Below, in pieces: positions 1 through 64,000 of a stretch of DNA of 64,000 nt (positions are counted from its first letter, which is position 1; every line of letters begins with the position of its first letter). The notes below the pieces were generated by a model that saw only the letters and a list, made by a program, of their open reading frames with translations, had not been told where the DNA came from and made no database searches. The position numbers and the translations under genes were made by a program. The DNA lies in contig CAYZJP010000002.1 in NCBI GenBank assembly GCA_964478755.1, forward strand, positions 9,984 through 73,983, given 5' to 3'. This DNA is from an uncultured Klebsiella sp. Its GTDB lineage: Bacteria; Verrucomicrobiota; Verrucomicrobiia; Limisphaerales; SXTU01.

Positions 1-1
1 A

Positions 2-820
2 CCGCGCGCGGGCGGTGCGGAGCTTGAGTTTCTTCAGCCGCCACTCGGCGCGGTCGCTCGCCCAGAGGAGGCCCTTGCCGTGCATGAGGGCGGAGAGATG
101 CAGCAGCTTGCCACCCTCGCCGGCGCACGCGTCCCACCACGTCTCGGCGGGCTTCGGCGCGCAGACCATGCCGACGGCCTGGGAGGCGATGTCCTGAATC
201 TCAAACTCGCCGGCGTGAAACTCGGGCGTGCGAAACAAGTTTTCCTCGCCCGCGTAAGCGAGCGCGTCCGGCAGCGCGCCCGTGCGCGTGTGGCCGAGGA
301 CTTGCGCAATGGCGCGGAGGCGGCCGGGCTTTGCGCGGAGCCAGAGCGGCGGCTCGGCCTGGATGGCGCGCAGCCACGGGGCGCTCACGGGCACGGCGTC
401 GTTCACCCAGGCAGGGAGCGTGCGCGCGAGCAGGTCCGCGTCGCGGAAGGAGTGCGGGGCCATGGCGAACTCGGCGGTGTGTTCGAGCGCGCTGCGGACT
501 TGGGATTCGAGCTTGAGGGAGGCATCCAGCCACCCGCGCCAGCGGAAGTAGGAGAAGACGGCCTGGCTGACTTGGGCGGTGGTTTCCTTGGCCAGCCCGT
601 GGGTGTCACGGAGGGCCTGGCGGAGCACGGAGTCGGCGGGGCGTGCGCGGGAGGCTTGTGAGACGATGGCGGTGGCGAGCTTGAGCCAGCGGAAGGGATC
701 GGCCGGCGTGAGGGACGCGTCGGCGGAGTCCGCGAAGTCCGGGTTCTCGGGGACAAACCGGCGCGGCGGACGGCGGTGAAAGGATGGGCGGCGTGAATCC
801 GGCACGGCGTCCCGTAACAT
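2..820 (-). CDS. RsmB/NOL1/NOP2/Sun-family RNA m5C methyltransferase (3' part runs off the window)
   Basis: Hand translation from ATG at 820 (MLRDAVPD...) stays open to the window edge and contains EFEIQDIASQAV and WDACAGEGGKLLHL (SAM-binding motif). Absent from the ORF track because it has no stop in the window. Confidence 0.85.
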   Translation of the reverse strand, partial: MLRDAVPDSRRPSFHRRPPRRFVPENPDFADSADASLTPADPFRWLKLATAIVSQASRARPADSVLRQALRDTHGLAKETTAQVSQAVFSYFRWRGWLDASLKLESQVRSALEHTAEFAMAPHSFRDADLLARTLPAWVNDAVPVSAPWLRAIQAEPPLWLRAKPGRLRAIAQVLGHTRTGALPDALAYAGEENLFRTPEFHAGEFEIQDIASQAVGMVCAPKPAETWWDACAGEGGKLLHLSALMHGKGLLWASDRAEWRLKKLKLRTARAR

Positions 821-916
821 GTGAAACCGGTGCGGGCAAGCGTGGTCGGCGGGAATCCCGGCGAGAAACTGCTTGCGTGTTTGCGCGGGCGGGTGTTTCT
901 CCCGGCGAAGCTTTTC

Positions 917-1687
917 ATGAAAACCACATTGCCGCCGAATCCGTTCAAGCAAGCCCTGCGTGCCGGGCGTCCGCAGATTGGTCTGTGGAGCAGCCTGTGC
1001 AGCAGTCTCACGATGCAGGTCATCGCGGGCGCGGGGTTTGACTGGCTGCTGATTGACACCGAGCACGCGCCGAACGAGTTGCCGGCGGTCTTCAATCACT
1101 TGCAGGCGTGCGTCGGCGGCACGGCGTCGCCGGTGGTGCGCATCGCGTGGAACGATGCCATTCTGTTCAAGCGCTTCCTCGACATCGGCACGCAGAACTT
1201 CCTCGTGCCGTGGGTGCAGAACGCGGACGAGGCCCGCGCTGCCGCCCGCTCCGTGCGCTATCCGCCGCAGGGAATTCGCGGCGTCGCGGTGACGCATCGG
1301 GCGAACCAGTGGGGGAGGGTGACGGACTATTATCAGCGCGCGAATGACGAGGTCTGCGTGCTGGTGCAACTGGAGACGCGCGCGGCGCTGAGTCAGATCG
1401 AGGCCATCGGCGCGGTGGAAGGGGTGGACGGACTGTTCATCGGCCCGAGCGATCTCGCGGCGGACATGGGGCACCTGGGAAATAACCGCCATCCCGAAGT
1501 GAAGGCGTTGATTGAGGAGGCCTTGCCACGCATCCTCAAGACCGGAAAGGCGGCGGGCATTCTCGCACCGGTCGAGGAAGACGCGCGGCATTGGCTGAAG
1601 CAGGGTTTCACATTTGTCGCCGTCGGCTCGGACTTGGGAATCTTGGCGCGCGGCAGCGAGGCGCTGGCGGCGAAGTTCAAGTCATGA
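917..1687 (+). CDS. HpcH/HpaI-family class II aldolase (GarL/RhmA-like 2-keto-3-deoxy sugar-acid aldolase)
   Basis: GFDWLLIDTEH, VRYPPQGIRG, VQLET, GLFIGPSDL motifs; start placed at ATG 917 (MKTTLPPNPFKQAL). Confidence 0.9.
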   Translation: MKTTLPPNPFKQALRAGRPQIGLWSSLCSSLTMQVIAGAGFDWLLIDTEHAPNELPAVFNHLQACVGGTASPVVRIAWNDAILFKRFLDIGTQNFLVPWVQNADEARAAARSVRYPPQGIRGVAVTHRANQWGRVTDYYQRANDEVCVLVQLETRAALSQIEAIGAVEGVDGLFIGPSDLAADMGHLGNNRHPEVKALIEEALPRILKTGKAAGILAPVEEDARHWLKQGFTFVAVGSDLGILARGSEALAAKFKS

Positions 1688-2754
1688 AGTTATTTCCGCC
1701 TGAACAACTGGCCGCCCAAGCCGCCGCCATCCTGCGCGCGTGGGGACTCGACGACGAGAGCATCGCCGCGACGGTGGAGGTGATGCTTTACGCCGACTTG
1801 CGTGGCATCGAGTCGCACGGCGTCTCGACGATGACGCTCTACGACGAGTATCGCCGCTCGAACAAACTCACCGTGCGTCCGCAGCCGCGTGTGGTGCGCG
1901 AGACTTCCGTGACCGCGCTGGTGGACGGCGATGGAGGTCTCGGCCACTTGCCGTCGCAACGGGCGATGCGACTGGCGATGGACAAGGCCACAAAGTGCGG
2001 CGTGGGCGTGGTGTCAGTGCGGAACTCGAACCATTTCGGCGCGGCGGGCGCTTACGCGATGATGGCGCCGGAGCGCGGTTTGATCGGCTACGTGACGAGC
2101 GCGACGTGGCGGCCGGGCATTGTGCCGACATTCGGCGCGGACGCGATGCTCGGCACGAATCCGATTGCCTTCGCAGCGCCGTGCAAGAGCGGCCCGCCGT
2201 TCTGCCTCGACATGGCGACGAGCACGGTGGCGTTCAACAAGGTGAAAATGGCCGCGTGGCACGGGAAGGAACTGCGACCCGGCTGGGCGATGGACGCAAA
2301 TGGCCAGCCGCTCACGGACGCGGCAGCGGCGGTGAAGAGCATCCGGCTCACGCCGCTGGGCGGGTTGCCCGAGATGAGCAGCTTCAAGGGCTATGGGCTG
2401 GCGACGATGGTGGAGATCTTGTCCACGACGTTGAGCGGTGCGTTCTTCGCGGCGACGCGTCCGAAAGAGCATCCCGACGCGCCCCGGCACAACGTCGGCC
2501 ATTTCTTCCTGGCGCTGGACCCGAAGGCGTTCACCGAAGAAGGCGAGTTTGAATCGAGTCTGGATTCAACTCTGACCGCGCTTCGCGGGAGTCGTCGCGC
2601 GGACGAAAGCCAGCCGGTGCTGGTGGCGGGCGATCCAGAGCATGAACAACTGGCGCTCCGGCGGCGAAACGGGATTCCGCTCTCCGAGGAGATGCGCAAG
2701 ACGTTGCGCGGGCTGGGCGAGGCGGTCGGTGCGCCGTGGCTGCTGGGCCAATGA
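1684..2754 (+). CDS. Ldh_2-family oxidoreductase (malate/L-lactate/sulfolactate dehydrogenase-like)
   Basis: ADLRGIESHG, VRNSNHFGAAG, GTNPIAFAAP, LDMATS, KGYGLA motifs; ATGA overlap with the aldolase stop. Confidence 0.9.
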   Translation: MKLFPPEQLAAQAAAILRAWGLDDESIAATVEVMLYADLRGIESHGVSTMTLYDEYRRSNKLTVRPQPRVVRETSVTALVDGDGGLGHLPSQRAMRLAMDKATKCGVGVVSVRNSNHFGAAGAYAMMAPERGLIGYVTSATWRPGIVPTFGADAMLGTNPIAFAAPCKSGPPFCLDMATSTVAFNKVKMAAWHGKELRPGWAMDANGQPLTDAAAAVKSIRLTPLGGLPEMSSFKGYGLATMVEILSTTLSGAFFAATRPKEHPDAPRHNVGHFFLALDPKAFTEEGEFESSLDSTLTALRGSRRADESQPVLVAGDPEHEQLALRRRNGIPLSEEMRKTLRGLGEAVGAPWLLGQ

Positions 2755-2758
2755 CGGC

Positions 2759-3586
2759 CTAAAAGTTGAAGAAGTTGGTGATGCCCAGTGTGGCGTTGTT
2801 GATGAAGCGCCCGTCGGCGTTGGGGCCGCTCACCGGTTTGGCCTTCGCGACGCTGCCGTCCATGAAGGTCCACATCAGGCGTCCGCCGTGGGCTCCGCGC
2901 TTGGTGATCTGGCCGGTGTAGCGCGTGGGGTCATCGTAGTAGCCGGGCGGGGCGTTGACGTCGATGCCGACGACGTTGGTGCTCATGTCCGAGGTGACGA
3001 AGTTGCGCGTGGGCTGCGGCCACTGCTGGACGCGCTTGGAGGGTGCCCAGGCCGAGGCCGCACCAGTGAAGGCGTTCACGCCGGTGAGCCGGCCCCACAT
3101 GAGGGTGACATTCGCGTTGCGCTAGTCCACGGGCCGGTCGTTGAAACGGAGTTCGTAGCGGCTGACGGCGTTGAGGAAACTGCCGGTGAAGTGCGACTCC
3201 CCATACAATGCCGGACAGCGGGCGACCTTCGCCTCCTGTGCGGTCGTGGGCCACGTGTTGGTGGCCGCCAGGCCAAGGTAGCCGCGCAGAAAGAAGGCTC
3301 CATAGACGCGGTTGGCCAGATCCAAGTCTGCGCGCATGATGCGGGGATAGAACGCGGTGCCCATGCCGCCCGGGAGGAAGTCATCGTGGTCGCTGTGATA
3401 CAGGTTCACCGCGAGAATGACCTGCTTGCTGTTGTTCGCGCACACGCCGCCCCGGCCGGCCTGCTTGGCCTTGGCCAGCGCGGGCAGAAGCATCCCCGCG
3501 AGGATCGCGATGATGGCGATGACGACGAGTAATTCTATGAGCGTGAAACCACCAAGTTTGAGTGAGGCTGGGCGCATGGTTTTCAT
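2759..3586 (-). pseudogene. Prepilin-type N-terminal cleavage/methylation protein with C-terminal H-X9-DG motif, interrupted by an in-frame TAG at 3122-3124
   Basis: [25 protein letters not shown] at the N-terminus. ORFs 3122..3586 and 2759..3100 are in the same frame (...DRPVD*RNANVTLMWG...). The distal part carries HGGRLMWTFMDG. Confidence 0.8.
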
Positions 3587-3676
3587 GTGCTCTGGTCGGG
3601 TGCTGTCACGATGAAAACTAGTGCCGCGCGCGGGGCCGTCAATGAGAAGTTTTGCCGTTCACGCCGGGCAATCGGC

Positions 3677-3704
3677 TTGAGATAATCTGCCTCTGGCTTA
3701 GCAT
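3677..3704 (+). promoter_or_regulatory. Putative sigma70 promoter of tilS (TTGAGA-N16-TAGCAT)
   Basis: Consensus-like -35/-10 hexamers; the -10 ends 6 nt before the ATG. Confidence 0.45.
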
Positions 3705-3710
3705 CGCGCC

Positions 3711-5081
3711 ATGCACGCGCTCGTTGCCCATGTGAACACCAGCATCCGCCAGCGTGCGCTGCTCAAGGCTGGCGGAGGCGTGCTCGTGGCGGTGTCGGGT
3801 GGAGTGGACTCGATGGTCTTGCTGCGGGTGTTGCACACGCTCGCATCGGAGCGCGGTTGGCGGCTGGTGGTGGCGCATTTCAATCATCGGTTGCGCGGCG
3901 CGGCGAGCGATGGTGATGCGCGGTTCGTGCAGCGGGCTGCACAGAAACTTGGCCTGAACTGCGTGGTGGAAAATGGCGATGTGCGGACGTTGGCTCATGA
4001 GCGAAGCTGGTCCGTCGAAATGGCGGCGCGCGAGTTGCGACATGAATTTCTTGCGCGGACGGCGAAGCGGCTCGGCTTGAACACCGTGTCGCTGGCGCAC
4101 CACGCGGATGATCAGGTGGAACTTTTTTTCCTCCGCCTGTTGCGTGGCGCTGGCGGTGGCTTGGTGGGGATGAGATGGCGGAGCGCTTCGCCGGTGGACA
4201 AGTCGGTGGCGCTTATTCGCCCGCTGCTCGACCAGTCGAAGACCGCACTGATGGAGTTTGCGCGTAAGGAACAGATTCGTTTCCGCGAGGATGTCTCGAA
4301 CGAGTCGCAGGACATCCTGCGCAACCGCGTCCGGCGCGAACTACTGCCGCTGTTGCGGGAACATTATCAACCTGGCTTGGAACGCACGGTCTTGCGCACG
4401 ATGGAAATTGTCGGCGCCGAGGCGGAGTTCGCGCAGGCCGCCGCGCGGGAATGGCTGCGGAGAAAAACGCGCGCAGCGTTTGGCCGTCTGCCCGTCGCGG
4501 TGCAGCGGCAATGCGCCTGCCTCGAATTGACGCGACTCGATCTCGCCGCCGACTTTGAGCTGGTGGAGCGGCTCCGGCTCCAGCCCGGCGTGAAACACTC
4601 GTGGCACGGCGGCTGGCTGGTGCGGGATGCTGTGTCTGGCTGCGTGTCACAACAATCTGCCACGCCGACGCAGGATGACTCCGGGACCAGATCGCTCTCG
4701 CCACTGCCCGCGCGTGGCTCAGTGTCGCTCGATGGTGTTGAAGTGAAATGGCGAACCCGACCGCGTGCTCCAGGCACCGCGATTCTTCGTGCGAAGAACC
4801 ACGAACGTTTCGACGCGGACAAGGTTGGCGCGCGCGTTCTGCTGCGGCACTGGCGGCCCGGCGACCGTTTCCAGCCGAGCGGCATCGCGCGTCCAACGAA
4901 GCTGCAAGACCTTTTCACCAACGCGAAGATTCCCACGCGCGAGCGTCATCGGCTGCTCCTGGCCGAGGCGGTGGACGGACGGATTTTCTGGGTGGAGGGG
5001 CTGCGGATTTCAGAGCCGTTCAAGCTGGGCGCAATGACCCGCACGGAGCTGGACTGGCGGTGGCGGCGCTGTGGTGTTTGA
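3711..5081 (+). CDS. tilS: tRNA(Ile)-lysidine synthase
   Basis: VAVSGGVDS PP-loop, VVAHFNH, AHHADDQVE, C-terminal RHWRPGDRF...KLQDLF domain. Confidence 0.95.
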   Translation: MHALVAHVNTSIRQRALLKAGGGVLVAVSGGVDSMVLLRVLHTLASERGWRLVVAHFNHRLRGAASDGDARFVQRAAQKLGLNCVVENGDVRTLAHERSWSVEMAARELRHEFLARTAKRLGLNTVSLAHHADDQVELFFLRLLRGAGGGLVGMRWRSASPVDKSVALIRPLLDQSKTALMEFARKEQIRFREDVSNESQDILRNRVRRELLPLLREHYQPGLERTVLRTMEIVGAEAEFAQAAAREWLRRKTRAAFGRLPVAVQRQCACLELTRLDLAADFELVERLRLQPGVKHSWHGGWLVRDAVSGCVSQQSATPTQDDSGTRSLSPLPARGSVSLDGVEVKWRTRPRAPGTAILRAKNHERFDADKVGARVLLRHWRPGDRFQPSGIARPTKLQDLFTNAKIPTRERHRLLLAEAVDGRIFWVEGLRISEPFKLGAMTRTELDWRWRRCGV

Positions 5082-5235
5082 GGAGGGCGAACGTTGCTTG
5101 GGAGAGCTTCGCGCCGTTTTTTTCGACGCTCCGGCGAAATGTTTTGAAAAAAAACGCAACATTTTTTATCCAGCATCGAATAATGCTGACTCGGCTCCGT
5201 CAGGCAATGCAGACGAGAAACTTAGAAAAAACTGT

Positions 5236-6558
5236 ATGAGCAATTATCAACCTCGCTGGTGCAATTCTGCCGACCACAGCTTTTATTCCTCCCGCCGCAA
5301 TTTCCTCCAGGTTGGCGCGCTGGGCACGCTCGGGCTGACGCTCGGCGACGTGTTCAAGGCGCAGGCCTACGAGGCGATCCCCTCCAAGGAAGGCAAGGCC
5401 AAGAACGTCATCAACATTTACCTGCCGGGCGGCATGGCGCATCAGGAGTCCTTCGACCCGAAGATGTATGCCCCCATCGAGTATCGCGGGCCGCTCGGCA
5501 CCGTGAAGACCAAGCTCGACGGCGTGTATTTCTCCGAGCTGATGAAGGACACCGCGCAGATCGCCGACAAGATCACGGTCGTCCGCTCCATGACGCACGG
5601 CGAGGCGGCGCACGAGCGTGGCACGCACAACATGATGACCGGCGTCCGTCCCAGCCCGGCGCTGGTTTATCCGAGCTTCGGCTCCGTGGTTTCGCACGAA
5701 CTGGGACCGCGCAACAATCTCCCGCCCTACGTGGCGATTCCGTCGGTCACCGCCAACGGCGGCACCGGCTATCTCGGCTCGGCGTTCGCGCCGTTCAGCC
5801 TCGGGGCCGATCCGGCGAGCAGCGGCTACAGGGTTCGCGACCTCACGTTGCCCAATGGCATTGATGACAAGCGTTTCGCCACCCGCCGCTCGATGCGCGC
5901 CGCCGTGGACGAGCACTTCTCCAAGTTGGAGAAGACCGACGCGCTCGACGGCATGGACACCTTCTACCAACGCGCTTACAGCCTGATCTCCTCGGAGAAG
6001 GCCCGCGAGGCGTTCGACATCGAGAAGGAGACTTCCAAGCTGCGGGACGAATACGGCCGCAACACCGCCGGGCAGCGGATGCTGCTGGCCCGTCGCCTTG
6101 TGGAGTCTGGCGTGCGCTTCGTCTCCATGACCTACGGCGGCTGGGACATGCACGACAGCATCAAGCGCTCGATGGAAAACCAGATGCCCAATTTCGACCG
6201 CGCGTTTGCCCGGCTCATCCGCGACCTCGACGAGCGCGGGATGCTCGACAACACGCTTGTCTATGTCACTTCCGAATTCGGCCGCACGCCGAAGATCAAC
6301 CAGACCGCCGGCCGCGACCACTGGCCCAAGGTCTTCTCGATCGTCATGGCCGGCGGCGGCATCAAGCGCGGCTACATCCACGGCTCCTCCGACGCCCAGG
6401 GCGCGGAGCCGGAGAACGACCCGCTCACGGTCAGCAATTACTCGGCGACGGTTTACAGCCTCATCGGCATTGACCCGGAGCGCCGGCTCATGTCGCCGGG
6501 CAGCCGTCCGCAGGCCATCGTCATTGACGGCCACGTCGAGAAGGAACTGCTCGCCTGA
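5236..6558 (+). CDS. DUF1501 family protein (twin-arginine-like N-terminus)
   Basis: SRRNFL, LPGGMAHQESFDPK, GGWDMH, TSEFGRTPKIN, GRDHWP, GGGIKRG motifs; start at ATG 5236. Confidence 0.9.
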   Translation: MSNYQPRWCNSADHSFYSSRRNFLQVGALGTLGLTLGDVFKAQAYEAIPSKEGKAKNVINIYLPGGMAHQESFDPKMYAPIEYRGPLGTVKTKLDGVYFSELMKDTAQIADKITVVRSMTHGEAAHERGTHNMMTGVRPSPALVYPSFGSVVSHELGPRNNLPPYVAIPSVTANGGTGYLGSAFAPFSLGADPASSGYRVRDLTLPNGIDDKRFATRRSMRAAVDEHFSKLEKTDALDGMDTFYQRAYSLISSEKAREAFDIEKETSKLRDEYGRNTAGQRMLLARRLVESGVRFVSMTYGGWDMHDSIKRSMENQMPNFDRAFARLIRDLDERGMLDNTLVYVTSEFGRTPKINQTAGRDHWPKVFSIVMAGGGIKRGYIHGSSDAQGAEPENDPLTVSNYSATVYSLIGIDPERRLMSPGSRPQAIVIDGHVEKELLA

Positions 6559-6654
6559 GCTGGCCTCGAAACGCATGGCGTTTCCGTCGAACACTTAACT
6601 GAACCAAGGCAGGGCAATGTCCGTCGCACGGCGTTGCCCTGTTTTACTTAAAAC

Positions 6655-9033
6655 ATGAAAAAGTTGTCCCTCGCCCTGCTGGCCGCCTGCGTCGTGAACG
6701 CCAGCGCGGTCGCCCCGTCGCTGCAAAACACCACGCCCAGCGGCCTTCAGCGCGGCACCGAGGCCGAGCTGAAGTTCAACGGCGCGCGCCTCGCCGACGC
6801 CGAGGAGGTCATCTTCTACGAGCCGGGCGTGAAGGTGCTGGAGCTGAAGGAGACAAAGGACAACTACGTTCTCGCGCGGGTGAAGCTCGACGCCGACTGC
6901 CCGCTCGGCGAGCACAAGGTTCGCGTTCGCACCAAGACCGGCGTCTCGGATTTCCGCACGTTCACTGTCGGGCCGTTTCCCCAAGTCGAGGAGAAGGAGC
7001 CGAACAACACGATCGACAAGGCGCAGAAGATCGCGCTGAACTCGACCGTGCTCGGCACGATGGGCAACGAGGACGTGGACTACTACTCCGTCGAGGTGAA
7101 GAAGGGCGAGCCGCTCTCGGTGGAAGTCGAAGGCATGCGCCTCGGTCGCACGATGTTCGATCCCTACGTCGCCATTCTCGACAAGCACGGCAAGGTGCTC
7201 GCGAAGGCCGACGACACCGCGCTCTTCATTCAAGACACTTACGCGACGATCATCGCTCCGGCGGACGGCGAGTATTTCATCGAGGTCCGCGAAACCAGCT
7301 ACGGCGGCAGCGGAAACCCCTATCGTGTCCACATCGGCAGCTTCCCGCGGCCCAGCGCGGTGTTTCCTCCCGGCGGCAAGGCCGGCGAGTCGCTTGAAGT
7401 GAAATTTCTCGGCGACGCCAACGGCGACTTCATGCAGACCTTCAGCCTGCCGCAGCCCAACCGTTTCAAGTTCGGCGTGTTTGCTGAGCGCAAGGGTCTT
7501 AGCGCGCCGTCGTTCAACATGGTGCGCATCTCGCCGTTCGGAAACGTCAATGAGAAGGAGCCGAACGACGATGTGGCGCACGCGACCGCCTACAGTGGCC
7601 CGCTGCCGATCGCCTTCAACGGCATCATCGACAAGCCGGGCGACGTGGACTGGTATCGCTTCAGCGCGAAGAAGGGCGAGACCTACGACATCAACGTCTA
7701 CGCTCGGCGCATCCGCTCGCAGCTCGACACCGTGCTCGTGCTGGCCGACGCCGATGGAAAGACCATCACCAGCAACGACGACTCCGGCGGCGCGGACAGC
7801 TACCTGCGCTTCACCGCGCCGCGCGACGGCGAGTTCACGCTCAAGATTTCCGACCACCTCGGCTACGGCGGGCCGGATTGCACATATCGTGTCGAACTGA
7901 CGGCGGTCGTGCCCGAGCTGAACACCTACATCGCGGACACGGCGCGCTACGACGCGCAGACGCGCAAGTCCATCGTCGTCGCGCGGGGCAACCGCTTCGC
8001 CTCACTTCAGAGCGTGCGACGCAAAGATTTGCCGGGCGAAGTGAGCGACTTGGAGTTCGCGATGGAAGGCTTTCCCTCCGGCATCACGATGCAGGCCGTG
8101 CCGGTTCCCAAGGATCAAACCACCTGGCCGGTGGTCTTCGAGGCTCGCGCCGACGCGCCCATCGCGGGCAAGCTCGCCAACCTCGCCATCCACAGCCCGG
8201 CGGACGCGAAGACGCAGGTCAAGGGCGGCATCTGGCAGAACTACGACCTCGTGCAGGACGGCAACAACGGTGTGTATTACCAGACGTGGACGGACAAGAT
8301 CGCCGTCGCCGTCGTGGATGAACTGCCGTTCAAGATCAGCATTGAGCCGCTGCGTGCGCCGCTCGTGCAGAGCGGCTCGTTGGACGTGAAGGTTCTCGTC
8401 GAGCGCAAGGAGGGCTTCGACGAACCCATCAAGGTCATCAACCTCTACAATCCGCCCGGCACCGGCAGCACACCGGACATCACCATTCCGAAGGGCGAGA
8501 AGTCTGCCGTCTATCCGCTGAACGCCAACGGCGGTGCGCCGACGAAGAACTGGAAAATTGCCTTCCTCGGCTCTGCGACTGTCAGCGGCGGCACGGCTTA
8601 CGCCTCCTCGCAACTCGCCGACCTTGAGGTTGCGCCCGCGTTCGTCGGCGGCAAGATAGCGCAGACCAACACCATCGTCGGCACATCCGTCCGGCTTCAC
8701 TGCTCGCTCGAGCAGAAGACGCCTTTCGAGGGCCGCGCCGAGGTGAAGCTCCTGGGATTGCCAGCCGGCGCGACCGCCGAGGCGAAGTCCATCACCAAGG
8801 ACGACAAGGAAATCATTTTCGAGGTGAACACCGCCACGAACGCCGTCAAGGGCATGCACCGCTCGCTCTTCGTCGCAATGAACCTCAAGCTCAAGGGCCA
8901 GGACGTGACGCAGACCTTTGCCAGCAGCGGCGCGCTGCGCATTGATCCGACCCGTCAGCAGTTGGCTGAGGCCAAGCCCGAAGCCAGGCCAACACAGAAG
9001 TCCCAGAAGTCACCGACCAAGCCCGGCAAGTGA
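6655..9033 (+). CDS. Secreted PPC (pre-peptidase C-terminal) repeat protein of the DUF1501 cluster
   Basis: Signal peptide; repeated EKEPN...GDVDWY/DVDYY and DDT/DDS..D units; no catalytic protease motif seen. Confidence 0.75.
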   Translation: MKKLSLALLAACVVNASAVAPSLQNTTPSGLQRGTEAELKFNGARLADAEEVIFYEPGVKVLELKETKDNYVLARVKLDADCPLGEHKVRVRTKTGVSDFRTFTVGPFPQVEEKEPNNTIDKAQKIALNSTVLGTMGNEDVDYYSVEVKKGEPLSVEVEGMRLGRTMFDPYVAILDKHGKVLAKADDTALFIQDTYATIIAPADGEYFIEVRETSYGGSGNPYRVHIGSFPRPSAVFPPGGKAGESLEVKFLGDANGDFMQTFSLPQPNRFKFGVFAERKGLSAPSFNMVRISPFGNVNEKEPNDDVAHATAYSGPLPIAFNGIIDKPGDVDWYRFSAKKGETYDINVYARRIRSQLDTVLVLADADGKTITSNDDSGGADSYLRFTAPRDGEFTLKISDHLGYGGPDCTYRVELTAVVPELNTYIADTARYDAQTRKSIVVARGNRFASLQSVRRKDLPGEVSDLEFAMEGFPSGITMQAVPVPKDQTTWPVVFEARADAPIAGKLANLAIHSPADAKTQVKGGIWQNYDLVQDGNNGVYYQTWTDKIAVAVVDELPFKISIEPLRAPLVQSGSLDVKVLVERKEGFDEPIKVINLYNPPGTGSTPDITIPKGEKSAVYPLNANGGAPTKNWKIAFLGSATVSGGTAYASSQLADLEVAPAFVGGKIAQTNTIVGTSVRLHCSLEQKTPFEGRAEVKLLGLPAGATAEAKSITKDDKEIIFEVNTATNAVKGMHRSLFVAMNLKLKGQDVTQTFASSGALRIDPTRQQLAEAKPEARPTQKSQKSPTKPGK

Positions 9034-9066
9034 GCTGAACAGAAACTTAAAACTGATTACTTTCGC

Positions 9067-11496
9067 ATGAGAACATTCCTCGCCGCCCTCTCGTTCGCGC
9101 TGCCGCTCTCCGCGCTCGCCGCACCGTCCCTCGTTGACGTTCGTGTCTTGCCGCCCGACATCAATTTGTCTTCGAAGGTGGATTTCCAGACCGTCGTCGT
9201 GCAGGCCGTTTATTCGGACAGCACCACGCGCGACGTGACGGGCCTGGCGCAGTTCGCACTCGCGGACAAAACCTTCGCCCGCTTCGACAAGGCCGCCGTG
9301 TATCCGGTCGCCGATGGCAGGACTGAGTTACAGGTGAAGTTCGAGGGCAAGACCCTCGCGCTCCCGGTCAAGGTGGAGAAGTCCGGTTTCACCCCCGCCA
9401 TCAGCTTCACGCTTGATGTGATGCCGGTCTTCAGCAAGGCCGGCTGCAACACCGGCTCGTGCCACGGCTCGGCGCGCGGCAAGGACGGCTTCCACCTCTC
9501 GCTCTTCGGCTACGACCCTGACGGTGACTACGGCAAGATCACCCGCCAGATGATGGGCCGCCGCATCAACCTCGCGCTGCCCGACGAAAGCCTTCTGCTT
9601 ACCAAGGCCATCGGTGCCGTGCAGCACACCGGCGGCAAGTCCTTCGAGGCGACCGACGAGCTTTATCAGACGGTTTTGAAGTGGATCGAGGCCGGCGCGC
9701 CCCAGGATCCGAAGGACATCGCGACGGTCACGGGCATTGAAATCTTTCCTAAGCAGGCCGTGCTCGAAGGCTCCGGCGCGACACAGCAGTTCACCGTCCG
9801 CGCGAAGTATTCCGATGGCACCGACCGCGACGTGACGAAGACCGCCTTTTATGTGAGCAACAATGACGTGAGCGCGAAGGTGACCAAGACCGGCCTGGTC
9901 ACCGCCGACAAGCGCGGCGAGGCGTTCGTCATGGCGCGCTTCGATGCCTTCACCGTGGGCGCGCAGATTCTGGCGATTCCGAAGGATCCCAGCTTCGCGT
10001 TCCCGCAGGTCGCCGAGCTGAACTACATTGACACGCTCGTTCACAACAAGCTGAGGAAGATCCGCATCACCCCCAGCGACGTGGCCGACGACGCGACCTT
10101 CCTGCGCCGCGTGACGCTCGACATCACCGGCACGATGCCGGCACCCGAGGAGGTCCGCTCCTTCCTCGCGGACAAGGACGCGAAGAAGCGCGAGAAGAAG
10201 GTGGACGAACTGCTTGAACGCCCGGAATTCACCGAGCTGTGGGTGATGAAGTTTGCCGAGCTGCTGCAAATCCGCACCGACAACAACCAGTTCCAATACA
10301 AGTCCGCGCTCCAGTATTACGACTGGCTCAAGGACCAGTTCGCCCGGAACGTCCCGATGGACAAGCTCACGCAGGACTTGCTCACGGCCAAGGGCGGCAC
10401 CTTCGCCAATCCCGCCGCGAACTTCTACAAGGTTGAGACCGATGTGCTGAAGCTTTCCGAGAACGTCGCGCAGGTCTTCATGGGCATGCGGATGCAGTGC
10501 GCGCAGTGCCACAACCATCCGTTCGACCGCTGGACGATGAATGATTACTATGGCTTCGCCGCGTTCTTCGCGCAGGTGGGCCGCAAGACCGGCGAGGACC
10601 AGCGCGAGACCGTCGTTTACAACCGCGGCAGCGGCGGGGTCCGCCATCCGGTCGGCAATCGTGACATCCCGCCGAAGTTCCTCGGCGCGGACGGCGGCAC
10701 TCCTGCGGAAGGCCAGGACCGGCGCGAGGTGATGGCCAAGTGGCTCGCCTCGCCGCAGAACCCGTTCTTCGCGCGCAACCTCGCCAACATCGTCTGGGCG
10801 CATTTCTTCGGCCAGGGCATCGTTGATCCGGTGGACGACGTGCGCATCAGCAATCCGGCGTCGAATCCCGAGCTGCTGGAGGAGCTGGGCAAGCGCTTCA
10901 CCGAGTCGAACTACAACTTCAAGAAGCTCGTGCGCGACATCTGCGCCAGCCGCACTTACCAGCTCACGCCCAAGTCCAACGCCACGAACGCAGAGGACAC
11001 GCGCAATTTTGCCAAGGGATCCATCCGCCGTCTGCGCGCCGAGGTGCTCCTCGACGCCATCACCCAGGTGACCGCGACGAAGAACAAATTCCGTGGCCTG
11101 CCGGAAGGCTCGCGCGCCGTCGAAATCGTGGATGGTCGCACCACCACCTACTTTCTCACCACGTTCGGACGTGCCAGCCGCGACACGGTCTGCGCCTGCG
11201 AGGTGAAGATGGAGCCGAACCTCTCGCAGGCGCTCCACCTGCTCAACGGCGACACGGTCAACCAGAAGATTCAGGCCGGCGGCCTGGTCAACGCGATGAC
11301 GAAGGAGGGCAAGACCCCCGAACAGATCATCGAGGAGTTCTACTGGCGCAGCCTGTCCCGGCCACCGACGGAGAGCGAGCAGACCAAGCTGGTCGCCTAC
11401 CTCGCCGACACGAAAACGCCCGGCGAGAAGGCCACCGTCCTCAACGACATCTTCTGGGCCGTCCTGAACTCGAAGGAATTCATCTTCAATCACTGA
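9067..11496 (+). CDS. Ig-like (BIG2) + DUF1549 + DUF1553 protein
   Basis: Signal peptide, GCNTGSCHG, FLRRVTLDITG, CAQCHNHPFDRW, QALHLLNG, LNSKEFIFNH. Confidence 0.85.
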   Translation: MRTFLAALSFALPLSALAAPSLVDVRVLPPDINLSSKVDFQTVVVQAVYSDSTTRDVTGLAQFALADKTFARFDKAAVYPVADGRTELQVKFEGKTLALPVKVEKSGFTPAISFTLDVMPVFSKAGCNTGSCHGSARGKDGFHLSLFGYDPDGDYGKITRQMMGRRINLALPDESLLLTKAIGAVQHTGGKSFEATDELYQTVLKWIEAGAPQDPKDIATVTGIEIFPKQAVLEGSGATQQFTVRAKYSDGTDRDVTKTAFYVSNNDVSAKVTKTGLVTADKRGEAFVMARFDAFTVGAQILAIPKDPSFAFPQVAELNYIDTLVHNKLRKIRITPSDVADDATFLRRVTLDITGTMPAPEEVRSFLADKDAKKREKKVDELLERPEFTELWVMKFAELLQIRTDNNQFQYKSALQYYDWLKDQFARNVPMDKLTQDLLTAKGGTFANPAANFYKVETDVLKLSENVAQVFMGMRMQCAQCHNHPFDRWTMNDYYGFAAFFAQVGRKTGEDQRETVVYNRGSGGVRHPVGNRDIPPKFLGADGGTPAEGQDRREVMAKWLASPQNPFFARNLANIVWAHFFGQGIVDPVDDVRISNPASNPELLEELGKRFTESNYNFKKLVRDICASRTYQLTPKSNATNAEDTRNFAKGSIRRLRAEVLLDAITQVTATKNKFRGLPEGSRAVEIVDGRTTTYFLTTFGRASRDTVCACEVKMEPNLSQALHLLNGDTVNQKIQAGGLVNAMTKEGKTPEQIIEEFYWRSLSRPPTESEQTKLVAYLADTKTPGEKATVLNDIFWAVLNSKEFIFNH

Positions 11497-11537
11497 TGCT
11501 GCTCGCGCGCGAGAGCGCGCCCACACTTTCCATCGCC

Positions 11538-13547
11538 ATGAAGTCCCTTTCGTTTCTCCTGAGTGTACGTGCCCCGGTCCTGGCTGGTGCGTCGTCGTAC
11601 GCGCAACAGCTCACCTACCACGAGCACATCCTCCCAGTCGTCAAGAATCAGTGCCTCAAATGTCACAACGCCGACAAGCCGAAGGCCGCCCTCGATCTCT
11701 CGACCTTCGGCGGCACGATGAAGGGCGGCAGCTCCGGCCTCATTGTCACCGGCGGCGACCCGGACGGCTCCCCGCTCTACAAGAGCGTCACGCACGCCGC
11801 CGAGCCGACGATGCCCCCGAAGAGCAAGCTCCCGGACAAGGAAATCGAACTCATCAAGAAATGGATCGCCGGCGGCCTGCTCGAAAACTCCGGCAGCAAG
11901 GCCATTGCCTCGAACCGGCCCAAGATTGACTTGAGCCTCACTGCCGCCGCGTTCGGCAAGCCCGAGGGTGCGCCGCCGATGCCCGGCGATCTGCTCTTGG
12001 AGCCCGTCATCCACACCGCGCGCACCAGCGCGAGCACGGCGCTGGCCGCCAGCCCGTGGGCGCCGCTCGTCGCGATGGGCGGGCAGAAACAAGTGCTGCT
12101 CTACAACACCGACACGCTGCAACTCGCCGGTGTTTTCCCCTTCCCCGAGGGTTTTCCCCACGACGTGAAGTTCAGCCGCAACGGCAAGCTGCTTCTCGCG
12201 GGCGGCGGGCGCGACGCGAACAAGGGCCTCGTCGCCGTCTGGGACATCACCACCGGCGAACGCATCCTGACGGCAGGCGACGAACTCGATGTCCCGCTCG
12301 CGGCGGACATTTCCTCGAACCAAAAGTGGATTGCGCTCGGCGGCCCGGACCGTCTGGTGAAGATTTTTTCGACCGCCACGGGCGAGCAGTTGCACAAGAT
12401 GAAGAAGCACACCGACTGGGTGACGGCGCTTGAGTTCAATCACGACAGCACCTACCTGGCGACGGGCGACCGCAACGGCGGCGTGGTTGTCTGGGACGCG
12501 GAGGCGGGCCAGGAAGAGCAGAGCTTCACCGGCCACAAGGGGGCCATCACCGCCGTCGCGTGGCGCACGCCTGACTTGCTCGTGACCGCGAGCGAGGACG
12601 GCACGGTGAAGACCTGGAGTGTGAAGGAAGGCACCCAGGCCAAGTCGGTCAACGCCCACAACAGCGTGGTGAGCGTCCGCCTCAACGTGGACGGCCTCAT
12701 GGTCACGGCGGGCCGCGACAAGACCATCTCGACTTGGGACAAGGACGGCAACAAGGCGAAGACTTTTACCATCACCAACGATCTCCCCGTGCGCGCCACG
12801 CTCACGCACGACGGCAAGCGCGTCATCGCGACGGATTGGACGGGCCGCGTTTATGCGTGGGATGCCGTGGACGGACGCGAGCTGTCCGGCCTTTCACTGA
12901 ACCCGCCGCCGATTGCGGAACAGCAGCAGGCCGTCGCGAAACGCATCACCGATCTTGAGGTGGAGCTGCCCAAGCTTCAGGCCAGGCTCGCCGAGGCCAC
13001 GGCGGCCACGGCCAAGGCCGCGGCGGATCGCGACGCCGCGAAGGACGCCAACGCCAAAAAGCCGCTCAACCTCGCCGCCGAGGTTGCTGCGAAGAAACAG
13101 GAAGAGGCCAAGGCGTCCATTGAGAACGCCGAGTCCGAGTTGAAGATTGCGAAGGCCAGCGTGGACCGCTTGAAGCTCGGTGCCGTTTACGCGCAGGTGT
13201 GGAAGGCGAAGGGGGATTTGGCCGCGCACAAGGACGAGCAGAAGCGCCTCCTCGCCGAGGCGGAGTCCGCCAAGGGCGCGATCACCCAGGCCGAGGCGGA
13301 CATCAAGGCCGCCAAGAAGACCAAGACCACCACCAAGGAGGAAAAGGACAAGCTCGCCAAGCGCATCAAGGATTTGGAGGCGAGCATCAAGGACAACAAG
13401 AAGCTGGCGTCCACCTCGAAAGCCGCCGCCGACAAATTGACCAAGCCGCTCGCCGCCGAGGAGAAGAAACTCCAGGCCATGACGGCCGACTACCAGAAGC
13501 AGAAGGCCGCCTCGGCCTCCGCCCCCGTGAAGTCCGCCAAGCTCTGA
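11538..13547 (+). CDS. Planctomycete cytochrome c domain + WD40 repeats + Lys/Ala-rich coiled-coil tail
   Basis: CLKCH heme motif, MPPKSKL, HTDWVTALEF and GHKGAITAVAW WD repeats; start at ATG 11538. Confidence 0.85.
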   Translation: MKSLSFLLSVRAPVLAGASSYAQQLTYHEHILPVVKNQCLKCHNADKPKAALDLSTFGGTMKGGSSGLIVTGGDPDGSPLYKSVTHAAEPTMPPKSKLPDKEIELIKKWIAGGLLENSGSKAIASNRPKIDLSLTAAAFGKPEGAPPMPGDLLLEPVIHTARTSASTALAASPWAPLVAMGGQKQVLLYNTDTLQLAGVFPFPEGFPHDVKFSRNGKLLLAGGGRDANKGLVAVWDITTGERILTAGDELDVPLAADISSNQKWIALGGPDRLVKIFSTATGEQLHKMKKHTDWVTALEFNHDSTYLATGDRNGGVVVWDAEAGQEEQSFTGHKGAITAVAWRTPDLLVTASEDGTVKTWSVKEGTQAKSVNAHNSVVSVRLNVDGLMVTAGRDKTISTWDKDGNKAKTFTITNDLPVRATLTHDGKRVIATDWTGRVYAWDAVDGRELSGLSLNPPPIAEQQQAVAKRITDLEVELPKLQARLAEATAATAKAAADRDAAKDANAKKPLNLAAEVAAKKQEEAKASIENAESELKIAKASVDRLKLGAVYAQVWKAKGDLAAHKDEQKRLLAEAESAKGAITQAEADIKAAKKTKTTTKEEKDKLAKRIKDLEASIKDNKKLASTSKAAADKLTKPLAAEEKKLQAMTADYQKQKAASASAPVKSAKL

Positions 13548-13576
13548 CCGGTTCGCCTGTCATCAGGCTGCCTGGC

Positions 13577-13897
13577 CTACTTCTTCGGCTCCCTGGCCTT
13601 CTCCGCTGCGAGCTTTTTCTCCGCCGCGTCTATCAGCTTGAGATACTTCGCCGGGTCTTTCGCGAAGTCCTTCTTGCACCCCTCGCAGCAGACGATGATT
13701 TCACGGCCTTGGTAGATGATGACGGGATCGCCCGGGTCCAGCTTCTCGTCGCTCACGAGGCACATCTTGAGCAGATACGGCCGGGGCTTGGCGGCCTTCG
13801 GGTCGGTGGCTTTGGGGTCCGTCGCCTTCCCATCGGCGGCGATGGTGCCGGTGGCAAGGCCAAGGGCGAGCCACAACAGCGCGCAGAGAACTTTCAC
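13577..13897 (-). CDS. Small secreted YHS/TRASH-like metal-binding protein
   Basis: GTG start, signal peptide, CLVSDEKL...YQGREIIVCCEGCKKDFAKDPAKY pattern. Confidence 0.65.
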   Translation of the reverse strand: MKVLCALLWLALGLATGTIAADGKATDPKATDPKAAKPRPYLLKMCLVSDEKLDPGDPVIIYQGREIIVCCEGCKKDFAKDPAKYLKLIDAAEKKLAAEKAREPKK

Positions 13898-14062
13898 GCC
13901 GCACCGTAACGCGTCGGGCGGCGCAACGCCAGCGCCACACCGCCCGCACCCCTCAACCGGCTTGCCGCCACCTCCTCCCCTCGCTCCACAAAAAGAGAGG
14001 GCTAGGGAATCCACGCCAGTCTTTCACTCGTCGCGAACGAAGATTGGGCGGTCAACGCGGCG

Positions 14063-17125
<3,063 letters not shown>

Positions 17126-17142
17126 ATTCAAAACAGGGCGCG

Positions 17143-17171
17143 ACGCTACGGGATGGACGGGGGTGCGTCAA
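17143..17171 (-). promoter_or_regulatory. sigma70 promoter of secA (TTGACG-N17-TAGCGT)
   Basis: Near-consensus hexamers with 17-nt spacer, 17 nt upstream of the ATG. Confidence 0.6.
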
Positions 17172-17238
17172 AGGGGAAGAAAGCGGGAGAGGCAGGATGG
17201 GCGCAGCTCACTTTCTTGCAAGCGGCAGTTCCGTCTCT

Positions 17239-17448
17239 GCAAGCCGGAGGCTTGCCAGCCATTAGCCGGGGGTTGAGCGTCAGCGATACCCCCGGTCAAC
17301 GGGCCGGGCGCAGCACCGCGTGAGCGGTGCCAGAGCGACTGCGGCGGCCGCTGCGACGCCTTCGGCGTCGTTGACTTCTCGCCGTAGTCCGGGGGTATCG
17401 TCGCTAGGCTCCTCAACCTCCGGCTAATGGCTGGCATCGCTCCGCGAT
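17239..17448. repeat. REP-doublet (REPIN)-like long inverted-repeat element
   Basis: Arms TGCCAGCCATTAGCCGGGGGTTGAG and CTCAACCTCCGGCTAATGGCTGGCA, inner arms CGATACCCCCGG/CCGGGGGTATCG, a GGA-loop mini-hairpin at each end, internal GTGA- and TTCG-loop hairpins. Confidence 0.75.
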
Positions 17449-17591
17449 GTTTCCGACGACCGTCGGCCGGTTGCAATAAAGTGAGATGCGCCCAGGCAGG
17501 ACTAAGATTACGATCAACAGCAAACGCCCGTTCGGCCGTTCTCAATCTTGGCCGTAATCTTTCTCTTGCTCTTAATCCCCGCCCGTGTCGC

Positions 17592-18191
17592 TCAAGGCAG
17601 CTCTTTGATTTGGATGTGCCGATACTCCATCTGCCCGCGGTCGGCTTCGAGGCCGATGGGGCCGGTGGGCGGGAGCTTGAACGCGGCTTCGAGCACTTCG
17701 CCGTTGCAGGTGCAATGGGCGACGTTGTCCTTCACGACGACTTCGATGACGTTCCAATCCTGCGCCTTGTATTTCTTCAACTCCTTGTAGGGGCCGGCGA
17801 CGAGATAGTCGCGGCATTGGAGCTGTGGCTTGCGGAGGAAGATGCCGCTGTCCGCATTCACTGCGGCGCGGAATTCCAGCTTGAGGATGAAGTCCTTGGG
17901 AAACTCCTTCGCGGTCCAGAACTGGCGGAGGCGCGGGCCTTTGCCTTCGACGAACGGATTGACCACGAGGATTTCGCCCTTCGCCGAGTAACGACCGTCG
18001 GTGGCCTCGGACTTGCCATCGAGCGTCTCGGTGGGCTTCATTTCCTTGTCGCGATAGCTCCAACCGGTGAGGTCTTTGCTGTTGTAGAGGCTGATGAAGC
18101 CCGGCTCGGGCTTCCACGCGTCAGCGGCGTAGGAAGTCGCGGTGGCAAGGCAGAAGGCGGCAGTGAGGTTGAGGATGGCGTTGCGTTTCAT
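17592..18191 (-). CDS. DUF1080 (3-keto-disaccharide hydrolase-like) secreted protein
   Basis: Signal peptide MKRNAILNL..., SLYNSKDLTGW, DFILKLEFR, DSGIFLR, DWNVIEV, GPIGLE, YRHIQIKEL. Confidence 0.85.
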   Translation of the reverse strand: MKRNAILNLTAAFCLATATSYAADAWKPEPGFISLYNSKDLTGWSYRDKEMKPTETLDGKSEATDGRYSAKGEILVVNPFVEGKGPRLRQFWTAKEFPKDFILKLEFRAAVNADSGIFLRKPQLQCRDYLVAGPYKELKKYKAQDWNVIEVVVKDNVAHCTCNGEVLEAAFKLPPTGPIGLEADRGQMEYRHIQIKELP

Positions 18192-18268
18192 GGTGAGTGT
18201 GGTCGTGGACACGCGGCGGATTAAAGGGACAAAGCCGCTGTCCGGCAAGCCCCGCTTGGCCCATCGAA

Positions 18269-18835
18269 TCAACCTAGCACCAGCCTGCGCTCTGCTGCGG
18301 AAAGTTCCTTCCATGCTGCGGCCTTCAAGTCTCCGAGCAGAAACCTGCCAATACGCACGCGCACCAGCCGCAGCGTCGGATGCCCGATGGCTGCCGTCAT
18401 GCGCCGCACCTGACGATTCTTGCCCTCGACCAGTTCCAGCGACAGCCAACAGTCCGGCACGTTCTTGCGGACGCGGATGGGCGGATCGCGCGGCGGCATC
18501 TGCGGCTGCGGGTCGAGCATCCGCGCGCGGCAGGGCAGGGTGCGGTGGCCTTGAATGACGAGGCCGGCCGCGAGTTTTGCAACGGCATCTGCGGAAGGGA
18601 TTCGCTCCACCTGCACCCAATACTCGCGCTCGTGCGCATTGCGTGGCTGGAGCAACCGCTGGTTCAACTCCGCTTCGTCACTGAGAAGCAGCAAGCCCTC
18701 CGAGTCCGCGTCCAGCCGGCCAATCGGATACACGCGCGGCGGAAAGCCAAAGTCCGCGAGCGTGCGGAATTTTGAACCCGGTTCCGGCGTGAACTGCGAC
18801 AGCACGCCGTAGGGTTTGTGGAACGCGAGCAGCAC
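18269..18835 (-). CDS. rluE: 23S rRNA pseudouridine synthase, RluE-like
   Basis: FHKPYGVLSQF, GRLDADSEGLLLL (catalytic Asp), EGKNRQVRRMTAAIGHPTLRLVR. Confidence 0.85.
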   Translation of the reverse strand: MLLAFHKPYGVLSQFTPEPGSKFRTLADFGFPPRVYPIGRLDADSEGLLLLSDEAELNQRLLQPRNAHEREYWVQVERIPSADAVAKLAAGLVIQGHRTLPCRARMLDPQPQMPPRDPPIRVRKNVPDCWLSLELVEGKNRQVRRMTAAIGHPTLRLVRVRIGRFLLGDLKAAAWKELSAAERRLVLG

Positions 18836-18840
18836 GGAAT

Positions 18841-20229
18841 TCAGAGGCGGGCTGCCGTCTTCGCCGGCTCCTTGCCGTGTTTGATGTGCGGCCAGAAAAC
18901 TTCCCAATCGAATGGCCGGCTGAACTCGCCGTGATGGCACTTGCGGCAGTCGCCGGCGCCGAGCGGACGGAATTTGAACGTGACGGGCGTGCCTGCGCGA
19001 AGCTGCTCGACGTGCAGGCTTCCGGGGCCGTGGCAGCTTTCGCAGCCGACGTCGGCGAGCTTTTTCCCAGTGAACTCGCGACGATAACCAGACGCGCTGC
19101 CGAAGCCGACGGTGTGGCAGCCGATGCAGTTCGGGTCCGCGTCGGCCTTGCTTTGAACGAGCGAAGCGAACGCTTCCGCGTGGCCGGACTTCTTCCAGAT
19201 GTCCGTCGCGGACTGATGACACTTCACGCACGACTCCGTCCCGGCGAACGCCGCAGCAGCGCGGACACCAGGGATGCTGTTCGCTTCCATGTGTCGCGGG
19301 TCGTCCGCCGTCAGGCGCGTCGTGCGAACCTCGTCGCGATACTCATTTGCCAGCGCCGCGACGGAGTCGTCCTGCGGGATGTCCTCGCGCATGAGACGGA
19401 TTTCGTGAGCCACGTCGGTGAGCTTCACGCGGCCCGCCAGACGCGCCCGGAGAATGCCCAGCGCACGCGACTCGTTCGTGACGTGCAAAATCACCGCCCG
19501 ATTCTCGCGTTCCAACTTCTGTGACGGCTGGCTGACCTTGCCGCCGAGCACCACGTCCAGCTCGTAAAACTCACGGGCCAGCGCGGCGAGCGTGGCTTCG
19601 TCAGTGAAAGCCAGCAGCACCACGAGGTCGGCCTTCGCGCGCACTTCTGGCAACAGCCGGGCCAGCGCGATTTCCATCTTCTCGACGACCAGACCTTCGC
19701 CAAGAGTATCGCCGAGGCCGCGCGGGTCGAGCACGCCAACAAGCGCGAAGGTCCATGAGCCGCGCTTGACCAGACGATACGCATCGAAGAGCGGCACGCG
19801 GGTATGCGCGTCCAGTAGGTTCGCGCTGAGTAGCGGAACGGGCGATTCCTTGCGCGCCTGCCGAAGCTGTGCCGCCGAGAGCTGCGCCTCGCGATGACCG
19901 AGGTTGAGCGCGTCGAACCGCATCAGCCCGTAGGCGCGGAGGAGATACTTGTATTGGATGAACTCGAAATCCTCCTTCCCCGCGATCGCGTCACCCACGT
20001 CCACACGCAAGTTGTCGGGCGAAGTGTCCGCGTCCAATACGGTCTTGAGGCGCGTGAGGCCGCCATACTGCCCCGTGAAGCAACCGCACGGCACGAGCCG
20101 CCCGCGGGTGTCGCAGGTGACGTAGATGGAAAGGTCCGTGGTGGTGGGAAGACCGGGCTTCTTCTGGCAGGCGGTAAAGAGCGCGAGGACCAGCGTGACC
20201 GCCGCGAGCGAGATTGGCCGTGGATTCAT
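18841..20229 (-). CDS. Lipoprotein: degenerate 5'-nucleotidase/metallophosphoesterase-like domain fused to a tetraheme cytochrome c (c554-like)
   Basis: Lipobox LFTAC; CDTRGRLVPCGC, VDVGD, LGHRE; four CxxCH motifs (CVKCH, CIGCH, CESCH, CRKCH). Confidence 0.8.
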   Translation of the reverse strand: MNPRPISLAAVTLVLALFTACQKKPGLPTTTDLSIYVTCDTRGRLVPCGCFTGQYGGLTRLKTVLDADTSPDNLRVDVGDAIAGKEDFEFIQYKYLLRAYGLMRFDALNLGHREAQLSAAQLRQARKESPVPLLSANLLDAHTRVPLFDAYRLVKRGSWTFALVGVLDPRGLGDTLGEGLVVEKMEIALARLLPEVRAKADLVVLLAFTDEATLAALAREFYELDVVLGGKVSQPSQKLERENRAVILHVTNESRALGILRARLAGRVKLTDVAHEIRLMREDIPQDDSVAALANEYRDEVRTTRLTADDPRHMEANSIPGVRAAAAFAGTESCVKCHQSATDIWKKSGHAEAFASLVQSKADADPNCIGCHTVGFGSASGYRREFTGKKLADVGCESCHGPGSLHVEQLRAGTPVTFKFRPLGAGDCRKCHHGEFSRPFDWEVFWPHIKHGKEPAKTAARL

Positions 20230-20247
20230 GTGCGCTCCCGACGCGGC

Positions 20248-20898
20248 CTAGTAGAGCAGCGCGTAAGTAAAGACGTTCACGTTCACCCGCGCGGAGTCGT
20301 TGATCTGGTTGCCGCCGCAGCAGCAGCAGCCCTTCGCGTTGGCCACGTCGTTGAGGCCCTCGGCCGAGTAAATGACGGAGAGCCGCCCGTTGATTTCGAG
20401 GCCGTCGAGCAGCGCGACCTTCCCGTTCTTGCAGGTCAGGCGCGAGATGGTGTTCACCACACTGAACACAGGATGAGTCATGGGCAGCTTCCGCAACTCC
20501 AACTCAGGGAAGCAGAGTTTCAATTCCTTGCGGAACGCGCGGTCCCAGTTCGGTTCGGAGCAACTCGGGCTGGCGAGCAGAAAGCCGCCCTGCTGGAGAT
20601 AGCGGCGCAGGTTCGCGCGCTCGCGGTCGGTGAGCGTGAAGTTGCCTTCGCCCGACACCGCGCAGAAGGGGAAGTCGAAGAGCTTGTCGGAGTCGAGGTG
20701 CACGGGGACGAAGTTCCGGGCGACGTTGAGCTTCGTGTCACGCGCGACGTCGGCGAGGAATTTGTCTGCGAAGCAGACGGAGCTTTTGTTGCCGCCGTAG
20801 GTGAGGTTGCCGCACTGAAGCTGCGTCAGGTCCGGCCCGGCGGCGGACAACAGGCCGGCAGAACCGGCGAGGGCGATGGCTAGCAGAAAGGCTTTCAT
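20248..20898 (-). CDS. DUF4159 family secreted protein
   Basis: Signal peptide, FPFCAVSGEGNFTLTDRERANLRRYLQQGGFLLA, LPMTHPVF, GLEINGRL; C-terminal GCCCCGGN. Confidence 0.8.
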   Translation of the reverse strand: MKAFLLAIALAGSAGLLSAAGPDLTQLQCGNLTYGGNKSSVCFADKFLADVARDTKLNVARNFVPVHLDSDKLFDFPFCAVSGEGNFTLTDRERANLRRYLQQGGFLLASPSCSEPNWDRAFRKELKLCFPELELRKLPMTHPVFSVVNTISRLTCKNGKVALLDGLEINGRLSVIYSAEGLNDVANAKGCCCCGGNQINDSARVNVNVFTYALLY

Positions 20899-20927
20899 AT
20901 CATTGAGACTCGCACATCGGTAACGAC

Positions 20928-21076
20928 CTCTCATTAGCACCGGGCTTCAGCCCGGTGTGAACGGCTTCGGCGGCGGAAAACCGTTTCAACGGTTTTCCAC
21001 CTTTCAGCAAGCCGTTGAAACGGCTTGCCTCGACGCCGGGCCGCAACACCCGGCTGAAGCCGGGTGCTAATGAGAG
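20928..21076. repeat. Palindromic MITE/REP-like element, family A (intergenic copy)
   Basis: TIRs CTCTCATTAGCACCGGGCTTCAGCCCGGTGT and ACACCCGGCTGAAGCCGGGTGCTAATGAGAG; two internal palindromes; related copy at 35568. Confidence 0.9.
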
Positions 21077-21115
21077 GGAGAGCGCGTTGTCCATTTTCAC
21101 AAGCTTCGACAAATC

Positions 21116-24013
21116 CTATTTGGTCAGCGCGCGGAAATAGCGGTCCACCAGCTCCGCATATTCGCCAAGCATGGACTCGGCGGCGATGGCTCCCGACTGG
21201 CGGTTCTCCGATTTCACGTTCTTGATCACGTCAGGCTTGTCCGCCGCGATGGCGACGCCTTCCGCGCCGGGCTTGCCCTGGCCCTGGCCTGACTGCCCGG
21301 TCTGGCTCGCGGCGGCGGCCTGCGAGAGGAAGGTCTCGTTGCCATGCACGTCCATCGTGGGCGCGGCCGACATCACGTAGCCGCCTTTGCCGTCGCCGTC
21401 CAAGCCCGCCAGCCCCATGCCGAAGCCTAGACCCGCGCCGCTGCCGCGACCGAACTTCCGGCTCTGCATCATCTGCTTGAAGCTGTTGCCCGGGTTCCGG
21501 CTGCGCGAGAGCGACAGGCGCTGGTCCATCTCGTTCTGCATCTCGCCGCCCTTCGAGTTGCACTCGCCGAACAGGCTTTCCATCTCGCTGCGCAGCCGGT
21601 CGGCGAGCTGGAAGGACTTGCTGCCCGAACCTGCGAGCATCTGCGACGTGGACTGGCGCGCGAGTGATTCAAGCCGCAGCTCCTCAATTTTGTCCGCAAG
21701 ATCGCGCGCGCTCCCGGCGGCCTTGGGAAACAACTTCTCCGCCTCCTTCGCGTCGTCGCGCAGTCGCCTCTCGACGTTTTCCAACTCCTCGGCCACCTGT
21801 TTTTCGGCAGACGCGAGATCTTTCAGCGCGAGCTGGTCCTCGCGGCTCAACGGCGTGTCGCGGTTGTAGGCGCGAGCGTGCTCGGCGATGGACTCCTGCA
21901 AGTGGAACAACTGCTCGAAGCGGTTGAAGTCCTTGAGCAACTCGTGCATCTGCGCCATCTCGTGCAGTGGCGCGACGACGTCCTCGCGGGCTTCCTTCTC
22001 GGTCGCGCCGAGGCGGGCAAGCTGCTCGTCCGCGGCGCGCTTGAAATCCTCCAGCATCTCCGGCGCGAGCTGACGTCCGCCCGTCGTCGGCGAGCTCTTC
22101 TGTGCGATGTCGGACGCCGCTGCATCCATCTGCTTCGTGGACGAGCGAATCTGCTCGGCCTTCTCCGCGAGCACTTTTTGGAGGTCGGCCTCGATGTCGT
22201 AGAGCGGATCCTTACGGACGAACTTCTCCATGCTGTCGGCGAGCTTGTCCAGTTTACGGTCCAGCTCGTTCTGTTTGGCGAGCAGCTTGTCCAGCTCGGT
22301 CTGCAACGCTTCCTTCTGCTTTGGGTCGCGCGCGGCGGCGAGCTTCTCCTTCAGCGCGTCGGCCTCCTTGCGGAGCTGCTTCTGCGCCTCGGCCTGCTGA
22401 TGAAGCTGGTCGAGCAAGTCCGCGTATTTCGCCTCGATGTCGGTCAGGTCCGTGCGCTGGCGGAGGAACTCGTTGTAGTCCTCCTCGCTGATGACCGTGA
22501 TGCGCACTGGGTCGGAGCGCGCGAAGTTCGGCGTCGGCGCGGTGTCCATCGCCTCGGCGATGAGCGTGACGACTTCGCCGGGCTGCACACCCATCGCCGG
22601 GAAATCCAGCGGCATCACCTCGCGCGCGTGACGCGTGACCTTGTCGTAAGTGATCGTGTGGACGGGGAGGAAGTTCGTGCCGATTGCGCGGTGGATGCGC
22701 AGCAGCTTGATGCCGTAGTCGTCGCTCGCCTCGAACTGCGCCTCCATCTTGTAGTCAATCGAGACGAAGCAATCCTTCGGCGGGTTGACGATGGTCACCT
22801 CGGGCGCGAGGTCCTGCGTGACGGTCAGCGAGCCTTCCCACTTTTCCTCCGACGCGATGCCCGCGACGTCCACGACGCTGAACTTGAGCTGTCCCGAGTC
22901 GTGCGCCTCGAAGACGCCGGTCACTTCGTTCTCGCCGGACTTCGTCATCGCGATGCGCTGCGTCTCGGTCGGGGACTTCGAGAGTTCGAGCACGCCTTCG
23001 CGCAGCGGGCGGTTGGACTGGATGCGAAACGCCACCTTGCTCCCCGTGAGCGCGCGGATGTTCTTGAACTGGTAAGTCCGCTCGTCCGGCGCGAGGCCGG
23101 TGTAGGCGGGCGGCGCGACCTGCACGAAGGCCTTGTCCAGCTTGGGCGTGAGCAGGACGGTGATCGTGCGCTTCTTGCTCAGGCTGTGTTTGTCCTTCGT
23201 GTGCGCGAAGACGACGAGGTCGGTCTGGATGTTTTCAATCTGCTGGAAGTAGCCGTCGCGCGCCTTGTCGAACATCGGCACGGTCACGGCCTTCTCCGGC
23301 TGGCCGGGTGGATGGAACGTGAGCAACACCTCGTCGGGCCGATGGCCGGCGTGTTTCACGCGCACGCCCGCGCCCTGACGGAAGACCACCGGCGCGTCGT
23401 TTGTGGACGGCTCGGTGATTTCCAGGCGCGTGAAGGAGAACGGCGGATGATCGCCAAACGGATCGGCGAAGCGCGGCAGCTCCGCGACCGTGACGCTGTA
23501 GAAACCGCCGAGCACCGCGCCGAAGCCCAGCGCGAACCAGCCGAGCCGCTTCAGCTCGCGGCGGATGCGGTCGGTGCGCGCGACGCGTTCGAGGTTCATC
23601 GCGCCGAGCTGCTCCGCGTAGCCGGTGACGGCGAGCTTGGCGAGGTCGCGCGTGAGCGGGGACTTCGCGGGGTCCGTCGTCTGCGCTTCGAGCTGGAGGA
23701 AGTTGATGAGCTTGGAGCCGAGCGTGGGTTCGCGGTCTTCGAGCAGCCGCGCGGTGTGCTCGGCGGGATTGCGGCAGATGAAGGCGACATACCACGCGGC
23801 CACGAGCAGCGCGAGACCGCCGACCACCCAGCCGCCGATCAACAGCAGCCGCGCGACCGGGCCTAGGTGCAGGAACACGTCGAGCACGAAGGCCGCCACC
23901 AGCGCGCCGAACAGCCACGGCAGCATCCGCAGCAGCAGACCGCCGCCGCGCTCCCGCTGCACGAGGCGGTCGGCAGCGGCAAGGCGCGAGGTGATGGGGG
24001 TTGGGTCACTCAC
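21116..24013 (-). CDS. Large membrane-anchored coiled-coil protein (DUF4175-like) of the MoxR/vWA operon
   Basis: N-terminal TM helices, beta-rich middle ending in A.D....NFARS, long helical coiled coil, C-terminal YAELVDRYF. Confidence 0.65.
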   Translation of the reverse strand: MSDPTPITSRLAAADRLVQRERGGGLLLRMLPWLFGALVAAFVLDVFLHLGPVARLLLIGGWVVGGLALLVAAWYVAFICRNPAEHTARLLEDREPTLGSKLINFLQLEAQTTDPAKSPLTRDLAKLAVTGYAEQLGAMNLERVARTDRIRRELKRLGWFALGFGAVLGGFYSVTVAELPRFADPFGDHPPFSFTRLEITEPSTNDAPVVFRQGAGVRVKHAGHRPDEVLLTFHPPGQPEKAVTVPMFDKARDGYFQQIENIQTDLVVFAHTKDKHSLSKKRTITVLLTPKLDKAFVQVAPPAYTGLAPDERTYQFKNIRALTGSKVAFRIQSNRPLREGVLELSKSPTETQRIAMTKSGENEVTGVFEAHDSGQLKFSVVDVAGIASEEKWEGSLTVTQDLAPEVTIVNPPKDCFVSIDYKMEAQFEASDDYGIKLLRIHRAIGTNFLPVHTITYDKVTRHAREVMPLDFPAMGVQPGEVVTLIAEAMDTAPTPNFARSDPVRITVISEEDYNEFLRQRTDLTDIEAKYADLLDQLHQQAEAQKQLRKEADALKEKLAAARDPKQKEALQTELDKLLAKQNELDRKLDKLADSMEKFVRKDPLYDIEADLQKVLAEKAEQIRSSTKQMDAAASDIAQKSSPTTGGRQLAPEMLEDFKRAADEQLARLGATEKEAREDVVAPLHEMAQMHELLKDFNRFEQLFHLQESIAEHARAYNRDTPLSREDQLALKDLASAEKQVAEELENVERRLRDDAKEAEKLFPKAAGSARDLADKIEELRLESLARQSTSQMLAGSGSKSFQLADRLRSEMESLFGECNSKGGEMQNEMDQRLSLSRSRNPGNSFKQMMQSRKFGRGSGAGLGFGMGLAGLDGDGKGGYVMSAAPTMDVHGNETFLSQAAAASQTGQSGQGQGKPGAEGVAIAADKPDVIKNVKSENRQSGAIAAESMLGEYAELVDRYFRALTK

Positions 24014-24624
24014 GGCCTAACTGGCGTGGAAAATTCGACGAGAGCCTGTCCCGGAATGCGACCACGCTCGCGGATCCGGATGAAGATCTGATTGGTCTTA
24101 GCGTAATCTCTAAGCGGGACGAACAAGGATTCATCATCACGGCACCAGAAGACAACATTGTCAAAAGAGCGGTCGGCTCCGCGCACTTGGCGAAACACAA
24201 CAGGTGAACGGAGTTCTGACCTGTCCGGAACGGGAGCTCTGGTGATGACGGGATTCAAAGGTTGGACAAAACCTGCTGCCGAATGAAGTGACCTATTCCA
24301 CTCTTCAGCGCCCGGAATGAAAACATGCCAGCAGCGCTTACAAATCAGTGACTCGGAGTGGATGGCTGGCGAGCAAATAATGGCGTCATGCCAGACCTGA
24401 AGGTTCTTGTTGACCGCCTGAGTCTTTGGCGCTCGAACTGACCCCACTCTCACAACGGGTCCGCTACAAACGCCACACTTCTTGATGTGATCGCTGGGGG
24501 CCCGCATCGATGCGATTTGCTCTTCGCGCATTCGTCGTGCTTCACGGGATTCCGTCTGACAACTGGTCAGCCCAAGTCCGGCCGCAGCCGCGCAGCTCGC
24601 GAGGATTTGAAGTCTGCTTAACAT
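24010..24624 (-). CDS. Orphan putative lipoprotein with two CxxC motifs
   Basis: ATG 24624, lipobox-like LTSC, CGVC and CKRC; start and stop both overlap neighbouring genes; visibly lower GC than its flanks. Confidence 0.6.
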   Translation of the reverse strand: MLSRLQILASCAAAAGLGLTSCQTESREARRMREEQIASMRAPSDHIKKCGVCSGPVVRVGSVRAPKTQAVNKNLQVWHDAIICSPAIHSESLICKRCWHVFIPGAEEWNRSLHSAAGFVQPLNPVITRAPVPDRSELRSPVVFRQVRGADRSFDNVVFWCRDDESLFVPLRDYAKTNQIFIRIRERGRIPGQALVEFSTPVRP

Positions 24625-26822
24625 AAGCCCCATCGTCTCCGCAGGAACCAGTCGGTGGCGAACAGTAGGCCAATCAGATAGAAAAGCAACGGCTCGTCCC
24701 ACACGCTTCGGATGCGCGTCTTGGGCGTGCTGTCCAGCTTGCCGAGGCGCAGGTCTTGCACGAGCCGCGTCAGCTCGGCGGGGTCGAGCAGACGCCCACC
24801 GCTTTGCGAACAGAGGCGCTTGAGATACGTCACGTCGGTGGCGACCTCGGTCTCCTCCGGGTTGTCGTTGAACACGATGAAGCGCGCCTCCTCCGTCGTG
24901 CCGTCCGGGAAGCGCGCCGCCGCCCGGAACTTGCCGGCCTTCTCCGGCGTGAACTCCGCCGTGAGCCGATGCGGTTCCGCCGGGTCGCTGATGGCGAGGC
25001 TGGTGCGGCTGACCTCGCGCTTGTCGTCGTAGAGCACGATGGGCACCTCGCGGACCTGCGGGTCGGGCAGGCGCATGATGAGGCGGAAGAAAACTTTCTC
25101 GCCGAGCTGGACGTTGCCGGAACTCGCGCGCAGCGAGAACTGCTTGCTCGGCACCACGTCGCGGCCCGCCATGAGCCAGAGCAGCATCTGGTCCCAGAAC
25201 CGGTCGAAGGTCGTGTTCGGGCCTTCGGTCTTCGCGTTGAAGGCCCAGCGCCAGAGGCCGTCCACGCCGACGCTCAAGACCTGCCCGCGTCCGAAACGCC
25301 GGTGGACCATCGCGGGCGTGACTTCGTTCGAGGCGGCTCCCTTCACGGACGCGAGCACGGCGGTGAGCGGCTTCTTCTCCGCGACGCCCCGGCCCGAAAT
25401 CAATTCCGGCATCGCGTCCGTGCCGCCGGCCTGCTCGGCGAGCGAACGGAACGGCGCGAGTGAACGGCCCTCGTTGCCGATTTGCAGGCGCACCTGTTCG
25501 GTGGGCTTGTCGTCCCAAATGACCGGCTCCAAATCATTCTTCGCCAGCTCGCCCGCGAAGGCGCGGCCGCGGCTGAAGATGACCGCACCGCCGAATTCGT
25601 TGACGTAGGTCTGCAACGCTTCGAGATGCCGACGCTGCAACAAGGCGTCCACCGAGCGGCCGAGGATGACGAGGTCGTAGCGGTTGAACTCCTCCGGCGT
25701 GGCCGGGATTTTCAAGTCGTCGGTCGTGGCCCGCTTGCGGATGAGGCGCACGCGCTTGTCGGCGTATTGCACGGCGGAGTCGAGTTCAACCTTGTCGTTC
25801 CGCTGAAGCGATCGTTGGAGAAACGTCGTGTCCCAGTAAGGCGAACCTTCCAGCACGAGCACGCGAATCTGCTGGTCAATGACGTTGAGGAAGGTGATGG
25901 CGCTGTTGTTCGTCGTGTCGGCTTCGCCCGCAAGCGCGACGGCCTGCACTTCATACTCGAACTGCCCCGTGCCCGGCTCCGTGACCTCGAACTCGACTGG
26001 CAACTGCGCGTTCTCGTCCGCGTTGAGTCGGCGCGATTGGACGACTTTGCCCTGTCGCAGGAGCAGGACGTTGATGGTCTCGTGCTCGCAGCCGATGAGC
26101 CGCAGCGACGCGGAGATGCGCGCCTTCTGCTTCACATAGCAATACGGCTGGTAGTTCGTGATGCGCACGGAAACATCCTTCGCCTTGCCTTGTCCGCCGA
26201 ACGGCACGGCGTAGATGGGCGTCTGGCGGGACTTCGCGGCGAGCGCGGTCTTCGCCGGGTTGACCAGCTCGAAGTCGTGGCCGTCGGTGAGCAGCACGAG
26301 CGCCTGCGCGGACTCCGCTGCGCCGGGGGAATTCAACATCGTAAGCACGGAGCGATGAATGCGCGTGGTCGGAGCTTTCGGCAGGATGAGGAGGAACGAC
26401 GCGGTGGCCGAGACGGGCGTGGCGTCCTCGCCGAACTCGAAGAGGCGCGTCTCGGAGTCCTTGGGCTGGCCGTCGCGCGTGATGAGGCCGGAGTCGAACA
26501 ACGCGGCGCGCGCGGCCTCGAAGCGCGTCTGCTTCTGCACGTCCGCCTGCAACATGCTGCGCGAGGTGTCCACGCCGACGAGCAGGACTTGCTTTCCCTG
26601 CGGCGTCGGCACTGGCTCGGTGACGGAAGGTTGCAGAAGCAGCGCGCACACGAGCGCGATGCCCGTGCCGCGCACAAACATGAGAAAAGAATTCCGCCAG
26701 AAGCCAAGGCGCGAGCCGACTTGCCGGTAGGCGAACCATGTGAGCAACGTCAGCGTGACGGCGATGGTGGCGACCGCAGGGATCGGCACAATCGGGTCGA
26801 AGATAAGGTCGTGGATGGTCAT
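24618..26822 (-). CDS. Membrane protein with vWA and class I glutamine-amidotransferase-like domains
   Basis: N-terminal TMs, VGVDTSRSM MIDAS-like motif, LLTDGHD, IRVLVLEGSPYWD, GRGQVLSVG...WRW, C-terminal TM ending RRRWGLC. Confidence 0.75.
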   Translation of the reverse strand: MTIHDLIFDPIVPIPAVATIAVTLTLLTWFAYRQVGSRLGFWRNSFLMFVRGTGIALVCALLLQPSVTEPVPTPQGKQVLLVGVDTSRSMLQADVQKQTRFEAARAALFDSGLITRDGQPKDSETRLFEFGEDATPVSATASFLLILPKAPTTRIHRSVLTMLNSPGAAESAQALVLLTDGHDFELVNPAKTALAAKSRQTPIYAVPFGGQGKAKDVSVRITNYQPYCYVKQKARISASLRLIGCEHETINVLLLRQGKVVQSRRLNADENAQLPVEFEVTEPGTGQFEYEVQAVALAGEADTTNNSAITFLNVIDQQIRVLVLEGSPYWDTTFLQRSLQRNDKVELDSAVQYADKRVRLIRKRATTDDLKIPATPEEFNRYDLVILGRSVDALLQRRHLEALQTYVNEFGGAVIFSRGRAFAGELAKNDLEPVIWDDKPTEQVRLQIGNEGRSLAPFRSLAEQAGGTDAMPELISGRGVAEKKPLTAVLASVKGAASNEVTPAMVHRRFGRGQVLSVGVDGLWRWAFNAKTEGPNTTFDRFWDQMLLWLMAGRDVVPSKQFSLRASSGNVQLGEKVFFRLIMRLPDPQVREVPIVLYDDKREVSRTSLAISDPAEPHRLTAEFTPEKAGKFRAAARFPDGTTEEARFIVFNDNPEETEVATDVTYLKRLCSQSGGRLLDPAELTRLVQDLRLGKLDSTPKTRIRSVWDEPLLFYLIGLLFATDWFLRRRWGLC

Positions 26823-26858
26823 TTGCGATTGCCCGCTCGAGCTGCGGCGAATGGTTTC

Positions 26859-27006
26859 GGGTGGAACGGCCAACTTGGCCGTTCTCGGCGGCAACCTGCC
26901 GCCGAGCTTCGGCACAGTGAACACTCGAGTTGATTGGTGCGCTCTCGGCGCAGCACGAGCGGCGGGCGGGCCGCCCGCCGCAACGGGCCGGTGGCCCGTT
27001 CCACCC
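26859..27006. repeat. 148-bp palindromic MITE/REP-like element, family B (copy 1)
   Basis: TIR GGGTGGAACGG.../...CCGTTCCACCC; four internal hairpins; ungapped match to 37493..37640. Confidence 0.92.
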
Positions 27007-27042
27007 AGGCAACTCCGGCACTATTCCGTTTGAATCGTATGC

Positions 27043-29124
27043 TCATGCCGCGAGCCGTTTGAAGAGGAGTTGCAGGCCGAATTCCAGCGCGAGGAAGGCG
27101 AGCGCGGCGAAGACGAACCAGTGAAAGAGATGTTTGCCTTGCACGAGGTTTTTCAACTCCTCCTGGCCGGAGATGAAGTGCGTCTGCTGGCCGTCCTTCA
27201 TCTGGTCGGGCAGGAGCGACTTGTCCACGGAGCGCAGGTCGGACTCGTCCGCGCTCGCGTTGATGCCGAAGGCGTAGAGCGGCTTCCCGGCGGTGAGCGT
27301 GTAGAAGCCCAGCTCCGTCGGCGTGAACGCGATGCTGCTGCGTTCGCCGAGCGGTTCCTGCCGCACGGGCACTGCGAGGCCGGAAGGCGAGCGGAAGGCG
27401 TTGTTCTGAAGCTCGGTGCGCCACACTTCCGCCTGCACCGTTTCACCGATGACAGAGGAAGCGGGCGCGGCCTCGTGCGTGTCGAGCTGCCGGACCAGCT
27501 CCTGAATCCACGCGGGAAAAATCCGCTGACGCGCAAGGTTGCTCGAGCGTTCGCTGGCCGAGAAGTTCAGCAGCAGCAATGTGCCGAGTCCGTGGTCGCA
27601 TGAAGCCATCGCGGGCGATTCGTCGCCGTAGCTCAGGAGAATGCTGCCCGCGCCGGTCGCGCTGCATTGGTAGAAGTCGTAGAACTCCAGCAGCGCGAGG
27701 TCTTGCCGCGACGCGCCGCGGAACAGCCGGAGGAAGCGCGACTTGAAGTCGCCCTTCACCATCTGCTGCGCGCCGGTGGCGACGTTCTCGACCATGCGCT
27801 TTGAACTGAGCTTGATGGGGACGTTGCCCTTGCCGAGTGCGCTGTCGAGCGTCTGGACATTCTCCGCGTCGTGCAGGCCGTCGAGGAAATAGACCACACC
27901 TCCGCCGCCGAAGAGGAACTTGCCGAGATGCTGCCCGGCCTCGGGAGTGAGCCGCTCGATGCGCGTTAGAAAAACTTTTCGCGCCGACGCGAGCGCGGCG
28001 GGCGTGAGCTGGCGCGACGAAATATGGCGTGGAAGTAGCGAGCCTTGGAGGCGGTCGTAAGGATTGAGCGCGAGCTTGAGGAACTGCACGGCGTCGCGCT
28101 CGGGCTGAGGGTCGTCGGAGACGATGAGCACTTCCTCCTTTTCCAGCACGGGAATCGCGAGGTGATAGTGGTTGTCCTGTTCGAGGCCGTCGGGCGGCAG
28201 ACTGATTTCGCAGACGTGCAAGCCGGGCGCGCCGATGGGCACGGGCAGCGTGACTTTGCCGACGGACCAGGGCGAGAGCGTGACTTCCTTCTCGAAGCTC
28301 ACGCGCTGGTCGAGCACGACCTTGAGCCGCGATTCGAGCGGTCGCGCGGCGAAGTTGCCGACGGTGACATCGAGCGTGACGGTGTCGCCGGCGAGGATTT
28401 GCGACTGGTTGACGGCGGCCTCGAGGATGGCGTGGTTGTCCTTCATCTGCGTGGACACATCCATGAAGAAAAGCCGCGAGGTGGGCGGGAGCTTGGTGAA
28501 GTCCACGTTCGCCCAACTCTTCCGCTGGAAGTCGGACAGAAAATAAACTTCCGCCGGACGGCCGGCTTTCGTAATGAGATGCACGGCGGTGGCGTTCGCT
28601 TGATTGAAGTCCGCGCGCGTGAGGCCGGCGGGCAGGCGGTCGAGAAAGCGCCGCGCCTCGGCGAAGTTCGGCGAGAAGTCCATGAAGCACGAGCTGACCG
28701 GCTGCGCGGCGAGGATGATGTTCACGCGGTCCTCCGCGCCGAGCGTGTCGAGGATTTTGCCGGCCTGCGCGAGCGCGCGGCTGCGGCAGCTCACGCCCTC
28801 GCCGCGATACTCCATGCTCAACGAGTGGTCGAGCACGAGCAGCACATGACGGCCGCCCTTGCGGTGGAGCGCCGCGCCGTAGCGGTCGAGGAACGGTTTG
28901 AGAAACGCCGCGAGCAACGCCGCCAGCGCGAGCGTTCGCACGATGAGCAGAATCCAGTGCCGCAACCGGAAGAGCCGCGAGCTGCGCGCGACGGTTTCCT
29001 TGATGAGCTGGATGGAGGAGAACTGAAACAGCTTCGGGAAGCGCAGGTTAAGCAGGTGAATGATGAGCGGCGCGAACACCAGCGGCAGCAGCGCGGCGAA
29101 CAAGGCTGGGTTCAGAAAAGTCAT
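27043..29124 (-). CDS. BatA-like N-terminal domain + vWA domain membrane protein
   Basis: MTFLNP...PLIIHLL...F.S, LVLDHSLSM, YFLSDFQ, GFYTL...N....ESDL, C-terminal TM. Confidence 0.85.
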   Translation of the reverse strand: MTFLNPALFAALLPLVFAPLIIHLLNLRFPKLFQFSSIQLIKETVARSSRLFRLRHWILLIVRTLALAALLAAFLKPFLDRYGAALHRKGGRHVLLVLDHSLSMEYRGEGVSCRSRALAQAGKILDTLGAEDRVNIILAAQPVSSCFMDFSPNFAEARRFLDRLPAGLTRADFNQANATAVHLITKAGRPAEVYFLSDFQRKSWANVDFTKLPPTSRLFFMDVSTQMKDNHAILEAAVNQSQILAGDTVTLDVTVGNFAARPLESRLKVVLDQRVSFEKEVTLSPWSVGKVTLPVPIGAPGLHVCEISLPPDGLEQDNHYHLAIPVLEKEEVLIVSDDPQPERDAVQFLKLALNPYDRLQGSLLPRHISSRQLTPAALASARKVFLTRIERLTPEAGQHLGKFLFGGGGVVYFLDGLHDAENVQTLDSALGKGNVPIKLSSKRMVENVATGAQQMVKGDFKSRFLRLFRGASRQDLALLEFYDFYQCSATGAGSILLSYGDESPAMASCDHGLGTLLLLNFSASERSSNLARQRIFPAWIQELVRQLDTHEAAPASSVIGETVQAEVWRTELQNNAFRSPSGLAVPVRQEPLGERSSIAFTPTELGFYTLTAGKPLYAFGINASADESDLRSVDKSLLPDQMKDGQQTHFISGQEELKNLVQGKHLFHWFVFAALAFLALEFGLQLLFKRLAA

Positions 29125-29131
29125 GGCCGGC

Positions 29132-30211
29132 TCACTGCGCAAAATACGCGTTGTTTCCGCGGAAGCCCAGATACGCCTCGATGGCCGCCAGATACGGCTC
29201 GCGCGTGTCCACGACGCGATGGTCGATCTGCCGCGCATTCGCGCCGGCGGCGAGGCTCGCGAGGACTTGCTTCATGTTCTGACGGTAGGCCGCGCGGATT
29301 TCCTCCGGGTCCACCTCGACCTCCTCCTGAGTCTCCATGTCCACGAAGCGCGCGACCGCCGCGTCGGGCAAGTTCAGCTCGTCCGGGTCAACGACGTGCA
29401 GCAGTAGGATTTCAAACTTGCGATGGAGAAACTGCCCGAGCACCTCAAACAACTCCTCCGTCGGTGCGAGGAAGTCCGAGAGAATCACCAGCCGGCCGCG
29501 CTTGCGAAAGATGCTGCCGCACTCATGCAGCGAATGCACGAGACCGGTCGTGGACGCGGGCTTCACCGCTTCGAGCTCCGTGACCATGCGGTGCAGGTGC
29601 CGCCGCGTGCCGCCGGGCGGGAGAAACTTCGTGACCTTGTCGGCGAAGAGCGCGAGCGCGGTCTTGTCGCTCTGGCGCATCATGAGGTAGGCGAGCGCGG
29701 CGGCGACCTTTGCGGCGAGTTTGAACTTCGACTGCCGGCCTTCGCCCGCGTAACGCATCGAGGCGCTCGTATCGAGCAGCAGATACACCACCATGTCCGT
29801 CTCCTCCTCGAAGCGCCGCACGATGAGCCGGCGCGTGCGACCGTAGGCGCGCCAGTCCAGCCGGCCCACGTCGTCGCCACGGACGTATTCCTTGTAGTCG
29901 GCGAACTCGGAGGAAGAGCCATAGTAAGGCGAGCGGTGTTTGCCGGTGAAGTAGCCTTCGACCGTGGCCTTGGCGAAGACGAGGAGGTTTTTGAAGCGGG
30001 CAAGTTCTTCGAGCGAGAGCAGCGACTCCTTGAGCTTCGGTGCGGAGGCAGCGCGCTTCACGCGGAAGGCCTCGATCAGCGGTGGGTAGTCTCCACCCGA
30101 AGGCAGCGCAGGAGGCAACGGTGGCGGTGGGATCGGCGGCGGCTTGGAAGAGTTACGTGCCCCGAGCTGGGCCGCGAGAATCTGGGCGCGTGTTTGGGGA
30201 GGTTCAGCCAT
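29132..30211 (-). CDS. DUF58 family protein
   Basis: GKHRS...GSSSEFADYKEYVRGDD...DWRAYGRT, RRFEEET, LDTSASM, VILSDF. Confidence 0.92.
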   Translation of the reverse strand: MAEPPQTRAQILAAQLGARNSSKPPPIPPPPLPPALPSGGDYPPLIEAFRVKRAASAPKLKESLLSLEELARFKNLLVFAKATVEGYFTGKHRSPYYGSSSEFADYKEYVRGDDVGRLDWRAYGRTRRLIVRRFEEETDMVVYLLLDTSASMRYAGEGRQSKFKLAAKVAAALAYLMMRQSDKTALALFADKVTKFLPPGGTRRHLHRMVTELEAVKPASTTGLVHSLHECGSIFRKRGRLVILSDFLAPTEELFEVLGQFLHRKFEILLLHVVDPDELNLPDAAVARFVDMETQEEVEVDPEEIRAAYRQNMKQVLASLAAGANARQIDHRVVDTREPYLAAIEAYLGFRGNNAYFAQ

Positions 30212-30241
30212 GCGCGAAGCGGTTTCAGTTTCTCGCCCGGC

Positions 30242-31225
30242 TCAATACGCCTTCTCCTTCACCGTCTTGAGCAGCTCGCCAATGATCTCCGGCGATTTCT
30301 TGCCAGCGCCGGTCGCGCGGTAGTTGGTGATGACGCGGTGTTGCAGGACCGACAGCGCGACGGCGCGAACGTCGGCGGTCTCGGCGGAGACGCGGCCTTG
30401 AAGCAACGCGAGCGCCTTCGCGCCGAGAATGAGATACTGCGAGGCGCGCGGTCCCGCACCCCACTCGATGAAGTCCCGCGCCTGGCCGGCCGAGCCGTTG
30501 CGCGCCGGCCGCGTGGCCCCGACGAGGTCCACCGCGAACTCGATGACGTGGTCTGACACCGGCGCGGCCCAGACGAGTTGTTGGACTTGCAGAATTTCCT
30601 CGCGCGTCACGCAGGGCATGAGCGTGGGCAACTGGTTCAGTGTCGTGCGCCGGACGATTTCGATTTCCTCGGCCTTCTCCGGGTAGTCGAGGTGGAGCGA
30701 GAACATGAAGCGGTCGAGCTGCGCCTCCGGCAGCGGATACGTGCCCTCCTGCTCGATGGGATTCTGCGTGGCGACGACGAGGAACGGGTCCGGCAACGCG
30801 CGCGAGTGGCCGCCGACGGTGACCTTGCGCTCCTGCATCGCTTCGAGCAGTGCGGACTGGGTCTTGGGAGGCGTTCGGTTGATTTCGTCGGCGAGCAGGA
30901 GGTTCGCGAAGATGGGGCCGGCCTGATACTCGAACTCCAGCCGCCGGTCGCGCTCCTGCAGCAGCTCGGAGCCGATGATGTCCGCCGGCATGAGGTCGGG
31001 CGTGAACTGGACGCGTTTGAAGCTCAGGTGCAGCACATCGGAAAGCGACTTGACCAGCAGCGTCTTGGCGAGGCCGGGCACGCCGACCAGCAGGCAATGC
31101 CCGCGCGCAAACAGGGAAATCAGCAGCAGATCAATGATGCGCTCCTGCCCGACGATGACCCGCCCCAGCTCCTTGGTGAGGCGTCCATGCACTTCCCGCA
31201 CAAACGCTGGTGAGATTTCGCTCAT
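30242..31225 (-). CDS. MoxR-family AAA+ ATPase
   Basis: GVPGLAKT Walker A variant, VQFTPDLMPAD, LLADEINRTPPKTQSALLEAMQE, ATQNPIEQEGTYPLPEAQLDRF. Confidence 0.95.
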   Translation of the reverse strand: MSEISPAFVREVHGRLTKELGRVIVGQERIIDLLLISLFARGHCLLVGVPGLAKTLLVKSLSDVLHLSFKRVQFTPDLMPADIIGSELLQERDRRLEFEYQAGPIFANLLLADEINRTPPKTQSALLEAMQERKVTVGGHSRALPDPFLVVATQNPIEQEGTYPLPEAQLDRFMFSLHLDYPEKAEEIEIVRRTTLNQLPTLMPCVTREEILQVQQLVWAAPVSDHVIEFAVDLVGATRPARNGSAGQARDFIEWGAGPRASQYLILGAKALALLQGRVSAETADVRAVALSVLQHRVITNYRATGAGKKSPEIIGELLKTVKEKAY

Positions 31226-31396
31226 GATGATTCCTCAGGGCCTTTGATTTGCGCGAGCCTACACGGGGCGAGTGCCGCCGCCAGCAAGAACTGACGGATT
31301 CCTCCACAGAAGCCGCGCCCGTTGTCCCGATGGCGGTGAATTCAGGATTGCCAATGCCGGTTGCGCTGGTCATTTTCCGGCCCTTGTTTCGCAGCC

Positions 31397-31618
31397 ATGA
31401 CTGCCAAAGAAGAGCCGATTACGTTCACGGCCACGGTGACGCAAGTGTTGCCCGGCACGATGTTCCGGGTCGTTCTCCCCAATGGTCACGAGGTGCTGGC
31501 TCACATCTCCGGCAAGATGCGCAAAAATTTCATCCGCATCAGCGTGGGCGACAAGGTCGAGGCCGAGATGTCGCCCTACGATCTGAGCAAGGCGCGCATC
31601 ATCTTCCGGCACCGCTGA
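31397..31618 (+). CDS. infA: Translation initiation factor IF-1
   Basis: [52 protein letters not shown]. Confidence 0.97.
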
Positions 31619-31682
31619 AGCGGTGAAGGACAAGTGTGCGGTGCAGGTTCTCCTCGCAGTTTTCTGAATCGGCACCGGCAGT

Positions 31683-32648
31683 TCAGCCCACCAGCCATGC
31701 GATGATGGCCTTCTGTGTGTGCAGCCGGTTCTCCGCCTCGTCGAAGATCGTCTGTGCGTTCGCCTCGAAGGTCGCGTCGTCAATCTCCTTGCCGCGATAC
31801 GCGGGCAGGCAGTGCATCACCAGTGCATCGAGTGCGGCGAGTTTTACGAGCGACTGGTTGATCTGGTAGCCGGTGAGCACCTTGATGCGCTCGGCGGCCT
31901 CGACTTCCTTGCCCATCGAAACCCACACGTCTGTGTAGAGCAGGTGCGCGCCCGCCGCCGCGGCTTGCAAGTCGGCAGTGAGCACAACTTTTCCGCCAGT
32001 GGCAGCGAGAGTGGCGGTGATGACCTCGCCGCTCGGCGAGCTTTGCGCATGGACGTGGTTGAAGCCCGCGCGCTCCAGCAACGAGAGCGGCGGTTGAAAT
32101 TGTTTCGGCGCGGCGATGCGCAGCTCGAAACCCAGCTTCGCGGCGGCAAAGACCCAGCTCGCCGGCACGTTGCACGCGCCGTCGCCCACGAACGTCACGA
32201 CCTTGCCCTGAATCGGCCCGCGCCGCTCCTGGAACGTGAAGATGTCTGTGAGTATCTGGCACGGGTGCTCCTCGTCCGTGAGCGCGTTGATGGTCGGGAT
32301 GTTTGCATGGCGCGCGAACTCCTCGACGTCCGCCTGCGCGAACGTGCGGAAGATCGCGCCGTGGACCATCCGGCCCAGCACGCGCGCGGTGTCCTTGATC
32401 GGTTCGCCGCGCCCGAGCTGGATGTCCGTGGCGTTGAGAAACATCACGTTCGCGCCCAGTTCGCGCAGGCCGACCTCGAAGGACACCCGCGTGCGTGTTG
32501 AGGACTTGGAGAAGATGAGCGCCCACGTTTTGCCCGTGAGCGGAAAGGTCGTGTGATGGCCGCGCTGGCGCTTGACCGTGGCGCTCGCCGCCAGGATGGC
32601 TTCCATGTCCGCGCGGGACAACTGCTCGATGCTCAACAGGTGTTTCAT
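31683..32648 (-). CDS. argF: Ornithine carbamoyltransferase
   Basis: FSKSSTRTR, HPCQ, YTDVWVSMG, MHCLPAYRG, FDEAENRLH. Confidence 0.93.
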   Translation of the reverse strand: MKHLLSIEQLSRADMEAILAASATVKRQRGHHTTFPLTGKTWALIFSKSSTRTRVSFEVGLRELGANVMFLNATDIQLGRGEPIKDTARVLGRMVHGAIFRTFAQADVEEFARHANIPTINALTDEEHPCQILTDIFTFQERRGPIQGKVVTFVGDGACNVPASWVFAAAKLGFELRIAAPKQFQPPLSLLERAGFNHVHAQSSPSGEVITATLAATGGKVVLTADLQAAAAGAHLLYTDVWVSMGKEVEAAERIKVLTGYQINQSLVKLAALDALVMHCLPAYRGKEIDDATFEANAQTIFDEAENRLHTQKAIIAWLVG

Positions 32649-32665
32649 GCTGTGAGAAAGCGCGG

Positions 32666-32693
32666 AGTGTAGGCACGGACGGGGGAAGTGCAA
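32666..32693 (-). promoter_or_regulatory. sigma70 promoter of argF (TTGCAC-N16-TACACT)
   Basis: Near-consensus hexamers just upstream of the ATG. Confidence 0.5.
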
Positions 32694-32772
32694 AAACATT
32701 CTGAGCAGCGCGGAAGTTTTCTGCGGCGGCTCCTCGGGGCATGGGCACCGCCCGGCCAGCGTCAACTCTTCC

Positions 32773-33213
32773 TCACTGTCCGGCGGCGATCTGCGCCACT
32801 GGAGCGGATGGCAACGCCACCCTCCGCACGCCGCGGATGTGCCGGTGGCAGTTCACGCAACTGATGGTGAGTTGGAACCATGCGACCGATGCGGCATCCA
32901 CGTTCTCATCGCGCGCGGCCTTTTGCAGGGCCTCGGCGTGGCGGCGAAACTCGGCAGTGTATTGCTTGTATTCCGGCGTCTGTCGCGCCTGCCAGCCGGC
33001 GACCTGGCTCAACACGACGAGTTTCTGCGCGTTGGCGGAGATGGTGGCGAAGTTCTCGGTGGCGATGCCTTCGAGCACCTTTTGCGAGCTTTCCAGCTTG
33101 AGCTTCATCACCTCGCGCGTGGTGATCTTTGGATCGTTCGGGGCCACGGCGGCGGCGAGGCCACCGAGCAGGACTGCGCCCAGCACTGACCACAACAAGA
33201 TTTTCGTTTTCAT
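32773..33213 (-). CDS. Secreted cytochrome c'-like four-helix-bundle protein
   Basis: Signal peptide, helical body, single C-terminal CVNCH. Confidence 0.75.
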   Translation of the reverse strand: MKTKILLWSVLGAVLLGGLAAAVAPNDPKITTREVMKLKLESSQKVLEGIATENFATISANAQKLVVLSQVAGWQARQTPEYKQYTAEFRRHAEALQKAARDENVDAASVAWFQLTISCVNCHRHIRGVRRVALPSAPVAQIAAGQ

Positions 33214-33292
33214 AAAACTGCTCCGGCTGCACGCCCGCGCTTCTCAACCGCACGAGCGCATTTCCCGCGTTCGATCACCGCCGCACCGTGCT

Positions 33293-33577
33293 TCAGCTCG
33301 CGAAGCCGAAGCGGAAATGCTCTTCCTCCGGCTTGATGCCCAGCGACGCGCACAGGTGCCGCGAGGCGAGCACGCCCGCCGCGGTCTTGAGCATCTTGTC
33401 GGATTCCGGGCGGGGCAGTTCCATGCCGTCGTGACGGATGGCGTTGAACCGGTAGCCGTGTTCCAGCACATGCACGAGGAACTCCTCGGCGGCCACGGGG
33501 TCGTCCGTCTGGTAGTGGTTCGCGTGGGCGTTCCGCCCGATGTGCAGGGCGTATTCGATGTGGTATTTTGCCAGCAT
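33293..33577 (-). CDS. Hypothetical protein (94 aa)
   Basis: Compact ORF with host-like codon usage, co-oriented with its neighbours. Confidence 0.65.
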   Translation of the reverse strand: MLAKYHIEYALHIGRNAHANHYQTDDPVAAEEFLVHVLEHGYRFNAIRHDGMELPRPESDKMLKTAAGVLASRHLCASLGIKPEEEHFRFGFAS

Positions 33578-33585
33578 AAGCCTGT

Positions 33586-33900
33586 TCAGTTAAGGTTCTT
33601 GTCGCCGCTGACCGACTGGTGAACTCGCTTCACCCAGTCGCCGAAAATGCCGCGTGCCGCCGGCAGCGCCTCCGGCCAGTCAAGGACAACTTTCACCGTG
33701 TCCCCTCGCGGAAGGCCGACGGGAATCGGCACGCGGCCGTCAGACTTTGCCGCGACCGGACGGAACCGGCTGTCCAGCCGCATCTCCATCTGCGCTCTGT
33801 CCTCGTCATAGCCCGCGTCACCGGTGGCCAGCACCTCGACCGCGCCGCTGGGAGTCGCCAGCGTTTCCACGACTTCGCAGATGGAGAGGACTCGTCTCAT
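33586..33900 (-). CDS. Hypothetical protein (104 aa)
   Basis: ATG at 33900 (MRRVLSICEVVETL...), ends 8 nt before the next ORF. Confidence 0.55.
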   Translation of the reverse strand: MRRVLSICEVVETLATPSGAVEVLATGDAGYDEDRAQMEMRLDSRFRPVAAKSDGRVPIPVGLPRGDTVKVVLDWPEALPAARGIFGDWVKRVHQSVSGDKNLN

Positions 33901-34041
33901 GCGGCGTGAAGTTCGAGCCAATCCGCCCGCACGACTCACCGCCGCTTGCTCAAGGTTCGCCCACATTTGCGAAGCTTGGCCGTGCGATGCAGTTGTCCTG
34001 CGGCTGGTGAACGCTTACGCTGCGCGGCAAGTCTGTTCACC

Positions 34042-37000
34042 ATGCACCGCCACGCCGCCTTTCGCCTGCTGTTCGTCACCGCTGTCGTCTGCCTGGTTAA
34101 TGCGCCGCCGTGTCGCGCCGCTGTGAGCCACGGCTTCCGCGTGCCGGATGGCTTCGAGGTCTCGCTCTACGCCAGCGACGATCTTGCGCACGACATCTTC
34201 TCCATGACCACGGATGCCAAGGGCCGCATCGTTGTCGCGGGCAAGGACTACGTGAAAATCCTCCACGACACCGACGGCGACGGGAAGGCCGACAGGGCCA
34301 CGCTCTTCGTGAAGGCCAGCAAGTCCGGAGCGCATGGAATGTATTTCGAGGGCAACGACCTCATCATGAACGGCGACGGTGGCATCCGCCGCTGGCGCGA
34401 CACGGACGGCGACGGCGTGGCCGATGGCGAACCGGAGTTCTGGCTGCGCACCGAACGCGACGGCGAGCACTCGGCGAATGGGATTGTGAAGGGACCGGAC
34501 GGCTGGTTCTACATGATCTGCGGCAACGACGCGGGCATCTCCAGCGAACACGCGAAACTCCCCGGCTCGCCGATCAAACAAGTCAACGCCGGTGCGCTCG
34601 TCCGCATTTCACCCGACGGCAAGACGAGCGAAGTTCTCGCGCACGGCTTCCGCAACCCCTACGACCTCGACTTCCATCCCTTCGGAAACATTTTCACCTA
34701 CGACGCCGATGGGGAGCGCGATCACCATCTTCCGTGGTATTCTGGCACGCGCATCTTCGACATCGCCATCGGCGCGCACCACGGCTGGGTGCTCAAGGGC
34801 TGGAGCCACGCTTGGAACCGCCCGCCCGCCTGGCCCGACAATACCGAGCGCCTCTGGGAAGTCGGGCGCGGCTCGCCCACGGGCGTCTTCGTGTATCGCC
34901 ACCGCGCATTCCCCGAGCGCTACCGCAACGGCTTCTTCGCGCTCTGCTGGACTTACGGACGGCTCTACTTTTTCCCGCTAAAACGGCGCGGCAGCACGTT
35001 CGACACGCAGATGGAAATCTTCATGGAGACGGCGGGCGACACCGGCTTCGCGCCCGTGGATGCCGTGGTCGGCCCCGACGGCGATGTCTTCGTCGCCATC
35101 GGCGGACGCGGCACCATCGGCAGCGTCTTCCGCGTGAAATACCGTGCCGGCGACTTGCAGTCGCCGTCCGTGGGCAACAGCAGCACAAACGGCGGCGACT
35201 ACAAGTCGCCAGCACACGTCTTACGCGAAGTCCTCTCCGCCCCGCAAACGCTCTCAAGCTGGTCCCGCGCGAAGTGGGTGCCGCTCGCGAAGGAGTTGGG
35301 CAAGCCCGCCTTCGAGCAAGCCGCGCTGAACGCCAAACTCCCGCTCGTCGAACGCATCCGTGCAGTGGAGGTTCAAGTTGAACTTTTCGACAACCTCACC
35401 GCTGAACACGCGCGCAAGCTCACCAGTTCCAGCGAACCCGAACTCATCGCCCGTGTCGCATGGGCGCTCGCTCGCAGTGTGGAAGCAGAACCGGCTACCA
35501 AGCTCCTCGCCGAACTCACCCGCCGCGATGACCCGCGCATCGCCCGCGCGGCGTGGGAGGCGCTGATCTCATTAGCACCCGGCTTCAGCCGGGTGGAAAC
35601 GTCCGGCAGCGACGAGAAGCCGTTTAAACGGCTTCCATCCGATGCGTCCGGTGACACCGGGCTGAAGTCCGGTGCTAATAAGAAACTTCCTTCGCCGGAT
35701 TGGTTTCGCGGCCTGAACTCGGACGACCGCCGCGTCCGCACCGCCACGGTTCTCGCAGCCCGGGCAATCGGCCCGGACATATTCGTCCGCACCGCGCCGC
35801 CCCGCCAGCTCACCGAGCGTCAGCGCCTCGGCATCCTGCGCATCTACGGCCCTGAGCGCGGCGACGATCCGAACTGGCTGGCGCACTATTTCAACAACGC
35901 CGCCTTCGTCGCCGCGACCTCGCGCGACCCGGTGACGCGGCTCGACGCCGTGCGACTGCTTCAGCTCGGCCTCGGCGATGTGAAGCTCGTGCAGGACAAG
36001 CCTGACACCTACGATGGCTTCGTCGCCAGCCGGACGGAAGAAATCCCCACGCCGCTGTGCCAGCACGTTGTCGAGCGTGTCGCACCCGCGTTCCCCACCG
36101 GCGACGCCGACCTCGACCGCGAACTCGGCCGTCTGCTCGCCATGCTTTCCGCCGACTCGCCCGGCCTGCTCGCGCGTGTCACCACCAAGCTCACCGACAC
36201 CAGCCCCGTTGAGGACGACATTCATTTCCTCATGGTTGCTGCGCGGCTGCCGACGCCCCGCGACGCGGAAAGCACCGCACGCATCGCGCACGCGGTTGCA
36301 AACTTGCAGTTGAAAATGCTGGCGGGCGGAAAGGAACCAAGCCACTTCTGGCCGGAACGTGTCGGCAATATGTTCGCGCGGCTGCTACTCCAAGACCCCG
36401 GCTTGCCCGACGCCTTGATTCACTCGACCAGCTTTTGCCTCGCCGACCATTCGCTGCTTGGTCAAAAACTGCCCGCTGCGAACCAGCCAGCAGCCGCGCT
36501 CAAACTGTTCGAGCGCACGACAAGCTGCCTGACCGTCAAGGGTTACACTTGGACCCCTGAGCTTGTTGGCTTTCTAAGCCTTCTGCCCGACACGGTTCTC
36601 TTGCCGGAGATTCGCCGGCAGTGGAAAGAGTATCCGCCACTGCGCGACGCGTTCATCCGCGTGCTCGCGCGTGCTCCGCAGGTCGAGGACCGCGCGCGCT
36701 TCGTAACCGCGCTCGGCTCGTTTCAGCCTGCCGTGGTGGAACTCGCCGCGAAGTCGCTCGCGCAACTCAGCGGCGAAGCCGCGCCGAACGAATTCGCCGC
36801 TGCGCTGGCTTCGCTGCGCCGCGAGTGCGCTGCGCTGAAGGAGAAGGCCGCTCGCACTGCGTTGGCAGAGTTGCTCGCAAAGTGGAGCGGGCAGAACATC
36901 GCCGTCACCGAGACTGGCGATTTGTTCAAGGCCTACGCGCCGTGGTTCGATTGGTTCGCCAAGGCGCATCCCGCCGCGGCGAAAGAGCTGCTGGGCGGCA

Positions 37001-37458
37001 ATGAGGACACGGCGGCGTTTCTAAAGCGCCTGCCTGCCATCGCGTGGGACGCGGGTGACGCCCAGCGCGGCCAACGGCTTTACGAGGAGCGGGCGTGCCA
37101 TCGCTGCCATTCCAGCAGCACGCGCATCGGGCCGGACCTGACGGGCGTGGCGAGCCGGCTGTCACGCGAAGATTTGTTCATCGCGATCCTCGATCCTAGC
37201 CGCGACATCTCACCGGCGTATGTGCCGAAGCTGCTTACCACGAAGTCCGGCTCGACCTACACGGGCTTCCTCGTCTATGATTCGCCGACGGCCAAACTCG
37301 TGCAGACCGGTCCCGACACAACGGTGCGGCTTACCGGGGACGAAGTGACGAGCGTGGTGGACACGCGGGTGTCCTTGATGCCGATGGGTTTGCTAAACGG
37401 GCTGAAGGACGGTGAAGTTGCCGACTTCTACGCGTTCCTGAAGACGCTGAAGAAGTAG
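34042..37458 (+). CDS. PVC-type membrane-bound dehydrogenase-like protein (beta-propeller, HEAT-like repeats, C-terminal heme-binding domain) with two in-frame palindromic insertions
   Basis: GFRVPDGFEVSLYA, GFRNPYDLDF, GRGSPTG, GDAQRGQRLY...CHRCH...IGPDLT, VSLMPMGL. Confidence 0.85.
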   Translation: MHRHAAFRLLFVTAVVCLVNAPPCRAAVSHGFRVPDGFEVSLYASDDLAHDIFSMTTDAKGRIVVAGKDYVKILHDTDGDGKADRATLFVKASKSGAHGMYFEGNDLIMNGDGGIRRWRDTDGDGVADGEPEFWLRTERDGEHSANGIVKGPDGWFYMICGNDAGISSEHAKLPGSPIKQVNAGALVRISPDGKTSEVLAHGFRNPYDLDFHPFGNIFTYDADGERDHHLPWYSGTRIFDIAIGAHHGWVLKGWSHAWNRPPAWPDNTERLWEVGRGSPTGVFVYRHRAFPERYRNGFFALCWTYGRLYFFPLKRRGSTFDTQMEIFMETAGDTGFAPVDAVVGPDGDVFVAIGGRGTIGSVFRVKYRAGDLQSPSVGNSSTNGGDYKSPAHVLREVLSAPQTLSSWSRAKWVPLAKELGKPAFEQAALNAKLPLVERIRAVEVQVELFDNLTAEHARKLTSSSEPELIARVAWALARSVEAEPATKLLAELTRRDDPRIARAAWEALISLAPGFSRVETSGSDEKPFKRLPSDASGDTGLKSGANKKLPSPDWFRGLNSDDRRVRTATVLAARAIGPDIFVRTAPPRQLTERQRLGILRIYGPERGDDPNWLAHYFNNAAFVAATSRDPVTRLDAVRLLQLGLGDVKLVQDKPDTYDGFVASRTEEIPTPLCQHVVERVAPAFPTGDADLDRELGRLLAMLSADSPGLLARVTTKLTDTSPVEDDIHFLMVAARLPTPRDAESTARIAHAVANLQLKMLAGGKEPSHFWPERVGNMFARLLLQDPGLPDALIHSTSFCLADHSLLGQKLPAANQPAAALKLFERTTSCLTVKGYTWTPELVGFLSLLPDTVLLPEIRRQWKEYPPLRDAFIRVLARAPQVEDRARFVTALGSFQPAVVELAAKSLAQLSGEAAPNEFAAALASLRRECAALKEKAARTALAELLAKWSGQNIAVTETGDLFKAYAPWFDWFAKAHPAAAKELLGGNEDTAAFLKRLPAIAWDAGDAQRGQRLYEERACHRCHSSSTRIGPDLTGVASRLSREDLFIAILDPSRDISPAYVPKLLTTKSGSTYTGFLVYDSPTAKLVQTGPDTTVRLTGDEVTSVVDTRVSLMPMGLLNGLKDGEVADFYAFLKTLKK
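35144..35215. repeat. 72-bp palindromic element, family C, in frame within the CDS
   Basis: GTGCCGGCGACTTGCAGTCGCC ... GGCGACTACAAGTCGCCAGCAC inverted arms, each itself a hairpin; translates as AGDLQSP...GDYKSPA. Confidence 0.75.
35568..35682. repeat. Family A palindromic element, in frame within the CDS
   Basis: CTCATTAGCACCCGGCTTCAGCCGGGTG ... CACCGGGCTGAAGTCCGGTGCTAATAAG with core AAGCCGTTTAAACGGCTT; same ends and core as 20928..21076. Confidence 0.9.
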
Positions 37459-37492
37459 GGGGCGGTCTCGCTGCGGCGCCACCAACTGTTCA

Positions 37493-37640
37493 GGGTGGCA
37501 CGGCCAACTTGGCCGTTCTCGGCGGCAACCTGCCGCCGAGCTTCGGCACAGCCAACGTTCAAACTGATTGGGGTGCTCTGGGCGCAGTGTGAGCGGCGGG
37601 TGAGTCGCCCACCGCAACGGGCCAGTGGCCCGTTCCACCC
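37493..37640. repeat. 148-bp palindromic element, family B (copy 2)
   Basis: 19 differences in 148 nt versus 26859..27006 by manual ungapped alignment; lies between convergent genes. Confidence 0.92.
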
Positions 37641-37663
37641 AAACTCGGCCGAAGCGGTTCGGT

Positions 37664-38755
37664 TCAGAGCTTCGCCATCGCGTTGTCCAGTGCGGCGATG
37701 AGCGTATGCATCGTCGCGGGCGTTTCGTCGCCCATGTTCGAGATGCGGAAGGTGGTGCCCTTGATCTTCCCGTAACCGCCGTCAATGAGGAAACCCTGTT
37801 CCTTCACGAGCTTCTGAAGCTTCGCGGCGTCCACGACACGGCCGCCGTTGGCTCTCGCGCCGTTGTTCACGCACGTGAGCGTGATGGACTCAAAGCCGGC
37901 CTCGGGGAAGAGCGTGAAGCCGTGCTTCGCGGCCCAGTCGCGGACCATGCGGTTGGTCTGCGCGTGGCGGGAGTAACGGGCTTCGAGGCCCTCGGCGAAG
38001 AATTCGTCCAGCTTGCTCGCGAGCGCGTAAGTGTGCGAGATGCTCGGCGTGCTGGGCGTCATGTTCTCCTTCGCGTTCTTCTCGAACTCGACGAAGTCGA
38101 AGTAATAGCCGCGGTCCTTCGCGGTCGCGGCCTTCGCGAGCGCGGCGGGCGAGCAGGTGAAAACCGTCAAGCCGGGCGGAAGTGCGAAGGCCTTCTGCGT
38201 GCCGGCGAGCAGCACGTCAACGCCCAGCGCGTCGAAGTTCAGCGGCACGGCGCTCATCGAGCTGACGGCGTCCACGATGAACATCACGTCGGGATACTTG
38301 GCCTTGAGCGCGGCGATCTCGGCGACAGGCGACATCGTGCCGGTGCTGGTCTCGTTGTGGATGAGCGTGAGCGCGTCGAACTGGCCGGTGGCGAGCTTGG
38401 CGTCAATCGCGGCGGCGCGGATGGGCGAACCCCACGGGACTTGCAGCGCCTCGGCGTCCTTGCCGCAGCGCTTGGCGACATCGAACCACTTGTCGGAGAA
38501 CGCGCCTTTCATGCAGTTGAGGACTTTCTTCTGCGTGAGGTTGCGGAGCGCGCCTTCCATCACGCCCCACGCGCTGGAGGTGGAGAGATAGACGAGCTGC
38601 TTGGTGCCTAGCAGGGTCTGGAGCTGCGGCTGGATTTTCGCGACAAGGTCTTTGTAGCCCTGGCCGCGGTGGCCGATCATCGGCGAGCAAAACGCGCTGA
38701 AAGTTTTCTCGCTGACTTCGACCGGACCCGGGATGTGGAGTTTGACGTGCGCCAT
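37664..38755 (-). CDS. Class V PLP-dependent aminotransferase (serine-pyruvate/alanine-glyoxylate-like)
   Basis: LHIPGPV, IHNETSTG, VDAVSS, AGTQKAFALPPGL (PLP lysine), TPSTP, FRISNMG. Confidence 0.9.
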   Translation of the reverse strand: MAHVKLHIPGPVEVSEKTFSAFCSPMIGHRGQGYKDLVAKIQPQLQTLLGTKQLVYLSTSSAWGVMEGALRNLTQKKVLNCMKGAFSDKWFDVAKRCGKDAEALQVPWGSPIRAAAIDAKLATGQFDALTLIHNETSTGTMSPVAEIAALKAKYPDVMFIVDAVSSMSAVPLNFDALGVDVLLAGTQKAFALPPGLTVFTCSPAALAKAATAKDRGYYFDFVEFEKNAKENMTPSTPSISHTYALASKLDEFFAEGLEARYSRHAQTNRMVRDWAAKHGFTLFPEAGFESITLTCVNNGARANGGRVVDAAKLQKLVKEQGFLIDGGYGKIKGTTFRISNMGDETPATMHTLIAALDNAMAKL

Positions 38756-38821
38756 AAACAGGCGGCGAAAATTTCACAGGCGCGGCGGTGAGGCAAGATT
38801 CTTCACGCCTCGGTCGTGGAG

Positions 38822-41104
38822 TCACTTCGGCAGCAACTGCACGGCGTCGGCGTGGACGTTGCCGTCGGCGGGCTTGCCACCAATGGTCACGACGGCGGGC
38901 TTGCCGGGCGCAAACTTGAAGGTGCCGAGGCTGATGAAGTTCTGCGGGAGCGGCGGCTTGTTGCGCTGGTTGATAGTAGTCTCCTTCACGCCGTCGGCGC
39001 TCTCGATGACGACGCGTGTGTTCGTCGCGCGGTTCTCGTGCGGGCTGTAGCTGACGCGCACTTCGTAGTCACCGGCCTTCTCGATGCTGAACTCGTAGCG
39101 GGCCGCACCGTCCTCCTTCGCGGCTCGATAGCGGTAGCCGTTGCCAACGTAGGGCTGGAGCGACGGATTGCTCGCGGCGGTCCATTTGCCGGTGAGCTTG
39201 GCCTGCGCGTCGTCAAGCACGAGGCCGGGGAGTTTCTTCGGGTCAATGCCCGGCTCGCCCGTCGCCTCGGGCGCGATAGCCTGCGCTGGCAGTGGCTTGT
39301 AATCAGCGGGGAGCTTGGGCGTGTCGTTCACGTTGTCGCGGCGCGCAGCCCCAGGCAGGCGCAGCAAGGTCTGCAACTCCTCGAAGTGCGAGTGGTAGAT
39401 GGCGCGCGGTGTGGTCGCGTGCTTGATGCAGAGGCTCGCGGCCTTGCCGACGACTTCGCCGATCATGCCGCCGGTCTTCATTACGCGCACGGTGCCCAGC
39501 GCCTCGTGGGTGACGCTGACATCGCGGCCGGCCATGAAGAGGTTCTCGATGTTGCGCGAGTAGAAGCAGCGGTAGGGCACCGGGTAGCCGTGCTGGCGGT
39601 CCACGCCCTGGCCGAAGACGGCCTTGGAGATGAACGGGTCGTTCGGAAACTTCTTCGCGTATTGTTCCTTCGGGTAGTGGAGGTCAATGTCCCACGTCGT
39701 CGGCACGGTGCCGTCGGGGAAAACTTTCTTGGTCGTGATGTCCTCGCGCGTAAGAATCACGTCACCGAGCAACTGCCGGCTCTCGCGCGTGCCGCCGACG
39801 TAGGCGATCCACTCAAGCTTCGCGTTCGCGTGCTCGGCCTTGCCGTCCTTGTTCTTCATCGCGTTGAACGCGCCGAAGATCGCGCGCAGGTTCCAGTCGC
39901 GCGTGGATTCGAGTTCGAGAATGGGATGTTTGTTGAAGCCGCTTTCCCAGAACCACTCGGCGTGGCCGCGACGCGGGTAGGGGAAGTCGTCCATCGTGAG
40001 ATCGAGTGCCCACGGCGTGAGCGGGAAAGCAGTCGGTTTCCCCGCATCGCTCCAGCGCCACATGTTGCTCATGCCGAGATGGCCGTCGTCCTTCGTCGTG
40101 TGGTCCGCGCCGGCGAGCGCGCCGATGCTGGCGTGGCCGGTGCTGTCCACGAAGAGCGTGCCCGCGAAGCGCCGAATGTGGCCGGTGCGCGTGTCGAAGG
40201 CGACGATGGCCCTGATGCGGTTGGCGTCCATCTCGACGCGGAAGGCGTGGTGGTTGAGGAAGAGTGAAATGTTCTTTTCCGCGCGCACAAGAGCCTCTTT
40301 CTTCGCGTCGCCAAATTCCTCGAAGGTGCCGGGCGAGGACTTCGCGCGGTCCATGAACTCCTCGACGATCTCGCCGAGCATGGGATAGAGGCCGCGCCGG
40401 ATGCCGCCCATCGCCCAGACGCGAATCTCCGAGCTGCCGTTGCCACCGAGCACGGGGCGGTTTTGGATGAGCGCGACCTTGCAGCCCATGCGCGCGGCGG
40501 CGAGCGCAGCACCCATGCCCGCGTAACCGCCGCCGACCACGACGAGGTCAAACTGGCCGGCCTCCTCCGGCTTCGGGGGCAAGCCAGCCAGCTCCATGCG
40601 CCAGCGGGCGAAAGGCGCGGAGTCGTTGCTCGGCTGGAAGACGGGGTCGGTGGTGAGCAGGATCGCGTCGCAACGGCCGTTGAAACCGGTGAGGTCGTGG
40701 AGGGCGAGGGAGACTTCAGGCTTCGTGACGTTGATCGTGCCGCCGTCGTGCCAGGCCCAGTCCGCGCCCTGCGTGCCGAAAGTGGGCTTGAGCGGCGCGC
40801 CGTCCACGAGCACTTGGAACTTGCCCGGCGCGTCGGGAGTCTTCCAACGCGCGACCCAGTCCATCGTGCGGACCCACACGCGCCACGCGCCGGCTTGCGG
40901 GAGCTTCACGGTGGTGGTGGCGTCTTTCACCGGCTCGCCAAGGCCGTGGGCCATAAGGTAAGGCGAGCCCATCGTCTCGATGAACTGCGTGTCCAGCACC
41001 CAGCCGCCGGGATCCTGGAAGGACTCGGCCTCGACGAGGACGGTGGCGGCGTGGGCACGCGCGGCGAAACCGGCGAGAAGAAGAATGGCGAAAAGCTTTT
41101 TCAC
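38822..41104 (-). CDS. Secreted FAD-dependent oxidoreductase with C-terminal xanthan-lyase/golvesin-like beta domain
   Basis: GTG start with signal peptide, DLVVVGGGYAG, RPVLGGNGSSE, RESRQLLGD, VPYRCFYSRNIENLFMAGR, C-terminal VHADAVQL. Confidence 0.85.
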   Translation of the reverse strand: MKKLFAILLLAGFAARAHAATVLVEAESFQDPGGWVLDTQFIETMGSPYLMAHGLGEPVKDATTTVKLPQAGAWRVWVRTMDWVARWKTPDAPGKFQVLVDGAPLKPTFGTQGADWAWHDGGTINVTKPEVSLALHDLTGFNGRCDAILLTTDPVFQPSNDSAPFARWRMELAGLPPKPEEAGQFDLVVVGGGYAGMGAALAAARMGCKVALIQNRPVLGGNGSSEIRVWAMGGIRRGLYPMLGEIVEEFMDRAKSSPGTFEEFGDAKKEALVRAEKNISLFLNHHAFRVEMDANRIRAIVAFDTRTGHIRRFAGTLFVDSTGHASIGALAGADHTTKDDGHLGMSNMWRWSDAGKPTAFPLTPWALDLTMDDFPYPRRGHAEWFWESGFNKHPILELESTRDWNLRAIFGAFNAMKNKDGKAEHANAKLEWIAYVGGTRESRQLLGDVILTREDITTKKVFPDGTVPTTWDIDLHYPKEQYAKKFPNDPFISKAVFGQGVDRQHGYPVPYRCFYSRNIENLFMAGRDVSVTHEALGTVRVMKTGGMIGEVVGKAASLCIKHATTPRAIYHSHFEELQTLLRLPGAARRDNVNDTPKLPADYKPLPAQAIAPEATGEPGIDPKKLPGLVLDDAQAKLTGKWTAASNPSLQPYVGNGYRYRAAKEDGAARYEFSIEKAGDYEVRVSYSPHENRATNTRVVIESADGVKETTINQRNKPPLPQNFISLGTFKFAPGKPAVVTIGGKPADGNVHADAVQLLPK

Positions 41105-41197
41105 AGGAGTAAGTAGTTGCTTCGTGGACGGTAATCGCAAGTGGCGCGCAGAGAACCTTGCGCAGACTGCGACTGGCGAAGCTTACCAAGAGGGCGA

Positions 41198-41599
41198 TCA
41201 CTTCGCTAGCTCGACAACGATGCGCGTGTCTGGGTCAATGGCGAACTTTTTGCCCGCGGGAGGTTGCGGGATGGACTGGATAAAACCGGCGGTCACAAGC
41301 TCGTTCCAGTCGCGGGGAAAGCGGCGGAACTTGTCATGGAAACGGGCGACCGCACCAGTGAGCGGGGAATTGATCTTGGACTGCTCGCCTGCGCCAGGAA
41401 ACGACATTGGAATAGTCGTCGCTGCCTGAGGCGCGGTTTGCCCCGGCACTACGACCGTAGGCGGAGTGCCGGCCGTTGCCGGTTCTGTGGCTGGCTTCTG
41501 GGGTGGGGCGGTCTCGGGCTTGGGTTCGTCTTTTTTCCGGCAGCCGATGAACGCAAGGCAGCCAGCCGCGAAAAGGAGGAAAGCTATACGCAGAATCAT
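41198..41599 (-). CDS. Putative lipoprotein (Pro/Thr-rich linker, small C-terminal domain)
   Basis: Lipobox FIGC followed by RKK; PAT-rich linker; FPRDWNELV...PPAGKKFAID. Confidence 0.7.
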   Translation of the reverse strand: MILRIAFLLFAAGCLAFIGCRKKDEPKPETAPPQKPATEPATAGTPPTVVVPGQTAPQAATTIPMSFPGAGEQSKINSPLTGAVARFHDKFRRFPRDWNELVTAGFIQSIPQPPAGKKFAIDPDTRIVVELAK

Positions 41600-41606
41600 T
41601 GTGGGA

Positions 41607-42446
41607 TTAATCACCGAGGGCTGAGTTGAAAACGGTGGCATTACTCGGGTCATTCGCCCAAGTCGCTATGGTTCCAGCCGCCGTCAGCAGCCCAAAATCT
41701 GCTGAGGTCATTTTGTCGCCCTTCCGATACTCAGCATGGCCGTCCACCATGAGGAGGTTGCCGCCCTTTTCGTGGATGACGGTGTAATTCTCGGGCAACC
41801 CCAACCAGTTGACCGTGTAGGGCGGCGCAGGCTGGAAGAGGTAATGCCAGTAGCGATACTGGTTGGCCGCCTGCCGGAAAGGGCGGAGGTAAGCGATGTC
41901 TCGGCGGTTGTAGAGTTCCTGCATATAGACCATTGCGGCTGGATTAGGTATGCGCGAGATGCGCCGATCCACAGGCCGATTCGGAGTCACCGTGGTGTCG
42001 ACGTAGCCCATGACGACGGCATTCCCCAAGTAGCTTGTAACGTTCGGGGAGGTGGTTTCCAGCGTTACGCCTGTCTGTGGATCCGTGGCTGGCGTGGACG
42101 GGCAGGTGAACATCTTGGCGATCGAAGGCCCGGTCGGTGAGCCACCGAGATACGGAACCAAGGAGCCGAGATAATTGGGAGTGCCAGAGGTGACGAAGTT
42201 CAGGACGGCGTCGTTCCCGACGGGCGTCTTGTCATCGCTGTTGTCTGCGTAGAGCGTGAGGGCGAGCCCGCACTGCTTGATGCTGTTGAGACACTGCGTC
42301 TGCTTGGCCTTGTTCTTCGCCTTCGCGAGCGCGGGCAGGAGCATTCCGGCCAGGATCGCAATGATGGCGATGACGACGAGCAGTTCGATGAGCGTGAAGG
42401 CTGCCCGGCCTGCGCGGAGGGGCGTGGCGGTTGCGGTCGGTTTCAT
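41607..42446 (-). CDS. Prepilin-type N-terminal cleavage/methylation protein with H-X9-DG motif (intact)
   Basis: [50 protein letters not shown]. Confidence 0.9.
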
Positions 42447-42511
42447 TGCGTTCGCCTGAATGCGTCGAAGTCTAGCCGCAGTTTCTTCAGACGCAACGTC
42501 GAATCGCGCGT

Positions 42512-43849
42512 TTACGCTGGCGGTGACTTGAGCAGGGGGAGTTCGAGGCCTTCGCGGGCGGCTTCGACGACCATGTTGCGGTGCTGGCCGGCGACGAGTT
42601 CACGCGCGTGGCCGACCATGTGGGAGATGCGGGCGTCGTCGTGGAGCGGGTCGTGGTGGAAGAGGAAGAGTTGCCGCGCCCCCGCCGCCAGCGCGGTGGC
42701 GACGCTGTCCTCGTAGCAACTGTGGCCCCAGCCGATGTGGGTCTGGTATTCCGCCTCGTCGTATTGGGCGTCGAGGATGAGCACGTCCACGCCGCGCAGG
42801 AACTCGACGAGTTTCTGGTCCTCGGAGCGGCAGTAGTCCTGCGTGGCCTGACCCTGCTCGCCGCCGGCCCGGGGATGCAGGCGCATCCGGGCGTAGGATT
42901 CGTGGTCGGGGAGAAAGGCGATGGAGCCGGTGCTGGTGTCGAGCCGGTAGCCGACGCAGATGCTGGGATGGTTCGCGAAGATGGAACGGACGCGGACGGG
43001 GCCGATGTGGAATTCCATTTCGCGCTGCTCGAAGAAGCTGATGTTGCTGGGGAGCTGGCGCAGGCCGATGGGGAAGTAGCTGCTTTCCATCTGGACGGCG
43101 AGGGTGCTTTCGAGGCCCTTGCGGTAGCCTTCGTAGCCCATGATGCGGACTTGGTTGTTGGCAATGTAGGCGGGGGCGAAGAAGGGAAAGCCTTGGATGT
43201 GATCCCAGTGGGTGTGGGTGAGGAGCAGGGTGAGTTCAAGCGCCCGCCCCTTGAATTCCCCGACCAGGTGTTGCCCCAGCAGCCGGACGCCGGAGCCGGA
43301 GTCGAGGATGATGAGTTGCCCGTCGGCGCGGACTTCGAGGCAGGTGGTGTTGCCGCCGTAGAAGACGGTGCTCGGGCCGGGCGTGGGAATGGAGCCGCGC
43401 ACGCCCCAGAAACGAAGGAGGTTGCCGGCGGGCAGTTGCGCCAAGGGAACGCGGGTATCGGTGCTCGTGGCGGCGGGTGGGGCGACGGTGGCGGGACTTT
43501 CCAAAAGGCGCAGGATGTCCTCGGCCAGAATCGGCTTCACGAGGTAGTGGTCGGCCCCGGACTCGAAGGCGTTCAGGCGGTCGGTGGCGAAACCCCGGTG
43601 GGTGGTGACGATGATCTTGAGGCCGGGCAGTTCGGTCGCCTTCTCGCGGAGCGCGCGGCAGACTTGAAAGCCGTTGCACCGGGGCATGAGCAGATCGCAG
43701 ATGACGGCGGCGGGTCGGTGCTGGAGGGCGGCTTGGATGCCCTCCTCGCCGTCCTTGGCCTCGTGGACAGCCCAGCCGGCGGCGGAAAGCGCTTTGGAAA
43801 GCACTTTGCGCACGATGGGGTCGTCGTCAATCAGCAGGGCGGATTTCAT
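42512..43849 (-). CDS. Response-regulator receiver domain fused to an MBL-fold metallo-hydrolase (phosphodiesterase-like)
   Basis: LIDDD...ICDLLMP...KP receiver; [42 protein letters not shown]. Confidence 0.9.
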
Positions 43850-43965
43850 CGTGGCGAGGGACAGTTTTCACGCGGCGGGCAAAAAGACAAGCTTCGAGGG
43901 GCCACGGCGAAAAAAAGTTGTTAGAAACGCCGGGAGCCGGCAAAACAAAGGGTGAGACGGGCAGT

Positions 43966-43990
43966 GAACAAGGCTTCCGAAGCCACCGTC
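43966..43990 (+). promoter_or_regulatory. Possible ECF-sigma promoter (GAAC-N17-CGTC) upstream of DUF1501
   Basis: Short motif match only; 38 nt before the ATG. Confidence 0.3.
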
Positions 43991-44028
43991 TGCTCTAGCG
44001 AACGAAGCAAACTTAACACGACACGCAT

Positions 44029-45471
44029 ATGTTCTGGAATTGTGGCAATCACCCTGGGGCAGAGTTAAACCCGAACCTTTATTTCACTCGGCGCGACTTC
44101 CTGAATCGCGTGGGCACCGGCTTTGGCGCGCTCGCGCTGGCCTCACTGTTCGCGGATCAAGCCCAGGGCCAGTCCGCCGCTGGCGGCCTGCTCGCGCCCA
44201 AGCAGCCGCACTTTCCCGGCACCGCCAAGCGCGTCTGCCACATTTACCAGAGCGGCGCCCAGTCGCACATCGACACATGGGATCCGAAGCCCGAGCTCAA
44301 CAAGAACGAGGGCAAAACCGCTGGCGACGGCAAGGGCATGGGGCGTGGTCGTTTGCTGCCCACGCAATTTGAGTTCACCAAGTCCGGCCAGAGCGGTCTG
44401 GAAATGTCCTCCATCTGGCCGGAGCTGGCCAGCAAGTGCGCTGACGACTTGTGCGTGATCCGTTCCATGTGGACGGACGTGCCGGCGCACGGGGAAGCCA
44501 CGCGGATCATGACCACGGGCGACTTCCGGCTGCCCAAGCCCTCCATCGGCGCGTGGGTCACTTACGGTCTCGGCTCGGACAACCAAAACCTGCCGGCCTT
44601 CGTTGCGATGAACCCCGGCGGCTTCCCCGGCGAGGGCAACGCCAACTGGCAGTCGGCTTTCATGCCCGGCGCGTATCAGGGCACTTTCGTGGACCCGACA
44701 AACACGCGCATCGAGCAGATCATCGAGAACATCAAGGGCCAGTTCATCGGCTCCAGCGCCGAGCAGCGCCAGCAGCTCGACCTGCTCAGCAAGATCAACG
44801 AGATTCACAAACAGAAGCGTCAAGCGGACGGTCAACTCGACGCGCGCATCCAATCCTTCGAGCTGGCTTACCGGATGCAGACCGACGCCACCGAGGCGTT
44901 CGACATGAGCAAGGAGCCGGACCACATCCTCAAGCTCTACGGTGCCGACTCCATGGATCGCGCGCAGGCCACGCAGGCCCGCCAGTTCATCATCGCCCGT
45001 CGCCTTTTGGAACGCGGTGTCAAGTTCGTCCAGTGCTGGAACGGCGGCTGGGATATGCACGCTGGCATTCTCGCCGCCGGCAAAGCCCGCGCCGGCGCGA
45101 TTGACAAGCCGATCGCCGGCTTCCTGCAAGACCTCAAGCAACGCGGCTTGCTCAAGGACACGCTTGTGGCCTCCAGCACCGAGTTCGGTCGCAGCTCCAC
45201 GGAAGACAACGCCGGCGGACGCACGCACAACGCCAAGGCCTTCAGCTCATGGCTGGCTGGTGGCGGTGTCAAGGGTGGCCAAGTCTATGGTGCCACTGAC
45301 GAGCTCGGCGGCTCGGCGGTCGAGAACAAGGTTCATGTGCATGAGTTCCATTCGACCATCCTGCACGCGCTGGGTTTCGACTCCGAGAAGCTCACGTTCC
45401 GCTCCGGTGGCCGTGACTTCCGCCTGACCGACGTGTCGGGCGCGCAGCCGGTGAAGTCCATCTTCGCCTGA
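44029..45471 (+). CDS. DUF1501 family protein
   Basis: TRRDFL, HFPGTAKRV, SHIDTWDPK, LLERGVKFVQ, GGWDMH, TEFGRS, LTFRSGGRDFRLTDV. Confidence 0.92.
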   Translation: MFWNCGNHPGAELNPNLYFTRRDFLNRVGTGFGALALASLFADQAQGQSAAGGLLAPKQPHFPGTAKRVCHIYQSGAQSHIDTWDPKPELNKNEGKTAGDGKGMGRGRLLPTQFEFTKSGQSGLEMSSIWPELASKCADDLCVIRSMWTDVPAHGEATRIMTTGDFRLPKPSIGAWVTYGLGSDNQNLPAFVAMNPGGFPGEGNANWQSAFMPGAYQGTFVDPTNTRIEQIIENIKGQFIGSSAEQRQQLDLLSKINEIHKQKRQADGQLDARIQSFELAYRMQTDATEAFDMSKEPDHILKLYGADSMDRAQATQARQFIIARRLLERGVKFVQCWNGGWDMHAGILAAGKARAGAIDKPIAGFLQDLKQRGLLKDTLVASSTEFGRSSTEDNAGGRTHNAKAFSSWLAGGGVKGGQVYGATDELGGSAVENKVHVHEFHSTILHALGFDSEKLTFRSGGRDFRLTDVSGAQPVKSIFA

Positions 45472-45490
45472 GTTTTTTCGGTGAAACCAA

Positions 45491-45530
45491 GCCGGGCGCG
45501 TGTTTCACCACGCGCCCGGCCTTCAGTTTG
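45491..45530 (+). terminator. Putative intrinsic terminator hairpin
   Basis: 12-bp stem GCCGGGCGCGTG/CACGCGCCCGGC right after the stop; weak T tail. Confidence 0.5.
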
Positions 45531-45572
45531 CAGACGGGTGATTTTTGAATTGGTCCGCGAGCACAGTCAGAC

Positions 45573-48500
45573 ATGCCTATGAAATCCATGCTGAAATTTG
45601 CGGTGGTCGTGACCGCCGCTTCGTTCACCGCGCCGGTCTTCGCGCAGGACAAGCCGCTCACGCCGGAGGAGAGTGAGTTCTTCGAGGCCAAAATTCGTCC
45701 CGCGCTGATTGAGCACTGCCACAAGTGCCACAGCGGCGACAAGGACGCCAAAGTAAAGGGCAGTTTCCAGCTCGACTCCAAGGCTGGCCTGCTGAAGGGC
45801 GGCTCCACCGGGCCGGGTCTCGTCCCCGGTCAGCCCGACCGTTCGCTCATCATCAAGGCGATGCGCTACGCGGACCCGAATCTCCAGATGCCGCCCAAGG
45901 AAAAAGTCCCCGAGTCCGTGCTGGCCGACTTTGAGAACTGGGTTCGCATGGGTGCGCCCGACCCGCGCAGCGGCAAGGCGGCAGGGATGCTAAAAAATGA
46001 GGAAGACCTCGCCAAGGCCCGGAAACACTGGGCCTTTCAACCCGTCGTCAAGCCGGAGCCCCCCAAGCCCAAGGCGCATTTGAAGGGGTGGATTCAAAAT
46101 GAGGTTGACCTCTTCGTCCTCGCCAAGCTGGAGGAGAAAGGGATGTTCCCTTCGCCAATGGCGGACAAATGGACACTCGTTCGCCGCGCCTATTTTGACC
46201 TGCTCGGCATGCCGCCCTCCGCGAAAGAGGCCGAGGAGTTCGTCAACGACGAGTCGAAGGACGCGTGGCCCAAGCTGATTGACAAACTGCTCGCCTCCCC
46301 GCACTACGGCGAGCGTTGGGGCCGCTACTGGCTCGACATCGCGCGTTACGCTGACACGCGCGGCGGCGGGAACGCCAACCGGATGGGCGACAACCGTCTC
46401 CTCCATGCCTACACCTACCGTGACTGGGTGGTGAACGCGATCAACGAGGACATGCCCTATGACAAGTTCCTCAAGTATCAGATCGCGGCGGACTGCCTGC
46501 CCGGCACCGAAGCCAAGAACCTTGCCGCGCTGGGATTCATCACGCTCAACCGCGCCGTGAACAACCAGCAGGAGCGGATTGACGACCGCATTGACGTGGT
46601 GACCCGCGGCACGATGTCGCTCTCGGTTTATTGCGCCCGCTGCCACGACCACAAGTTTGATCCCATCCCGACGAAGGATTACTACTCGCTCTACGGTGTC
46701 TTCGACAGCAGCGTGGACGCCGTCGCCAAGCCATTGATCCAAAAGGTGGAGGACACGCCGCAGTATCGTGATTACCTCGCCAAGAAGGCCCAGATTGAGG
46801 CGGATCAGGAAGGCTTCCGCCGCTCTCAAGTCGGAACATTTGTAGGCGAGGCGAAGGGCAAGACGATGGAGTATATGCTCGCCATTCACTATGCGAATCT
46901 GGGCAACACGAACTATATGTTGCAGGGGCGTGCCGACCAGACGCGCTTCGATCAGATGACAAAATTGCATTTCGAGGTGGCTAACGACTGGAAACGCTAT
47001 CTCAACCAGCATAACAAGGCCAATGATCCCGTCTTCGGTCCATGGCATGACTATTCCAAGCTCGTGGAGGAGGACAAAGTCTCCGACAAGGACTTTGCCG
47101 CCAAGAGCAGGGAGCTTGCCGCCAAATATATGAGCAAGGACGGCGAGCCAATGAAGGGTCTTAACCCCGTCATCGCCAAGGCGTTTTCCACGCCAGTCCC
47201 CAGCATCCGCGTCGTGGCCGAGCGCTACTCCAAGATCTTCCTCGACGCCGAGAAGGCCTGGGTCACTGCCATCACACTGGACGCGAAGAAAAAGAAGGAC
47301 GATGGCGATCCGATGTTGAAGAAACTTTCAGACCCCTCGCAGGAGCAGCTCCGGCAGGTGTTCTATGGCCAAGGCTCACCTGTCAATATCACCTATGATC
47401 GCCTGGCCGGCTTCAAAAACGGGGCCATCCGCAATCAGGAACAGCAGCAGTTCGGCGACCGTATGGACAAGCTCGAAGCCACGCATCCCGGTGCGCCCAC
47501 CCGTGCGATGGCCGTTGGCGATGGCAATCCGCACAACGCAAAAGTGCTCATCAAGGGAATGCCGAACAATCCCGGTCCTGATCTCATTCCCCGTCAGTTC
47601 CTCGAAATCTTGAACCCGAACCGCAAGCCGTTCACCAAAGGCAGTGGACGCGGCGAGCTCGCCGAGGAGATCGCCAGCAAGAGCAATCCGCTCACCGCCC
47701 GCGTGCTCATCAATCGCGTTTGGATGAACCATTTCGGCGGCGCGCTGGTCCGCACCCCGACCGACTTTGGTGTTCGTGCGGATGACCCCACGCATCCCGA
47801 GCTGCTCAATTATCTCTCGGCCTGGGTGATGGAGAACAACTGGTCTGTCAAGGCGCTCCACAAATATATCATGACCTCGGCAGCTTATATGCAGAGCAGC
47901 GACGACCGCGCCAAGCCGTTGATCAACGACCCCGCGAACCTATACGTCTGGAAGATGAACCGCCGCCGCCTCGACTTCGAGGGCTTCCGCGATTCGCTTC
48001 TGGCTGTCAGCGGCAAGCTTGATCCCACGATGGGCGGGCGTCCGGTGAAGATCACCCCCGACGGCGCGAACCCGCTTGGCTACTCTGAGAACCCCTACCG
48101 CCGCACCCTTTATGGCTACATTGATCGCGGCAATCTCTCCTCGCTCTATCGCACGTTCGACTTCGCCAACCCGGACGCGACCGCTGGCATGCGCTTCAGT
48201 TCGACCGTGCCGCAGCAGGCGCTCTACTTGATGAACAGCCCGTTTATCGCCGAGCTGGCGCGTGCCATCGTCCACCGCGACGACGTGAAGAACAAAGTGG
48301 ACGAGGAGCAACGCATCGAGATGCTTTACCAGATCTGTTTCCAGCGTATGCCGGTCCCGTTGGAGACCAAGATCGGCATGAGATTTCTGGAGGAGCAGTC
48401 CGGCGTGAAGGGCAGCGACGCCAAGCCCCTCTGGCAATACGGCTACGGCCAATACGACGCGCGTAACCGCCGAGTGTCCTTCTTCAAAATGCCAAACTAC

Positions 48501-49172
48501 GCCTCCGGCACGGGCGGGGGAATGCGCATGAACATGAACATGGCCGCCCTCGGCCAATATGACGGCGGCACCAACAGCCGTCTGGCCGGCATTCAACTTA
48601 CTGCCGGTGGCGGCACCGCCGGCATCGTCGCAGTCATTCGTCGCTTTACCGCGCCTGTGGACGCCACGCTCACGATTGATGGCAAGCTCGAACAGAAAGG
48701 CAGCTTGGGCGACGGCGTCGGTGGCTACATCGTGCACAGCCGCTCCGGCCAGCTCGGAGCCTACGCCTTGGCGGGTCGGAACCGCAGCGCGGACACGAAG
48801 GTCGCCAAGGTGGATGTGAAGAAGGGCGACACGATTGACTTCATCGTGGACAACGGCGGCAAGGGCAACACGATCGGGGACACCTTCACTTGGGCGCCGA
48901 CCCTGCGTGTTGGCGCGGCTGCGGCCACGATGACTGCTTCCGCCGCTCCTGCCATGACGCCCTTCGGTGGCGCGGTGGCTCCCGCCGCCGCTCCGGCGAT
49001 GAACGCGGGCGCAGGGGGCATGGCCATGGGCGGCCAGATGGGCGGCACCACCAGTTGGAGCGCCGCCACCGGCTTTGGCGGGCCAAACGCCGGCCAGCAA
49101 AAGCCTCTCGACACCTGGGAGAAATACGCGCAGATGCTGCTCCTCGCCAACGAGATGACGTTCGTTGACTGA
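45573..49172 (+). CDS. Planctomycete cytochrome c + DUF1549 + DUF1553 protein with extra domains and Met/Gly/Ala-rich linkers
   Basis: CHKCH, HYGERWGRYWLDIARYADT, CARCHDHKFDPI, RVLINRVWMNHFG, PTHPELL, QQALYLMN. Confidence 0.9.
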   Translation: MPMKSMLKFAVVVTAASFTAPVFAQDKPLTPEESEFFEAKIRPALIEHCHKCHSGDKDAKVKGSFQLDSKAGLLKGGSTGPGLVPGQPDRSLIIKAMRYADPNLQMPPKEKVPESVLADFENWVRMGAPDPRSGKAAGMLKNEEDLAKARKHWAFQPVVKPEPPKPKAHLKGWIQNEVDLFVLAKLEEKGMFPSPMADKWTLVRRAYFDLLGMPPSAKEAEEFVNDESKDAWPKLIDKLLASPHYGERWGRYWLDIARYADTRGGGNANRMGDNRLLHAYTYRDWVVNAINEDMPYDKFLKYQIAADCLPGTEAKNLAALGFITLNRAVNNQQERIDDRIDVVTRGTMSLSVYCARCHDHKFDPIPTKDYYSLYGVFDSSVDAVAKPLIQKVEDTPQYRDYLAKKAQIEADQEGFRRSQVGTFVGEAKGKTMEYMLAIHYANLGNTNYMLQGRADQTRFDQMTKLHFEVANDWKRYLNQHNKANDPVFGPWHDYSKLVEEDKVSDKDFAAKSRELAAKYMSKDGEPMKGLNPVIAKAFSTPVPSIRVVAERYSKIFLDAEKAWVTAITLDAKKKKDDGDPMLKKLSDPSQEQLRQVFYGQGSPVNITYDRLAGFKNGAIRNQEQQQFGDRMDKLEATHPGAPTRAMAVGDGNPHNAKVLIKGMPNNPGPDLIPRQFLEILNPNRKPFTKGSGRGELAEEIASKSNPLTARVLINRVWMNHFGGALVRTPTDFGVRADDPTHPELLNYLSAWVMENNWSVKALHKYIMTSAAYMQSSDDRAKPLINDPANLYVWKMNRRRLDFEGFRDSLLAVSGKLDPTMGGRPVKITPDGANPLGYSENPYRRTLYGYIDRGNLSSLYRTFDFANPDATAGMRFSSTVPQQALYLMNSPFIAELARAIVHRDDVKNKVDEEQRIEMLYQICFQRMPVPLETKIGMRFLEEQSGVKGSDAKPLWQYGYGQYDARNRRVSFFKMPNYASGTGGGMRMNMNMAALGQYDGGTNSRLAGIQLTAGGGTAGIVAVIRRFTAPVDATLTIDGKLEQKGSLGDGVGGYIVHSRSGQLGAYALAGRNRSADTKVAKVDVKKGDTIDFIVDNGGKGNTIGDTFTWAPTLRVGAAAATMTASAAPAMTPFGGAVAPAAAPAMNAGAGGMAMGGQMGGTTSWSAATGFGGPNAGQQKPLDTWEKYAQMLLLANEMTFVD

Positions 49173-49204
49173 GGCACGCAGCATCAAGATCTTGAATTCG
49201 CCGG

Positions 49205-49235
49205 AGGCCGCCGTCATCGGCGGCCTTTGTGCTTT
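49205..49235 (+). terminator. Intrinsic terminator
   Basis: AGGCCGCCG-TCAT-CGGCGGCCT followed by TTGTGCTTT. Confidence 0.6.
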
Positions 49236-49304
49236 CCGAAGCGCACTCCGCGCTTGGAAATCTCGTGCAACTCCGCTCCCCTTTGCTACGTCCAACAAAC
49301 CACC

Positions 49305-52300
49305 ATGCCCGTCTCGAAGTCTTTGATTCAGCAGAGCGCCGGCCTCCTGGCCCGCGTCGGCGCGCTCTTACTGATCGCTGTGGTGAGCGCCGCCGCCGCC
49401 GACCGCGCGCGTTCCGTGGACTTCGAGCGCGAAATTCTTCCCATCTTCCAACGTGTCTGCTTCGAGTGCCACGATGCAAAGCAGAAGAAGGGCAAACTTC
49501 GTCTCGACTCCCGCGTCGCCGCCCTCCAGAAGCCCGGCATCATCGTTCCCGGCAATTCCGCGCGGAGCGAGCTTGTCCGCCGCATCACATTGCCTAAGGG
49601 CCATGACGATGTTATGCCCAATCGTGGCGAGCCGCTCTCCCAATCACAGGCCGACCTCATCAAGACCTGGATGGACCAGGGCGCGGTCTGGCCGGAGAGC
49701 CTGCAAGCCACGAAGCACTGGGCCTACGTGAAACCTGTTCGTCCCGCCGTCCCTTCAATCGCCAATCGCCAATCCTCCGCCGGCAATCCCATTGACGCCT
49801 TCGTCCTCGCCCGCCTCCAGCAGGAAGGTCTCAAGCCTTCTCCCGAAGCCCCGTCTGAAATCCTTGCCCGACGCCTCTGCCTCGATCTCATCGGATTGCC
49901 GCCCTCCCCTGCGCAAACAGAAGCCTTCGCACAGCGCGCCGCCCACAACCCTCAACAGGCTGTCGAGAAACTTGTGGACGAGCTCCTCGCCTCGCCGCAG
50001 TTCGGCGTCCGCTGGGCACGCCCGTGGCTCGACTACGCGCGCTACGCGGACTCGCACGGGTTTCAACGCGACGACTTTCGCGACCTTTGGCCGTATCGCG
50101 ACTGGGTGGTGAACGCGCTGAATGCCGATATGCCATTCACGCAGTTCACCACCGAGCAGCTCGCGGGCGATTTGCTGCCGAACGCCACCGAGTCGCAGAA
50201 GATTGCCACCGGCTTCAACCGCAGCGCGCCCACAAACGTCGAGGCCGGCACCGACCCGGAGGAGACGCGCGTGAACCAGATTCACGACCGCGTGAACACG
50301 CTCGGCATGACCTGGCTCGGCGTCACGCTGGAGTGCTGCCAGTGTCATGACCACAAATATGATCCGTTCACCCAGCGCGACTACTACGGCCTCTTCGCCT
50401 TCTTCAACAACACCGCGCTCGAAGCCGACCGCACGAACCCCAAGGTGCCCGGCTCGATCCAGTTCAAAGGCCCGACGATAGATCTCGCTGACGCAGCGAC
50501 GCAGGCCGAGCGCGTGAAGCTGAACACGCAAATCGCCGAAGTGAATGCGAAGCTTGCTGTGTTGGAAAAATCCGCCGCAGCGGGTCAACTCGAATGGGAA
50601 ATGACGCTTGGCAAAAAGGTCGCCGAAGCGCCGAAACAATATGCGCTCGACATCGCGAAGTTCGAGTCCACCGGCGGCGCGACGCATGAAATCCTCACCG
50701 ACAAATCCGTGCTCATCAGTGGCGAGCCTGCGCCTGACAAGGATACTTACATCGTCGAAGTGCGCACGAAGATCACGGGCATTCGTGGCTTCAAACTCGA
50801 AACGCTCACGGATGATTCACTGCCCGGCAAAGGCCCTGGTCGCGGTGACGAGAAGCGACCTAACTTTGTGCTGAACAACTTTACCGTCACCGCTGCGCCG
50901 GCTAACAAACCAGAGCAGGCGAAGCCCGTGAAATTTTCATCGGCACAGGCGTCGTTCTCGCAGGCGAATTATCCGGTGGCGAATTTGCTCAACACCGACA
51001 ACACCGCGAAGGGCGGCTGGGCCATCAATCCGAAGTTTCACGAACCGCATTGGGCTGTGCTGGAAACCGCCGAGCCGGTCGGCTTTGCCGAAGGCACTGT
51101 GTTGAAGTTCAAGCTGGAGCAAGGCTTCGGCGCGAGCCGGACGATTGGCCGGCTCCGCTTGTGCGCCATCACGGGAAACGTCGGTGGCAAGGCGCTGCCG
51201 GTGGAACTGACCGAGGCGCTTGCGGTTCCGGTCGCCAGGCGAACGGCGAAGCAGAAGAAATTCGTGATGGAATTTCAATTGAAGGAGAACCCCGAGTTCG
51301 CGCGGCTGGAGAAGGAGAGGAGCCGGCTGGGTTTGCAGTTGTTGAAAATCAAACCAAGCACCACGCTGGTCATGCAGGAGGACTCGCCGCGTATGAGCGC
51401 GGTTTTCCAACGCGGCGATTTCCGCACGCCCGGCGAGAAGGTCGAGCCGCACACACCGGCGGTGCTGCATTCTTTGGGGAGCGCACGCGTCACGCGTGCT
51501 GACTTCGGCGTTCCGCCGAAATCTTCGTCCATCAATTTGAGTCCTGAACGCGCGTCGGGCGAGACGTCCGAGGCGGCACGCGAGACGCGTGCGCTCCCCA
51601 ATCGCCTGGACCTCGCGCAGTGGCTCGTGAGCCGCGAGAACCCGCTCGTCGCACGGGTCGTGGTGAACCGTTGGTGGGCGGAATTGTTCGGTCACGGCCT
51701 CGTCACCACGCCGGAGGATTTCGGCATCAAGGGCGAGTTGCCGACCCACCCCGAGTTGCTCGACTGGCTTGCGTGCGAGTTCATGGACAACGGCTGGTCG
51801 ATGAAGAAGACGCTCAAGACCATCGTGATGAGCGCGACCTACCGGCAGTCGTCGCGCGTCACGCCGGAGTCGTTCGCGCGCGATGACCAGAATCTCCTCT
51901 ACGCGCGTGGCCCTCGGCATCGGCTCGAAGCGGAGATGATTCGCGACAACGCGCTCGCGATTTCCGGTCTGTTGAGCTTCAAGCAGGGCGGCGCGCCCAT
52001 CAAACCGTATCAGCCTGACGGCCTGTGGGTGAAAGTTGGCGGCCAGCGTTACGACTACGAAGTCAGCCCCGGCGAGGAAAAATACCGTCGCGGCCTCTAC
52101 GTCGTGTGGAAACGCGGCGCGCCGTATCCGAGCTTTGTGAACTTCGACGCCAACAGCCGTCTCGCCTGCCGCGTGAAGCGCCCGCGCTCGAACACGCCGC
52201 TGCAAGCCCTCACGCTGATGAACGACCCGGTCTATGTCGAAGCCGCAATGGCCTTCGCCAAGCGCGTGCTGACGGAGAAGCCCACGGCCAACACCGACGA

Positions 52301-52529
52301 GCGCATCGCCCATGCCTTCCGGCTCGCGATGGCCCGCGCCCCGCGCGCTGGAGAACTTGCCACGCTCACGCAACTCCTGGAGGTGTCGCGCGCGAAGGAC
52401 GCGAAGGCAGCGAAGGAGTTCATCGCCAACTTCGCGCTGCCCACGGGCGTCACCGCCGAGGAATTCACCGCGTGGTATGCGGTGGCGGCGGCGCTGCTGA
52501 ACCTGGACGAAACAATCACAAAGGGATAA
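49305..52529 (+). CDS. Planctomycete cytochrome c + DUF1549 + discoidin-like insert + DUF1553 protein with an in-frame palindromic insertion
   Basis: CFECH, FGVRWARPWLDYARYADS, ECCQCHDHKYDP, ARVVVNRWW, SNTPLQALTLMN, LLNLDETITKG. Confidence 0.9.
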   Translation: MPVSKSLIQQSAGLLARVGALLLIAVVSAAAADRARSVDFEREILPIFQRVCFECHDAKQKKGKLRLDSRVAALQKPGIIVPGNSARSELVRRITLPKGHDDVMPNRGEPLSQSQADLIKTWMDQGAVWPESLQATKHWAYVKPVRPAVPSIANRQSSAGNPIDAFVLARLQQEGLKPSPEAPSEILARRLCLDLIGLPPSPAQTEAFAQRAAHNPQQAVEKLVDELLASPQFGVRWARPWLDYARYADSHGFQRDDFRDLWPYRDWVVNALNADMPFTQFTTEQLAGDLLPNATESQKIATGFNRSAPTNVEAGTDPEETRVNQIHDRVNTLGMTWLGVTLECCQCHDHKYDPFTQRDYYGLFAFFNNTALEADRTNPKVPGSIQFKGPTIDLADAATQAERVKLNTQIAEVNAKLAVLEKSAAAGQLEWEMTLGKKVAEAPKQYALDIAKFESTGGATHEILTDKSVLISGEPAPDKDTYIVEVRTKITGIRGFKLETLTDDSLPGKGPGRGDEKRPNFVLNNFTVTAAPANKPEQAKPVKFSSAQASFSQANYPVANLLNTDNTAKGGWAINPKFHEPHWAVLETAEPVGFAEGTVLKFKLEQGFGASRTIGRLRLCAITGNVGGKALPVELTEALAVPVARRTAKQKKFVMEFQLKENPEFARLEKERSRLGLQLLKIKPSTTLVMQEDSPRMSAVFQRGDFRTPGEKVEPHTPAVLHSLGSARVTRADFGVPPKSSSINLSPERASGETSEAARETRALPNRLDLAQWLVSRENPLVARVVVNRWWAELFGHGLVTTPEDFGIKGELPTHPELLDWLACEFMDNGWSMKKTLKTIVMSATYRQSSRVTPESFARDDQNLLYARGPRHRLEAEMIRDNALAISGLLSFKQGGAPIKPYQPDGLWVKVGGQRYDYEVSPGEEKYRRGLYVVWKRGAPYPSFVNFDANSRLACRVKRPRSNTPLQALTLMNDPVYVEAAMAFAKRVLTEKPTANTDERIAHAFRLAMARAPRAGELATLTQLLEVSRAKDAKAAKEFIANFALPTGVTAEEFTAWYAVAAALLNLDETITKG
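51474..51601. repeat. Palindromic element, family D, in frame within the CDS
   Basis: TIRs TTGGGGAGCGCACGCGTCACGCGTGC and GCACGCGAGACGCGTGCGCTCCCCAA; translates as LGSARVTRADFGVPPK...AARETRALP. Confidence 0.85.
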
Positions 52530-52539
52530 CGCTGCTGCC

Positions 52540-53271
52540 ATGCACCTGATGTTTGTTGATGAGTCTGGTGACCCCGGTTATCCGCCGGATGGCAATTGGC
52601 CAGCCTGGAAGGGCAGCAGCCACTTTGTTCGTGTCGGCGTGATTATTCATGGCTGGCGGTGGAAGGCTTGGCACCGGCGCCTCTTGAATTTCAAACAAAC
52701 GCGGGGATTGCTTTGGGATGCCGAAATCAAAGGCTCTCATCTCCGCACTGGCAAAGGGGTTTTCATTGGCTGGGAGGAATCACGGCGGCTGTTGTTTCGG
52801 AGTGACCTGGCAAAACTGATCGGCTACAGCCGGGAGATCACCCTTGTGGGCGTGGCGATTGACAAAAAGAAGGTGAATACTCTCGGACGCGAGCGAATCA
52901 TGCGCCCTGAAGTCCGCTCGCTTGAGTTGCTGTTGGAGCGTTACAACCACTTCCTCAACCAGCAATCGGACAAGGCGTGGATTGTCATTCTGGATCCGGT
53001 TGAAGAATCAAAGGATGACAACCTGCGGCACTTTCAGTCCTATCTGCTGGATCAAGGGCAAAACTTCCAGCATTCGCACATAGTTGAAGGCGCTTTCTTT
53101 GCCAAATCACACACGTCAAATCTGCTGCAGGTGGCGGATTTTGCAGCCAACGTGTTTTACCAGCACGCAGCCCGGGCGAATGGCGGGGATGAGTATGAGG
53201 CCTTGAAGCCGCGCTTCTGGCGGTGGAAAGGCAGGACGACCGGCTACGGAGTAAAGATATGGCCGGAATAA
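52540..53271 (+). CDS. DUF3800 family protein (RNase H-like acidic motifs)
   Basis: [13 protein letters not shown] start, [10 protein letters not shown], terminal GYGVKIWP; lower GC than its flanks. Confidence 0.85.
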
Positions 53272-53338
53272 AAAAGGCGGCCAAGGAAGCTTTCGCTCCG
53301 CCAGTCGCACACTTGCGGCTGTCTTGGTCGCGCCTTTT
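53272..53338 (+). ncRNA. Candidate DUF3800-associated structured RNA (three-way junction)
   Basis: Outer stem AAAAGGCG-GCCAAG/CTTGGTCGCGCCTTTT enclosing hairpins GGAAGC-TTTC-GCTCC and AGTCGCA-CACT-TGCGGCT, immediately after the stop. Confidence 0.45.
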
Positions 53339-53389
53339 CCATCGCTCATTGCCGGAAGATTTTCAAGCGTTTATTGGGAGGATTCCAAC

Positions 53390-54811
53390 ATGACCAACTA
53401 TGTCGCCCCACACTCACGTCGGCAATTCTTCCGCCGGAGCGGCTTCAGCCTCGGTTCGATGGCGCTCGCGTCGCTACTGCGCGGTTCGCTTCTCGCCGCG
53501 CCGGCGAATCCGCTCGCGTCGCGGCAGCCGATGTTCGCGCCGCGCGCGAAGCGGGTGATTTTCCTGCACATGATTGGCGCGCCGTCGCAGCTCGATATGT
53601 TCGACCACAAGCCCGAGTTGGTGAAGCGCGACGGCGAGGACTGCCCGGAGTCGTTGTTGAAGGGCCGGCGCTTCGCGTTCATCGGCGGGAAGATGCAGCT
53701 CGCTGGCAGCAAGTTTAAGTTCACCAAGCACGGGCGCAGCGGGCAGGAAATTTCTGAGACGCTGCCGCACTTGGCGAAGGTCGCGGACGACATCGCCATC
53801 GTGAAGACGCTGCACACGGAGGAGATCAATCACGCGCCGGCGCAGATGTTTTTGCACACCGGCTTCGGGCGCGGCGGGCGGCCGAGCTTCGGCTCGTGGG
53901 TGACTTACGGACTCGGCACGGAGAACCAGGATCTGCCCGCCTACACGGTGCTGCTCTCCGGCCCGCTTGGCGGCGCGGGCACGACGCTGTGGGCGAACGG
54001 CTTTTTGCCGAGCGTCTATCAGGGCATCCAGTTCCGTTCCAGTGGCGACCCGGTGTTGTTCCTCAGTAATCCCAAGGGCCAGTCGCAGGACGACCGGCGG
54101 CGCGTGTTCGATGCGGTCAAAGATTTGAACGAGCGTCAGCTCGCCGACGTGGGCGACCCGGAAATCGCCACGCGCATCAGCCAATATGAGATGGCGTTCA
54201 AGATGCAGACGAGCGTGCCGGAGCTGATGGACATCTCGCGCGAGTCGAAGTCCGTGCTCGACCTCTACGGCGCGAAGTCGGGCACGGCGGCGTTCGCGAA
54301 CAACTGCCTGCTCGCGCGCCGGCTCATCGAGCGCGGCGTGCGCGTGGTGGAACTTTACGACGCCGACTGGGACCATCACTCCGGCCTCGCGACGCGGTTG
54401 CCCGCGAAATGCCGCGATGTGGACCAGGGCATGGCCGGTCTCATCACCGACCTCAAGACGCGCGGGATGCTCGACGACACGCTCGTGATTTGGGGCGCAG
54501 AGTTCGGACGCACGCCGTTGCGGCAGGGCATTGACGGCGATGGCAAGAGCACGAACCCCGGCCGCGACCACCACAAGGACGCCTACACGATGTGGCTCGC
54601 CGGCGGCGGCGTGAAAGGCGGCCTTACCTACGGCCGCACGGACGATTTCGGCTTCAGCCCCGTGGAAAATCCCGTCCACGTCCACGACCTCAACGCGACC
54701 GTGCTGCACCTCCTCGGCCTCGACCACGAGCGGCTTACCTTCAAGTATCAAGGCCGCGAGTTCCGCCTGACGGACGTGCATGGCGAAGTGCTGCGCGGGC
54801 TGCTGGCGTGA
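53390..54811 (+). CDS. DUF1501 family protein
   Basis: [64 protein letters not shown]. Confidence 0.92.
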
Positions 54812-54869
54812 GCGGGACGCGCCTGTCCCGCACCTCGAAGCAGGACAGGAGGGGCCGCACCACAAACGA

Positions 54870-54902
54870 GCCAGCCGGTGAAGTTTCCTTTCACCGGCTG
54901 GC
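54870..54902. terminator. Terminator hairpin between convergent genes
   Basis: 13-bp stem GCCAGCCGGTGAA/TTCACCGGCTGGC. Confidence 0.6.
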
Positions 54903-54925
54903 GCTTGGTCAAGTTGGACAGCGGC

Positions 54926-55366
54926 TTACTTCAGGACCGCCGCGTGGAACTCAAACCAGTCGTCGAGGTTGTTCAGGTCCACCGCGCCGGGCAACACGCT
55001 GCCGTCATCGGGCAGGCCGCTCGCGCTGAGGATGCCCTTGCGCGTGCCGTCGTCGTGGCAGTAGCCGAGGATGGCGAGGTTGTGGCGATGGATGTCAGCC
55101 TTGGTGAGCTTCTTGCCGTTCTTGCGCACCCACGCCTCGAAGGCGGGATAGGTCGGCTTGTTGGCGCTGATGAACGCCTTGACCGCACCGGCGTCAAGGC
55201 CGAGCGCGTCGCAGGTCATCTGGTCATAACCCTTGCCGAGGCCGGGATAACCGGCGGCGAGTTTGCCGCCGGCTTCGAGGGAAACCTTCAGCCAAAGGCG
55301 GGGGAGGTGAAGCGCGCCGAGCGGGCCGGCGACGCCTGAACTGATCATGGGGACGTATGTGCTCAT
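54926..55366 (-). CDS. DUF5069-like conserved protein
   Basis: GPLGALHLPRLWLK, YPGLGKGYD...LGLD, NNLDDW pattern; host-like codon usage. Confidence 0.6.
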   Translation of the reverse strand: MSTYVPMISSGVAGPLGALHLPRLWLKVSLEAGGKLAAGYPGLGKGYDQMTCDALGLDAGAVKAFISANKPTYPAFEAWVRKNGKKLTKADIHRHNLAILGYCHDDGTRKGILSASGLPDDGSVLPGAVDLNNLDDWFEFHAAVLK

Positions 55367-55400
55367 AGTTTTACTGCTGGTGAATTGATTTTGCGTGCGC

Positions 55401-55430
55401 AGCTTAGGGAAACGCCTTCGCGCGGGTCAA
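55401..55430 (-). promoter_or_regulatory. sigma70 promoter (TTGACC-N18-TAAGCT)
   Basis: Near-consensus hexamers upstream of the DUF5069-like gene. Confidence 0.5.
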
Positions 55431-55469
55431 CGGGTTTTTCACAGACGACAATAGGGGCGTCGTGATCGG

Positions 55470-56205
55470 CTACGGACCCCATAGCCGGTCAACGTTCTTG
55501 ATCCAATCAACGCGTGACACCGCACGCGCGGAACCGTCAGCGAAACCGCAGGTGGCCTTGTCATTGGGACTGTCCAGCTTTGGATTGCTGCGGCTGTGAT
55601 AGCAGGCGAAGCCGTTGTCCACGTAGTTGTAAGGCGGCGTTGGGTTGATGCCGGAGTTACTGTCCATGATGCCGTCTCCATCGAGATCCAAGTTGAACAC
55701 CCAGACGTTGGGACTCCACACCAAGTTCGTTGAGCCGGCCACAAGCATGGTCTGCGGCGCGATCAGGTTCAGCCGCGTCGAACCGTTAAGCCCCGGGTCG
55801 TTGCCCATGCAGGCGAAGACGCGACCGTAGTTCACGCTGTAGTTGTTGTTCTGCTGGGTCTTCGGGCAGGTCAGCAGCCGACCACCAAAATTACTGCCGG
55901 CCCCGGCGGCATTGGTGTTGCCCCCCGATATAAGGGCCGATGGTCTGCCACCACCAGTCGGTTGGCGAGGTCGCGCCACTCGCGGAAAAGCCGTAGCCAA
56001 AGTGCGGGAGTTGCTCTTCGTGGTCGCCCGCATAAAGGATCATGCCCAACGCGATTTGCTTCTTGTTGTTCAGGCACTTGGACGTAAGCGATTTGTCCTG
56101 CGCCTTGCTCAAGGCAGGCAGGAGCATACCGGCAAGGATGGCGATAATCGCGATGACAACGAGGAGTTCGATCAGGGTAAAGGCTGAAGAAGCGCTCGTT
56201 TTCAT
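55470..56205 (-). pseudogene. Prepilin-type N-terminal protein frameshifted (+1) at a G6 tract (55921-55926)
   Basis: [15 protein letters not shown]...TIGPYIGG in one frame; [20 protein letters not shown]...GFADGSA in another. Removing one G restores a single 244-aa ORF. Confidence 0.8.
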
Positions 56206-56344
56206 ACGAGTGGTCGCGCCGCAGGAGTGTGGGCTCATGCCGTCAAGGGAGGGTTTGTGGCACCGTGGCCTGCCCTGTTCAATGCCGGGCAGGTCCGCCA
56301 CGAGCCTTGCTTTTCGCCTCCCGTTTCCTAGCCTCGCGCGACGC

Positions 56345-57646
56345 ATGAGAATCAGCATCTTCGGCTTGGGCTACGTGGGCGCGGTGACGGCCGGGTGTCT
56401 GTCGAGTCATGGACATTCCATCGTCGGCGTGGACGTGCATCCGGCGAAGGTCGAGGATTTCAACAAGGGCATTCCGCCCATCGTCGAGCCGGGCTTGGAT
56501 GAACTGCTCAAGGACGCGAAGGCCAAAGGACTCCTCCGTGCCACGCAGAACTGCGCCGACGCCATCGCGGACACTGAGCAGTCCATCGTGTGCGTTGGCA
56601 CTCCCTCCAACGCGGCGGGCGGGCTGGACTTGAACTTCGTGCGCGGCGTCGCGCGCGAGATCGGCGACGTGCTCCGCAAATCGCACAAGCCGCACACGCT
56701 CGTCTTCCGCAGCACGATGCTCCCCGGCAGCACGGCGAAGCTCGTGGGCGAGTTGCTCGGCGATCTGGAGAAATCCGGCGCGCTGCGCGTGTTCTACTAC
56801 CCGGAGTTTCTGCGCGAGAGCACGGCGGTGGCGGACTTTGAGACGCCTTCGCTCGCGGTCGTCGGTTCGCGCAATGGCTCCTCGCCGCCGGCGGACTTGA
56901 TGAAGAATCTCTTTGGCGAGAAGGCCGCCGTCGTCAACTGGCCCACTGCCGAGATGGTCAAATACGCGTGCAACGCCTTCCACGCCGCGAAGATCACCTT
57001 CGCGAACGAGGTCGGCCGCGTTGGCAAATCCGTCGAGGTGGACGCGCGCGCCGTGATGTCGCTGCTGTGCCAGGACACGCGGCTGAACATCTCGAGTTAC
57101 TACATGAAGCCGGGCAATCCGTTCGGCGGCTCGTGCCTGCCCAAGGACGTGCGCGCGCTCACCAACCTTGCGCGCACAAACGGCCTGAGCCTGCCGTTGC
57201 TGGAAAATCTGCTCACCAGCAACGAGCGTCACCTCAGCAGCCTGCTGCATCTCATCACCGAGACTGAGCACCGCGAAGTCGTCATCCTCGGCCTCTCGTT
57301 CAAGTCCAACACCGACGACCTGCGCGAAAGCCCGATGGTGGACGTGGCGCAGGCGCTCCTCGGTCGCGGCTACAAGCTGCGCATCTACGATCCTGCGTTG
57401 AACCTCGCGGCGCTCGTCGGCGCGAACAAGCGCGTCATTGACACCACGATGCCGCACCTCGCGAACCTGCTGCACACCGACCTCGCCACGGCCATCGGCC
57501 TGCGCGGCCTCATCGTCGCGGCGCAGAAATGTGCGCCGCTGGCCGAATTGAAGAAGCTTGTGAACGCGAACCATCACGTCCTCGACGTGAACGGCTGGAC
57601 GGACTTGAAGGAACTGCCGGCGAAGTATGAAGGGTTCTGTTGGTAG
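56345..57646 (+). CDS. Nucleotide-sugar dehydrogenase, GDP-mannose 6-dehydrogenase (AlgD)-like
   Basis: [66 protein letters not shown]. Confidence 0.88.
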
Positions 57647-58443
57647 CCCCTTGCTTGAACGAGTCACGTTTTGAATCTGGTCCGCGCCTGAATGTCCTCG
57701 GCGTTGGCGTCAGCGTGTTGAATCTGACAGAAGCGCTTACGGTGGTGTCGCGCGCGGTGGCGGAGCGGCGCAAGGGCTACGTGTGCGTCACGGGCGTCCA
57801 CGGCGTGAGCGAGGCGCAGGACGATTCGGGGTTTCGCCGCATCCTGAACCGCGCCTTCCTCAACACGCCGGACGGGATGCCGATGGTCTGGCTCGGGCGG
57901 CTGGCGGGCCATCGCGAGATGCGTCGCGTCTATGGGCCGGACTTGATGACGCTGGTGATGCGCGAGTCCGTGGCGCGTGGTTGGCGGCACTTCTTCTACG
58001 GTGGAGCGAACGGCACAGCGGAGCGGTTGCGCACGGTGCTTGCGGCAAAGTTTCCCGGCCTGCAAGTCACTGGCACCTACGAGCCACCGTTCCGCCCGCT
58101 GACTGAGGCGGAGCAGGCCGCGCTCACCGCGCAGGTCGCCGCCGCGAAGCCGGACATATTTTGGGTCGGTCTCAGCACGCCGAAGCAGGAGCGCTTCATG
58201 GCGGAGAATCTCGCGTGCCTCGACACGACGCTCATGATCGGCGTCGGTGCGGCGTTCGACATGCTCGCGGGCACGAAAGCGCAGGCACCGCAGTGGATGC
58301 AACGCAGCGGATTGGAATGGTTTTACCGGCTGTGCCAGGAGCCGCGCCGGCTCGGGCCGCGTTACTTGAAGAACAATCCGCTCTTCGCGCTGCGCGTGCT
58401 GGCTCAGTTGAGCGGGCTGCGGAAATACGAACTGGAGCGGTGA
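57640..58443 (+). CDS. WecB/TagA/CpsF-family glycosyltransferase
   Basis: NTPDGMP, RVYGPDL, FFYGG, WVGLSTPKQE, GVGAAFD, GLEWFYRLCQEPRRL; exact start uncertain. Confidence 0.92.
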   Translation: MVAPCLNESRFESGPRLNVLGVGVSVLNLTEALTVVSRAVAERRKGYVCVTGVHGVSEAQDDSGFRRILNRAFLNTPDGMPMVWLGRLAGHREMRRVYGPDLMTLVMRESVARGWRHFFYGGANGTAERLRTVLAAKFPGLQVTGTYEPPFRPLTEAEQAALTAQVAAAKPDIFWVGLSTPKQERFMAENLACLDTTLMIGVGAAFDMLAGTKAQAPQWMQRSGLEWFYRLCQEPRRLGPRYLKNNPLFALRVLAQLSGLRKYELER

Positions 58444-58527
58444 CGGTTGTCCCGGTCGCTGCCAGTCATCGTCACGCTTTTCCATGTGCATTTCCGCTGG
58501 GCCTGTGGTTATGCTTCGCGCCTTTTT

Positions 58528-59679
58528 ATGGGTCTGCCGACACAGTTGCATAAGGAATTCGTCGCTGAGTTCAAGCGCGAGCCACAGATCGTCCTGCGCG
58601 CCATCTGCGACATCACGGGCGAGGACGGCCTGACCTGGCTGGCGTGCGACGGCGCGGTGCTCGCCTGCTTCTCCAAGCCGGCGGGCGGCGAATTCATGCG
58701 GCATGATTACAAGCTCTCCGAGGCCACCTCGCTGGAGGCAGGGTCGGAGGGGGAACACTTGCTCTTCAAAGCGCGTTTCCCCGAGGCCGAATTTGTGCTG
58801 CGCCTCCCGGCGACAGAGGACATGACCTTGCAAAAGCTCGTCGCGTTGCAGCCCAGCATGGACTCGGTGAACACGATTCGGCCGCCGACGTCGCTGACGC
58901 CGCACCTGGTTTGCGCCGCTGCCGTGTATGCGTTCGTGCAGGCTGATGGTGTGTCGGCAAAGGAGGAAGTGGATTGGGTGGTGGCGCAATTCGGAAACCA
59001 GAATTCATTCCGACGCGGTGGTTCGTGGGTGGTGAAGCACGGCTTCGCCAGGCTGCTCGACGAGGCGAAGGGCCTACTCACGTCCGCGAAGAAGGAGGGC
59101 GTCATCGTGAACCTCCTCGAGCTGGGCTTTTCCGACAACAAGCTGGCCCGCGAGGAGATCACCATGCTCGAGGAATGGCGGCAGGCGACGGGCATGACCG
59201 AGGAGCGTTACCAGCGCTGCTACGACAGCATTCTCGCGGCTGCATCGCTCGGCGCGTTGGTGAATGAAACATCTTCCGGCCCGGACTGGACGTCGGTGAA
59301 CCTGCTCTGTGCCGGGCTGCTCGGCGTGATTCAACACCACCCTGAGACCGCCGAGCGGCGCGTCAAGGCCTTGGAGCGCCGCATCCAGTCCACCGATGCG
59401 ATCAACGCGGGCCAGACCTACGTCGAGCAGTTGGGAACTGACGGCCTCGTGACTGTGCTCAGTGAGATGCTCCAGCCCGCGCAGCGGCGGTGCGTGCTCG
59501 CGAATGTCCTGCACGAAGCCTATCTGGACGGCGAGCCGTCGCCGGAGGTGGCTGCCTATTTGCAGCAGTTGCACGACGGTCTGGGTGTCAGCCCCGCCGA
59601 CTTCGAGGCGGACGCGCAAGTCTTCCGCCGGCTGGGCGACAAGTCGCTCTTCCGCGAGCCGGCCGGGCCACAGCAGTAG
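58528..59679 (+). CDS. Hypothetical protein with two TerB-like helical repeats
   Basis: QADGVSAKEE ... SDNKLAREEITML and a second unit ending LDGEPSPEVAAYLQQL; fold call made by eye. Confidence 0.5.
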   Translation: MGLPTQLHKEFVAEFKREPQIVLRAICDITGEDGLTWLACDGAVLACFSKPAGGEFMRHDYKLSEATSLEAGSEGEHLLFKARFPEAEFVLRLPATEDMTLQKLVALQPSMDSVNTIRPPTSLTPHLVCAAAVYAFVQADGVSAKEEVDWVVAQFGNQNSFRRGGSWVVKHGFARLLDEAKGLLTSAKKEGVIVNLLELGFSDNKLAREEITMLEEWRQATGMTEERYQRCYDSILAAASLGALVNETSSGPDWTSVNLLCAGLLGVIQHHPETAERRVKALERRIQSTDAINAGQTYVEQLGTDGLVTVLSEMLQPAQRRCVLANVLHEAYLDGEPSPEVAAYLQQLHDGLGVSPADFEADAQVFRRLGDKSLFREPAGPQQ

Positions 59680-59703
59680 TGTCACGAGTCGGCCGCGAAA
59701 GCG

Positions 59704-59733
59704 TTGCCAAAGCGCGCGGCCTCCCTTTACAGT
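59704..59733 (+). promoter_or_regulatory. sigma70 promoter of scpAB-pheA (TTGCCA-N18-TACAGT)
   Basis: Consensus-like hexamers upstream of scpA. Confidence 0.45.
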
Positions 59734-59766
59734 CCGCCGACCCGCGAGTGATTGCGCGGGCCACTG

Positions 59767-60564
59767 ATGTCCGAATTCAAAGTTCAATTTGAGATCTTCG
59801 AGGGGCCGCTGGACCTGCTCCTCTACCTCGTCAAGAAGGAGGAGGTGGACATCTACGAGGTCAATCTCACCAAGCTCGCCACCGAGTTCATCGCCTACGT
59901 GGACCTCATGCGGCAGCTCGACCTCGACCTCGCGGGCGAGTTTCTCGTGATGGCTTCCACGCTCATGTATATCAAGAGCCGTGAGCTGCTGCCGAAGGAT
60001 TTGCAGGTCGCCGTCGAGGGCGAGGATGAAGGCGAAGACCCGCGCTGGGAACTCATCCGCCAGCTCGTCGAATACAAGAAGTTCAAGGACGCCGCCGGAC
60101 GGTTGCAGGAAATGGAGGCCGCGCAGGAGAACATCTACCGCCGCACCGCTCCGAAACTGGCGTTCGAGGCGCCGGCCCAGCGCGTTGAGCTTTCCATCTT
60201 CGACCTTGTCAATGCGGTCAACGTCATCCTCAAGCGTTTCGCCACTGACGACTCGCGAGATGTCTTCGAGGACAGGTGGACCGTCAGCGAGAAGATCGAG
60301 TCCATCGTGAATCTCATCCGCGAGCGACCCGCCGTGAAGTTCTCCGAGCTGTTCGCCGCCGCGACGAGCCGCACCGAGGTCGTCGTGACCTTCCTCGCGA
60401 TGCTGGAGTTGATCCGCCTCAAGCAGATCCATATCGCCCAGACTGAGGCGTTTGCGGAAATTGAAATCACCAAGGCCCCGCCGCAGCCCATCGCGCAGCC
60501 GGCGGAACCCGCTGCCGAAACTGCTCCCGCTCCCGTCGCTGAACTGAACTTGCGGATGAACTAG
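59767..60564 (+). CDS. scpA: Segregation and condensation protein A
   Basis: FEGPLDLLLYLV, AGEFLVMASTLMYIKSRELLP, VVTFLAMLELIR. Confidence 0.95.
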   Translation: MSEFKVQFEIFEGPLDLLLYLVKKEEVDIYEVNLTKLATEFIAYVDLMRQLDLDLAGEFLVMASTLMYIKSRELLPKDLQVAVEGEDEGEDPRWELIRQLVEYKKFKDAAGRLQEMEAAQENIYRRTAPKLAFEAPAQRVELSIFDLVNAVNVILKRFATDDSRDVFEDRWTVSEKIESIVNLIRERPAVKFSELFAAATSRTEVVVTFLAMLELIRLKQIHIAQTEAFAEIEITKAPPQPIAQPAEPAAETAPAPVAELNLRMN

Positions 60565-60565
60565 C

Positions 60566-61294
60566 ATGGAACTCAAAGCCATCATCGAGGCCGTCCTCTT
60601 CAACTCCCAGAAGCCGCTGAGTCCGAAAGAACTTCGCGACGTGCTCACGCTGACCGCCGAGAACTCCGAGGAGCCGCTCGCCAAGTCGTTCAAGAAGGTA
60701 AAGGACGAAGAACTCACCGCCGTGCTCGAAGCGCTCGCGCAGGAGCACGAGTCCGCCGCGCGGACCTTCCGTCTGGTGTGTGTCGCAGGTGCGTGGCAGT
60801 TCGTCAGCCAGCCGGAATTCGCGCCGTGGATCAAGACGCTCGTCGGCGAGAAGAACCGTCCGGGCCGCCTCTCGCAGCCCGCACTGGAGACGCTCGCCAT
60901 CATTGCCTACCGCCAACCGCTCACGCGCGCGGAGATCGAGCAAATTCGCGGCGTGGCCGTGGATGGCGTGATGCAAACCCTCTTGGAGCGTGGCCTCGTG
61001 GAGCAGACTGGCCGCGCCGAAGTCGTGGGCCGGCCCGCGCTTTACAACACGACTCCTGTGTTTCTCGAATACTTCGGCCTGCGCGGTCTCGAAGACCTCC
61101 CCGCCGCCGATGAGTTGCGCAAGATTCCGGTCAAGAAACCTGAAGCACTGCTCACCGCCGAACCGGGTCTCGCCACCGTCCCGCCGGAGCAACTGTCATT
61201 GCAGGAAGTGACAGGCCGCGGGACAGCTCCGGCGGAAGCGCCTGCGCCCGAATCCCGCGCAACTTCATCGGGCGAACCGCCGGCAAGAGCTTGA
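60566..61294 (+). CDS. scpB: Segregation and condensation protein B
   Basis: IIEAVLF, LSQPALETLAIIAYRQPLTRAEIEQIRGV, GRPALY.TT..FLEYFGL. Confidence 0.95.
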   Translation: MELKAIIEAVLFNSQKPLSPKELRDVLTLTAENSEEPLAKSFKKVKDEELTAVLEALAQEHESAARTFRLVCVAGAWQFVSQPEFAPWIKTLVGEKNRPGRLSQPALETLAIIAYRQPLTRAEIEQIRGVAVDGVMQTLLERGLVEQTGRAEVVGRPALYNTTPVFLEYFGLRGLEDLPAADELRKIPVKKPEALLTAEPGLATVPPEQLSLQEVTGRGTAPAEAPAPESRATSSGEPPARA

Positions 61295-61305
61295 GCATTC
61301 CGCCC

Positions 61306-62367
61306 ATGACAATCCCTGAGCACCGCAAGGCCATTGACGCGCTCGACGCCAAGCTCGTCGCGCTGCTGAACGAGCGCACGAAACACGTCCTCAGCATCGG
61401 TGAAATCAAGCGCGGGAACGGCGAGGAGATCTACGTCCCATCCCGTGAGCGCCAAGTCTTTCATCGGATTGCCAAAAAGAACACCGGCCCCATCACCGAC
61501 GCTTCGCTCCGCGCCATCTACCGCGAAATCATGTCCAGCGCGCTCGCGTTGGAGAAGTCCATGACCATCGCCTACCTCGGGCCGGAGGCGACCTTCACGC
61601 ATCAGGCCGCCATCCAGCGCTTCGGCTCCAGCCTGCGTTACGCGGCGCAGAAGACCATCGCCGACGTGTTCAACGAGGTCGCCAAAGGCCGCGCCGACTA
61701 CGGCGTCGTGCCGGTCGAGAATTCCACCGAGGGCGTCGTCACGCACACGCTCGACATGTTCGTGGACAGCGACCTCAAGATTGTTTCCCAAATCGTCCTG
61801 CCCATCTCGCACTGCCTCGTGAGCAAGGGCGGACATGAGCACATCACGAAGCTCTATGTTCATCCCCAGTCGCTCGCGCAATGCCGCGCGTGGGTCCACA
61901 AGAACTTGGCTGGCGCTGAAATCATCGAGACCTCCTCAAATGCCCGCAGTGCCGAACTCGCCGCGCAGGACCGCCATTCCGCCGCCATCGCCGGCCTGCT
62001 CGCCGCCGAGAAATACGGCGTGCCCGTGCTGGAACATGACATCCAGGACAACGCCGCCAACGCCACGCGCTTCCTCGTGCTGGGCCGCAAGTGCAGCCCA
62101 CCCACCGGCCACGACCGCACCAGCCTCATGTTCAGCATCGCGGACGAGGTCGGCGCGCTGCACCGCGCGCTCGCGCCCTTCCGCAAGTATCGGCTCAACA
62201 TGACGAAGATTGAGAGCCGCCCCAGCAAGCGCCGCGTCTGGGAGTATTTCTTCTTTGTGGACTGCGATGGTCACTCCAGTGAGGGCAAGGTGGCGAAAGC
62301 CATCACCCAGCTCGCCGCCCAATGCAGCTTCGTGAAAGTCCTTGGTTCCTACCCGAACAGCGAGTAG
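61306..62367 (+). CDS. pheA: Bifunctional chorismate mutase/prephenate dehydratase
   Basis: RKAIDALD...LLNER, AYLGPEATF, VVPVENSTEG, NATRFLVLG, NMTKIESRP (ACT domain). Confidence 0.95.
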   Translation: MTIPEHRKAIDALDAKLVALLNERTKHVLSIGEIKRGNGEEIYVPSRERQVFHRIAKKNTGPITDASLRAIYREIMSSALALEKSMTIAYLGPEATFTHQAAIQRFGSSLRYAAQKTIADVFNEVAKGRADYGVVPVENSTEGVVTHTLDMFVDSDLKIVSQIVLPISHCLVSKGGHEHITKLYVHPQSLAQCRAWVHKNLAGAEIIETSSNARSAELAAQDRHSAAIAGLLAAEKYGVPVLEHDIQDNAANATRFLVLGRKCSPPTGHDRTSLMFSIADEVGALHRALAPFRKYRLNMTKIESRPSKRRVWEYFFFVDCDGHSSEGKVAKAITQLAAQCSFVKVLGSYPNSE

Positions 62368-62410
62368 GCCCGCCAAAGGGCTGGCGGCCGGACTAAGGTC
62401 TTTCCTCAGC

Positions 62411-62440
62411 TTGCAAAGCCGGCCGCGCTTCCCGTAGCAT
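62411..62440 (+). promoter_or_regulatory. sigma70 promoter (TTGCAA-N18-TAGCAT)
   Basis: The -10 ends 8 nt before ATG 62449. Confidence 0.45.
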
Positions 62441-62448
62441 CGCCCCGA

Positions 62449-64000
62449 ATGCACCGATTCGTTTTCTGTGGGAGCGCCTGCGGGCGGGGGGAGGCTTTCG
62501 GGCCGCTCGTCTGCGCGCTTGCGATGATCGGCTTCAATGCGCTGGCCGCACCAGCGCCGCAGGGTGGGAGCATCTGGACGGCGCAAGGCCCCGCGCCGAC
62601 GCGCAACATTTTCAATGTGGCAGTCCTCAACGGCGAAGCCGACGGCTGCGTTCAGGCCGTCGCAGCGCATCCATTCAGCCCCAACACCCTCTTCCTCGGC
62701 GGGGTCAACGGCGGCATCTGGCGCACGACCAACGCCGCTTCCGCCAGTCCGACTTGGACGCCGCTCACCGACTTTCAGGGTTCGCTTTCGATCAGCGCCA
62801 TCGAGTTCGACCCGACCGATGCAACGGTTAACTCGCTCGTGGCCGGAGTGGGCCGTTACAGCAGCCTCGCCAACGAGGGCGGTGCGTTGACCGGCATCTT
62901 GCGCACGGTGGACGGCGGCAATACATGGACATCACTTAGCGGTGGCGGCACGCTCAACGGAGTCAACATCAGCGGCGTGGCCCCCCGTGGCAACATCATC
63001 GTGGTGTCTGCGGACGGCGGTGCCGGCCGGGGCATCTTCCGCAGCACCGATGCGGGCGCGACCTTTGTTCGTATTTCCGCCGGCACTGGCTCAGGGCCGA
63101 GTGGCCTGCCTGCCGGCATCGCGCGCACACTAGCCGGAAGTCCCCCCAACCTCGGCGTCCTTTACACGGGCATCTACGGCACGCCCGCAGGAGGCACCAA
63201 CGGCATCTACACGTCCTCCGACACGGGTGCCACATGGTCCAAGATCAGCGATGCGGCCATGGACGCGCTGATCAACAACAGCACCGACAACATCAAGATC
63301 AGCGCGGCGGCCGGCGCGCTCTACGTCGGCATTGTCACCAATGGCGTGCTCGGAGGAGTATTCCGTTCCGGCGACGCTGGCGTCACTTGGACAGCGATGG
63401 ATATTCCGACGACACAGGAGACCAACTCGACCGGCAGCGGCGCGATGGGCATTCATCCCGGCCAGCAGGGAAGCATTCATTTCGGGTTGGTGGCCGATCC
63501 GAACAACACGAACCTTGTGTATATCTCGGGCGACCGGCAACCGGCGGGCTTGAACGACGCAGGTGGATTCCCGAATTCAATCGGTGCTAATAGTTTTTCC
63601 GGGCGCTTGTTTCGGGGCGATGCCTCGCAGCCCACGGGCAGTCAGTGGGTGCATCTGACGCATTCGAGTTCGCTCGGTGCGGCGGGCGGCGGGACGGCGA
63701 ACAACACCGCACCGCACCCGGACTCGCGCGGCATCGTGTTCGACGCCGCGGGGAACATCATCGAGGTGGACGACGGCGGCGTTTACCGCCGCACTGCACC
63801 GACCACTAATACCGGCGACTGGTTCTCCATTAACGGCACGCTGCAGGTGGGCGAGTTTCACGACATTGCCTACGACAGTGTCAACCATGTGTTGGTTGCT
63901 GGTGCGCAGGACAACGGCTCGCCGCGCCAGACGGCACCCAACAGTTCGGTTTGGTCTGATCTTTCTGGCGGCGACGGTGCTGACGTGGCGGTGGACAACA
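62449..64000 (+). CDS. Large secreted BNR/Asp-box beta-propeller protein (sialidase/GH74/VPS10-like), 3' end beyond the window
   Basis: Hand translation from ATG 62449: WTAQGPAP, LFLGGVNGGIWRT, and Asp-boxes TVDGGNTW, STDAGATF, SSDTGATW. Absent from the ORF track. Confidence 0.8.
   Translation, partial: MHRFVFCGSACGRGEAFGPLVCALAMIGFNALAAPAPQGGSIWTAQGPAPTRNIFNVAVLNGEADGCVQAVAAHPFSPNTLFLGGVNGGIWRTTNAASASPTWTPLTDFQGSLSISAIEFDPTDATVNSLVAGVGRYSSLANEGGALTGILRTVDGGNTWTSLSGGGTLNGVNISGVAPRGNIIVVSADGGAGRGIFRSTDAGATFVRISAGTGSGPSGLPAGIARTLAGSPPNLGVLYTGIYGTPAGGTNGIYTSSDTGATWSKISDAAMDALINNSTDNIKISAAAGALYVGIVTNGVLGGVFRSGDAGVTWTAMDIPTTQETNSTGSGAMGIHPGQQGSIHFGLVADPNNTNLVYISGDRQPAGLNDAGGFPNSIGANSFSGRLFRGDASQPTGSQWVHLTHSSSLGAAGGGTANNTAPHPDSRGIVFDAAGNIIEVDDGGVYRRTAPTTNTGDWFSINGTLQVGEFHDIAYDSVNHVLVAGAQDNGSPRQTAPNSSVWSDLSGGDGADVAVDN

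Follow-up and report, generated by a model that had tools for sequence, protein, structure and literature searches.

REPs are short stem-loop repeats arranged as inverted dimers; some are intragenic, lying wholly inside ORFs and encoding 20–30 residues or more, and it is in Opitutus terrae, a verrucomicrobium, that the greatest number of these is found (Di Nocera, De Gregorio & Rocco 2013, BMC Genomics 14:522, PMC3733652). The same study describes Y1 transposase genes that lie between REPs or, in TIRtrons or TIRYTs, between TIRs that are partly self-complementary and whose copies make up families of repeats. It also reports ORFs with two insertions, and orthologous genes in which unlike REPs occupy roughly the same site. 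In-frame insertions of the REP or RPE type, including those in Verrucomicrobia, are known from that work. All of these features (dimers, a flanked Y1 gene, intragenic copies, a double insertion and the sharing of sites) recur at the locus described here, which lies in a 64-kb stretch of DNA (the window), and in its relatives. Family A, the palindromic repeat at this locus, also has the arrangement that characterises a TIRtron or TIRYT, namely a Y1 gene, TIR flanks, some of them self-complementary, and a dimer repeat family. However, the family A arm starts with TTAG instead of GTAG or CGTC, the family is another one, and its hosts differ both in lineage (uncultured Limisphaerales) and in the genes concerned. 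Furthermore, the translated element is tied directly to a transposase-bearing parent, and the orthologue series lets insertions at fixed loops be followed from gain to replacement or decay.

In the REPIN–RAYT system (Bertels & Rainey 2011, PMC3116915; Nunvar 2010), a larger hairpin is built from two inverted hairpin units with a spacer, there are many non-coding copies for every transposase gene, and the same units, inverted, flank a Y1 HUH transposase gene. Family A resembles this system in the first and third respects and probably in the second, but there are differences in the tetranucleotide of the unit, in the transposase and in the location of the copy. The REP is a short imperfect palindrome with a conserved 5′ tetranucleotide, GTAG; the family A arm likewise consists of a tetranucleotide followed by an 8-bp stem with a 4-nt loop, but its tetranucleotide is TTAG or TTAA. 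The family A transposase scores as an IS200/IS605 protein and falls outside the RAYT clade. REPINs are extragenic by definition, whereas the copy at this locus is coding.

The palindromic elements of Rickettsia (RPEs) were reportedly described by Ogata in 2000 and 2002 and by Claverie and Ogata in 2003. To our knowledge, no transposase is known for RPEs. None is mentioned in PMC3733652 or PMC10969869. Like RPEs, as reviewed in PMC10969869, family A is a palindrome of ~100–150 bp that lies in frame in unrelated functional genes, adds a peptide at fold-compatible positions and is accompanied by several other families. However, it belongs to a different phylum, where homology to the RPE sequences of Rickettsia is not expected, and has an identified Y1 transposase partner; moreover, RPE peptides are proposed to be conserved as peptides, whereas family A is conserved at the nucleotide level. 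The likeness to RPEs drawn in the initial annotation thus holds for an in-frame palindrome in functional genes, but the closest mechanistic relatives are REP/REPIN-type repeats with an IS200-like Y1 transposase.

The palindrome within the gene of a heme-binding protein

The element is a palindromic repeat composed of two 24-nt arms, each itself a hairpin, and a central hairpin (Table 1). Its earlier placement at 35568–35682 is borne out, the full extent being that given in the table. The window contains four occurrences of the arm TTAGCACCSGGCTTCAGCCSGGTG (20934, 21047, 35572 and 35655), where none is expected by chance (100 shuffles), and this arm is self-complementary, as it matches both strands when shifted by 4. 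The 117-nt segment has a folding energy of −65.9 kcal/mol (z = −5.95), and none of 200 shuffles folds as well. The pentanucleotide TCTCA is constant on the left and is mirrored by TGAGA on the right. It pre-exists at the empty sites of the host gene, where orthologues have ATCTCA, and represents either a conserved outer terminus of the element or a target sequence.

Table 1. Positions of the host gene, the palindromic elements and their parts in the window
Feature	Position	Strand	Remarks
Host gene, PVC-type heme-binding CxxCH protein, 1138 aa	34042-37458 (ORF 33946/34042-37458)	+	intact before and after the insert
Family A element, short form	35567-35683	+	117 nt (39 codons), read in frame with the host gene; residues 510-548
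TCTCA pentanucleotide abutting the left arm	35567-35571	+	overlaps the ancestral Ile-Ser codons ATC TCA
Left arm	35572-35595	+	TTAG, then own hairpin CACCCGGC-TTCA-GCCGGGTG; REP-like unit
Central hairpin GAAGCCGTTTAAACGGCTTC	35616-35635	+	counterpart of the transposase-adjacent hairpin in full-length elements
Right arm	35655-35678	+	hairpin CACCGGGC-TGAA-GTCCGGTG, then CTAA; 3 mismatches to the pattern
TAAGA	35679-35683	+	degenerate version of the conserved right flank TGAGA
Second in-frame palindrome, family C, same host gene	35144-35215	+	arms GGCGACT-TGC-AGTCGCC, themselves hairpins; read as AGDLQSPSVGNSSTNGGDYKSPA
Family A element, long form	20927-21077		151 nt with two inner hairpins; intergenic, flanked by two genes on the minus strand

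The host protein contains a DUF7133 beta-propeller, a HEAT-like helical repeat and a C-terminal cytochrome c domain, and the synteny of its gene agrees with that of its orthologues. The ORF passes across the insert without a stop or a frameshift over 1138 codons, and the heme-binding domain at the C terminus is intact, scoring 79 bits on TIGR02603 (cutoff 68). Among the three frames on each strand, the 117-nt element has a single stop-free one; the host gene uses that frame and reads the insert as SLAPGFSRVETSGSDEKPFKRLPSDASGDTGLKSGANK. Both the undisturbed frame within the 1138-aa ORF and this peptide had been given correctly in the initial annotation, as had the presence of two elements in the gene, the second of which is a different palindrome.

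In the predicted structure, residues 513–548 have a pLDDT below 50 and are situated between helices 498–510 and 554–558. This agrees with the location in the helical-repeat region that had been proposed, and the insert takes the form of the expected loop, modelled with low confidence between two helices. Simultaneously, residues 370–389, derived from the family C insert, also have a pLDDT below 50, and the two palindromes account for the two long internal segments of such low confidence at a domain or repeat boundary. The approximately 39 added residues are probably disordered, and the model shows them as a loop that links two helices within the HEAT-like repeat. Together, the frame and the selection pattern described below suggest that the insert is translated.

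Family A and its transposase-bearing form in related genomes

More than 111 stretches with family A arms exist in public genomes, mostly in MAGs of Verrucomicrobiota/Limisphaerales. An inverted-unit doublet with a spacer (105–160 nt between the arm ends) is found in 82 paired copies, which share the flanks TCTCA...TGAGA and fall into length classes of ~117 nt and 147–170 nt. TCTCA lies to the left of nearly all 82 copies, and likewise to the left of the transposase-carrying copies, and no target-site duplication is visible, with no direct repeat flanking the 82 copies. The copy in the heme-protein gene and about 5 of the 82 sampled copies are located inside real genes, the majority being extragenic. 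In related genomes, family A lies in frame in at least four unrelated genes, those of GcvP (present in 9 of 22 orthologues), a DUF7133/ThuA protein (another heme protein), an MbnP–CCP_MauG cytochrome c peroxidase and a kinase–WD40 protein. Per MAG, fragmentary as these assemblies are, there are at least one or two transposase loci and at least 4–7 family A copies with exact arms. A profile of seven insert peptides returned 12 candidates, all of them hypothetical ORFs of 64–74 aa, but it also missed known orthologues, so this search is uninformative on breadth. In the case of the intergenic copy in the window, there is no comparable empty site among the relatives, which have a spacer of 4–10 nt and a different gene start.

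Unrelated palindromic families fill the same loops in orthologues of the host gene, in GcvP and in another gene of the window, in accordance with the several unrelated element families that had been suspected. Family B (GTAG...CTAC) sits at the same site in other host orthologues. A shared TCTCA target was rejected as the cause of this co-location, since family B has no conserved flank. Families C and D are rare in the loci collected from relatives. Across the whole window, nothing reaches the gathering score of an Rfam model, the only matches being chance hairpins far below threshold, and the window contains no tRNA genes.

In the loci L048 and L077, a 150-aa ORF is enclosed by inner hairpins and family A arms. 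This transposase was located by inspecting arm pairs ~600 nt apart; a regular expression for RAYT motifs, which was too strict a pattern, matched nothing in the relatives' loci. The ORF matches PF01797 (Y1_Tnp) with E = 8e-20 to 1e-21, carries an HVHVL motif and the tyrosine motif YI..Q, and has the TnpA proteins of ISDra2 and IS608 as its closest PDB relatives. It reaches 55–61.5 bits on the IS200/IS605 model NF033573 (cutoff 55), whereas on the RAYT model NF047646 it remains at 21.7–34.6 bits, below the cutoff of 80. An A-like arm flanks the transposase relatives on both sides in 25 of 65 loci and on at least one side in 45. In most arm-bearing loci, the left arm is located ~70–120 nt upstream of the transposase start (a few at 160–270) and the right arm ~55–75 nt past the stop. 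The stem bases of the arm covary among the transposase loci, and the inner hairpin AAACCGTTTCAACGGTTT is retained even in some of the more distant transposase relatives.

The full-length form of ~0.74 kb is constituted, in order, by TCTCA, an outer arm, an inner hairpin, the 150-aa Y1 (HUH) gene, an inner hairpin, an outer arm and TGAGA. The long non-autonomous form (~150 nt) corresponds to the full-length form minus the transposase gene, and the short form (117 nt) retains a single inner hairpin. On this sequence evidence, family A is a non-autonomous REPIN/TIRtron-like derivative of an IS200/IS605-family Y1 transposon, because related genomes have a Y1 transposase gene between these arms. 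What is new is this flanking of the 150-aa IS200/IS605-family gene by family A arms. As the 64-kb window contains no transposase gene, it is the elements of its relatives that suggest mobilisation in this organism.

Compared with the IS200/IS605 elements IS608 and ISDra2, family A has a Y1 HUH transposase of the same family, subterminal hairpins and, around the 82 copies, no visible target-site duplication. The pentanucleotide TCTCA to the left of its copies may correspond to the fixed left sequences of these elements, TTAC for IS608 and TTGAT for ISDra2. However, IS608 has distinct left and right ends, whereas the ends of family A are symmetric, with TCTCA...TGAGA and inverted arms in full-length copies as well, and non-autonomous palindromic derivatives dominate in family A. 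A classical, DDE-derived MITE was rejected, given the lack of a target-site duplication and the Y1 transposase of the parent.

States of the loop among orthologues and conservation of the insert

The segment is absent from all outgroup and many close orthologues, which possess a native loop of ~10–18 residues instead; in the insert-free close relatives, this loop begins with SLP or ISR, as in the outgroups. The 117-nt element with identical junctions is found in six orthologues, five close and one more distant, and a different palindrome occupies the same codon boundary in other orthologues. The orthologue alignment that the initial annotation had proposed thus yields a presence/absence indel, with the short native loop retained in the outgroups and many close relatives. 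A clean empty site was not found for any copy, and the filled host alleles also lack ~4–6 native loop codons.

The interiors of the core five copies are 72–88% alike, against 39–62% to other short copies, and since they resemble one another more closely than they do the other short copies, their insertion has, judged by this comparison, a single origin. The in-frame insertion proposed earlier stands, but the description of the process as active is not supported: the insertion is old and common to at least five lineages. In L114, the copy has decayed to the neutral level, with 54% identity against 55% at four-fold sites. In the case of L131, a distant insert-bearing orthologue, comparison with its sister L132 reveals a local dip in identity that is confounded by loop misalignment, and both an independent insertion and allelic transfer are possible.

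Downstream of the insert, the fractions of variable sites at codon positions 1, 2 and 3 are 0.29, 0.17 and 0.65, and a purifying-selection pattern is present in both gene halves of four insert-bearing orthologues; the gene beyond the insert thereby shows the pattern of selection at the protein level. Within the insert, the corresponding fractions are 0.26, 0.18 and 0.33; variation affects 13 of its 39 third positions, compared with 437 of 683 in the flanking sequence (Fisher P = 2.5e-4). Across the six orthologous copies, the arms, the left one included, are almost invariant, whereas synonymous sites of the flanking gene are 55–72% identical. The central hairpin displays compensatory changes in 2 of 8 pairs, and the interior stem is only 72% paired. 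Because codon periodicity is lacking, the insert reads as conserved at the nucleotide level and not at the protein level; conservation as a protein segment, which in the earlier account would have spoken against a palindromic insertion, is not what is found. The low third-position variation could also reflect an insert younger than the divergence of the genes, or its spread by recombination.

Proposed origin of the insert and rival explanations

The segment is likely to represent a palindromic mobile element in a short, non-autonomous copy. If the transposase works like those of IS608, ISDra2 and REP–RAYT, it would act in trans on single-stranded DNA hairpins and would place a copy just past the Ile-Ser codons ATC-TCA, within the codon block of the loop. 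As the copy is 3n long and is read in its only stop-free frame, the gene has remained open. With an open gene, and with the extra residues in a predicted disordered loop between two helices, the insertion could be tolerated, and at least five related lineages have inherited it. The peptide would have no function of its own, the DNA palindrome being what persists; either selection or correction templated by the hairpin may conserve the arms and the central hairpin as nucleotide sequences, with the spacer drifting and the whole element decaying in one lineage.

Compatible with this origin, although unlikely, is an exaptation of the palindrome, which the host would retain within the coding region because of a role as nucleic acid, with the peptide as a by-product. 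The palindrome could, for instance, act in the mRNA as a hairpin that makes ribosomes pause at the border of a domain, determine nuclease action or stability, or serve as a structural site in the DNA. The near-invariance of the arms beside far more divergent synonymous sites, the third positions varying half as often as in the flanks, the compensatory pairs in the central hairpin and the position of both inserts at a domain or repeat boundary are all consistent with it. However, these comparisons rely on six phylogenetically related sequences, hairpin-templated repair can preserve the symmetry of a palindrome in the absence of selection, and the pairing of the interior stem is incomplete. Furthermore, the L114 copy is at neutral divergence while its gene is intact, and many orthologues have no insert or an unrelated one.

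A disabled gene or an untranslated insert, whether through a pseudogene, two separately translated halves or removal of the hairpin at the RNA level, is very improbable, even though an mRNA hairpin of −66 kcal/mol could impede ribosomes or attract RNase III. The uninterrupted 1138 codons, the intact heme-binding domain and the purifying-selection pattern in both halves argue against it; the 3n length and the use of the single open frame would be needless in an untranslated insert, and the same situation exists in GcvP, a housekeeping enzyme. Hardly any credence can be given to an ancestral, lineage-specific protein loop, with the intergenic "copies" as fragments or chance similarity. The peptide is indeed 56–82% identical in several orthologues, one of which has just 63% overall identity, but the segment is missing in all outgroups and in many close relatives with outgroup-like loop starts. 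In addition, the same DNA is intergenic in the window, occurs more than 80 times in other contexts, brackets a transposase gene and lacks codon periodicity, so that this reading is already contradicted.

A copy of a mobile element remains the preferred reading. An unlikely further possibility is that the two loops of the heme protein and three loops of GcvP are recurrent landing pads. Palindromes of several unrelated families would repeatedly enter, or replace one another, at the same codon boundary in different lineages and each time displace part of the native loop, and the host would keep the DNA or RNA hairpin. If so, integration into coding DNA would be directed by structure or sequence, for example through Y1 insertion after TCTCA on single-stranded DNA or through insertion of one element into another, and translated REPIN-like elements at domain boundaries would have a function at the nucleic-acid level.

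As a mobile-element copy, the insert would provide an orthologue-resolved case of a selfish palindrome turned into part of a protein, with empty, filled, replaced and decayed states of one loop, and would tie a translated element to an identifiable IS200/IS605 Y1-type transposase. The nucleotide-level conservation of the arms within coding sequence hints at some importance of the hairpin. For annotation, structure and homology work, such low-confidence loops are a warning, as they may be mobile DNA and not lineage-specific functional motifs. These insertions can account for much of the length variation among orthologues in uncultured Verrucomicrobiota, where lengths span 1074–1178 aa for the heme protein and 957–1076 aa for GcvP.

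The family A element and its host gene

The host protein matches TIGR02604 at its N-terminus (135 bits, cutoff 122) and TIGR02603 at its C-terminus (79 bits, cutoff 68), with additional matches to DUF7133 and cytochrome c. Its closest relatives, from uncultured Limisphaerales (Verrucomicrobiota) MAGs, share at most 83% identity across the full protein, and the genes flanking it on both sides are held in synteny in the orthologous loci.

Repeat elements of the window and the genes that contain them
Feature	Position	Strand	Context	Structure
Host gene, PVC-type heme-binding CxxCH protein	34042-37458	+	1138 aa, contains family A element	
Family A, short element	35567-35683		in frame, host gene	TCTCA-TTAGCACCCGGCTTCAGCCGGGTG ... 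GAAGCCGTTTAAACGGCTTC ... CACCGGGCTGAAGTCCGGTGCTAA-TAAGA; one inner hairpin
Family A, long copy	20927-21077		intergenic	151 nt; two inner hairpins
Family C palindrome	35144-35215		in frame, same host gene	arms GGCGACT-TGC-AGTCGCC, each a self-hairpin
Third in-frame palindromic family	51474-51601		ORF 49227-52529 (+), 1100 aa	44-nt arms containing GCACGCG-TCA-CGCGTGC; peptide LGSARVTRADFGVPPKSSSINLSPERASGETSEAARETRALPN
Multi-hairpin element	37488-37641; 26854-27007			~150 nt, 86-90% identical, ends GGGTGGAACGG...CCGTTCCACCC
200-nt palindromic element	17245-17444			33-nt arms (CGGAGGCTTGCCAGCCATTAGCCGGGGGTTGAG); inner inverted repeat 17284-17302 / 17382-17400
84-nt stretches	3464-3547; 42315-42398; 56098-56181			75-87% alike

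The window contains four copies of the 24-nt arm of the palindromic family A, two in the short element and two at 20934-21070, against a chance expectation of none. The arms of the short element are 86% complementary over 29 nt, and the element folds at -65.9 kcal/mol (z = -5.95). Each arm also matches itself on both strands with a 4-nt offset; therefore, every arm is a hairpin, CACCSGGC-TTCA-GCCSGGTG, with TTAG in front. Neither family A copy of the window matches Rfam. In the host protein, the element occupies residues 510-548, read SLAPGFSRVETSGSDEKPFKRLPSDASGDTGLKSGANK(K). Only one of the three frames per strand of the 117-nt element is free of stop codons, and it is the frame in use; another contains TAG at the left end and a further one TAA-TGA at the right end. 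The element is thus probably translated as part of the host protein, and the initial annotation, which described an RPE-like palindrome in frame in this ORF, is real and essentially right in its interpretation. In the AlphaFold model (mean pLDDT 71), residues 513-548 are predicted without secondary structure at pLDDT below 50 between helices 498-510 and 554-558, in keeping with the surface loop expected there. Residues 370-389, encoded by family C, are modelled likewise (pLDDT below 50, no secondary structure) between strand 361-367 and helix 390-398. One multi-hairpin copy begins 30 nt past the host stop codon, which brings to three the element families in contact with this gene.

Loop states among the orthologues

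In the protein alignment (n = 32) and the DNA of 18 loci, the variable region is bounded by the conserved blocks AWEAL(I/Q)S and PDW(F/Y)RGL. All outgroups, and many of the close relatives, have a native loop some 10-18 residues long, such as ISRTPSAEAT, VSMSSSAKTK or LSLPSNLAATAR. The 117-nt family A element, with the same junctions every time, is present in the window, L119, L133, L134 and L135, as well as in L131, a more distant orthologue with 63% protein identity; L114 contains a strongly decayed copy. In many other orthologues, a family B palindrome, GTAGCAGCCGACGTGAGGAGGCTC ... GAGCCTCCTCACGTCGGCTGCTAC, coding for SVAADVRRLHS..NQSLLTSAAT, is situated immediately 3' of the same Ser codon, and additional inserts of unclear palindromic character are also found. 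Since native, filled, decayed and other-palindrome states coexist, the insert is not a segment conserved in distant orthologues, the possibility that would have counted against the initial annotation. At L125 834-904 and L120 5479-5549, the left half of family B has given way to tandem AATTCGG heptamers (NSEFGIRNSE), and the right arm is kept.

The interiors of the five core family A copies are 72-88% identical to one another versus 39-62% to other short copies; hence, they descend from one insertion. Identity between the L131 interior and the core copies is 51-63%, and the L131 sisters L132 and L118 possess an outgroup-like native loop, which argues for either a separate gain or an allelic transfer in L131; a recombination scan did not discriminate between the two. 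The A, B and empty states are intermixed in a poorly resolved neighbour-joining tree, on which the count of independent gains depends.

The family C element falls in the interval separating the last propeller strand from the first helix, and L113 and L121 contain it at the same site. The native 48-nt loop, TGKLPVEKPxxxPLxQ, is retained in 13/18 orthologues, including the closest ones (L119 and L133), which points to a gain by the window's lineage once these orthologues had branched off, and so later than that of family A, or to a lateral acquisition. Compared with L115, L126, L132 and L119, the filled alleles are short of about 11 native loop codons at the family C site, 4-6 at the family A site and 7 for family B; the insertions at both sites therefore look like replacement rather than pure addition.

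Among four insert-bearing orthologues, the fractions of variable sites at codon positions 1/2/3 are 0.08/0.05/0.37 upstream (codons 30-360) and 0.29/0.17/0.65 downstream (codons 556-1138), showing purifying selection at the protein level both before and after the insert. The whole insert gives 0.26/0.18/0.33 (arms 0.11/0.11/0.32; interior 0.40/0.25/0.35), without codon periodicity, and has fewer variable third positions than the flanks (13/39 vs 437/683, Fisher P = 2.5e-4). The central hairpin is 96% paired, with both sides changed in 2/8 pairs, and the interior stem 72%. Divergence of the L114 element (54% identity) matches that of 4-fold degenerate sites (55%). Taken together, these statistics, drawn from four to six sequences related to one another, suggest that conservation targets the DNA palindrome rather than the peptide and can be lost.

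A candidate transposon parent

The 82 paired family A copies in the fetched loci have TCTCA at the left and TGAGA at the right in common, fall into two length classes (~117 nt and 147-170 nt) and are flanked by no target-site duplication. In L048 and L077, a 150-aa ORF for a Y1 HUH transposase (PF01797, E = 8e-20 and 1e-21) is enclosed on both sides by family A arms and inner hairpins. The protein scores 55-61.5 bits on NF033573 (IS200/IS605, cutoff 55) and just 22-35 bits on the RAYT model NF047646 (cutoff 80); its nearest solved structures are TnpA of ISDra2 and IS608. Among the transposase loci listed in a scan with this protein, A-like arms lie on both sides in 25/65 and on at least one side in 45/65. 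Where arms are present, the left one is in most cases ~70-120 nt before the transposase start (160-270 in a few), and the right one, likewise in most cases, ~55-75 nt past the stop. Furthermore, the stems covary from locus to locus (CCCGGC/GCCGGG, CCCTGC/GCGGGG, CCCAAC/GTTGGG, CCGGGC/GCCCGG), and the inner hairpin AAACCGTTTCAACGGTTT is still present in some more distant relatives. Such bracketing of a Y1 transposase gene suggests that family A is a deletion derivative of a small Y1 transposon, alike in architecture to REPINs or TIRtrons (Di Nocera's term). The 64-kb window itself contains no transposase gene.

The ancestral loop already contains ATC-TCA, and empty alleles read ATCTCA and then AGG...; no clean empty site was obtained. 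IS608 and ISDra2 insert 3' of a fixed pentanucleotide, and the pre-existing ATC-TCA fits the same mode, by which family A would insert 3' of TCTCA. On the other hand, the right-hand TGAGA mirrors TCTCA, full-length copies included.

In-frame elements in other genes and earlier reports

Of the 82 sampled copies, about five independent cases are intragenic, in genes with a proper GC1/GC2/GC3 signature. These genes are glycine dehydrogenase GcvP, a DUF7133/ThuA heme protein, an MbnP-CCP_MauG peroxidase, in which the insert splits a domain, and a Ser/Thr kinase-WD40 protein; the peptide reads ..SLAPGFS(R/P)V...TGLKPGANE.. or a frame variant. In the case of GcvP, Limisphaerales orthologues of 76-92% identity (L061, proteins P0129-P0248) range from 957 to 1076 aa and vary in three loops, for each of which several alternative inserts exist (e.g. 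QASRLSPSKSENQKEVRQAGSPSY, LPASCRQNTSQIQNCRQDAGSTF, KVGSSRCDDRTPQRGVPT, RLVGRDVPIAP..GAQGTARPT). Nine of 22 carry a 48-residue family A insert, and the remainder read DHASRITFHAS.

In-frame palindromic insertion as such is already known, classically from the Rickettsia RPEs (reviewed in PMC10969869). Di Nocera et al. 2013 (PMC3733652) described REPs contained entirely in ORFs, with the verrucomicrobium Opitutus terrae having the largest number, as well as ORFs with two insertions and recB orthologues with different REPs at one and the same site. They also described TIRtrons/TIRYTs, tyrosine-transposase genes with self-complementary flanking TIRs whose copies form dimer families. A full-text literature search returned no Limisphaerales-specific report of such elements. 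The present analysis adds an explicit transposase partner for a translated element, the logic of one open frame and a 3n length, conservation at the nucleotide rather than the peptide level, and an orthologue series with gain, replacement and decay at fixed loops.

The reverse complement of the three 84-nt stretches appears, by eye, to encode a prepilin-type-like N-terminal segment, in which case they would be paralogous gene starts, not mobile repeats. Meanwhile, contigs titled 'uncultured Klebsiella', 'Bifidobacterium', 'Akkermansia muciniphila' or 'Proteobacteria' carry the Verrucomicrobial family A repeat or the orthologous gene (L005, L006, L015, L002, L020, L040, L060 and others) and are probably mislabelled MAGs.

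Follow-up and report, generated by a model that had tools for sequence, protein, structure and literature searches.

Among the closest described systems are the REP sequences, REPINs and RAYT transposases of E. coli and Pseudomonas (Nunvar 2010; Bertels & Rainey 2011, PMC3116915), in which a short hairpin unit occurs singly or as an inverted doublet, mostly outside genes, and the partner Y1 transposase lies between inverted units. The repeat family of a palindrome found in a 64-kb stretch of DNA (the window, which is the whole stretch that was analysed) is alike in its units and their arrangement around the transposase, and its copies, too, appear to lie mostly outside genes. It differs in possessing the head GGGGAGCGC instead of GTAG, two hairpins per unit, a 24-nt head conserved phylum-wide rather than genus-wide, and RAYT-flanking units that are apparently translated, the RAYT usually being nested in another gene. 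Another related system is the TIRYT or 'TIRtron', a RAYT-like gene between longer inverted repeats starting GGGG[AT][CG]A[CG] (GGGGWSAS), the repeats of which make up dimer families of moderate abundance (Di Nocera et al. 2013, PMC3733652; Quentin et al. 2018, PMC6006769, subclass 2.1). The head of the window family, GGGGAGCG, fits seven of the eight positions of GGGGWSAS and is closer to it than to GTAG. In contrast, TIRYTs have been described with extra C-terminal HTH domains, whereas the RAYT of the window family is a core of ~158 aa that passes REP_Tyr_transpos, and the published TIRYT descriptions include neither an example from Verrucomicrobiota nor intragenic nesting.

Palindromes translated in frame are already known from two other groups of repeats. 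The RPEs of Rickettsia, palindromic repeats of 100-150 bp located in frame in many genes, housekeeping genes included, were judged to occupy tolerant surface regions according to Ogata et al. (2000), as cited in PMC3733652. They are presumably unrelated in sequence to the window family and belong to another phylum, and the likeness is one of functional analogy; no dedicated transposase is known for either RPEs or CGTC repeats. Opitutus terrae, a verrucomicrobium and thus of the same phylum, has the largest number of intragenic REPs, argued to be neutral in linkers, and its GTAG-headed monomers and dimers are likewise translated in real genes such as uvrA, a ligase and helicases (Di Nocera et al., PMC3733652). 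The O. terrae repeats belong to families other than that of the window, and their peptides (VGPALAAG, GTGVPPV...) are unlike those of the window family: SARV, TRALP and RDACAP are all absent from the O. terrae peptide tables (PMC3733652).

The palindrome, its repeat family and the partner transposase

The palindrome (Table 1) begins with TTGGGGAGCGCACGCGTCACGCGTGC and ends with GCACGCGAGACGCGTGCGCTCCCCAA. As the initial annotation had reported, the first 26 nt (51474-51499) are the reverse complement of the last 26 nt (51576-51601) with one mismatch, which is the centre of a 3-nt loop, and complementarity of the arms reaches 44 nt at 82%. The internal hairpin TTCGGCG-TTC-CGCCGAA is likewise present at 51505-51521, accompanied by a second, degraded hairpin in the right half. 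The predicted RNA fold of the palindrome has an energy of -83.9 kcal/mol, compared with -53.7 +/- 4.0 for 200 dinucleotide shuffles (z = -7.6), none of which folded equally well. The description of the ends as terminal inverted repeats was a misreading, for they are self-folding hairpin units of the REP type, tied to a Y1 (HUH) transposase. A small correction also applies to the core, since the conserved unit of the family is GGGG...CCCC, 51476-51599, of 124 nt. A search of 51300-51800 against Rfam found no family reaching its gathering threshold; the sub-threshold matches were those of a generic long hairpin to plant miRNA precursor models, at 37-41 bits versus gathering thresholds of 100-268. 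On reading the sequence, an attC site (no GTTRRRY cores), an intrinsic terminator (no T-run after the hairpin) and a CRISPR repeat (no array) were each rejected.

Table 1. Positions of the palindrome, its parts and its host gene in the window
Feature	Position	Strand	Remarks
Host gene, protein with PSCyt1, PSCyt2 (DUF1549) and PSD1 (DUF1553)	49305-52529	+	PSD1 starts at 51600
Whole palindrome, TT-GGGG...CCCC-AA	51474-51601	+	Probable REP doublet (REPIN), heads outward; 128 bp, near-perfect
In-frame codons given to the host protein (41), GSARVTRADFGVPPKSSSINLSPERASGETSEAARETRALP	51477-51599	+	
Left unit, head GGGGAGCGC and hairpin 1, GCACGCG-TCA-CGCGTGC	51476-51499	+	24-nt motif, phylum-wide conservation
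Left unit, hairpin 2, GACTTCGGCG-TTC-CGCCGAAATC	51501-51523	+	One stem mismatch
Central spacer of the doublet	51524-51551	+	Variable
Right unit, hairpin 2, GCGTCGGGCG-AGA-CGTCCGAGGC	51552-51574	-	Two stem mismatches, i.e. decaying
Right unit, head	51576-51599	-	Reverse complement exactly GGGGAGCGCACGCGTCTCGCGTGC

Alignment of copies defined a repeat unit of ~48 nt with two hairpins, GGGGAGCGC-ACGCGTCYCGCGT-GC followed by N5-GGCG-TCN-CGCC-N5: a conserved head leads into hairpin 1 (GCACGCG-TCN-CGCGTGC) and then into hairpin 2, of which the core GGCG-TCN-CGCC is invariant and the outer stem, free in sequence, has 5-6 bp. The stems covary strongly: in an alignment of 100 distinct copies, 96.9% of their cells are paired, compared with 27-53% when the partner is slid; changes on both sides of a pair occupy 286 cells versus 75 in shuffles (none of 500 as high), and all four Watson-Crick pairs are used in the outer stem. 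These figures indicate that it is the hairpin structure that is conserved. The 24-nt head GGGGAGCGCACGCGTCNCGCGTGC is found in more than 116 contigs among the matches listed, nearly all of them from Verrucomicrobiota, including Opitutae, Chthoniobacterales, Limisphaerales, Verrucomicrobiae, Methylacidiphilum and Pelagicoccus. The unit occurs as 73 singlets and 59 doublets in the loci L001-L116; the doublets, of which the window copy is one, are inverted with their heads outward, 95-160 nt long and variable at their centres. More than 90% of copies begin with GGGG(A)GCGC, and the classical GTAG tag is absent from the unit head. Several contigs per MAG carry the repeat, and by eye ~12 extra copies were counted over ~750 kb of flanking sequence (~1 per 60 kb of flank). 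Within the 64-kb window no second copy of the family was found, even with seven mismatches allowed in 24.

At two loci (L087 and L028) an open reading frame with a HUH motif comes after a singlet. This type of ORF matches Pfam Y1_Tnp and the NCBIfam REP_Tyr_transpos equivalog (81.1 bits versus a cutoff of 80), and at least 537 relatives are present in species-representative genomes. Of these at least 537 loci, the best 80, 78 of which come from different assemblies, include 53 with inverted units within 300 nt on both sides of the RAYT gene. HUH is conserved in all 80, none has an internal stop, and the catalytic tyrosine, that of a Y-x-x-x-NP helix, is present in 77. An alternative candidate for the catalytic residue, the tyrosine of 'KESYDR', was rejected because it is phenylalanine in 77 of the 80. 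Inverted units around a Y1 transposase are the defining arrangement of REP/RAYT systems, from which the family departs only in its head, which is not GTAG. The window itself contains no RAYT gene.

The host protein and the inserts in its linker

The host ORF (49227-52529) comprises 1100 codons, although the database protein starts at 49305. The palindrome contributes G751-P791 as a core of 123 nt, GGG...CCC, and lies where the initial annotation had placed it, between ...PAVLHSL and NRLDLAQWL and just before PSD1, which by Pfam begins at residue 792, right after the insert. In an AlphaFold2 model of the whole protein, the stretch of residues 741-798 is predicted as coil, its pLDDT staying under 50; helix formation in PSD1 begins at 793. 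Because the model is weak (mean pLDDT 61.8, pTM 0.36), it served solely to place the insert in low-confidence coil, and for the same reason the label 'disordered' has only thin evidence.

The linker between ...VLHxL and (T/N)RLDLAQWL was compared in 119 orthologues of 58-78% identity. It is normally short, as had been supposed, being of at most 14 aa in 81 orthologues. Three orthologues have an insert of the same family as the window element, 23 have an unrelated palindrome ('...AADVRRLTS...QSLLTSAP', a doublet headed GTAG/GTGG in L119), and 12 have other sequences. A junction-specific search returned no match among genome contigs and one among metagenome contigs (L201), a fourth carrier of the window family. 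In a neighbour-joining tree the carriers are not monophyletic but mixed with empty sites across short branches, and the linker is empty in every distant orthologue.

The carriers have the element in two configurations. In the first, comprising the window copy and L117, it stands between L and N-R with hairpin 1 of the type ACGCG/CGCGT; in the second, comprising L118 and L201, it stands between L-K and T-R with hairpin 1 of the type GGGCG/CGCC(C/T). One host codon at the left junction and two compensatory pair swaps distinguish the two configurations, and the swapped stem sub-type of L118 and L201 is also found at unrelated loci, all of which points to at least two insertions of the window family into one linker. 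Comparison of these sequences suggests that the same linker would have been struck at least three times among relatives, twice by the window family and once by the unrelated palindrome. The window copy and L117 have identical junctions, orientation and length (124 nt). It is suggestive that some 'empty' linkers, such as KSAAKETPT in P0006 and that of P0021 with its B-type centre, may be collapsed remnants of the element. In the source metagenome (rock, runs X1 and X2), neither an empty-site allele nor an excision was found: the main contigs keep the element intact, and contigs that appear to skip the insert are other copies of the family with different centres.

Two companion sites had been annotated together with the palindrome as exapted elements. 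Both of them (35144-35215 and 35567-35683) are indeed palindromic doublets of other sequence families, inserted in frame in a neighbouring gene; for the palindrome at 51474-51601, the claim of exaptation is not supported. The neighbouring gene that holds both doublets (33946-37458, 1170 aa) reads like a candidate DUF7133-type protein. At another locus (L092) the window element's own family is located at the end of a DUF7133 domain, which looks like the junction equivalent to that of the insert in the neighbouring gene.

Copies of the family within genes were evaluated in several ways. Doublets have 4.19 of six frames open, compared with 2.58 in shuffles and 3.03 in random DNA of the same loci, and all six frames are open in 19% versus 2%. 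A read-through frame contains 33% of the 103 evaluable copies versus 64% of random positions, which indicates that the family is depleted from genes; since this loose test, passed by 64% of random positions, over-calls in G+C-rich DNA, it was replaced by a test of G+C content at codon positions together with Pfam. Twelve of the 103 copies (~10%) passed the codon-position test in frame, and nine host ORFs were confirmed by Pfam: ValRS (the same site in two genomes), PurL, QueA, an MFS transporter, a sodium:solute symporter (SSF), a Kelch/NanM protein and two DUF7133 proteins. The commonest frame among in-gene copies is the one read as GSARV. A census with the 41-aa peptide against 1.84 billion protein representatives gave only two matches, the query being too short and compositionally biased. 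The proposed lineage-wide route to loop innovation therefore survives as a pattern, with ~10% of copies in frame in real genes, but as one that had been described before from Opitutus terrae and Rickettsia (PMC3733652).

Origin and persistence of the insert

The window element is probably a REPIN from a family associated with a RAYT, and the host protein would tolerate it, in frame, in a linker prone to repeated insertion. It would be an inverted doublet of a REP-type unit family spanning Verrucomicrobiota and partnered with a HUH/Y1 transposase (RAYT). By analogy with IS200/IS605 and with the E. coli TnpA-REP, the RAYT may recognize the unit hairpins with their TCN loops and cut them in single-stranded form, and such cutting may spread copies around the genome. 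The window copy would have landed in the inter-domain linker just before PSD1, and may have survived because it has a multiple of three bases with no stop in frame and because extra unstructured residues are tolerated there. Since the family is G+C-rich and stop-poor, in-frame survivors are common. Comparison of the window copy with L117 gives 85% nucleotide, 71% amino acid and 80% third-position identity within the insert, whereas the rest of the gene has 75% nucleotide, 76% amino acid and 56% third-position identity, the last being close to saturation. Nucleotide identity above amino acid identity in the insert indicates constraint on DNA and not on protein. Most of this high DNA identity among carriers would come from the need of the transposase to recognize the repeat, which would keep it alike throughout the family, rather than from selection on the protein. 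Against a tolerated REPIN stand the single copy and the missing RAYT in the 64-kb window, the lack of an empty-site allele in the source metagenome and the head without GTAG.

An unlikely alternative, though the foremost of the others, is that the hairpin functions locally in DNA or mRNA, for example by pausing translation between domains, by affecting mRNA stability or by binding a protein. The fold is very stable, and the terminal arms are perfectly kept in the window copy and L117 despite the saturated neutral sites. Together with their shared junctions, orientation and length, this could mean that the two are one old orthologous insert kept by selection on a DNA/RNA hairpin; an intact old insert under such selection is not predicted by a reading of the insert as purely tolerated junk. 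However, copies at unrelated loci in other genomes are nearly as similar to the window copy (the ValRS insert of L063, for example, at 80%), so that conservation belongs to the family and not to the locus. Relative to L117, the window copy has three uncompensated mismatches in its inner hairpins, the L118 copy is much decayed (67% nucleotide identity), most orthologues lack the element, and Rfam offers only sub-threshold generic hairpins.

Exaptation of the 41 residues as a protein loop with an acquired function in the PSD1 protein, as first proposed, is less probable still and can be given little credence. The segment is in frame in four related genomes, and its GSARV frame is the one most used among in-gene copies. 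In the orthologue P0002 the same 41-aa segment is encoded by DNA still more palindromic than that of the window, contrary to the non-palindromic DNA that would have refuted the initial annotation. Against a function in the protein, amino acid identity is below nucleotide identity, with changes over all codon positions; the segment is missing from most orthologues, close relatives with and without it being interleaved on the tree; the model predicts coil with pLDDT below 50; and an unrelated palindrome is accepted at the same site in 23 orthologues. With conservation at the DNA level, a model stretch of low confidence and no structure, and inner hairpins decaying without compensation, the insert looks tolerated rather than exapted.

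A conventional MITE, i.e. a deletion derivative of a DDE-type IS with terminal inverted repeats and target-site duplications, would account for the inverted ends and the size of ~125 bp, but is very improbable: each end folds into hairpins by itself, single units are found as well, the transposase that goes with the family is of the Y1/HUH type, and no direct target-site duplication is visible at the palindrome, the flanks being complementary and extending it (TT...AA). A chance palindrome in ordinary coding sequence, favoured by high G+C content and by nothing else, can practically be dismissed in view of the fold's z-score, the exact 24-mer common to more than 116 contigs among the matches listed, and the absence of the segment from most orthologues.

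The window gene alone has little significance, as one more selfish palindrome tolerated in a protein linker. For annotation, peptides like GSARVxRA...ARETRALP should be flagged as translated repeats and not as conserved domains. The phylum-wide 24-nt head and hairpin layout provide a clean system for studies of substrate recognition by RAYTs, and recurrent insertions at the same linkers (PSD1, DUF7133, ValRS) allow target preference to be told from tolerance. The family is unusual for living inside genes, and wider interest in the element depends on whether a coding-embedded lifestyle holds.

RAYT cassettes in housekeeping genes

In inteins and IStrons, the gene of a selfish enzyme sits in frame within a conserved housekeeping gene, for example that of DnaE, a helicase or a synthetase. 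The nested RAYTs, to which alone this comparison applies, differ in that no intein splicing motifs and no group I intron were seen in the RAYT insert, which appears from its sequence to stay in the mature protein. At 74 of the best 80 of at least 537 RAYT loci, the RAYT frame is open into host sequence on both sides in the sense orientation, a fraction biased upward because these 80 loci were the closest to a query nested in AlaRS. The flanks of the 74 nested RAYTs are the two halves of a housekeeping gene. The hosts are AlaRS (23 loci and six probable ones at the main site, six and three loci at two further sites), RecG (13 loci), MetH (ten loci between the B12-binding and activation domains, six between the Hcy-methyltransferase and pterin-binding domains), ThrRS (five loci) and DnaE (two loci).

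In all 60 loci with a detectable 5' unit, this unit has one frame relative to the RAYT, read as G-S-A-R-x; no ATG lies in frame from the unit up to the RAYT core, and no stop separates the units from the core. The cassette from REP to REP thus appears to have neither an ATG nor a stop of its own, although it may start at a GTG or TTG. Given the open frame, the fusion of host and RAYT is presumably translated. The literature yielded no report of REP-RAYT-REP cassettes nested in frame in housekeeping genes.

There is perhaps an even chance that a REP/RAYT lineage has become adapted to coding sequence, as an ORF cassette without start or stop that is expressed only when a host protein containing it is translated, as a rule as an internal insert where two domains of an essential enzyme meet. 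If so, the coding-embedded position would provide constitutive expression and protection from deletion, in the manner of an intein without splicing, and the stop-poor translatable units, the window copy included, would be the non-autonomous side of this lifestyle, which would explain the recurrent in-frame insertions in inter-domain linkers. For a bacterial mobile element, it would be a new way to persist if its transposase were made solely by riding in frame in essential proteins. The nested RAYTs would then be a class of 'fusion' proteins that was filtered out earlier, since over-long 'fusion' Y1 proteins were discarded in a previous classification (PMC6006769).

In their tree, the RAYTs group for the most part according to host gene. 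The protein database also has many relatives that stand free, 200-270 aa long. The three that were examined lie in a pilus-like cluster, between an Amuc_1100-like gene and the gene that follows it, with an ATG upstream of the left unit and a stop downstream of the right unit.

Transposase cassettes and repeats inside synthetase and other housekeeping genes

Housekeeping genes are hosts, in frame and in the sense orientation, to a REP-RAYT-REP cassette of the element's family at 74 of 80 loci, the best 80 of at least 537 RAYT (REP-associated tyrosine transposase) loci, picked with an AlaRS-nested query. The host genes encode AlaRS (three sites), RecG, MetH (two domain boundaries), ThrRS and DnaE. 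The nested RAYTs possess intact catalytic motifs, and in the RAYT tree they are grouped by host gene. Valyl-tRNA synthetase genes of two different genomes (contigs L063 and L077) contain a repeat of the same family in frame at one common site, which precedes the sequence '...KMRFHPQRW/KMKFHPGRW...'. Decay is heavy in the L077 copy, whose host protein has additional repeat-like segments.

Free-standing RAYTs of 205-217 aa are found at three other loci within a type IV pilus-like cluster (Amuc_1102 / PilM / Amuc_1100 / RAYT / unknown / secretin), separated by gaps of 2-8 nt from an Amuc_1100-like gene on one side and the next cluster gene on the other. Their ORFs enclose repeat units, the ATG and stop codons being located outside the units.

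Other palindromes at the PSD1 linker and in the window

In 23 of the 119 orthologues of the host protein, the PSD1 linker holds a second palindromic doublet, unrelated to the element's family, with GTGG/GTAG heads (sequence GTGGCAGCCGACGTCAGGAGGCTC...) and the translation '...AADVRRLTS...QSLLTSAP'. Only its centre ('KSEIRNPKSEI') is left in orthologue P0021, which suggests collapse of the doublet by deletion.

The window contains tandem PSCyt1/PSCyt2/PSD1 paralogues with 34-38% identity (conserved domains), and the element is present only in the downstream one. Two more palindromic doublets, of sequence families other than the element's (GGCGACT..AGTCGCC hairpins; TCTCATTAGCACCCGGCTTCAGCCGGGTG...), lie in frame in a neighbouring gene, whose 1170-aa product appears similar to the DUF7133/HEAT/cytochrome c proteins encoded on contigs L092 and L013. 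The second of these doublets belongs to one family with the palindrome at 20927-21077.

Coordinates of repeats, cassettes and genes
Feature	Location	Details
Nested cassette	L121:151-3474
Nested cassette	L124:1-3432
Nested cassette	L134:301-2880
Nested cassettes		also L127, L132, L139; the 80 loci are L121-L200
Valyl-tRNA synthetase gene	L063:3769-6726	with repeat
Valyl-tRNA synthetase gene	L077:3381-6326	with repeat
Free-standing RAYT	L202:3001-3654
Free-standing RAYT	L203:3001-3627
Free-standing RAYT	L204:3001-3618
Second PSD1-linker doublet	L119:~3220-3320	also orthologues P0003-P0043 marked 'B'
Palindromic doublet	window 35144-35215	gene 33946-37458 (+)
Palindromic doublet	window 35567-35683	gene 33946-37458 (+)
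Strong palindrome	window 20927-21077	32-nt arms, 94% complementarity
Strong palindrome	window 17245-17444	33-nt arms, 88% complementarity
Upstream paralogue	window 45573-49172
Downstream paralogue	window 49227-52529	with element

Off-phylum contigs, metagenome words and a probable adapter

The Verrucomicrobiota repeat or RAYT also occurs on a few contigs of MAGs labelled as other phyla (L003, L028 and L197, CAZNOE01, Bifidobacteriaceae; L042, Hydrogenedentota; L050, Anaerolineae; L137, Solirubrobacterales; L131, Gemmataceae), due either to binning contamination or to horizontal spread. About 6-14% of the 31-mers from window 51200-51900 were found in runs X3-X20, which are unrelated metagenomes from soil, groundwater, freshwater and wastewater; their probable origin is either the arms of the repeat or conserved coding sequence of PSD1, the latter being suggested by contigs of X3. 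A Nextera-adapter-like sequence (CTGTCTCTTATACACATCTGACGCTGCCGACG) directly following a repeat copy at the end of a public MAG contig (L007:1-35) is probably adapter left untrimmed where the contig breaks off.

Follow-up and report, generated by a model that had tools for sequence, protein, structure and literature searches.

The locus studied here raises the question of what a DUF3800 gene followed by a structured RNA is doing between a DUF1553 gene and a DUF1501 gene, and in which way protein and RNA are related. We have carried out the analysis on a window, i.e. the whole stretch of 64,000 nucleotides, whose source is a rock metagenome. A PSCyt1/PSCyt2/PSD1 (DUF1549/DUF1553) gene occupies 49227..52529 (+; PSD1 Pfam E 9.4e-99), its TAA stop codon being at 52527-52529, and 10 nt further on is found the ATG of the DUF3800 gene (52540..53271, +), which encodes 243 amino acids; the DUF1501 gene is located at 53390..54811 (+; Pfam E 5e-155). 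An earlier note on this DNA had described the 243-residue reading frame 10 nt past the DUF1553 stop, its comparatively low GC content and a three-way junction, composed of an outer stem and two hairpins, between DUF3800 and DUF1501. These descriptions are accurate: the gene coordinates agree, the GC content of the DUF3800 gene is 0.52-0.56 versus 0.60-0.68 for the flanks, and the junction is found at ~53274..53338.

The same note had taken the module to be inserted rather than ancestral at this position, and comparison with loci carrying orthologues of the PSD1 gene (L113, L114 and L115, 70-76% identity) bears this out. At L114 the site is empty, the PSD1 stop being followed by 4 nt and the DUF1501 ATG, and at L113 and L115 other genes occupy the same PSD1-DUF1501 slot, so that selfish or defence cargo can use the DUF1553-DUF1501 pair as a landing slot. 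The N-terminus encoded by the window DUF1501 gene (~9 codons, MTNYVAPHS) is unlike that of its orthologues (MNPSVSHLDLLH), which are 90-94% identical to the window gene, and the right-hand insertion junction is therefore placed there. We consider it highly probable that the locus carries a two-gene cassette of ~0.85 kb, in which a DUF3800 gene and a small RNA gene converge, which has spread horizontally over at least 12 phyla and which was inserted at PSD1-DUF1501 in a Verrucomicrobial lineage.

Concerning the protein, its PF12686 profile score of 54.5 bits, against a cut-off of 21, covers residues 4-209, and 42 out of 42 aligned homologues match the same profile. Its homologues number 258, with identities of 54-84% and lengths that are almost all within 237-255 amino acids. 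The N-terminal motif of the window protein is VDESGDPG, a β-strand motif which we take to be reminiscent of the D-E-x-G-(R/K)-G of RNase HII. Residues that are invariant across the 42 sequences include D7-E8-S9, E129/E133, D152, D160, H180, H191 and Q197..D200; the conserved acidic DUF3800 motifs that the earlier note had named are thus present, with D7, E8, S9, Q197 and D200 all invariant, and N-terminal D-E(-S) and C-terminal QxxD motifs have been given for DUF3800 proteins (PMC7736814). The AF2 model of the protein (pLDDT 81, pTM 0.82) resembles RNase HII and RNase H2A in its fold, as inferred from a Foldseek comparison with the PDB in which the best nine matches all belong to these enzymes (prob 0.84-1.00; 1eke, 2dff, 3p83 and 3puf among the top ones), with E values of only 4e-3 to 7e-2, TM of 0.37-0.50 (0.41-0.50 for most) and identities of 12-15%. 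This agrees with the RNase H-like fold stated for DUF3800 (PMC7736814, PMC10910872), and the model makes the label 'nuclease-like', used in the earlier note, a reasonable one. At the sequence level no meaningful match to the PDB or to Pfam RNase_HII was obtained, with the window protein or in a Pfam scan of the 42 homologues. Searches of PADLOC and NCBIfam with the DUF3800 protein returned no match to a known defence protein, and its matches in PHROGs were weak, all of them to PHROGs of unknown function.

The small RNA gene, ~60 nt in length and highly conserved, extends over 53270..53331 on the minus strand, where it reaches 88.4 bits (E 1e-20) with covariance model R1. A 55-nt three-way-junction core runs from 53331 to 53277 (-) and is followed by a C and by a U6 tract at 53275..53270, within which fall the final two bases of the DUF3800 stop codon. 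The outer stem P1 pairs the 5' strand GCGACCAAG (53323..53331, -), which holds an invariant A4·C mismatch, with the 3' strand CUUGGCCGC (53277..53285, -), directly after which the U-run begins; it corresponds to pairs 1-59 to 9-51 of the covariation alignment A2. Hairpin P2, CAGCCGCA-AGUG-UGCGACUG (53302..53321, -), contains a conserved C·A mismatch and the AGUG loop and is nearly invariant across phyla, and hairpin P3, GGAGC-GAAA-GCUUC (53286..53299, -), has a variable stem closed by a GNRA tetraloop. A 5-bp element, 5'-GCGAC-3' / 5'-GCCGC-3' with its A·C mismatch, is present in both P1 and P2, and the bases of P1, P2 and the junction are near-invariant across phyla.

We have found the element in ~100 copies, which come from 12 or more bacterial phyla, and 75 distinct copies were compared. 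Compensatory changes on both sides are observed at 10 of the 22 pairs, among them 1-59, 7-53, 8-52 and 9-51 in P1 and five out of five pairs in P3, where 96% of the cells are paired. None of 500 shuffled controls reached any of five structure measures, in slid controls the paired cells fell from 90% to 35-46%, and the RNAalifold consensus structure is the same three-way junction. The structure shared by the 3' flanks of the homologues is thus well beyond what chance would produce. The earlier note had also pointed to Rfam motifs named for DUF3800, and these indeed exist (PMC5737381; RF02969 and RF02968 in PMC11701678), but none of them matches the element: Rfam 15 has no family at E <= 10 in 52000-54000, the scan of the whole window gave none at gathering score for the RNA element, and ten related loci gave no match at E <= 0.1. 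Two other candidate identities were set aside, namely a tRNA or tmRNA mimic, for which ARAGORN finds nothing, and an anti-Shine-Dalgarno role for CCUCCUU in P3/P1, against which speaks the lack of sequence conservation in P3.

From the comparison of copies, the RNA is assigned to the minus strand, as a gene of its own that is convergent with DUF3800; minus-strand transcription is predicted from sequence alone, and metatranscriptomes from a related sample yielded nothing. Counting from the first base of P1, the three bases of a TTG at -35..-33 are found in 63, 56 and 50 of the 75 copies and an A at -11 in 46 of 75, and a strict sigma-70 match is obtained for 15 of 75 copies, versus 0.9 expected in shuffles; on the other side of the element none of the 75 has such a match. 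The best promoter match in the window is TTGAAA-17-GATGGA, in which the -35 box TTGAAA (53361..53366, -) is in register with the family-wide TTG and the -10 region GATGGA (53338..53343, -) is a poor match to TATAAT. The close relatives L120 and L121 keep TTGAAA and have GAACAA and GAAGAA as -10 regions, and a consensus promoter scan of the window copy found no promoter; the poor -10 in the window copy and its two closest relatives makes promoter strength uncertain here. The copies at L035 and L094, by contrast, have strong predicted promoters. The predicted 5' end of the RNA is G53331, ~7 bases past the sigma-70-type promoter. At the other end, P1 runs straight into a U-run in 59 copies (of 74 in one count, of 75 in a second), and 10 further ones have a U-run after a separate hairpin, bringing the terminators to 69 of 75.

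The association between gene and RNA has been analysed from both sides. Starting from the protein, every one of the 18 intact genes of the subfamily is followed directly by the RNA, encoded on the opposite strand and in one copy each, and the closest relatives, L116-L122, also carry it. Starting from the RNA, the DUF3800 gene is intact at 41 of 55 loci, partial at 5 and absent at 9, so that the two are paired at 46 of 55; the orphan RNA copies retain a recognisable promoter and terminator, and at one locus the gene is split by an insert of ~1.5 kb next to an intact RNA. The RNA is limited to one DUF3800 subfamily (at least ~48% identity) and is absent from relatives at 23-36%. The blastn homology between loci begins at the ATG (median -1) and stops at the first base of the RNA (median +1), which together with the 18 intact genes supports the proposal, made in the earlier note, of a self-contained module of protein and cognate RNA. 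A decay in which the RNA outlasts the gene is the typical pattern of toxin-antitoxin pairs; the asymmetry, i.e. a protein never seen without its RNA, suits an obligatory RNA cofactor equally well.

The neighbourhoods of the cassette are in many cases those of defence systems. At 14 loci or more it has a DUF1156 methylase gene on one side and a DUF499 ATPase gene on the other, and at L116 the flanking genes score as HmaB (2.8e-104) and HmaC (4.7e-95); further copies adjoin Eco57I-type enzymes, PLD-SNF2 helicases, Fic, PIN or DUF4276. The window copy is found in an ordinary PSD1-DUF1501 operon with no Hma neighbours and outside any defence island, and the Hma association is thus frequent but not obligatory. 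A 2026 survey of Hma and DUF499-centred systems mentions neither DUF3800 nor an RNA, and the cassette constitutes an unreported accessory of these systems.

The reading that we favour, although only tentatively, is that the RNA binds the DUF3800 nuclease and restrains or regulates it in the manner of a toxin-antitoxin or abortive-infection system; the binding, the toxicity and the trigger are what we infer from the features above. An abundant, independently transcribed RNA would bind the DUF3800 protein, we suggest with the two identical A·C helices taking one protomer apiece, and the bound nuclease would be kept inactive or regulated, as with an RNA antitoxin. The RNA would in addition be perfectly antisense to a read-through transcript of the operon and may for this reason also lower DUF3800 expression. 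Should the RNA be lost or displaced, for example upon phage shut-off of host transcription, the nuclease would be freed and would cut nucleic acid. The cassette would then act as an addiction or abortive-infection module, a behaviour which would explain its hitch-hiking in operons and defence islands. A bolder version, which we hold to be possible but doubtful, is that of a new minimal RNA-protein toxin-antitoxin or abortive-infection module in which a single RNA with two A·C-wobble helices clamps two RNase HII-like protomers. If true, a nuclease held by its cognate RNA would explain all the unrelated RNA motifs associated with DUF3800, as well as the recurrence of DUF3800 as an accessory of retrons, Cas12a2/a3, Cas13 and Hma.

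The strongest competitor, rather unlikely in our estimation, is that DUF3800 works as a ribonucleoprotein enzyme for which the RNA is an obligatory cofactor or scaffold, so that the RNA would activate or target the nuclease and not inhibit it. The presence of the RNA beside all 18 intact genes and the near-invariance of P1, P2 and junction bases would be expected here also, the duplicated GCGAC/GCCGC element suggests specific protein contacts, and the occurrence of eleven other, unrelated RNA structures with other DUF3800 families (PMC5737381) points to a general need for an RNA partner. However, a cofactor deprived of its enzyme would not be expected to persist, and yet 9 of 55 RNAs do so without the protein, their promoter and terminator still recognisable; furthermore, the RNA does not have a variable single-stranded segment that could serve as a guide.

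A distinct and less probable possibility is a purely cis-acting antisense RNA of type I-like character, pairing with read-through mRNA at the DUF3800 3' end and intergenic region without any protein binding and working through RNase III cleavage or transcriptional interference. The convergent layout, with the U-run over the stop codon, is compatible with such a role, and most neighbouring genes point the same way as DUF3800, namely 29 of 40 on the upstream side and 33 of 38 on the downstream side. The plus strand is without a consistent terminator, a T-run past the element being missing in most copies, and read-through transcripts complementary to the RNA are therefore likely. Antisense pairing, however, needs no set sequence or fold, whereas P1 and P2 are near-identical over 12 or more phyla and compensatory changes maintain the three-way junction; moreover, the orphan RNA copies face no DUF3800 mRNA.

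The earlier note had placed the structure on the plus strand, as a 3' part of the DUF3800 transcript, and a 3'-UTR element or terminator of that mRNA is a reading to which we now give very little credence. In the window the plus strand does fold, with -31.2 kcal/mol and a U-rich tail CCUUUUCC, a consensus scan gives one terminator-like site at 53314..53332 (+), and the two near-invariant positions 4-56 and 14-27, which are A·C mismatches on the minus strand, become G·U on the plus strand. Nevertheless, when the variable pairs are read on the plus strand they yield 117 mismatches and 9 G·U, as opposed to 22 mismatches and 104 G·U on the minus strand, and pair 18-23, an A-U in 33 copies and a G·U in 39, is compatible with the minus strand only. 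The P3 loop is of the GNRA type in 49 of 75 copies when read on the minus strand, the promoter boxes are oriented for the minus strand, and the T-run that a plus-strand terminator would use is missing in most copies, while the minus terminator is present in 69 of 75. In agreement, the covariance model R1 scores 18.2 bits on the plus strand of the window against 88.4 bits on the minus strand, and the plus-strand minimum free energy structure represents 0.7% of the ensemble, versus 66% for the minus-strand fold (-23.7 kcal/mol).

Comparably remote is the reading of the cassette as a self-mobile element, with DUF3800 as an RNase H-fold transposase or recombinase directed by RNA or single-stranded DNA, in the way of the IS110 bridge RNA or the IS200/IS605 end hairpins. 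The RNase H-like fold is common to transposases, the occurrence across phyla is patchy with 54-67% protein identity, and the insertion in the window is clean in comparison with the empty site. The structural matches are nonetheless to RNase HII and not to transposases, one copy is found in each genome or contig examined, and neither terminal inverted repeats nor target-site duplications nor conserved flanking sequence accompany the copies. The earlier note had seen no mobility gene, and indeed the window around the module contains no transposase, no terminal inverted repeats and no flanking direct repeats, with no target-site duplication at the module borders. Its suggestion of RNA-guided mobility, on the other hand, finds no support, as the RNA has neither variable loops to read a target nor a variable unpaired guide segment, its sole variable part being P3, which is base-paired over 5 bp. 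Of 50,697 phage and 72,556 plasmid records none gave a tblastn match to the DUF3800 protein, and the RNA motif was not found in viral contigs. A phage or plasmid origin has been rejected on these grounds, and a transposon, an insertion sequence or an integron cassette on those of single copy and absence of terminal or direct repeats at the borders. That the element does no more than terminate transcription in both directions or insulate, with no function as an RNA, as the A-run before the outer stem and the T-rich run after it in the window copy might suggest, is hardly conceivable, for terminators are not conserved in sequence across phyla and need no covarying three-way junction or positioned promoter.

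DUF3800 proteins recur in retrons, several CRISPR types and defence islands, and the cassette offers a compact case for the function of DUF3800 with RNA, in which a protein of 243 residues goes with an RNA whose core is 55 nt. Comparative data are enough to define its boundaries and strand as well as its promoter and terminator, and the invariant RNA bases, including the duplicated helix with the A·C mismatch, are clear mutational targets.

Among known systems the closest are the DUF3800-I to -XI RNA motifs (Weinberg et al. 2017, PMC5737381; Rfam RF02969, RF02968 and others), which likewise are conserved structured noncoding RNAs adjoining a DUF3800 gene in several phyla, and for which no specific hypothesis of function was obvious to their authors. 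Those motifs often have a Rho-independent terminator and lie on either strand relative to the gene; the present RNA is set apart by the Rfam models and, unlike them, has a fixed position, convergent with DUF3800 and abutting its stop codon. With type III toxin-antitoxin systems (ToxIN, CptIN, TenpIN) the cassette shares a nuclease or nuclease-like protein with an adjacent structured RNA, a protein that is never without its RNA, defence contexts and horizontal spread. In type III systems the antitoxin consists of tandem repeats, encoded ahead of the toxin and in its orientation, which the toxin itself processes, whereas here the RNA is single, non-repeated, on the opposite strand and with its own promoter, no tandem array of it having been found; also, the DUF3800 model is RNase HII-like, unlike the ToxN/Kid-like toxin. 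The type I pairs txpA/RatA and bsrG/SR4 of Bacillus subtilis have convergent antisense RNAs that overlap at the 3' end, and the cassette resembles them in having a small RNA with its own promoter that converges on the 3' end of its partner. Their toxin, however, is a small hydrophobic peptide, in contrast to a soluble, enzyme-like protein of 243 amino acids, and type I antisense RNAs are not known to keep their sequence from one phylum to another.

A further set of relatives is found in loci where an RNase H2-like DUF3800 protein lies beside a structured or guide RNA and which are themselves defence loci. [quoted passage not shown] Here, reverse transcriptase and Cas genes, CRISPR arrays and TPR domains are all absent, and the RNA is far smaller and is not a guide. 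With respect to enzymes, the AF2 model comes closest in structure to RNase HII and RNase H2A; these nucleases cleave RNA/DNA hybrids by means of four catalytic carboxylates (DEDD), and the acids conserved in the DUF3800 protein are D7, E8, E129, E133, D152, D160 and D200. Finally, Hma is a BREX-related, DUF499-centred system composed of the helicase HmaA, the methylase HmaB and the ATPase HmaC (PMC12839542, PMC11232893), and whereas the window copy lies elsewhere, at no fewer than 14 loci the cassette is placed exactly between HmaB (DUF1156) and HmaC (DUF499), Smithella sp. F21 providing an example with the order HmaB-DUF3800-sRNA-HmaC.

A DUF3800 gene followed by a three-way-junction structure had been placed between DUF1553 and DUF1501 genes by the earlier note, and the ORF, its Pfam match, the GC dip and the predicted fold bear this out. 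The 243-aa ORF (52540..53271, plus strand; Pfam DUF3800 54.5 bits, cut-off 21) starts 10 nt past the TAA that ends a PSCyt1/PSCyt2/PSD1 (DUF1549/DUF1553) gene (49227..52529) and is followed by a DUF1501 gene starting at 53390; the GC content is 0.52–0.56 over the gene versus 0.60–0.68 in both flanks, and folding places the three-way junction directly past its stop codon. Two PSCyt1/PSCyt2/PSD1 genes stand in tandem (45573..49172 and 49227..52529) before the single DUF1501, a doubling shared by the orthologous locus L113, and a 9-nt unit (CGCGAAGGA) occurs three times within the PSD1 coding region (52391..52417), probably a trivial feature encoding a short AKDAKAAKE-type repeat. The best-matching homologues of DUF1501 are in MAGs of Verrucomicrobia and Limisphaerales, and the window sequence is present in rock-metagenome runs.

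A search of 5.8 billion proteins retrieved 258 relatives of the DUF3800 protein, the best 120 of which have 54–84% identity and nearly all 237–255 residues. The subfamily alignment averages 67% column identity, with invariant residues including M4-F-V-D7-E8-S9-G-D11, E129/E133, D152, D160, H180-I-V-E183, K189-S-H-T192 and Q197..D200. In one-genome-per-species data the hosts are MAGs, at 54–66% identity to the window protein, from Verrucomicrobiota, Planctomycetota, Anaerolineales, Nitrospirales, Gemmatimonas, Elusimicrobiota, Fibrobacteres, Syntrophales, Sumerlaeota, Terriglobia, Gammaproteobacteria and Lentisphaera. No match to the protein was found in PADLOC or NCBIfam, none to the subfamily in plasmid and phage collections, and no relative by sequence in the PDB. 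The AF2 model has good overall confidence (pLDDT 81, pTM 0.82; residues 176–192 disordered), and each of its nine top PDB structural matches is an archaeal RNase HII or human RNase H2A (E 4e-3 to 7e-2, TM 0.37–0.50), in agreement with the RNase H-like resemblance reported by others for DUF3800 (PMC7736814, PMC10910872).

Directly 3' of the stop codon, a near-identical sequence of ~55 nt is present in each of the 18 genome loci whose gene is intact. A degenerate pattern derived from this element found 83 metagenome loci, none in viral contigs and one site in the window, against 0 expected by chance. In an alignment of 75 distinct RNA copies, 89.8% of cells are paired on a structure with an outer closing stem (P1) and two hairpins (P2 and P3), and both-side changes occur in 10 of the 22 pairs (74 cells); none of 500 shuffles matches any of five measures, sliding the partners by 1–3 columns lowers pairing to only 35–46%, and RNAalifold, unguided, recovers the same three helices. 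The covariation check on homologue flanks proposed in the earlier note has thus returned a common structure, and the RNA element is genuine and very widely distributed. The sequence of P3 is free to change, with covariation at each of its five pairs; P1, P2 and the junction bases hardly differ between phyla. A 536-nt contig of a public run (X4) aligns to window 53270..53331 with 2 differences in 62 nt and flanks unlike those of the window, being therefore one more independent copy.

The earlier note had assumed an RNA on the plus strand, downstream in the DUF3800 transcript; four independent lines, namely pairing, loop type, promoter and terminator, contradict this and indicate that the RNA is encoded on the minus strand. 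Leaving out two invariant mismatch positions, the remaining pairs give 104 G·U and 22 mismatches on the minus strand, versus 9 G·U and 117 mismatches on the plus; pair 18–23, for example, reads on the minus strand as A-U (33 copies) or G·U (39), where the plus equivalent would be A-U or A·C. The P3 loop read on the minus strand is a GNRA tetraloop in 49 of 75 copies (GAAA 37, GAGA 7, GGAA 4, GCAA 1). Upstream of P1 base 1 on this strand, T/T/G occur at −35/−34/−33 in 63, 56 and 50 of the 75 copies and A at −11 in 46, and a strict match (TTGACA-(16–18)-TATAAT, ending 6–8 nt ahead of base 1) is present in 15 copies, against an average of 0.9 and a maximum of 4 in shuffles and 0/75 on the opposite flank of the element. 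In the window copy and its nearest relatives the −35 box is preserved as TTGAAA, but the −10 is poor (GATGGA, GAACAA, GAAGAA). A U-run immediately follows P1 in 59 copies, and 10 of the other 16 have a separate GC-rich hairpin with a U-run within 70 nt. In the window, the covariance model scores 88.4 bits on the minus strand against 18.2 on the plus, and the minus-strand fold is a well-defined minimum with 66% of the ensemble, versus 0.7% for the plus fold. The RNA would therefore span G53331 to about 53270, its U6 tract overlapping the DUF3800 stop codon.

The minus-strand structure retains A·C mismatches at 4–56 (75/75 copies) and 14–27 (72/75). Both lie in an identical context, 5'-GCGAC-3' paired with 5'-GCCGC-3', in P1 (alignment columns 1–5 with 55–59) and in P2 (24–28 with 13–17), and thus the RNA presents the same 5-bp helix twice. 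A·C and U·G pairs are isosteric, and since a single locus (L005) replaces C14·A27 by U·G, it seems to be the wobble geometry that is conserved. Such a repeated helix would be expected of two predicted binding sites for one protein.

Orthologous loci were found via the DUF1501 protein (90–94% identity; their PSD1 70–76%), and the PSD1–DUF1501 gap is in these a variable slot with differing cargo. In L114 (5996..6001) the slot is empty, the PSD1 stop being separated from the DUF1501 ATG by 4 nt (TGCC); L115 (4818..6001) has a ~390-aa squalene-cyclase-like gene, L113 (3949..6001) such a gene plus a 271-aa HNH endonuclease gene (HNH E 1.7e-12), and the window (52529..53390) DUF3800 and the RNA. The comparison indicates that the cassette inserted at this site, as the earlier note proposed. 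The first ~9 codons of the window DUF1501 (MTNYVAPHS, 53390..53420) differ from those of every close orthologue (MNPSVSHLDLLH...), placing the right-hand junction within the start of the gene; the insert seems to have replaced this start, supplying a new ATG together with its ribosome-binding site (GGGAGG). Two DUF3800 relatives, the closest at 84% and 77% identity, likewise lie directly 3' of orthologous PSD1, with different DNA downstream; the insertion is thus common to a small clade and not ancestral in the wider group, so that the alternative of a gene ancestral at this locus fails. Terminal inverted repeats, target duplications and tandem repeats were not found, each genome has one copy, and plasmid, phage and viral collections returned none, which argues against a transposon.

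The association of protein and RNA was analyzed from both sides. Starting from the protein, a single RNA copy on the strand opposite to the gene accompanies every intact gene (18/18), as it does in the closest relatives (L116–L122); DUF3800 genes at 23–36% identity are without it. Starting from the RNA, in 55 non-redundant loci with sufficient upstream DNA, the gene is intact in 41, partial or disrupted in 5 and absent in 9. Nucleotide homology between loci extends from the ATG (median −1) to the RNA first base (median +1), and orphan RNA copies retain the A-run and promoter boxes. The neighbours of orphans (L057, L058, L062, L072, L088, L094, L105) are of toxin-antitoxin or defence type: SNase, DUF4276, Schlafen/AlbA_2, Fic (twice), PIN and HATPase_c_4/Fic-like_C. 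In L019 (5486..7001) the subfamily gene is split near residue 162 by ~1.5 kb and the downstream RNA is intact (85.8 bits); the insert holds a 388-aa ORF on the opposite strand, with no Pfam match, which may be a transposase. In L013 (6055..6780) and L010 another DUF3800 paralogue, unrelated to the first (MVYHIYCDES..., Pfam E 7e-14), lies just past the RNA promoter, the RNA being therefore flanked there by two different DUF3800 genes; L013 also has a sub-threshold Rfam whalefall-1 hit (RF01762; 7841..7913, both strands, 25–26 bits versus a gathering score of 37).

Flanking genes are co-directional with DUF3800 upstream in 29/40 cases, 11 of these within 40 nt, and downstream in 33/38; the cassette usually rides inside gene arrays, with the RNA antisense to any read-through transcript. 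In at least 14 loci the cassette lies between a DUF1156 methylase gene (upstream) and a DUF499 ATPase gene (downstream), frequently accompanied by a PLD-SNF2 helicase, and neighbours in Smithella sp. F21 score 2.8e-104 for HmaB and 4.7e-95 for HmaC. This neighbourhood is the Hma, or DUF499-centred BREX-related, defence system (PMC12839542, PMC11232893), whose survey makes no mention of DUF3800 or the RNA. Other copies adjoin Eco57I-type enzymes and type III methylases. In L049/L075 the upstream DUF1156 (HmaB-like) gene, at about 2695..7092, is unusually long (1465 aa); it includes a GIY-YIG domain (E 1.1e-12) as well as stretches of a short ARGSDS-type repeat, suggestive of internal insertions.

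The anatomy of the cassette is firm; its function is inferred. We tentatively favour an RNA-antitoxin-like arrangement, in which the structured RNA would be transcribed constitutively and bind the RNase HII-like protein, restraining or regulating DUF3800; an antisense effect on read-through mRNA may contribute as well. This reading is preferred because the protein is never without the RNA, yet the RNA outlives loss or disruption of the protein gene; because the RNA has its own promoter and DUF3800 usually none; because defence and toxin-antitoxin genes accompany the cassette; and because retrons and CRISPR loci include DUF3800 as an effector or accessory. The leading alternative, rather less probable, makes the RNA a required cofactor of the protein. 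A purely antisense role is weaker than the cofactor and decidedly improbable, as it leaves the cross-phylum sequence conservation unexplained. Weaker still, a plus-strand UTR element is at odds with the strand evidence and a mobile element with the missing repeats, single copies and absence from plasmid, phage and viral collections, so that we give either very little credence.

In respect to known systems, the cassette may work like type III or type I toxin-antitoxins. However, it differs from type III in having no repeat array and an RNA on the opposite strand, which rules out membership, and type I is ruled out because there is no small peptide toxin. Eleven structured RNA motifs beside DUF3800 genes, of unknown function, were described in 2017 (PMC5737381); the scan for Rfam DUF3800 motifs advised in the earlier note gave no match to any Rfam 15 model, and this is therefore another DUF3800-associated RNA, outside every named motif. 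New here are the assignment of the RNA to its strand, the anatomy of its promoter and terminator, the A·C helix present twice, the asymmetry of decay, the place inside Hma operons and the empty site. Rather than a new category, the cassette offers a small, clean and experimentally tractable way into a question that dates from 2017.
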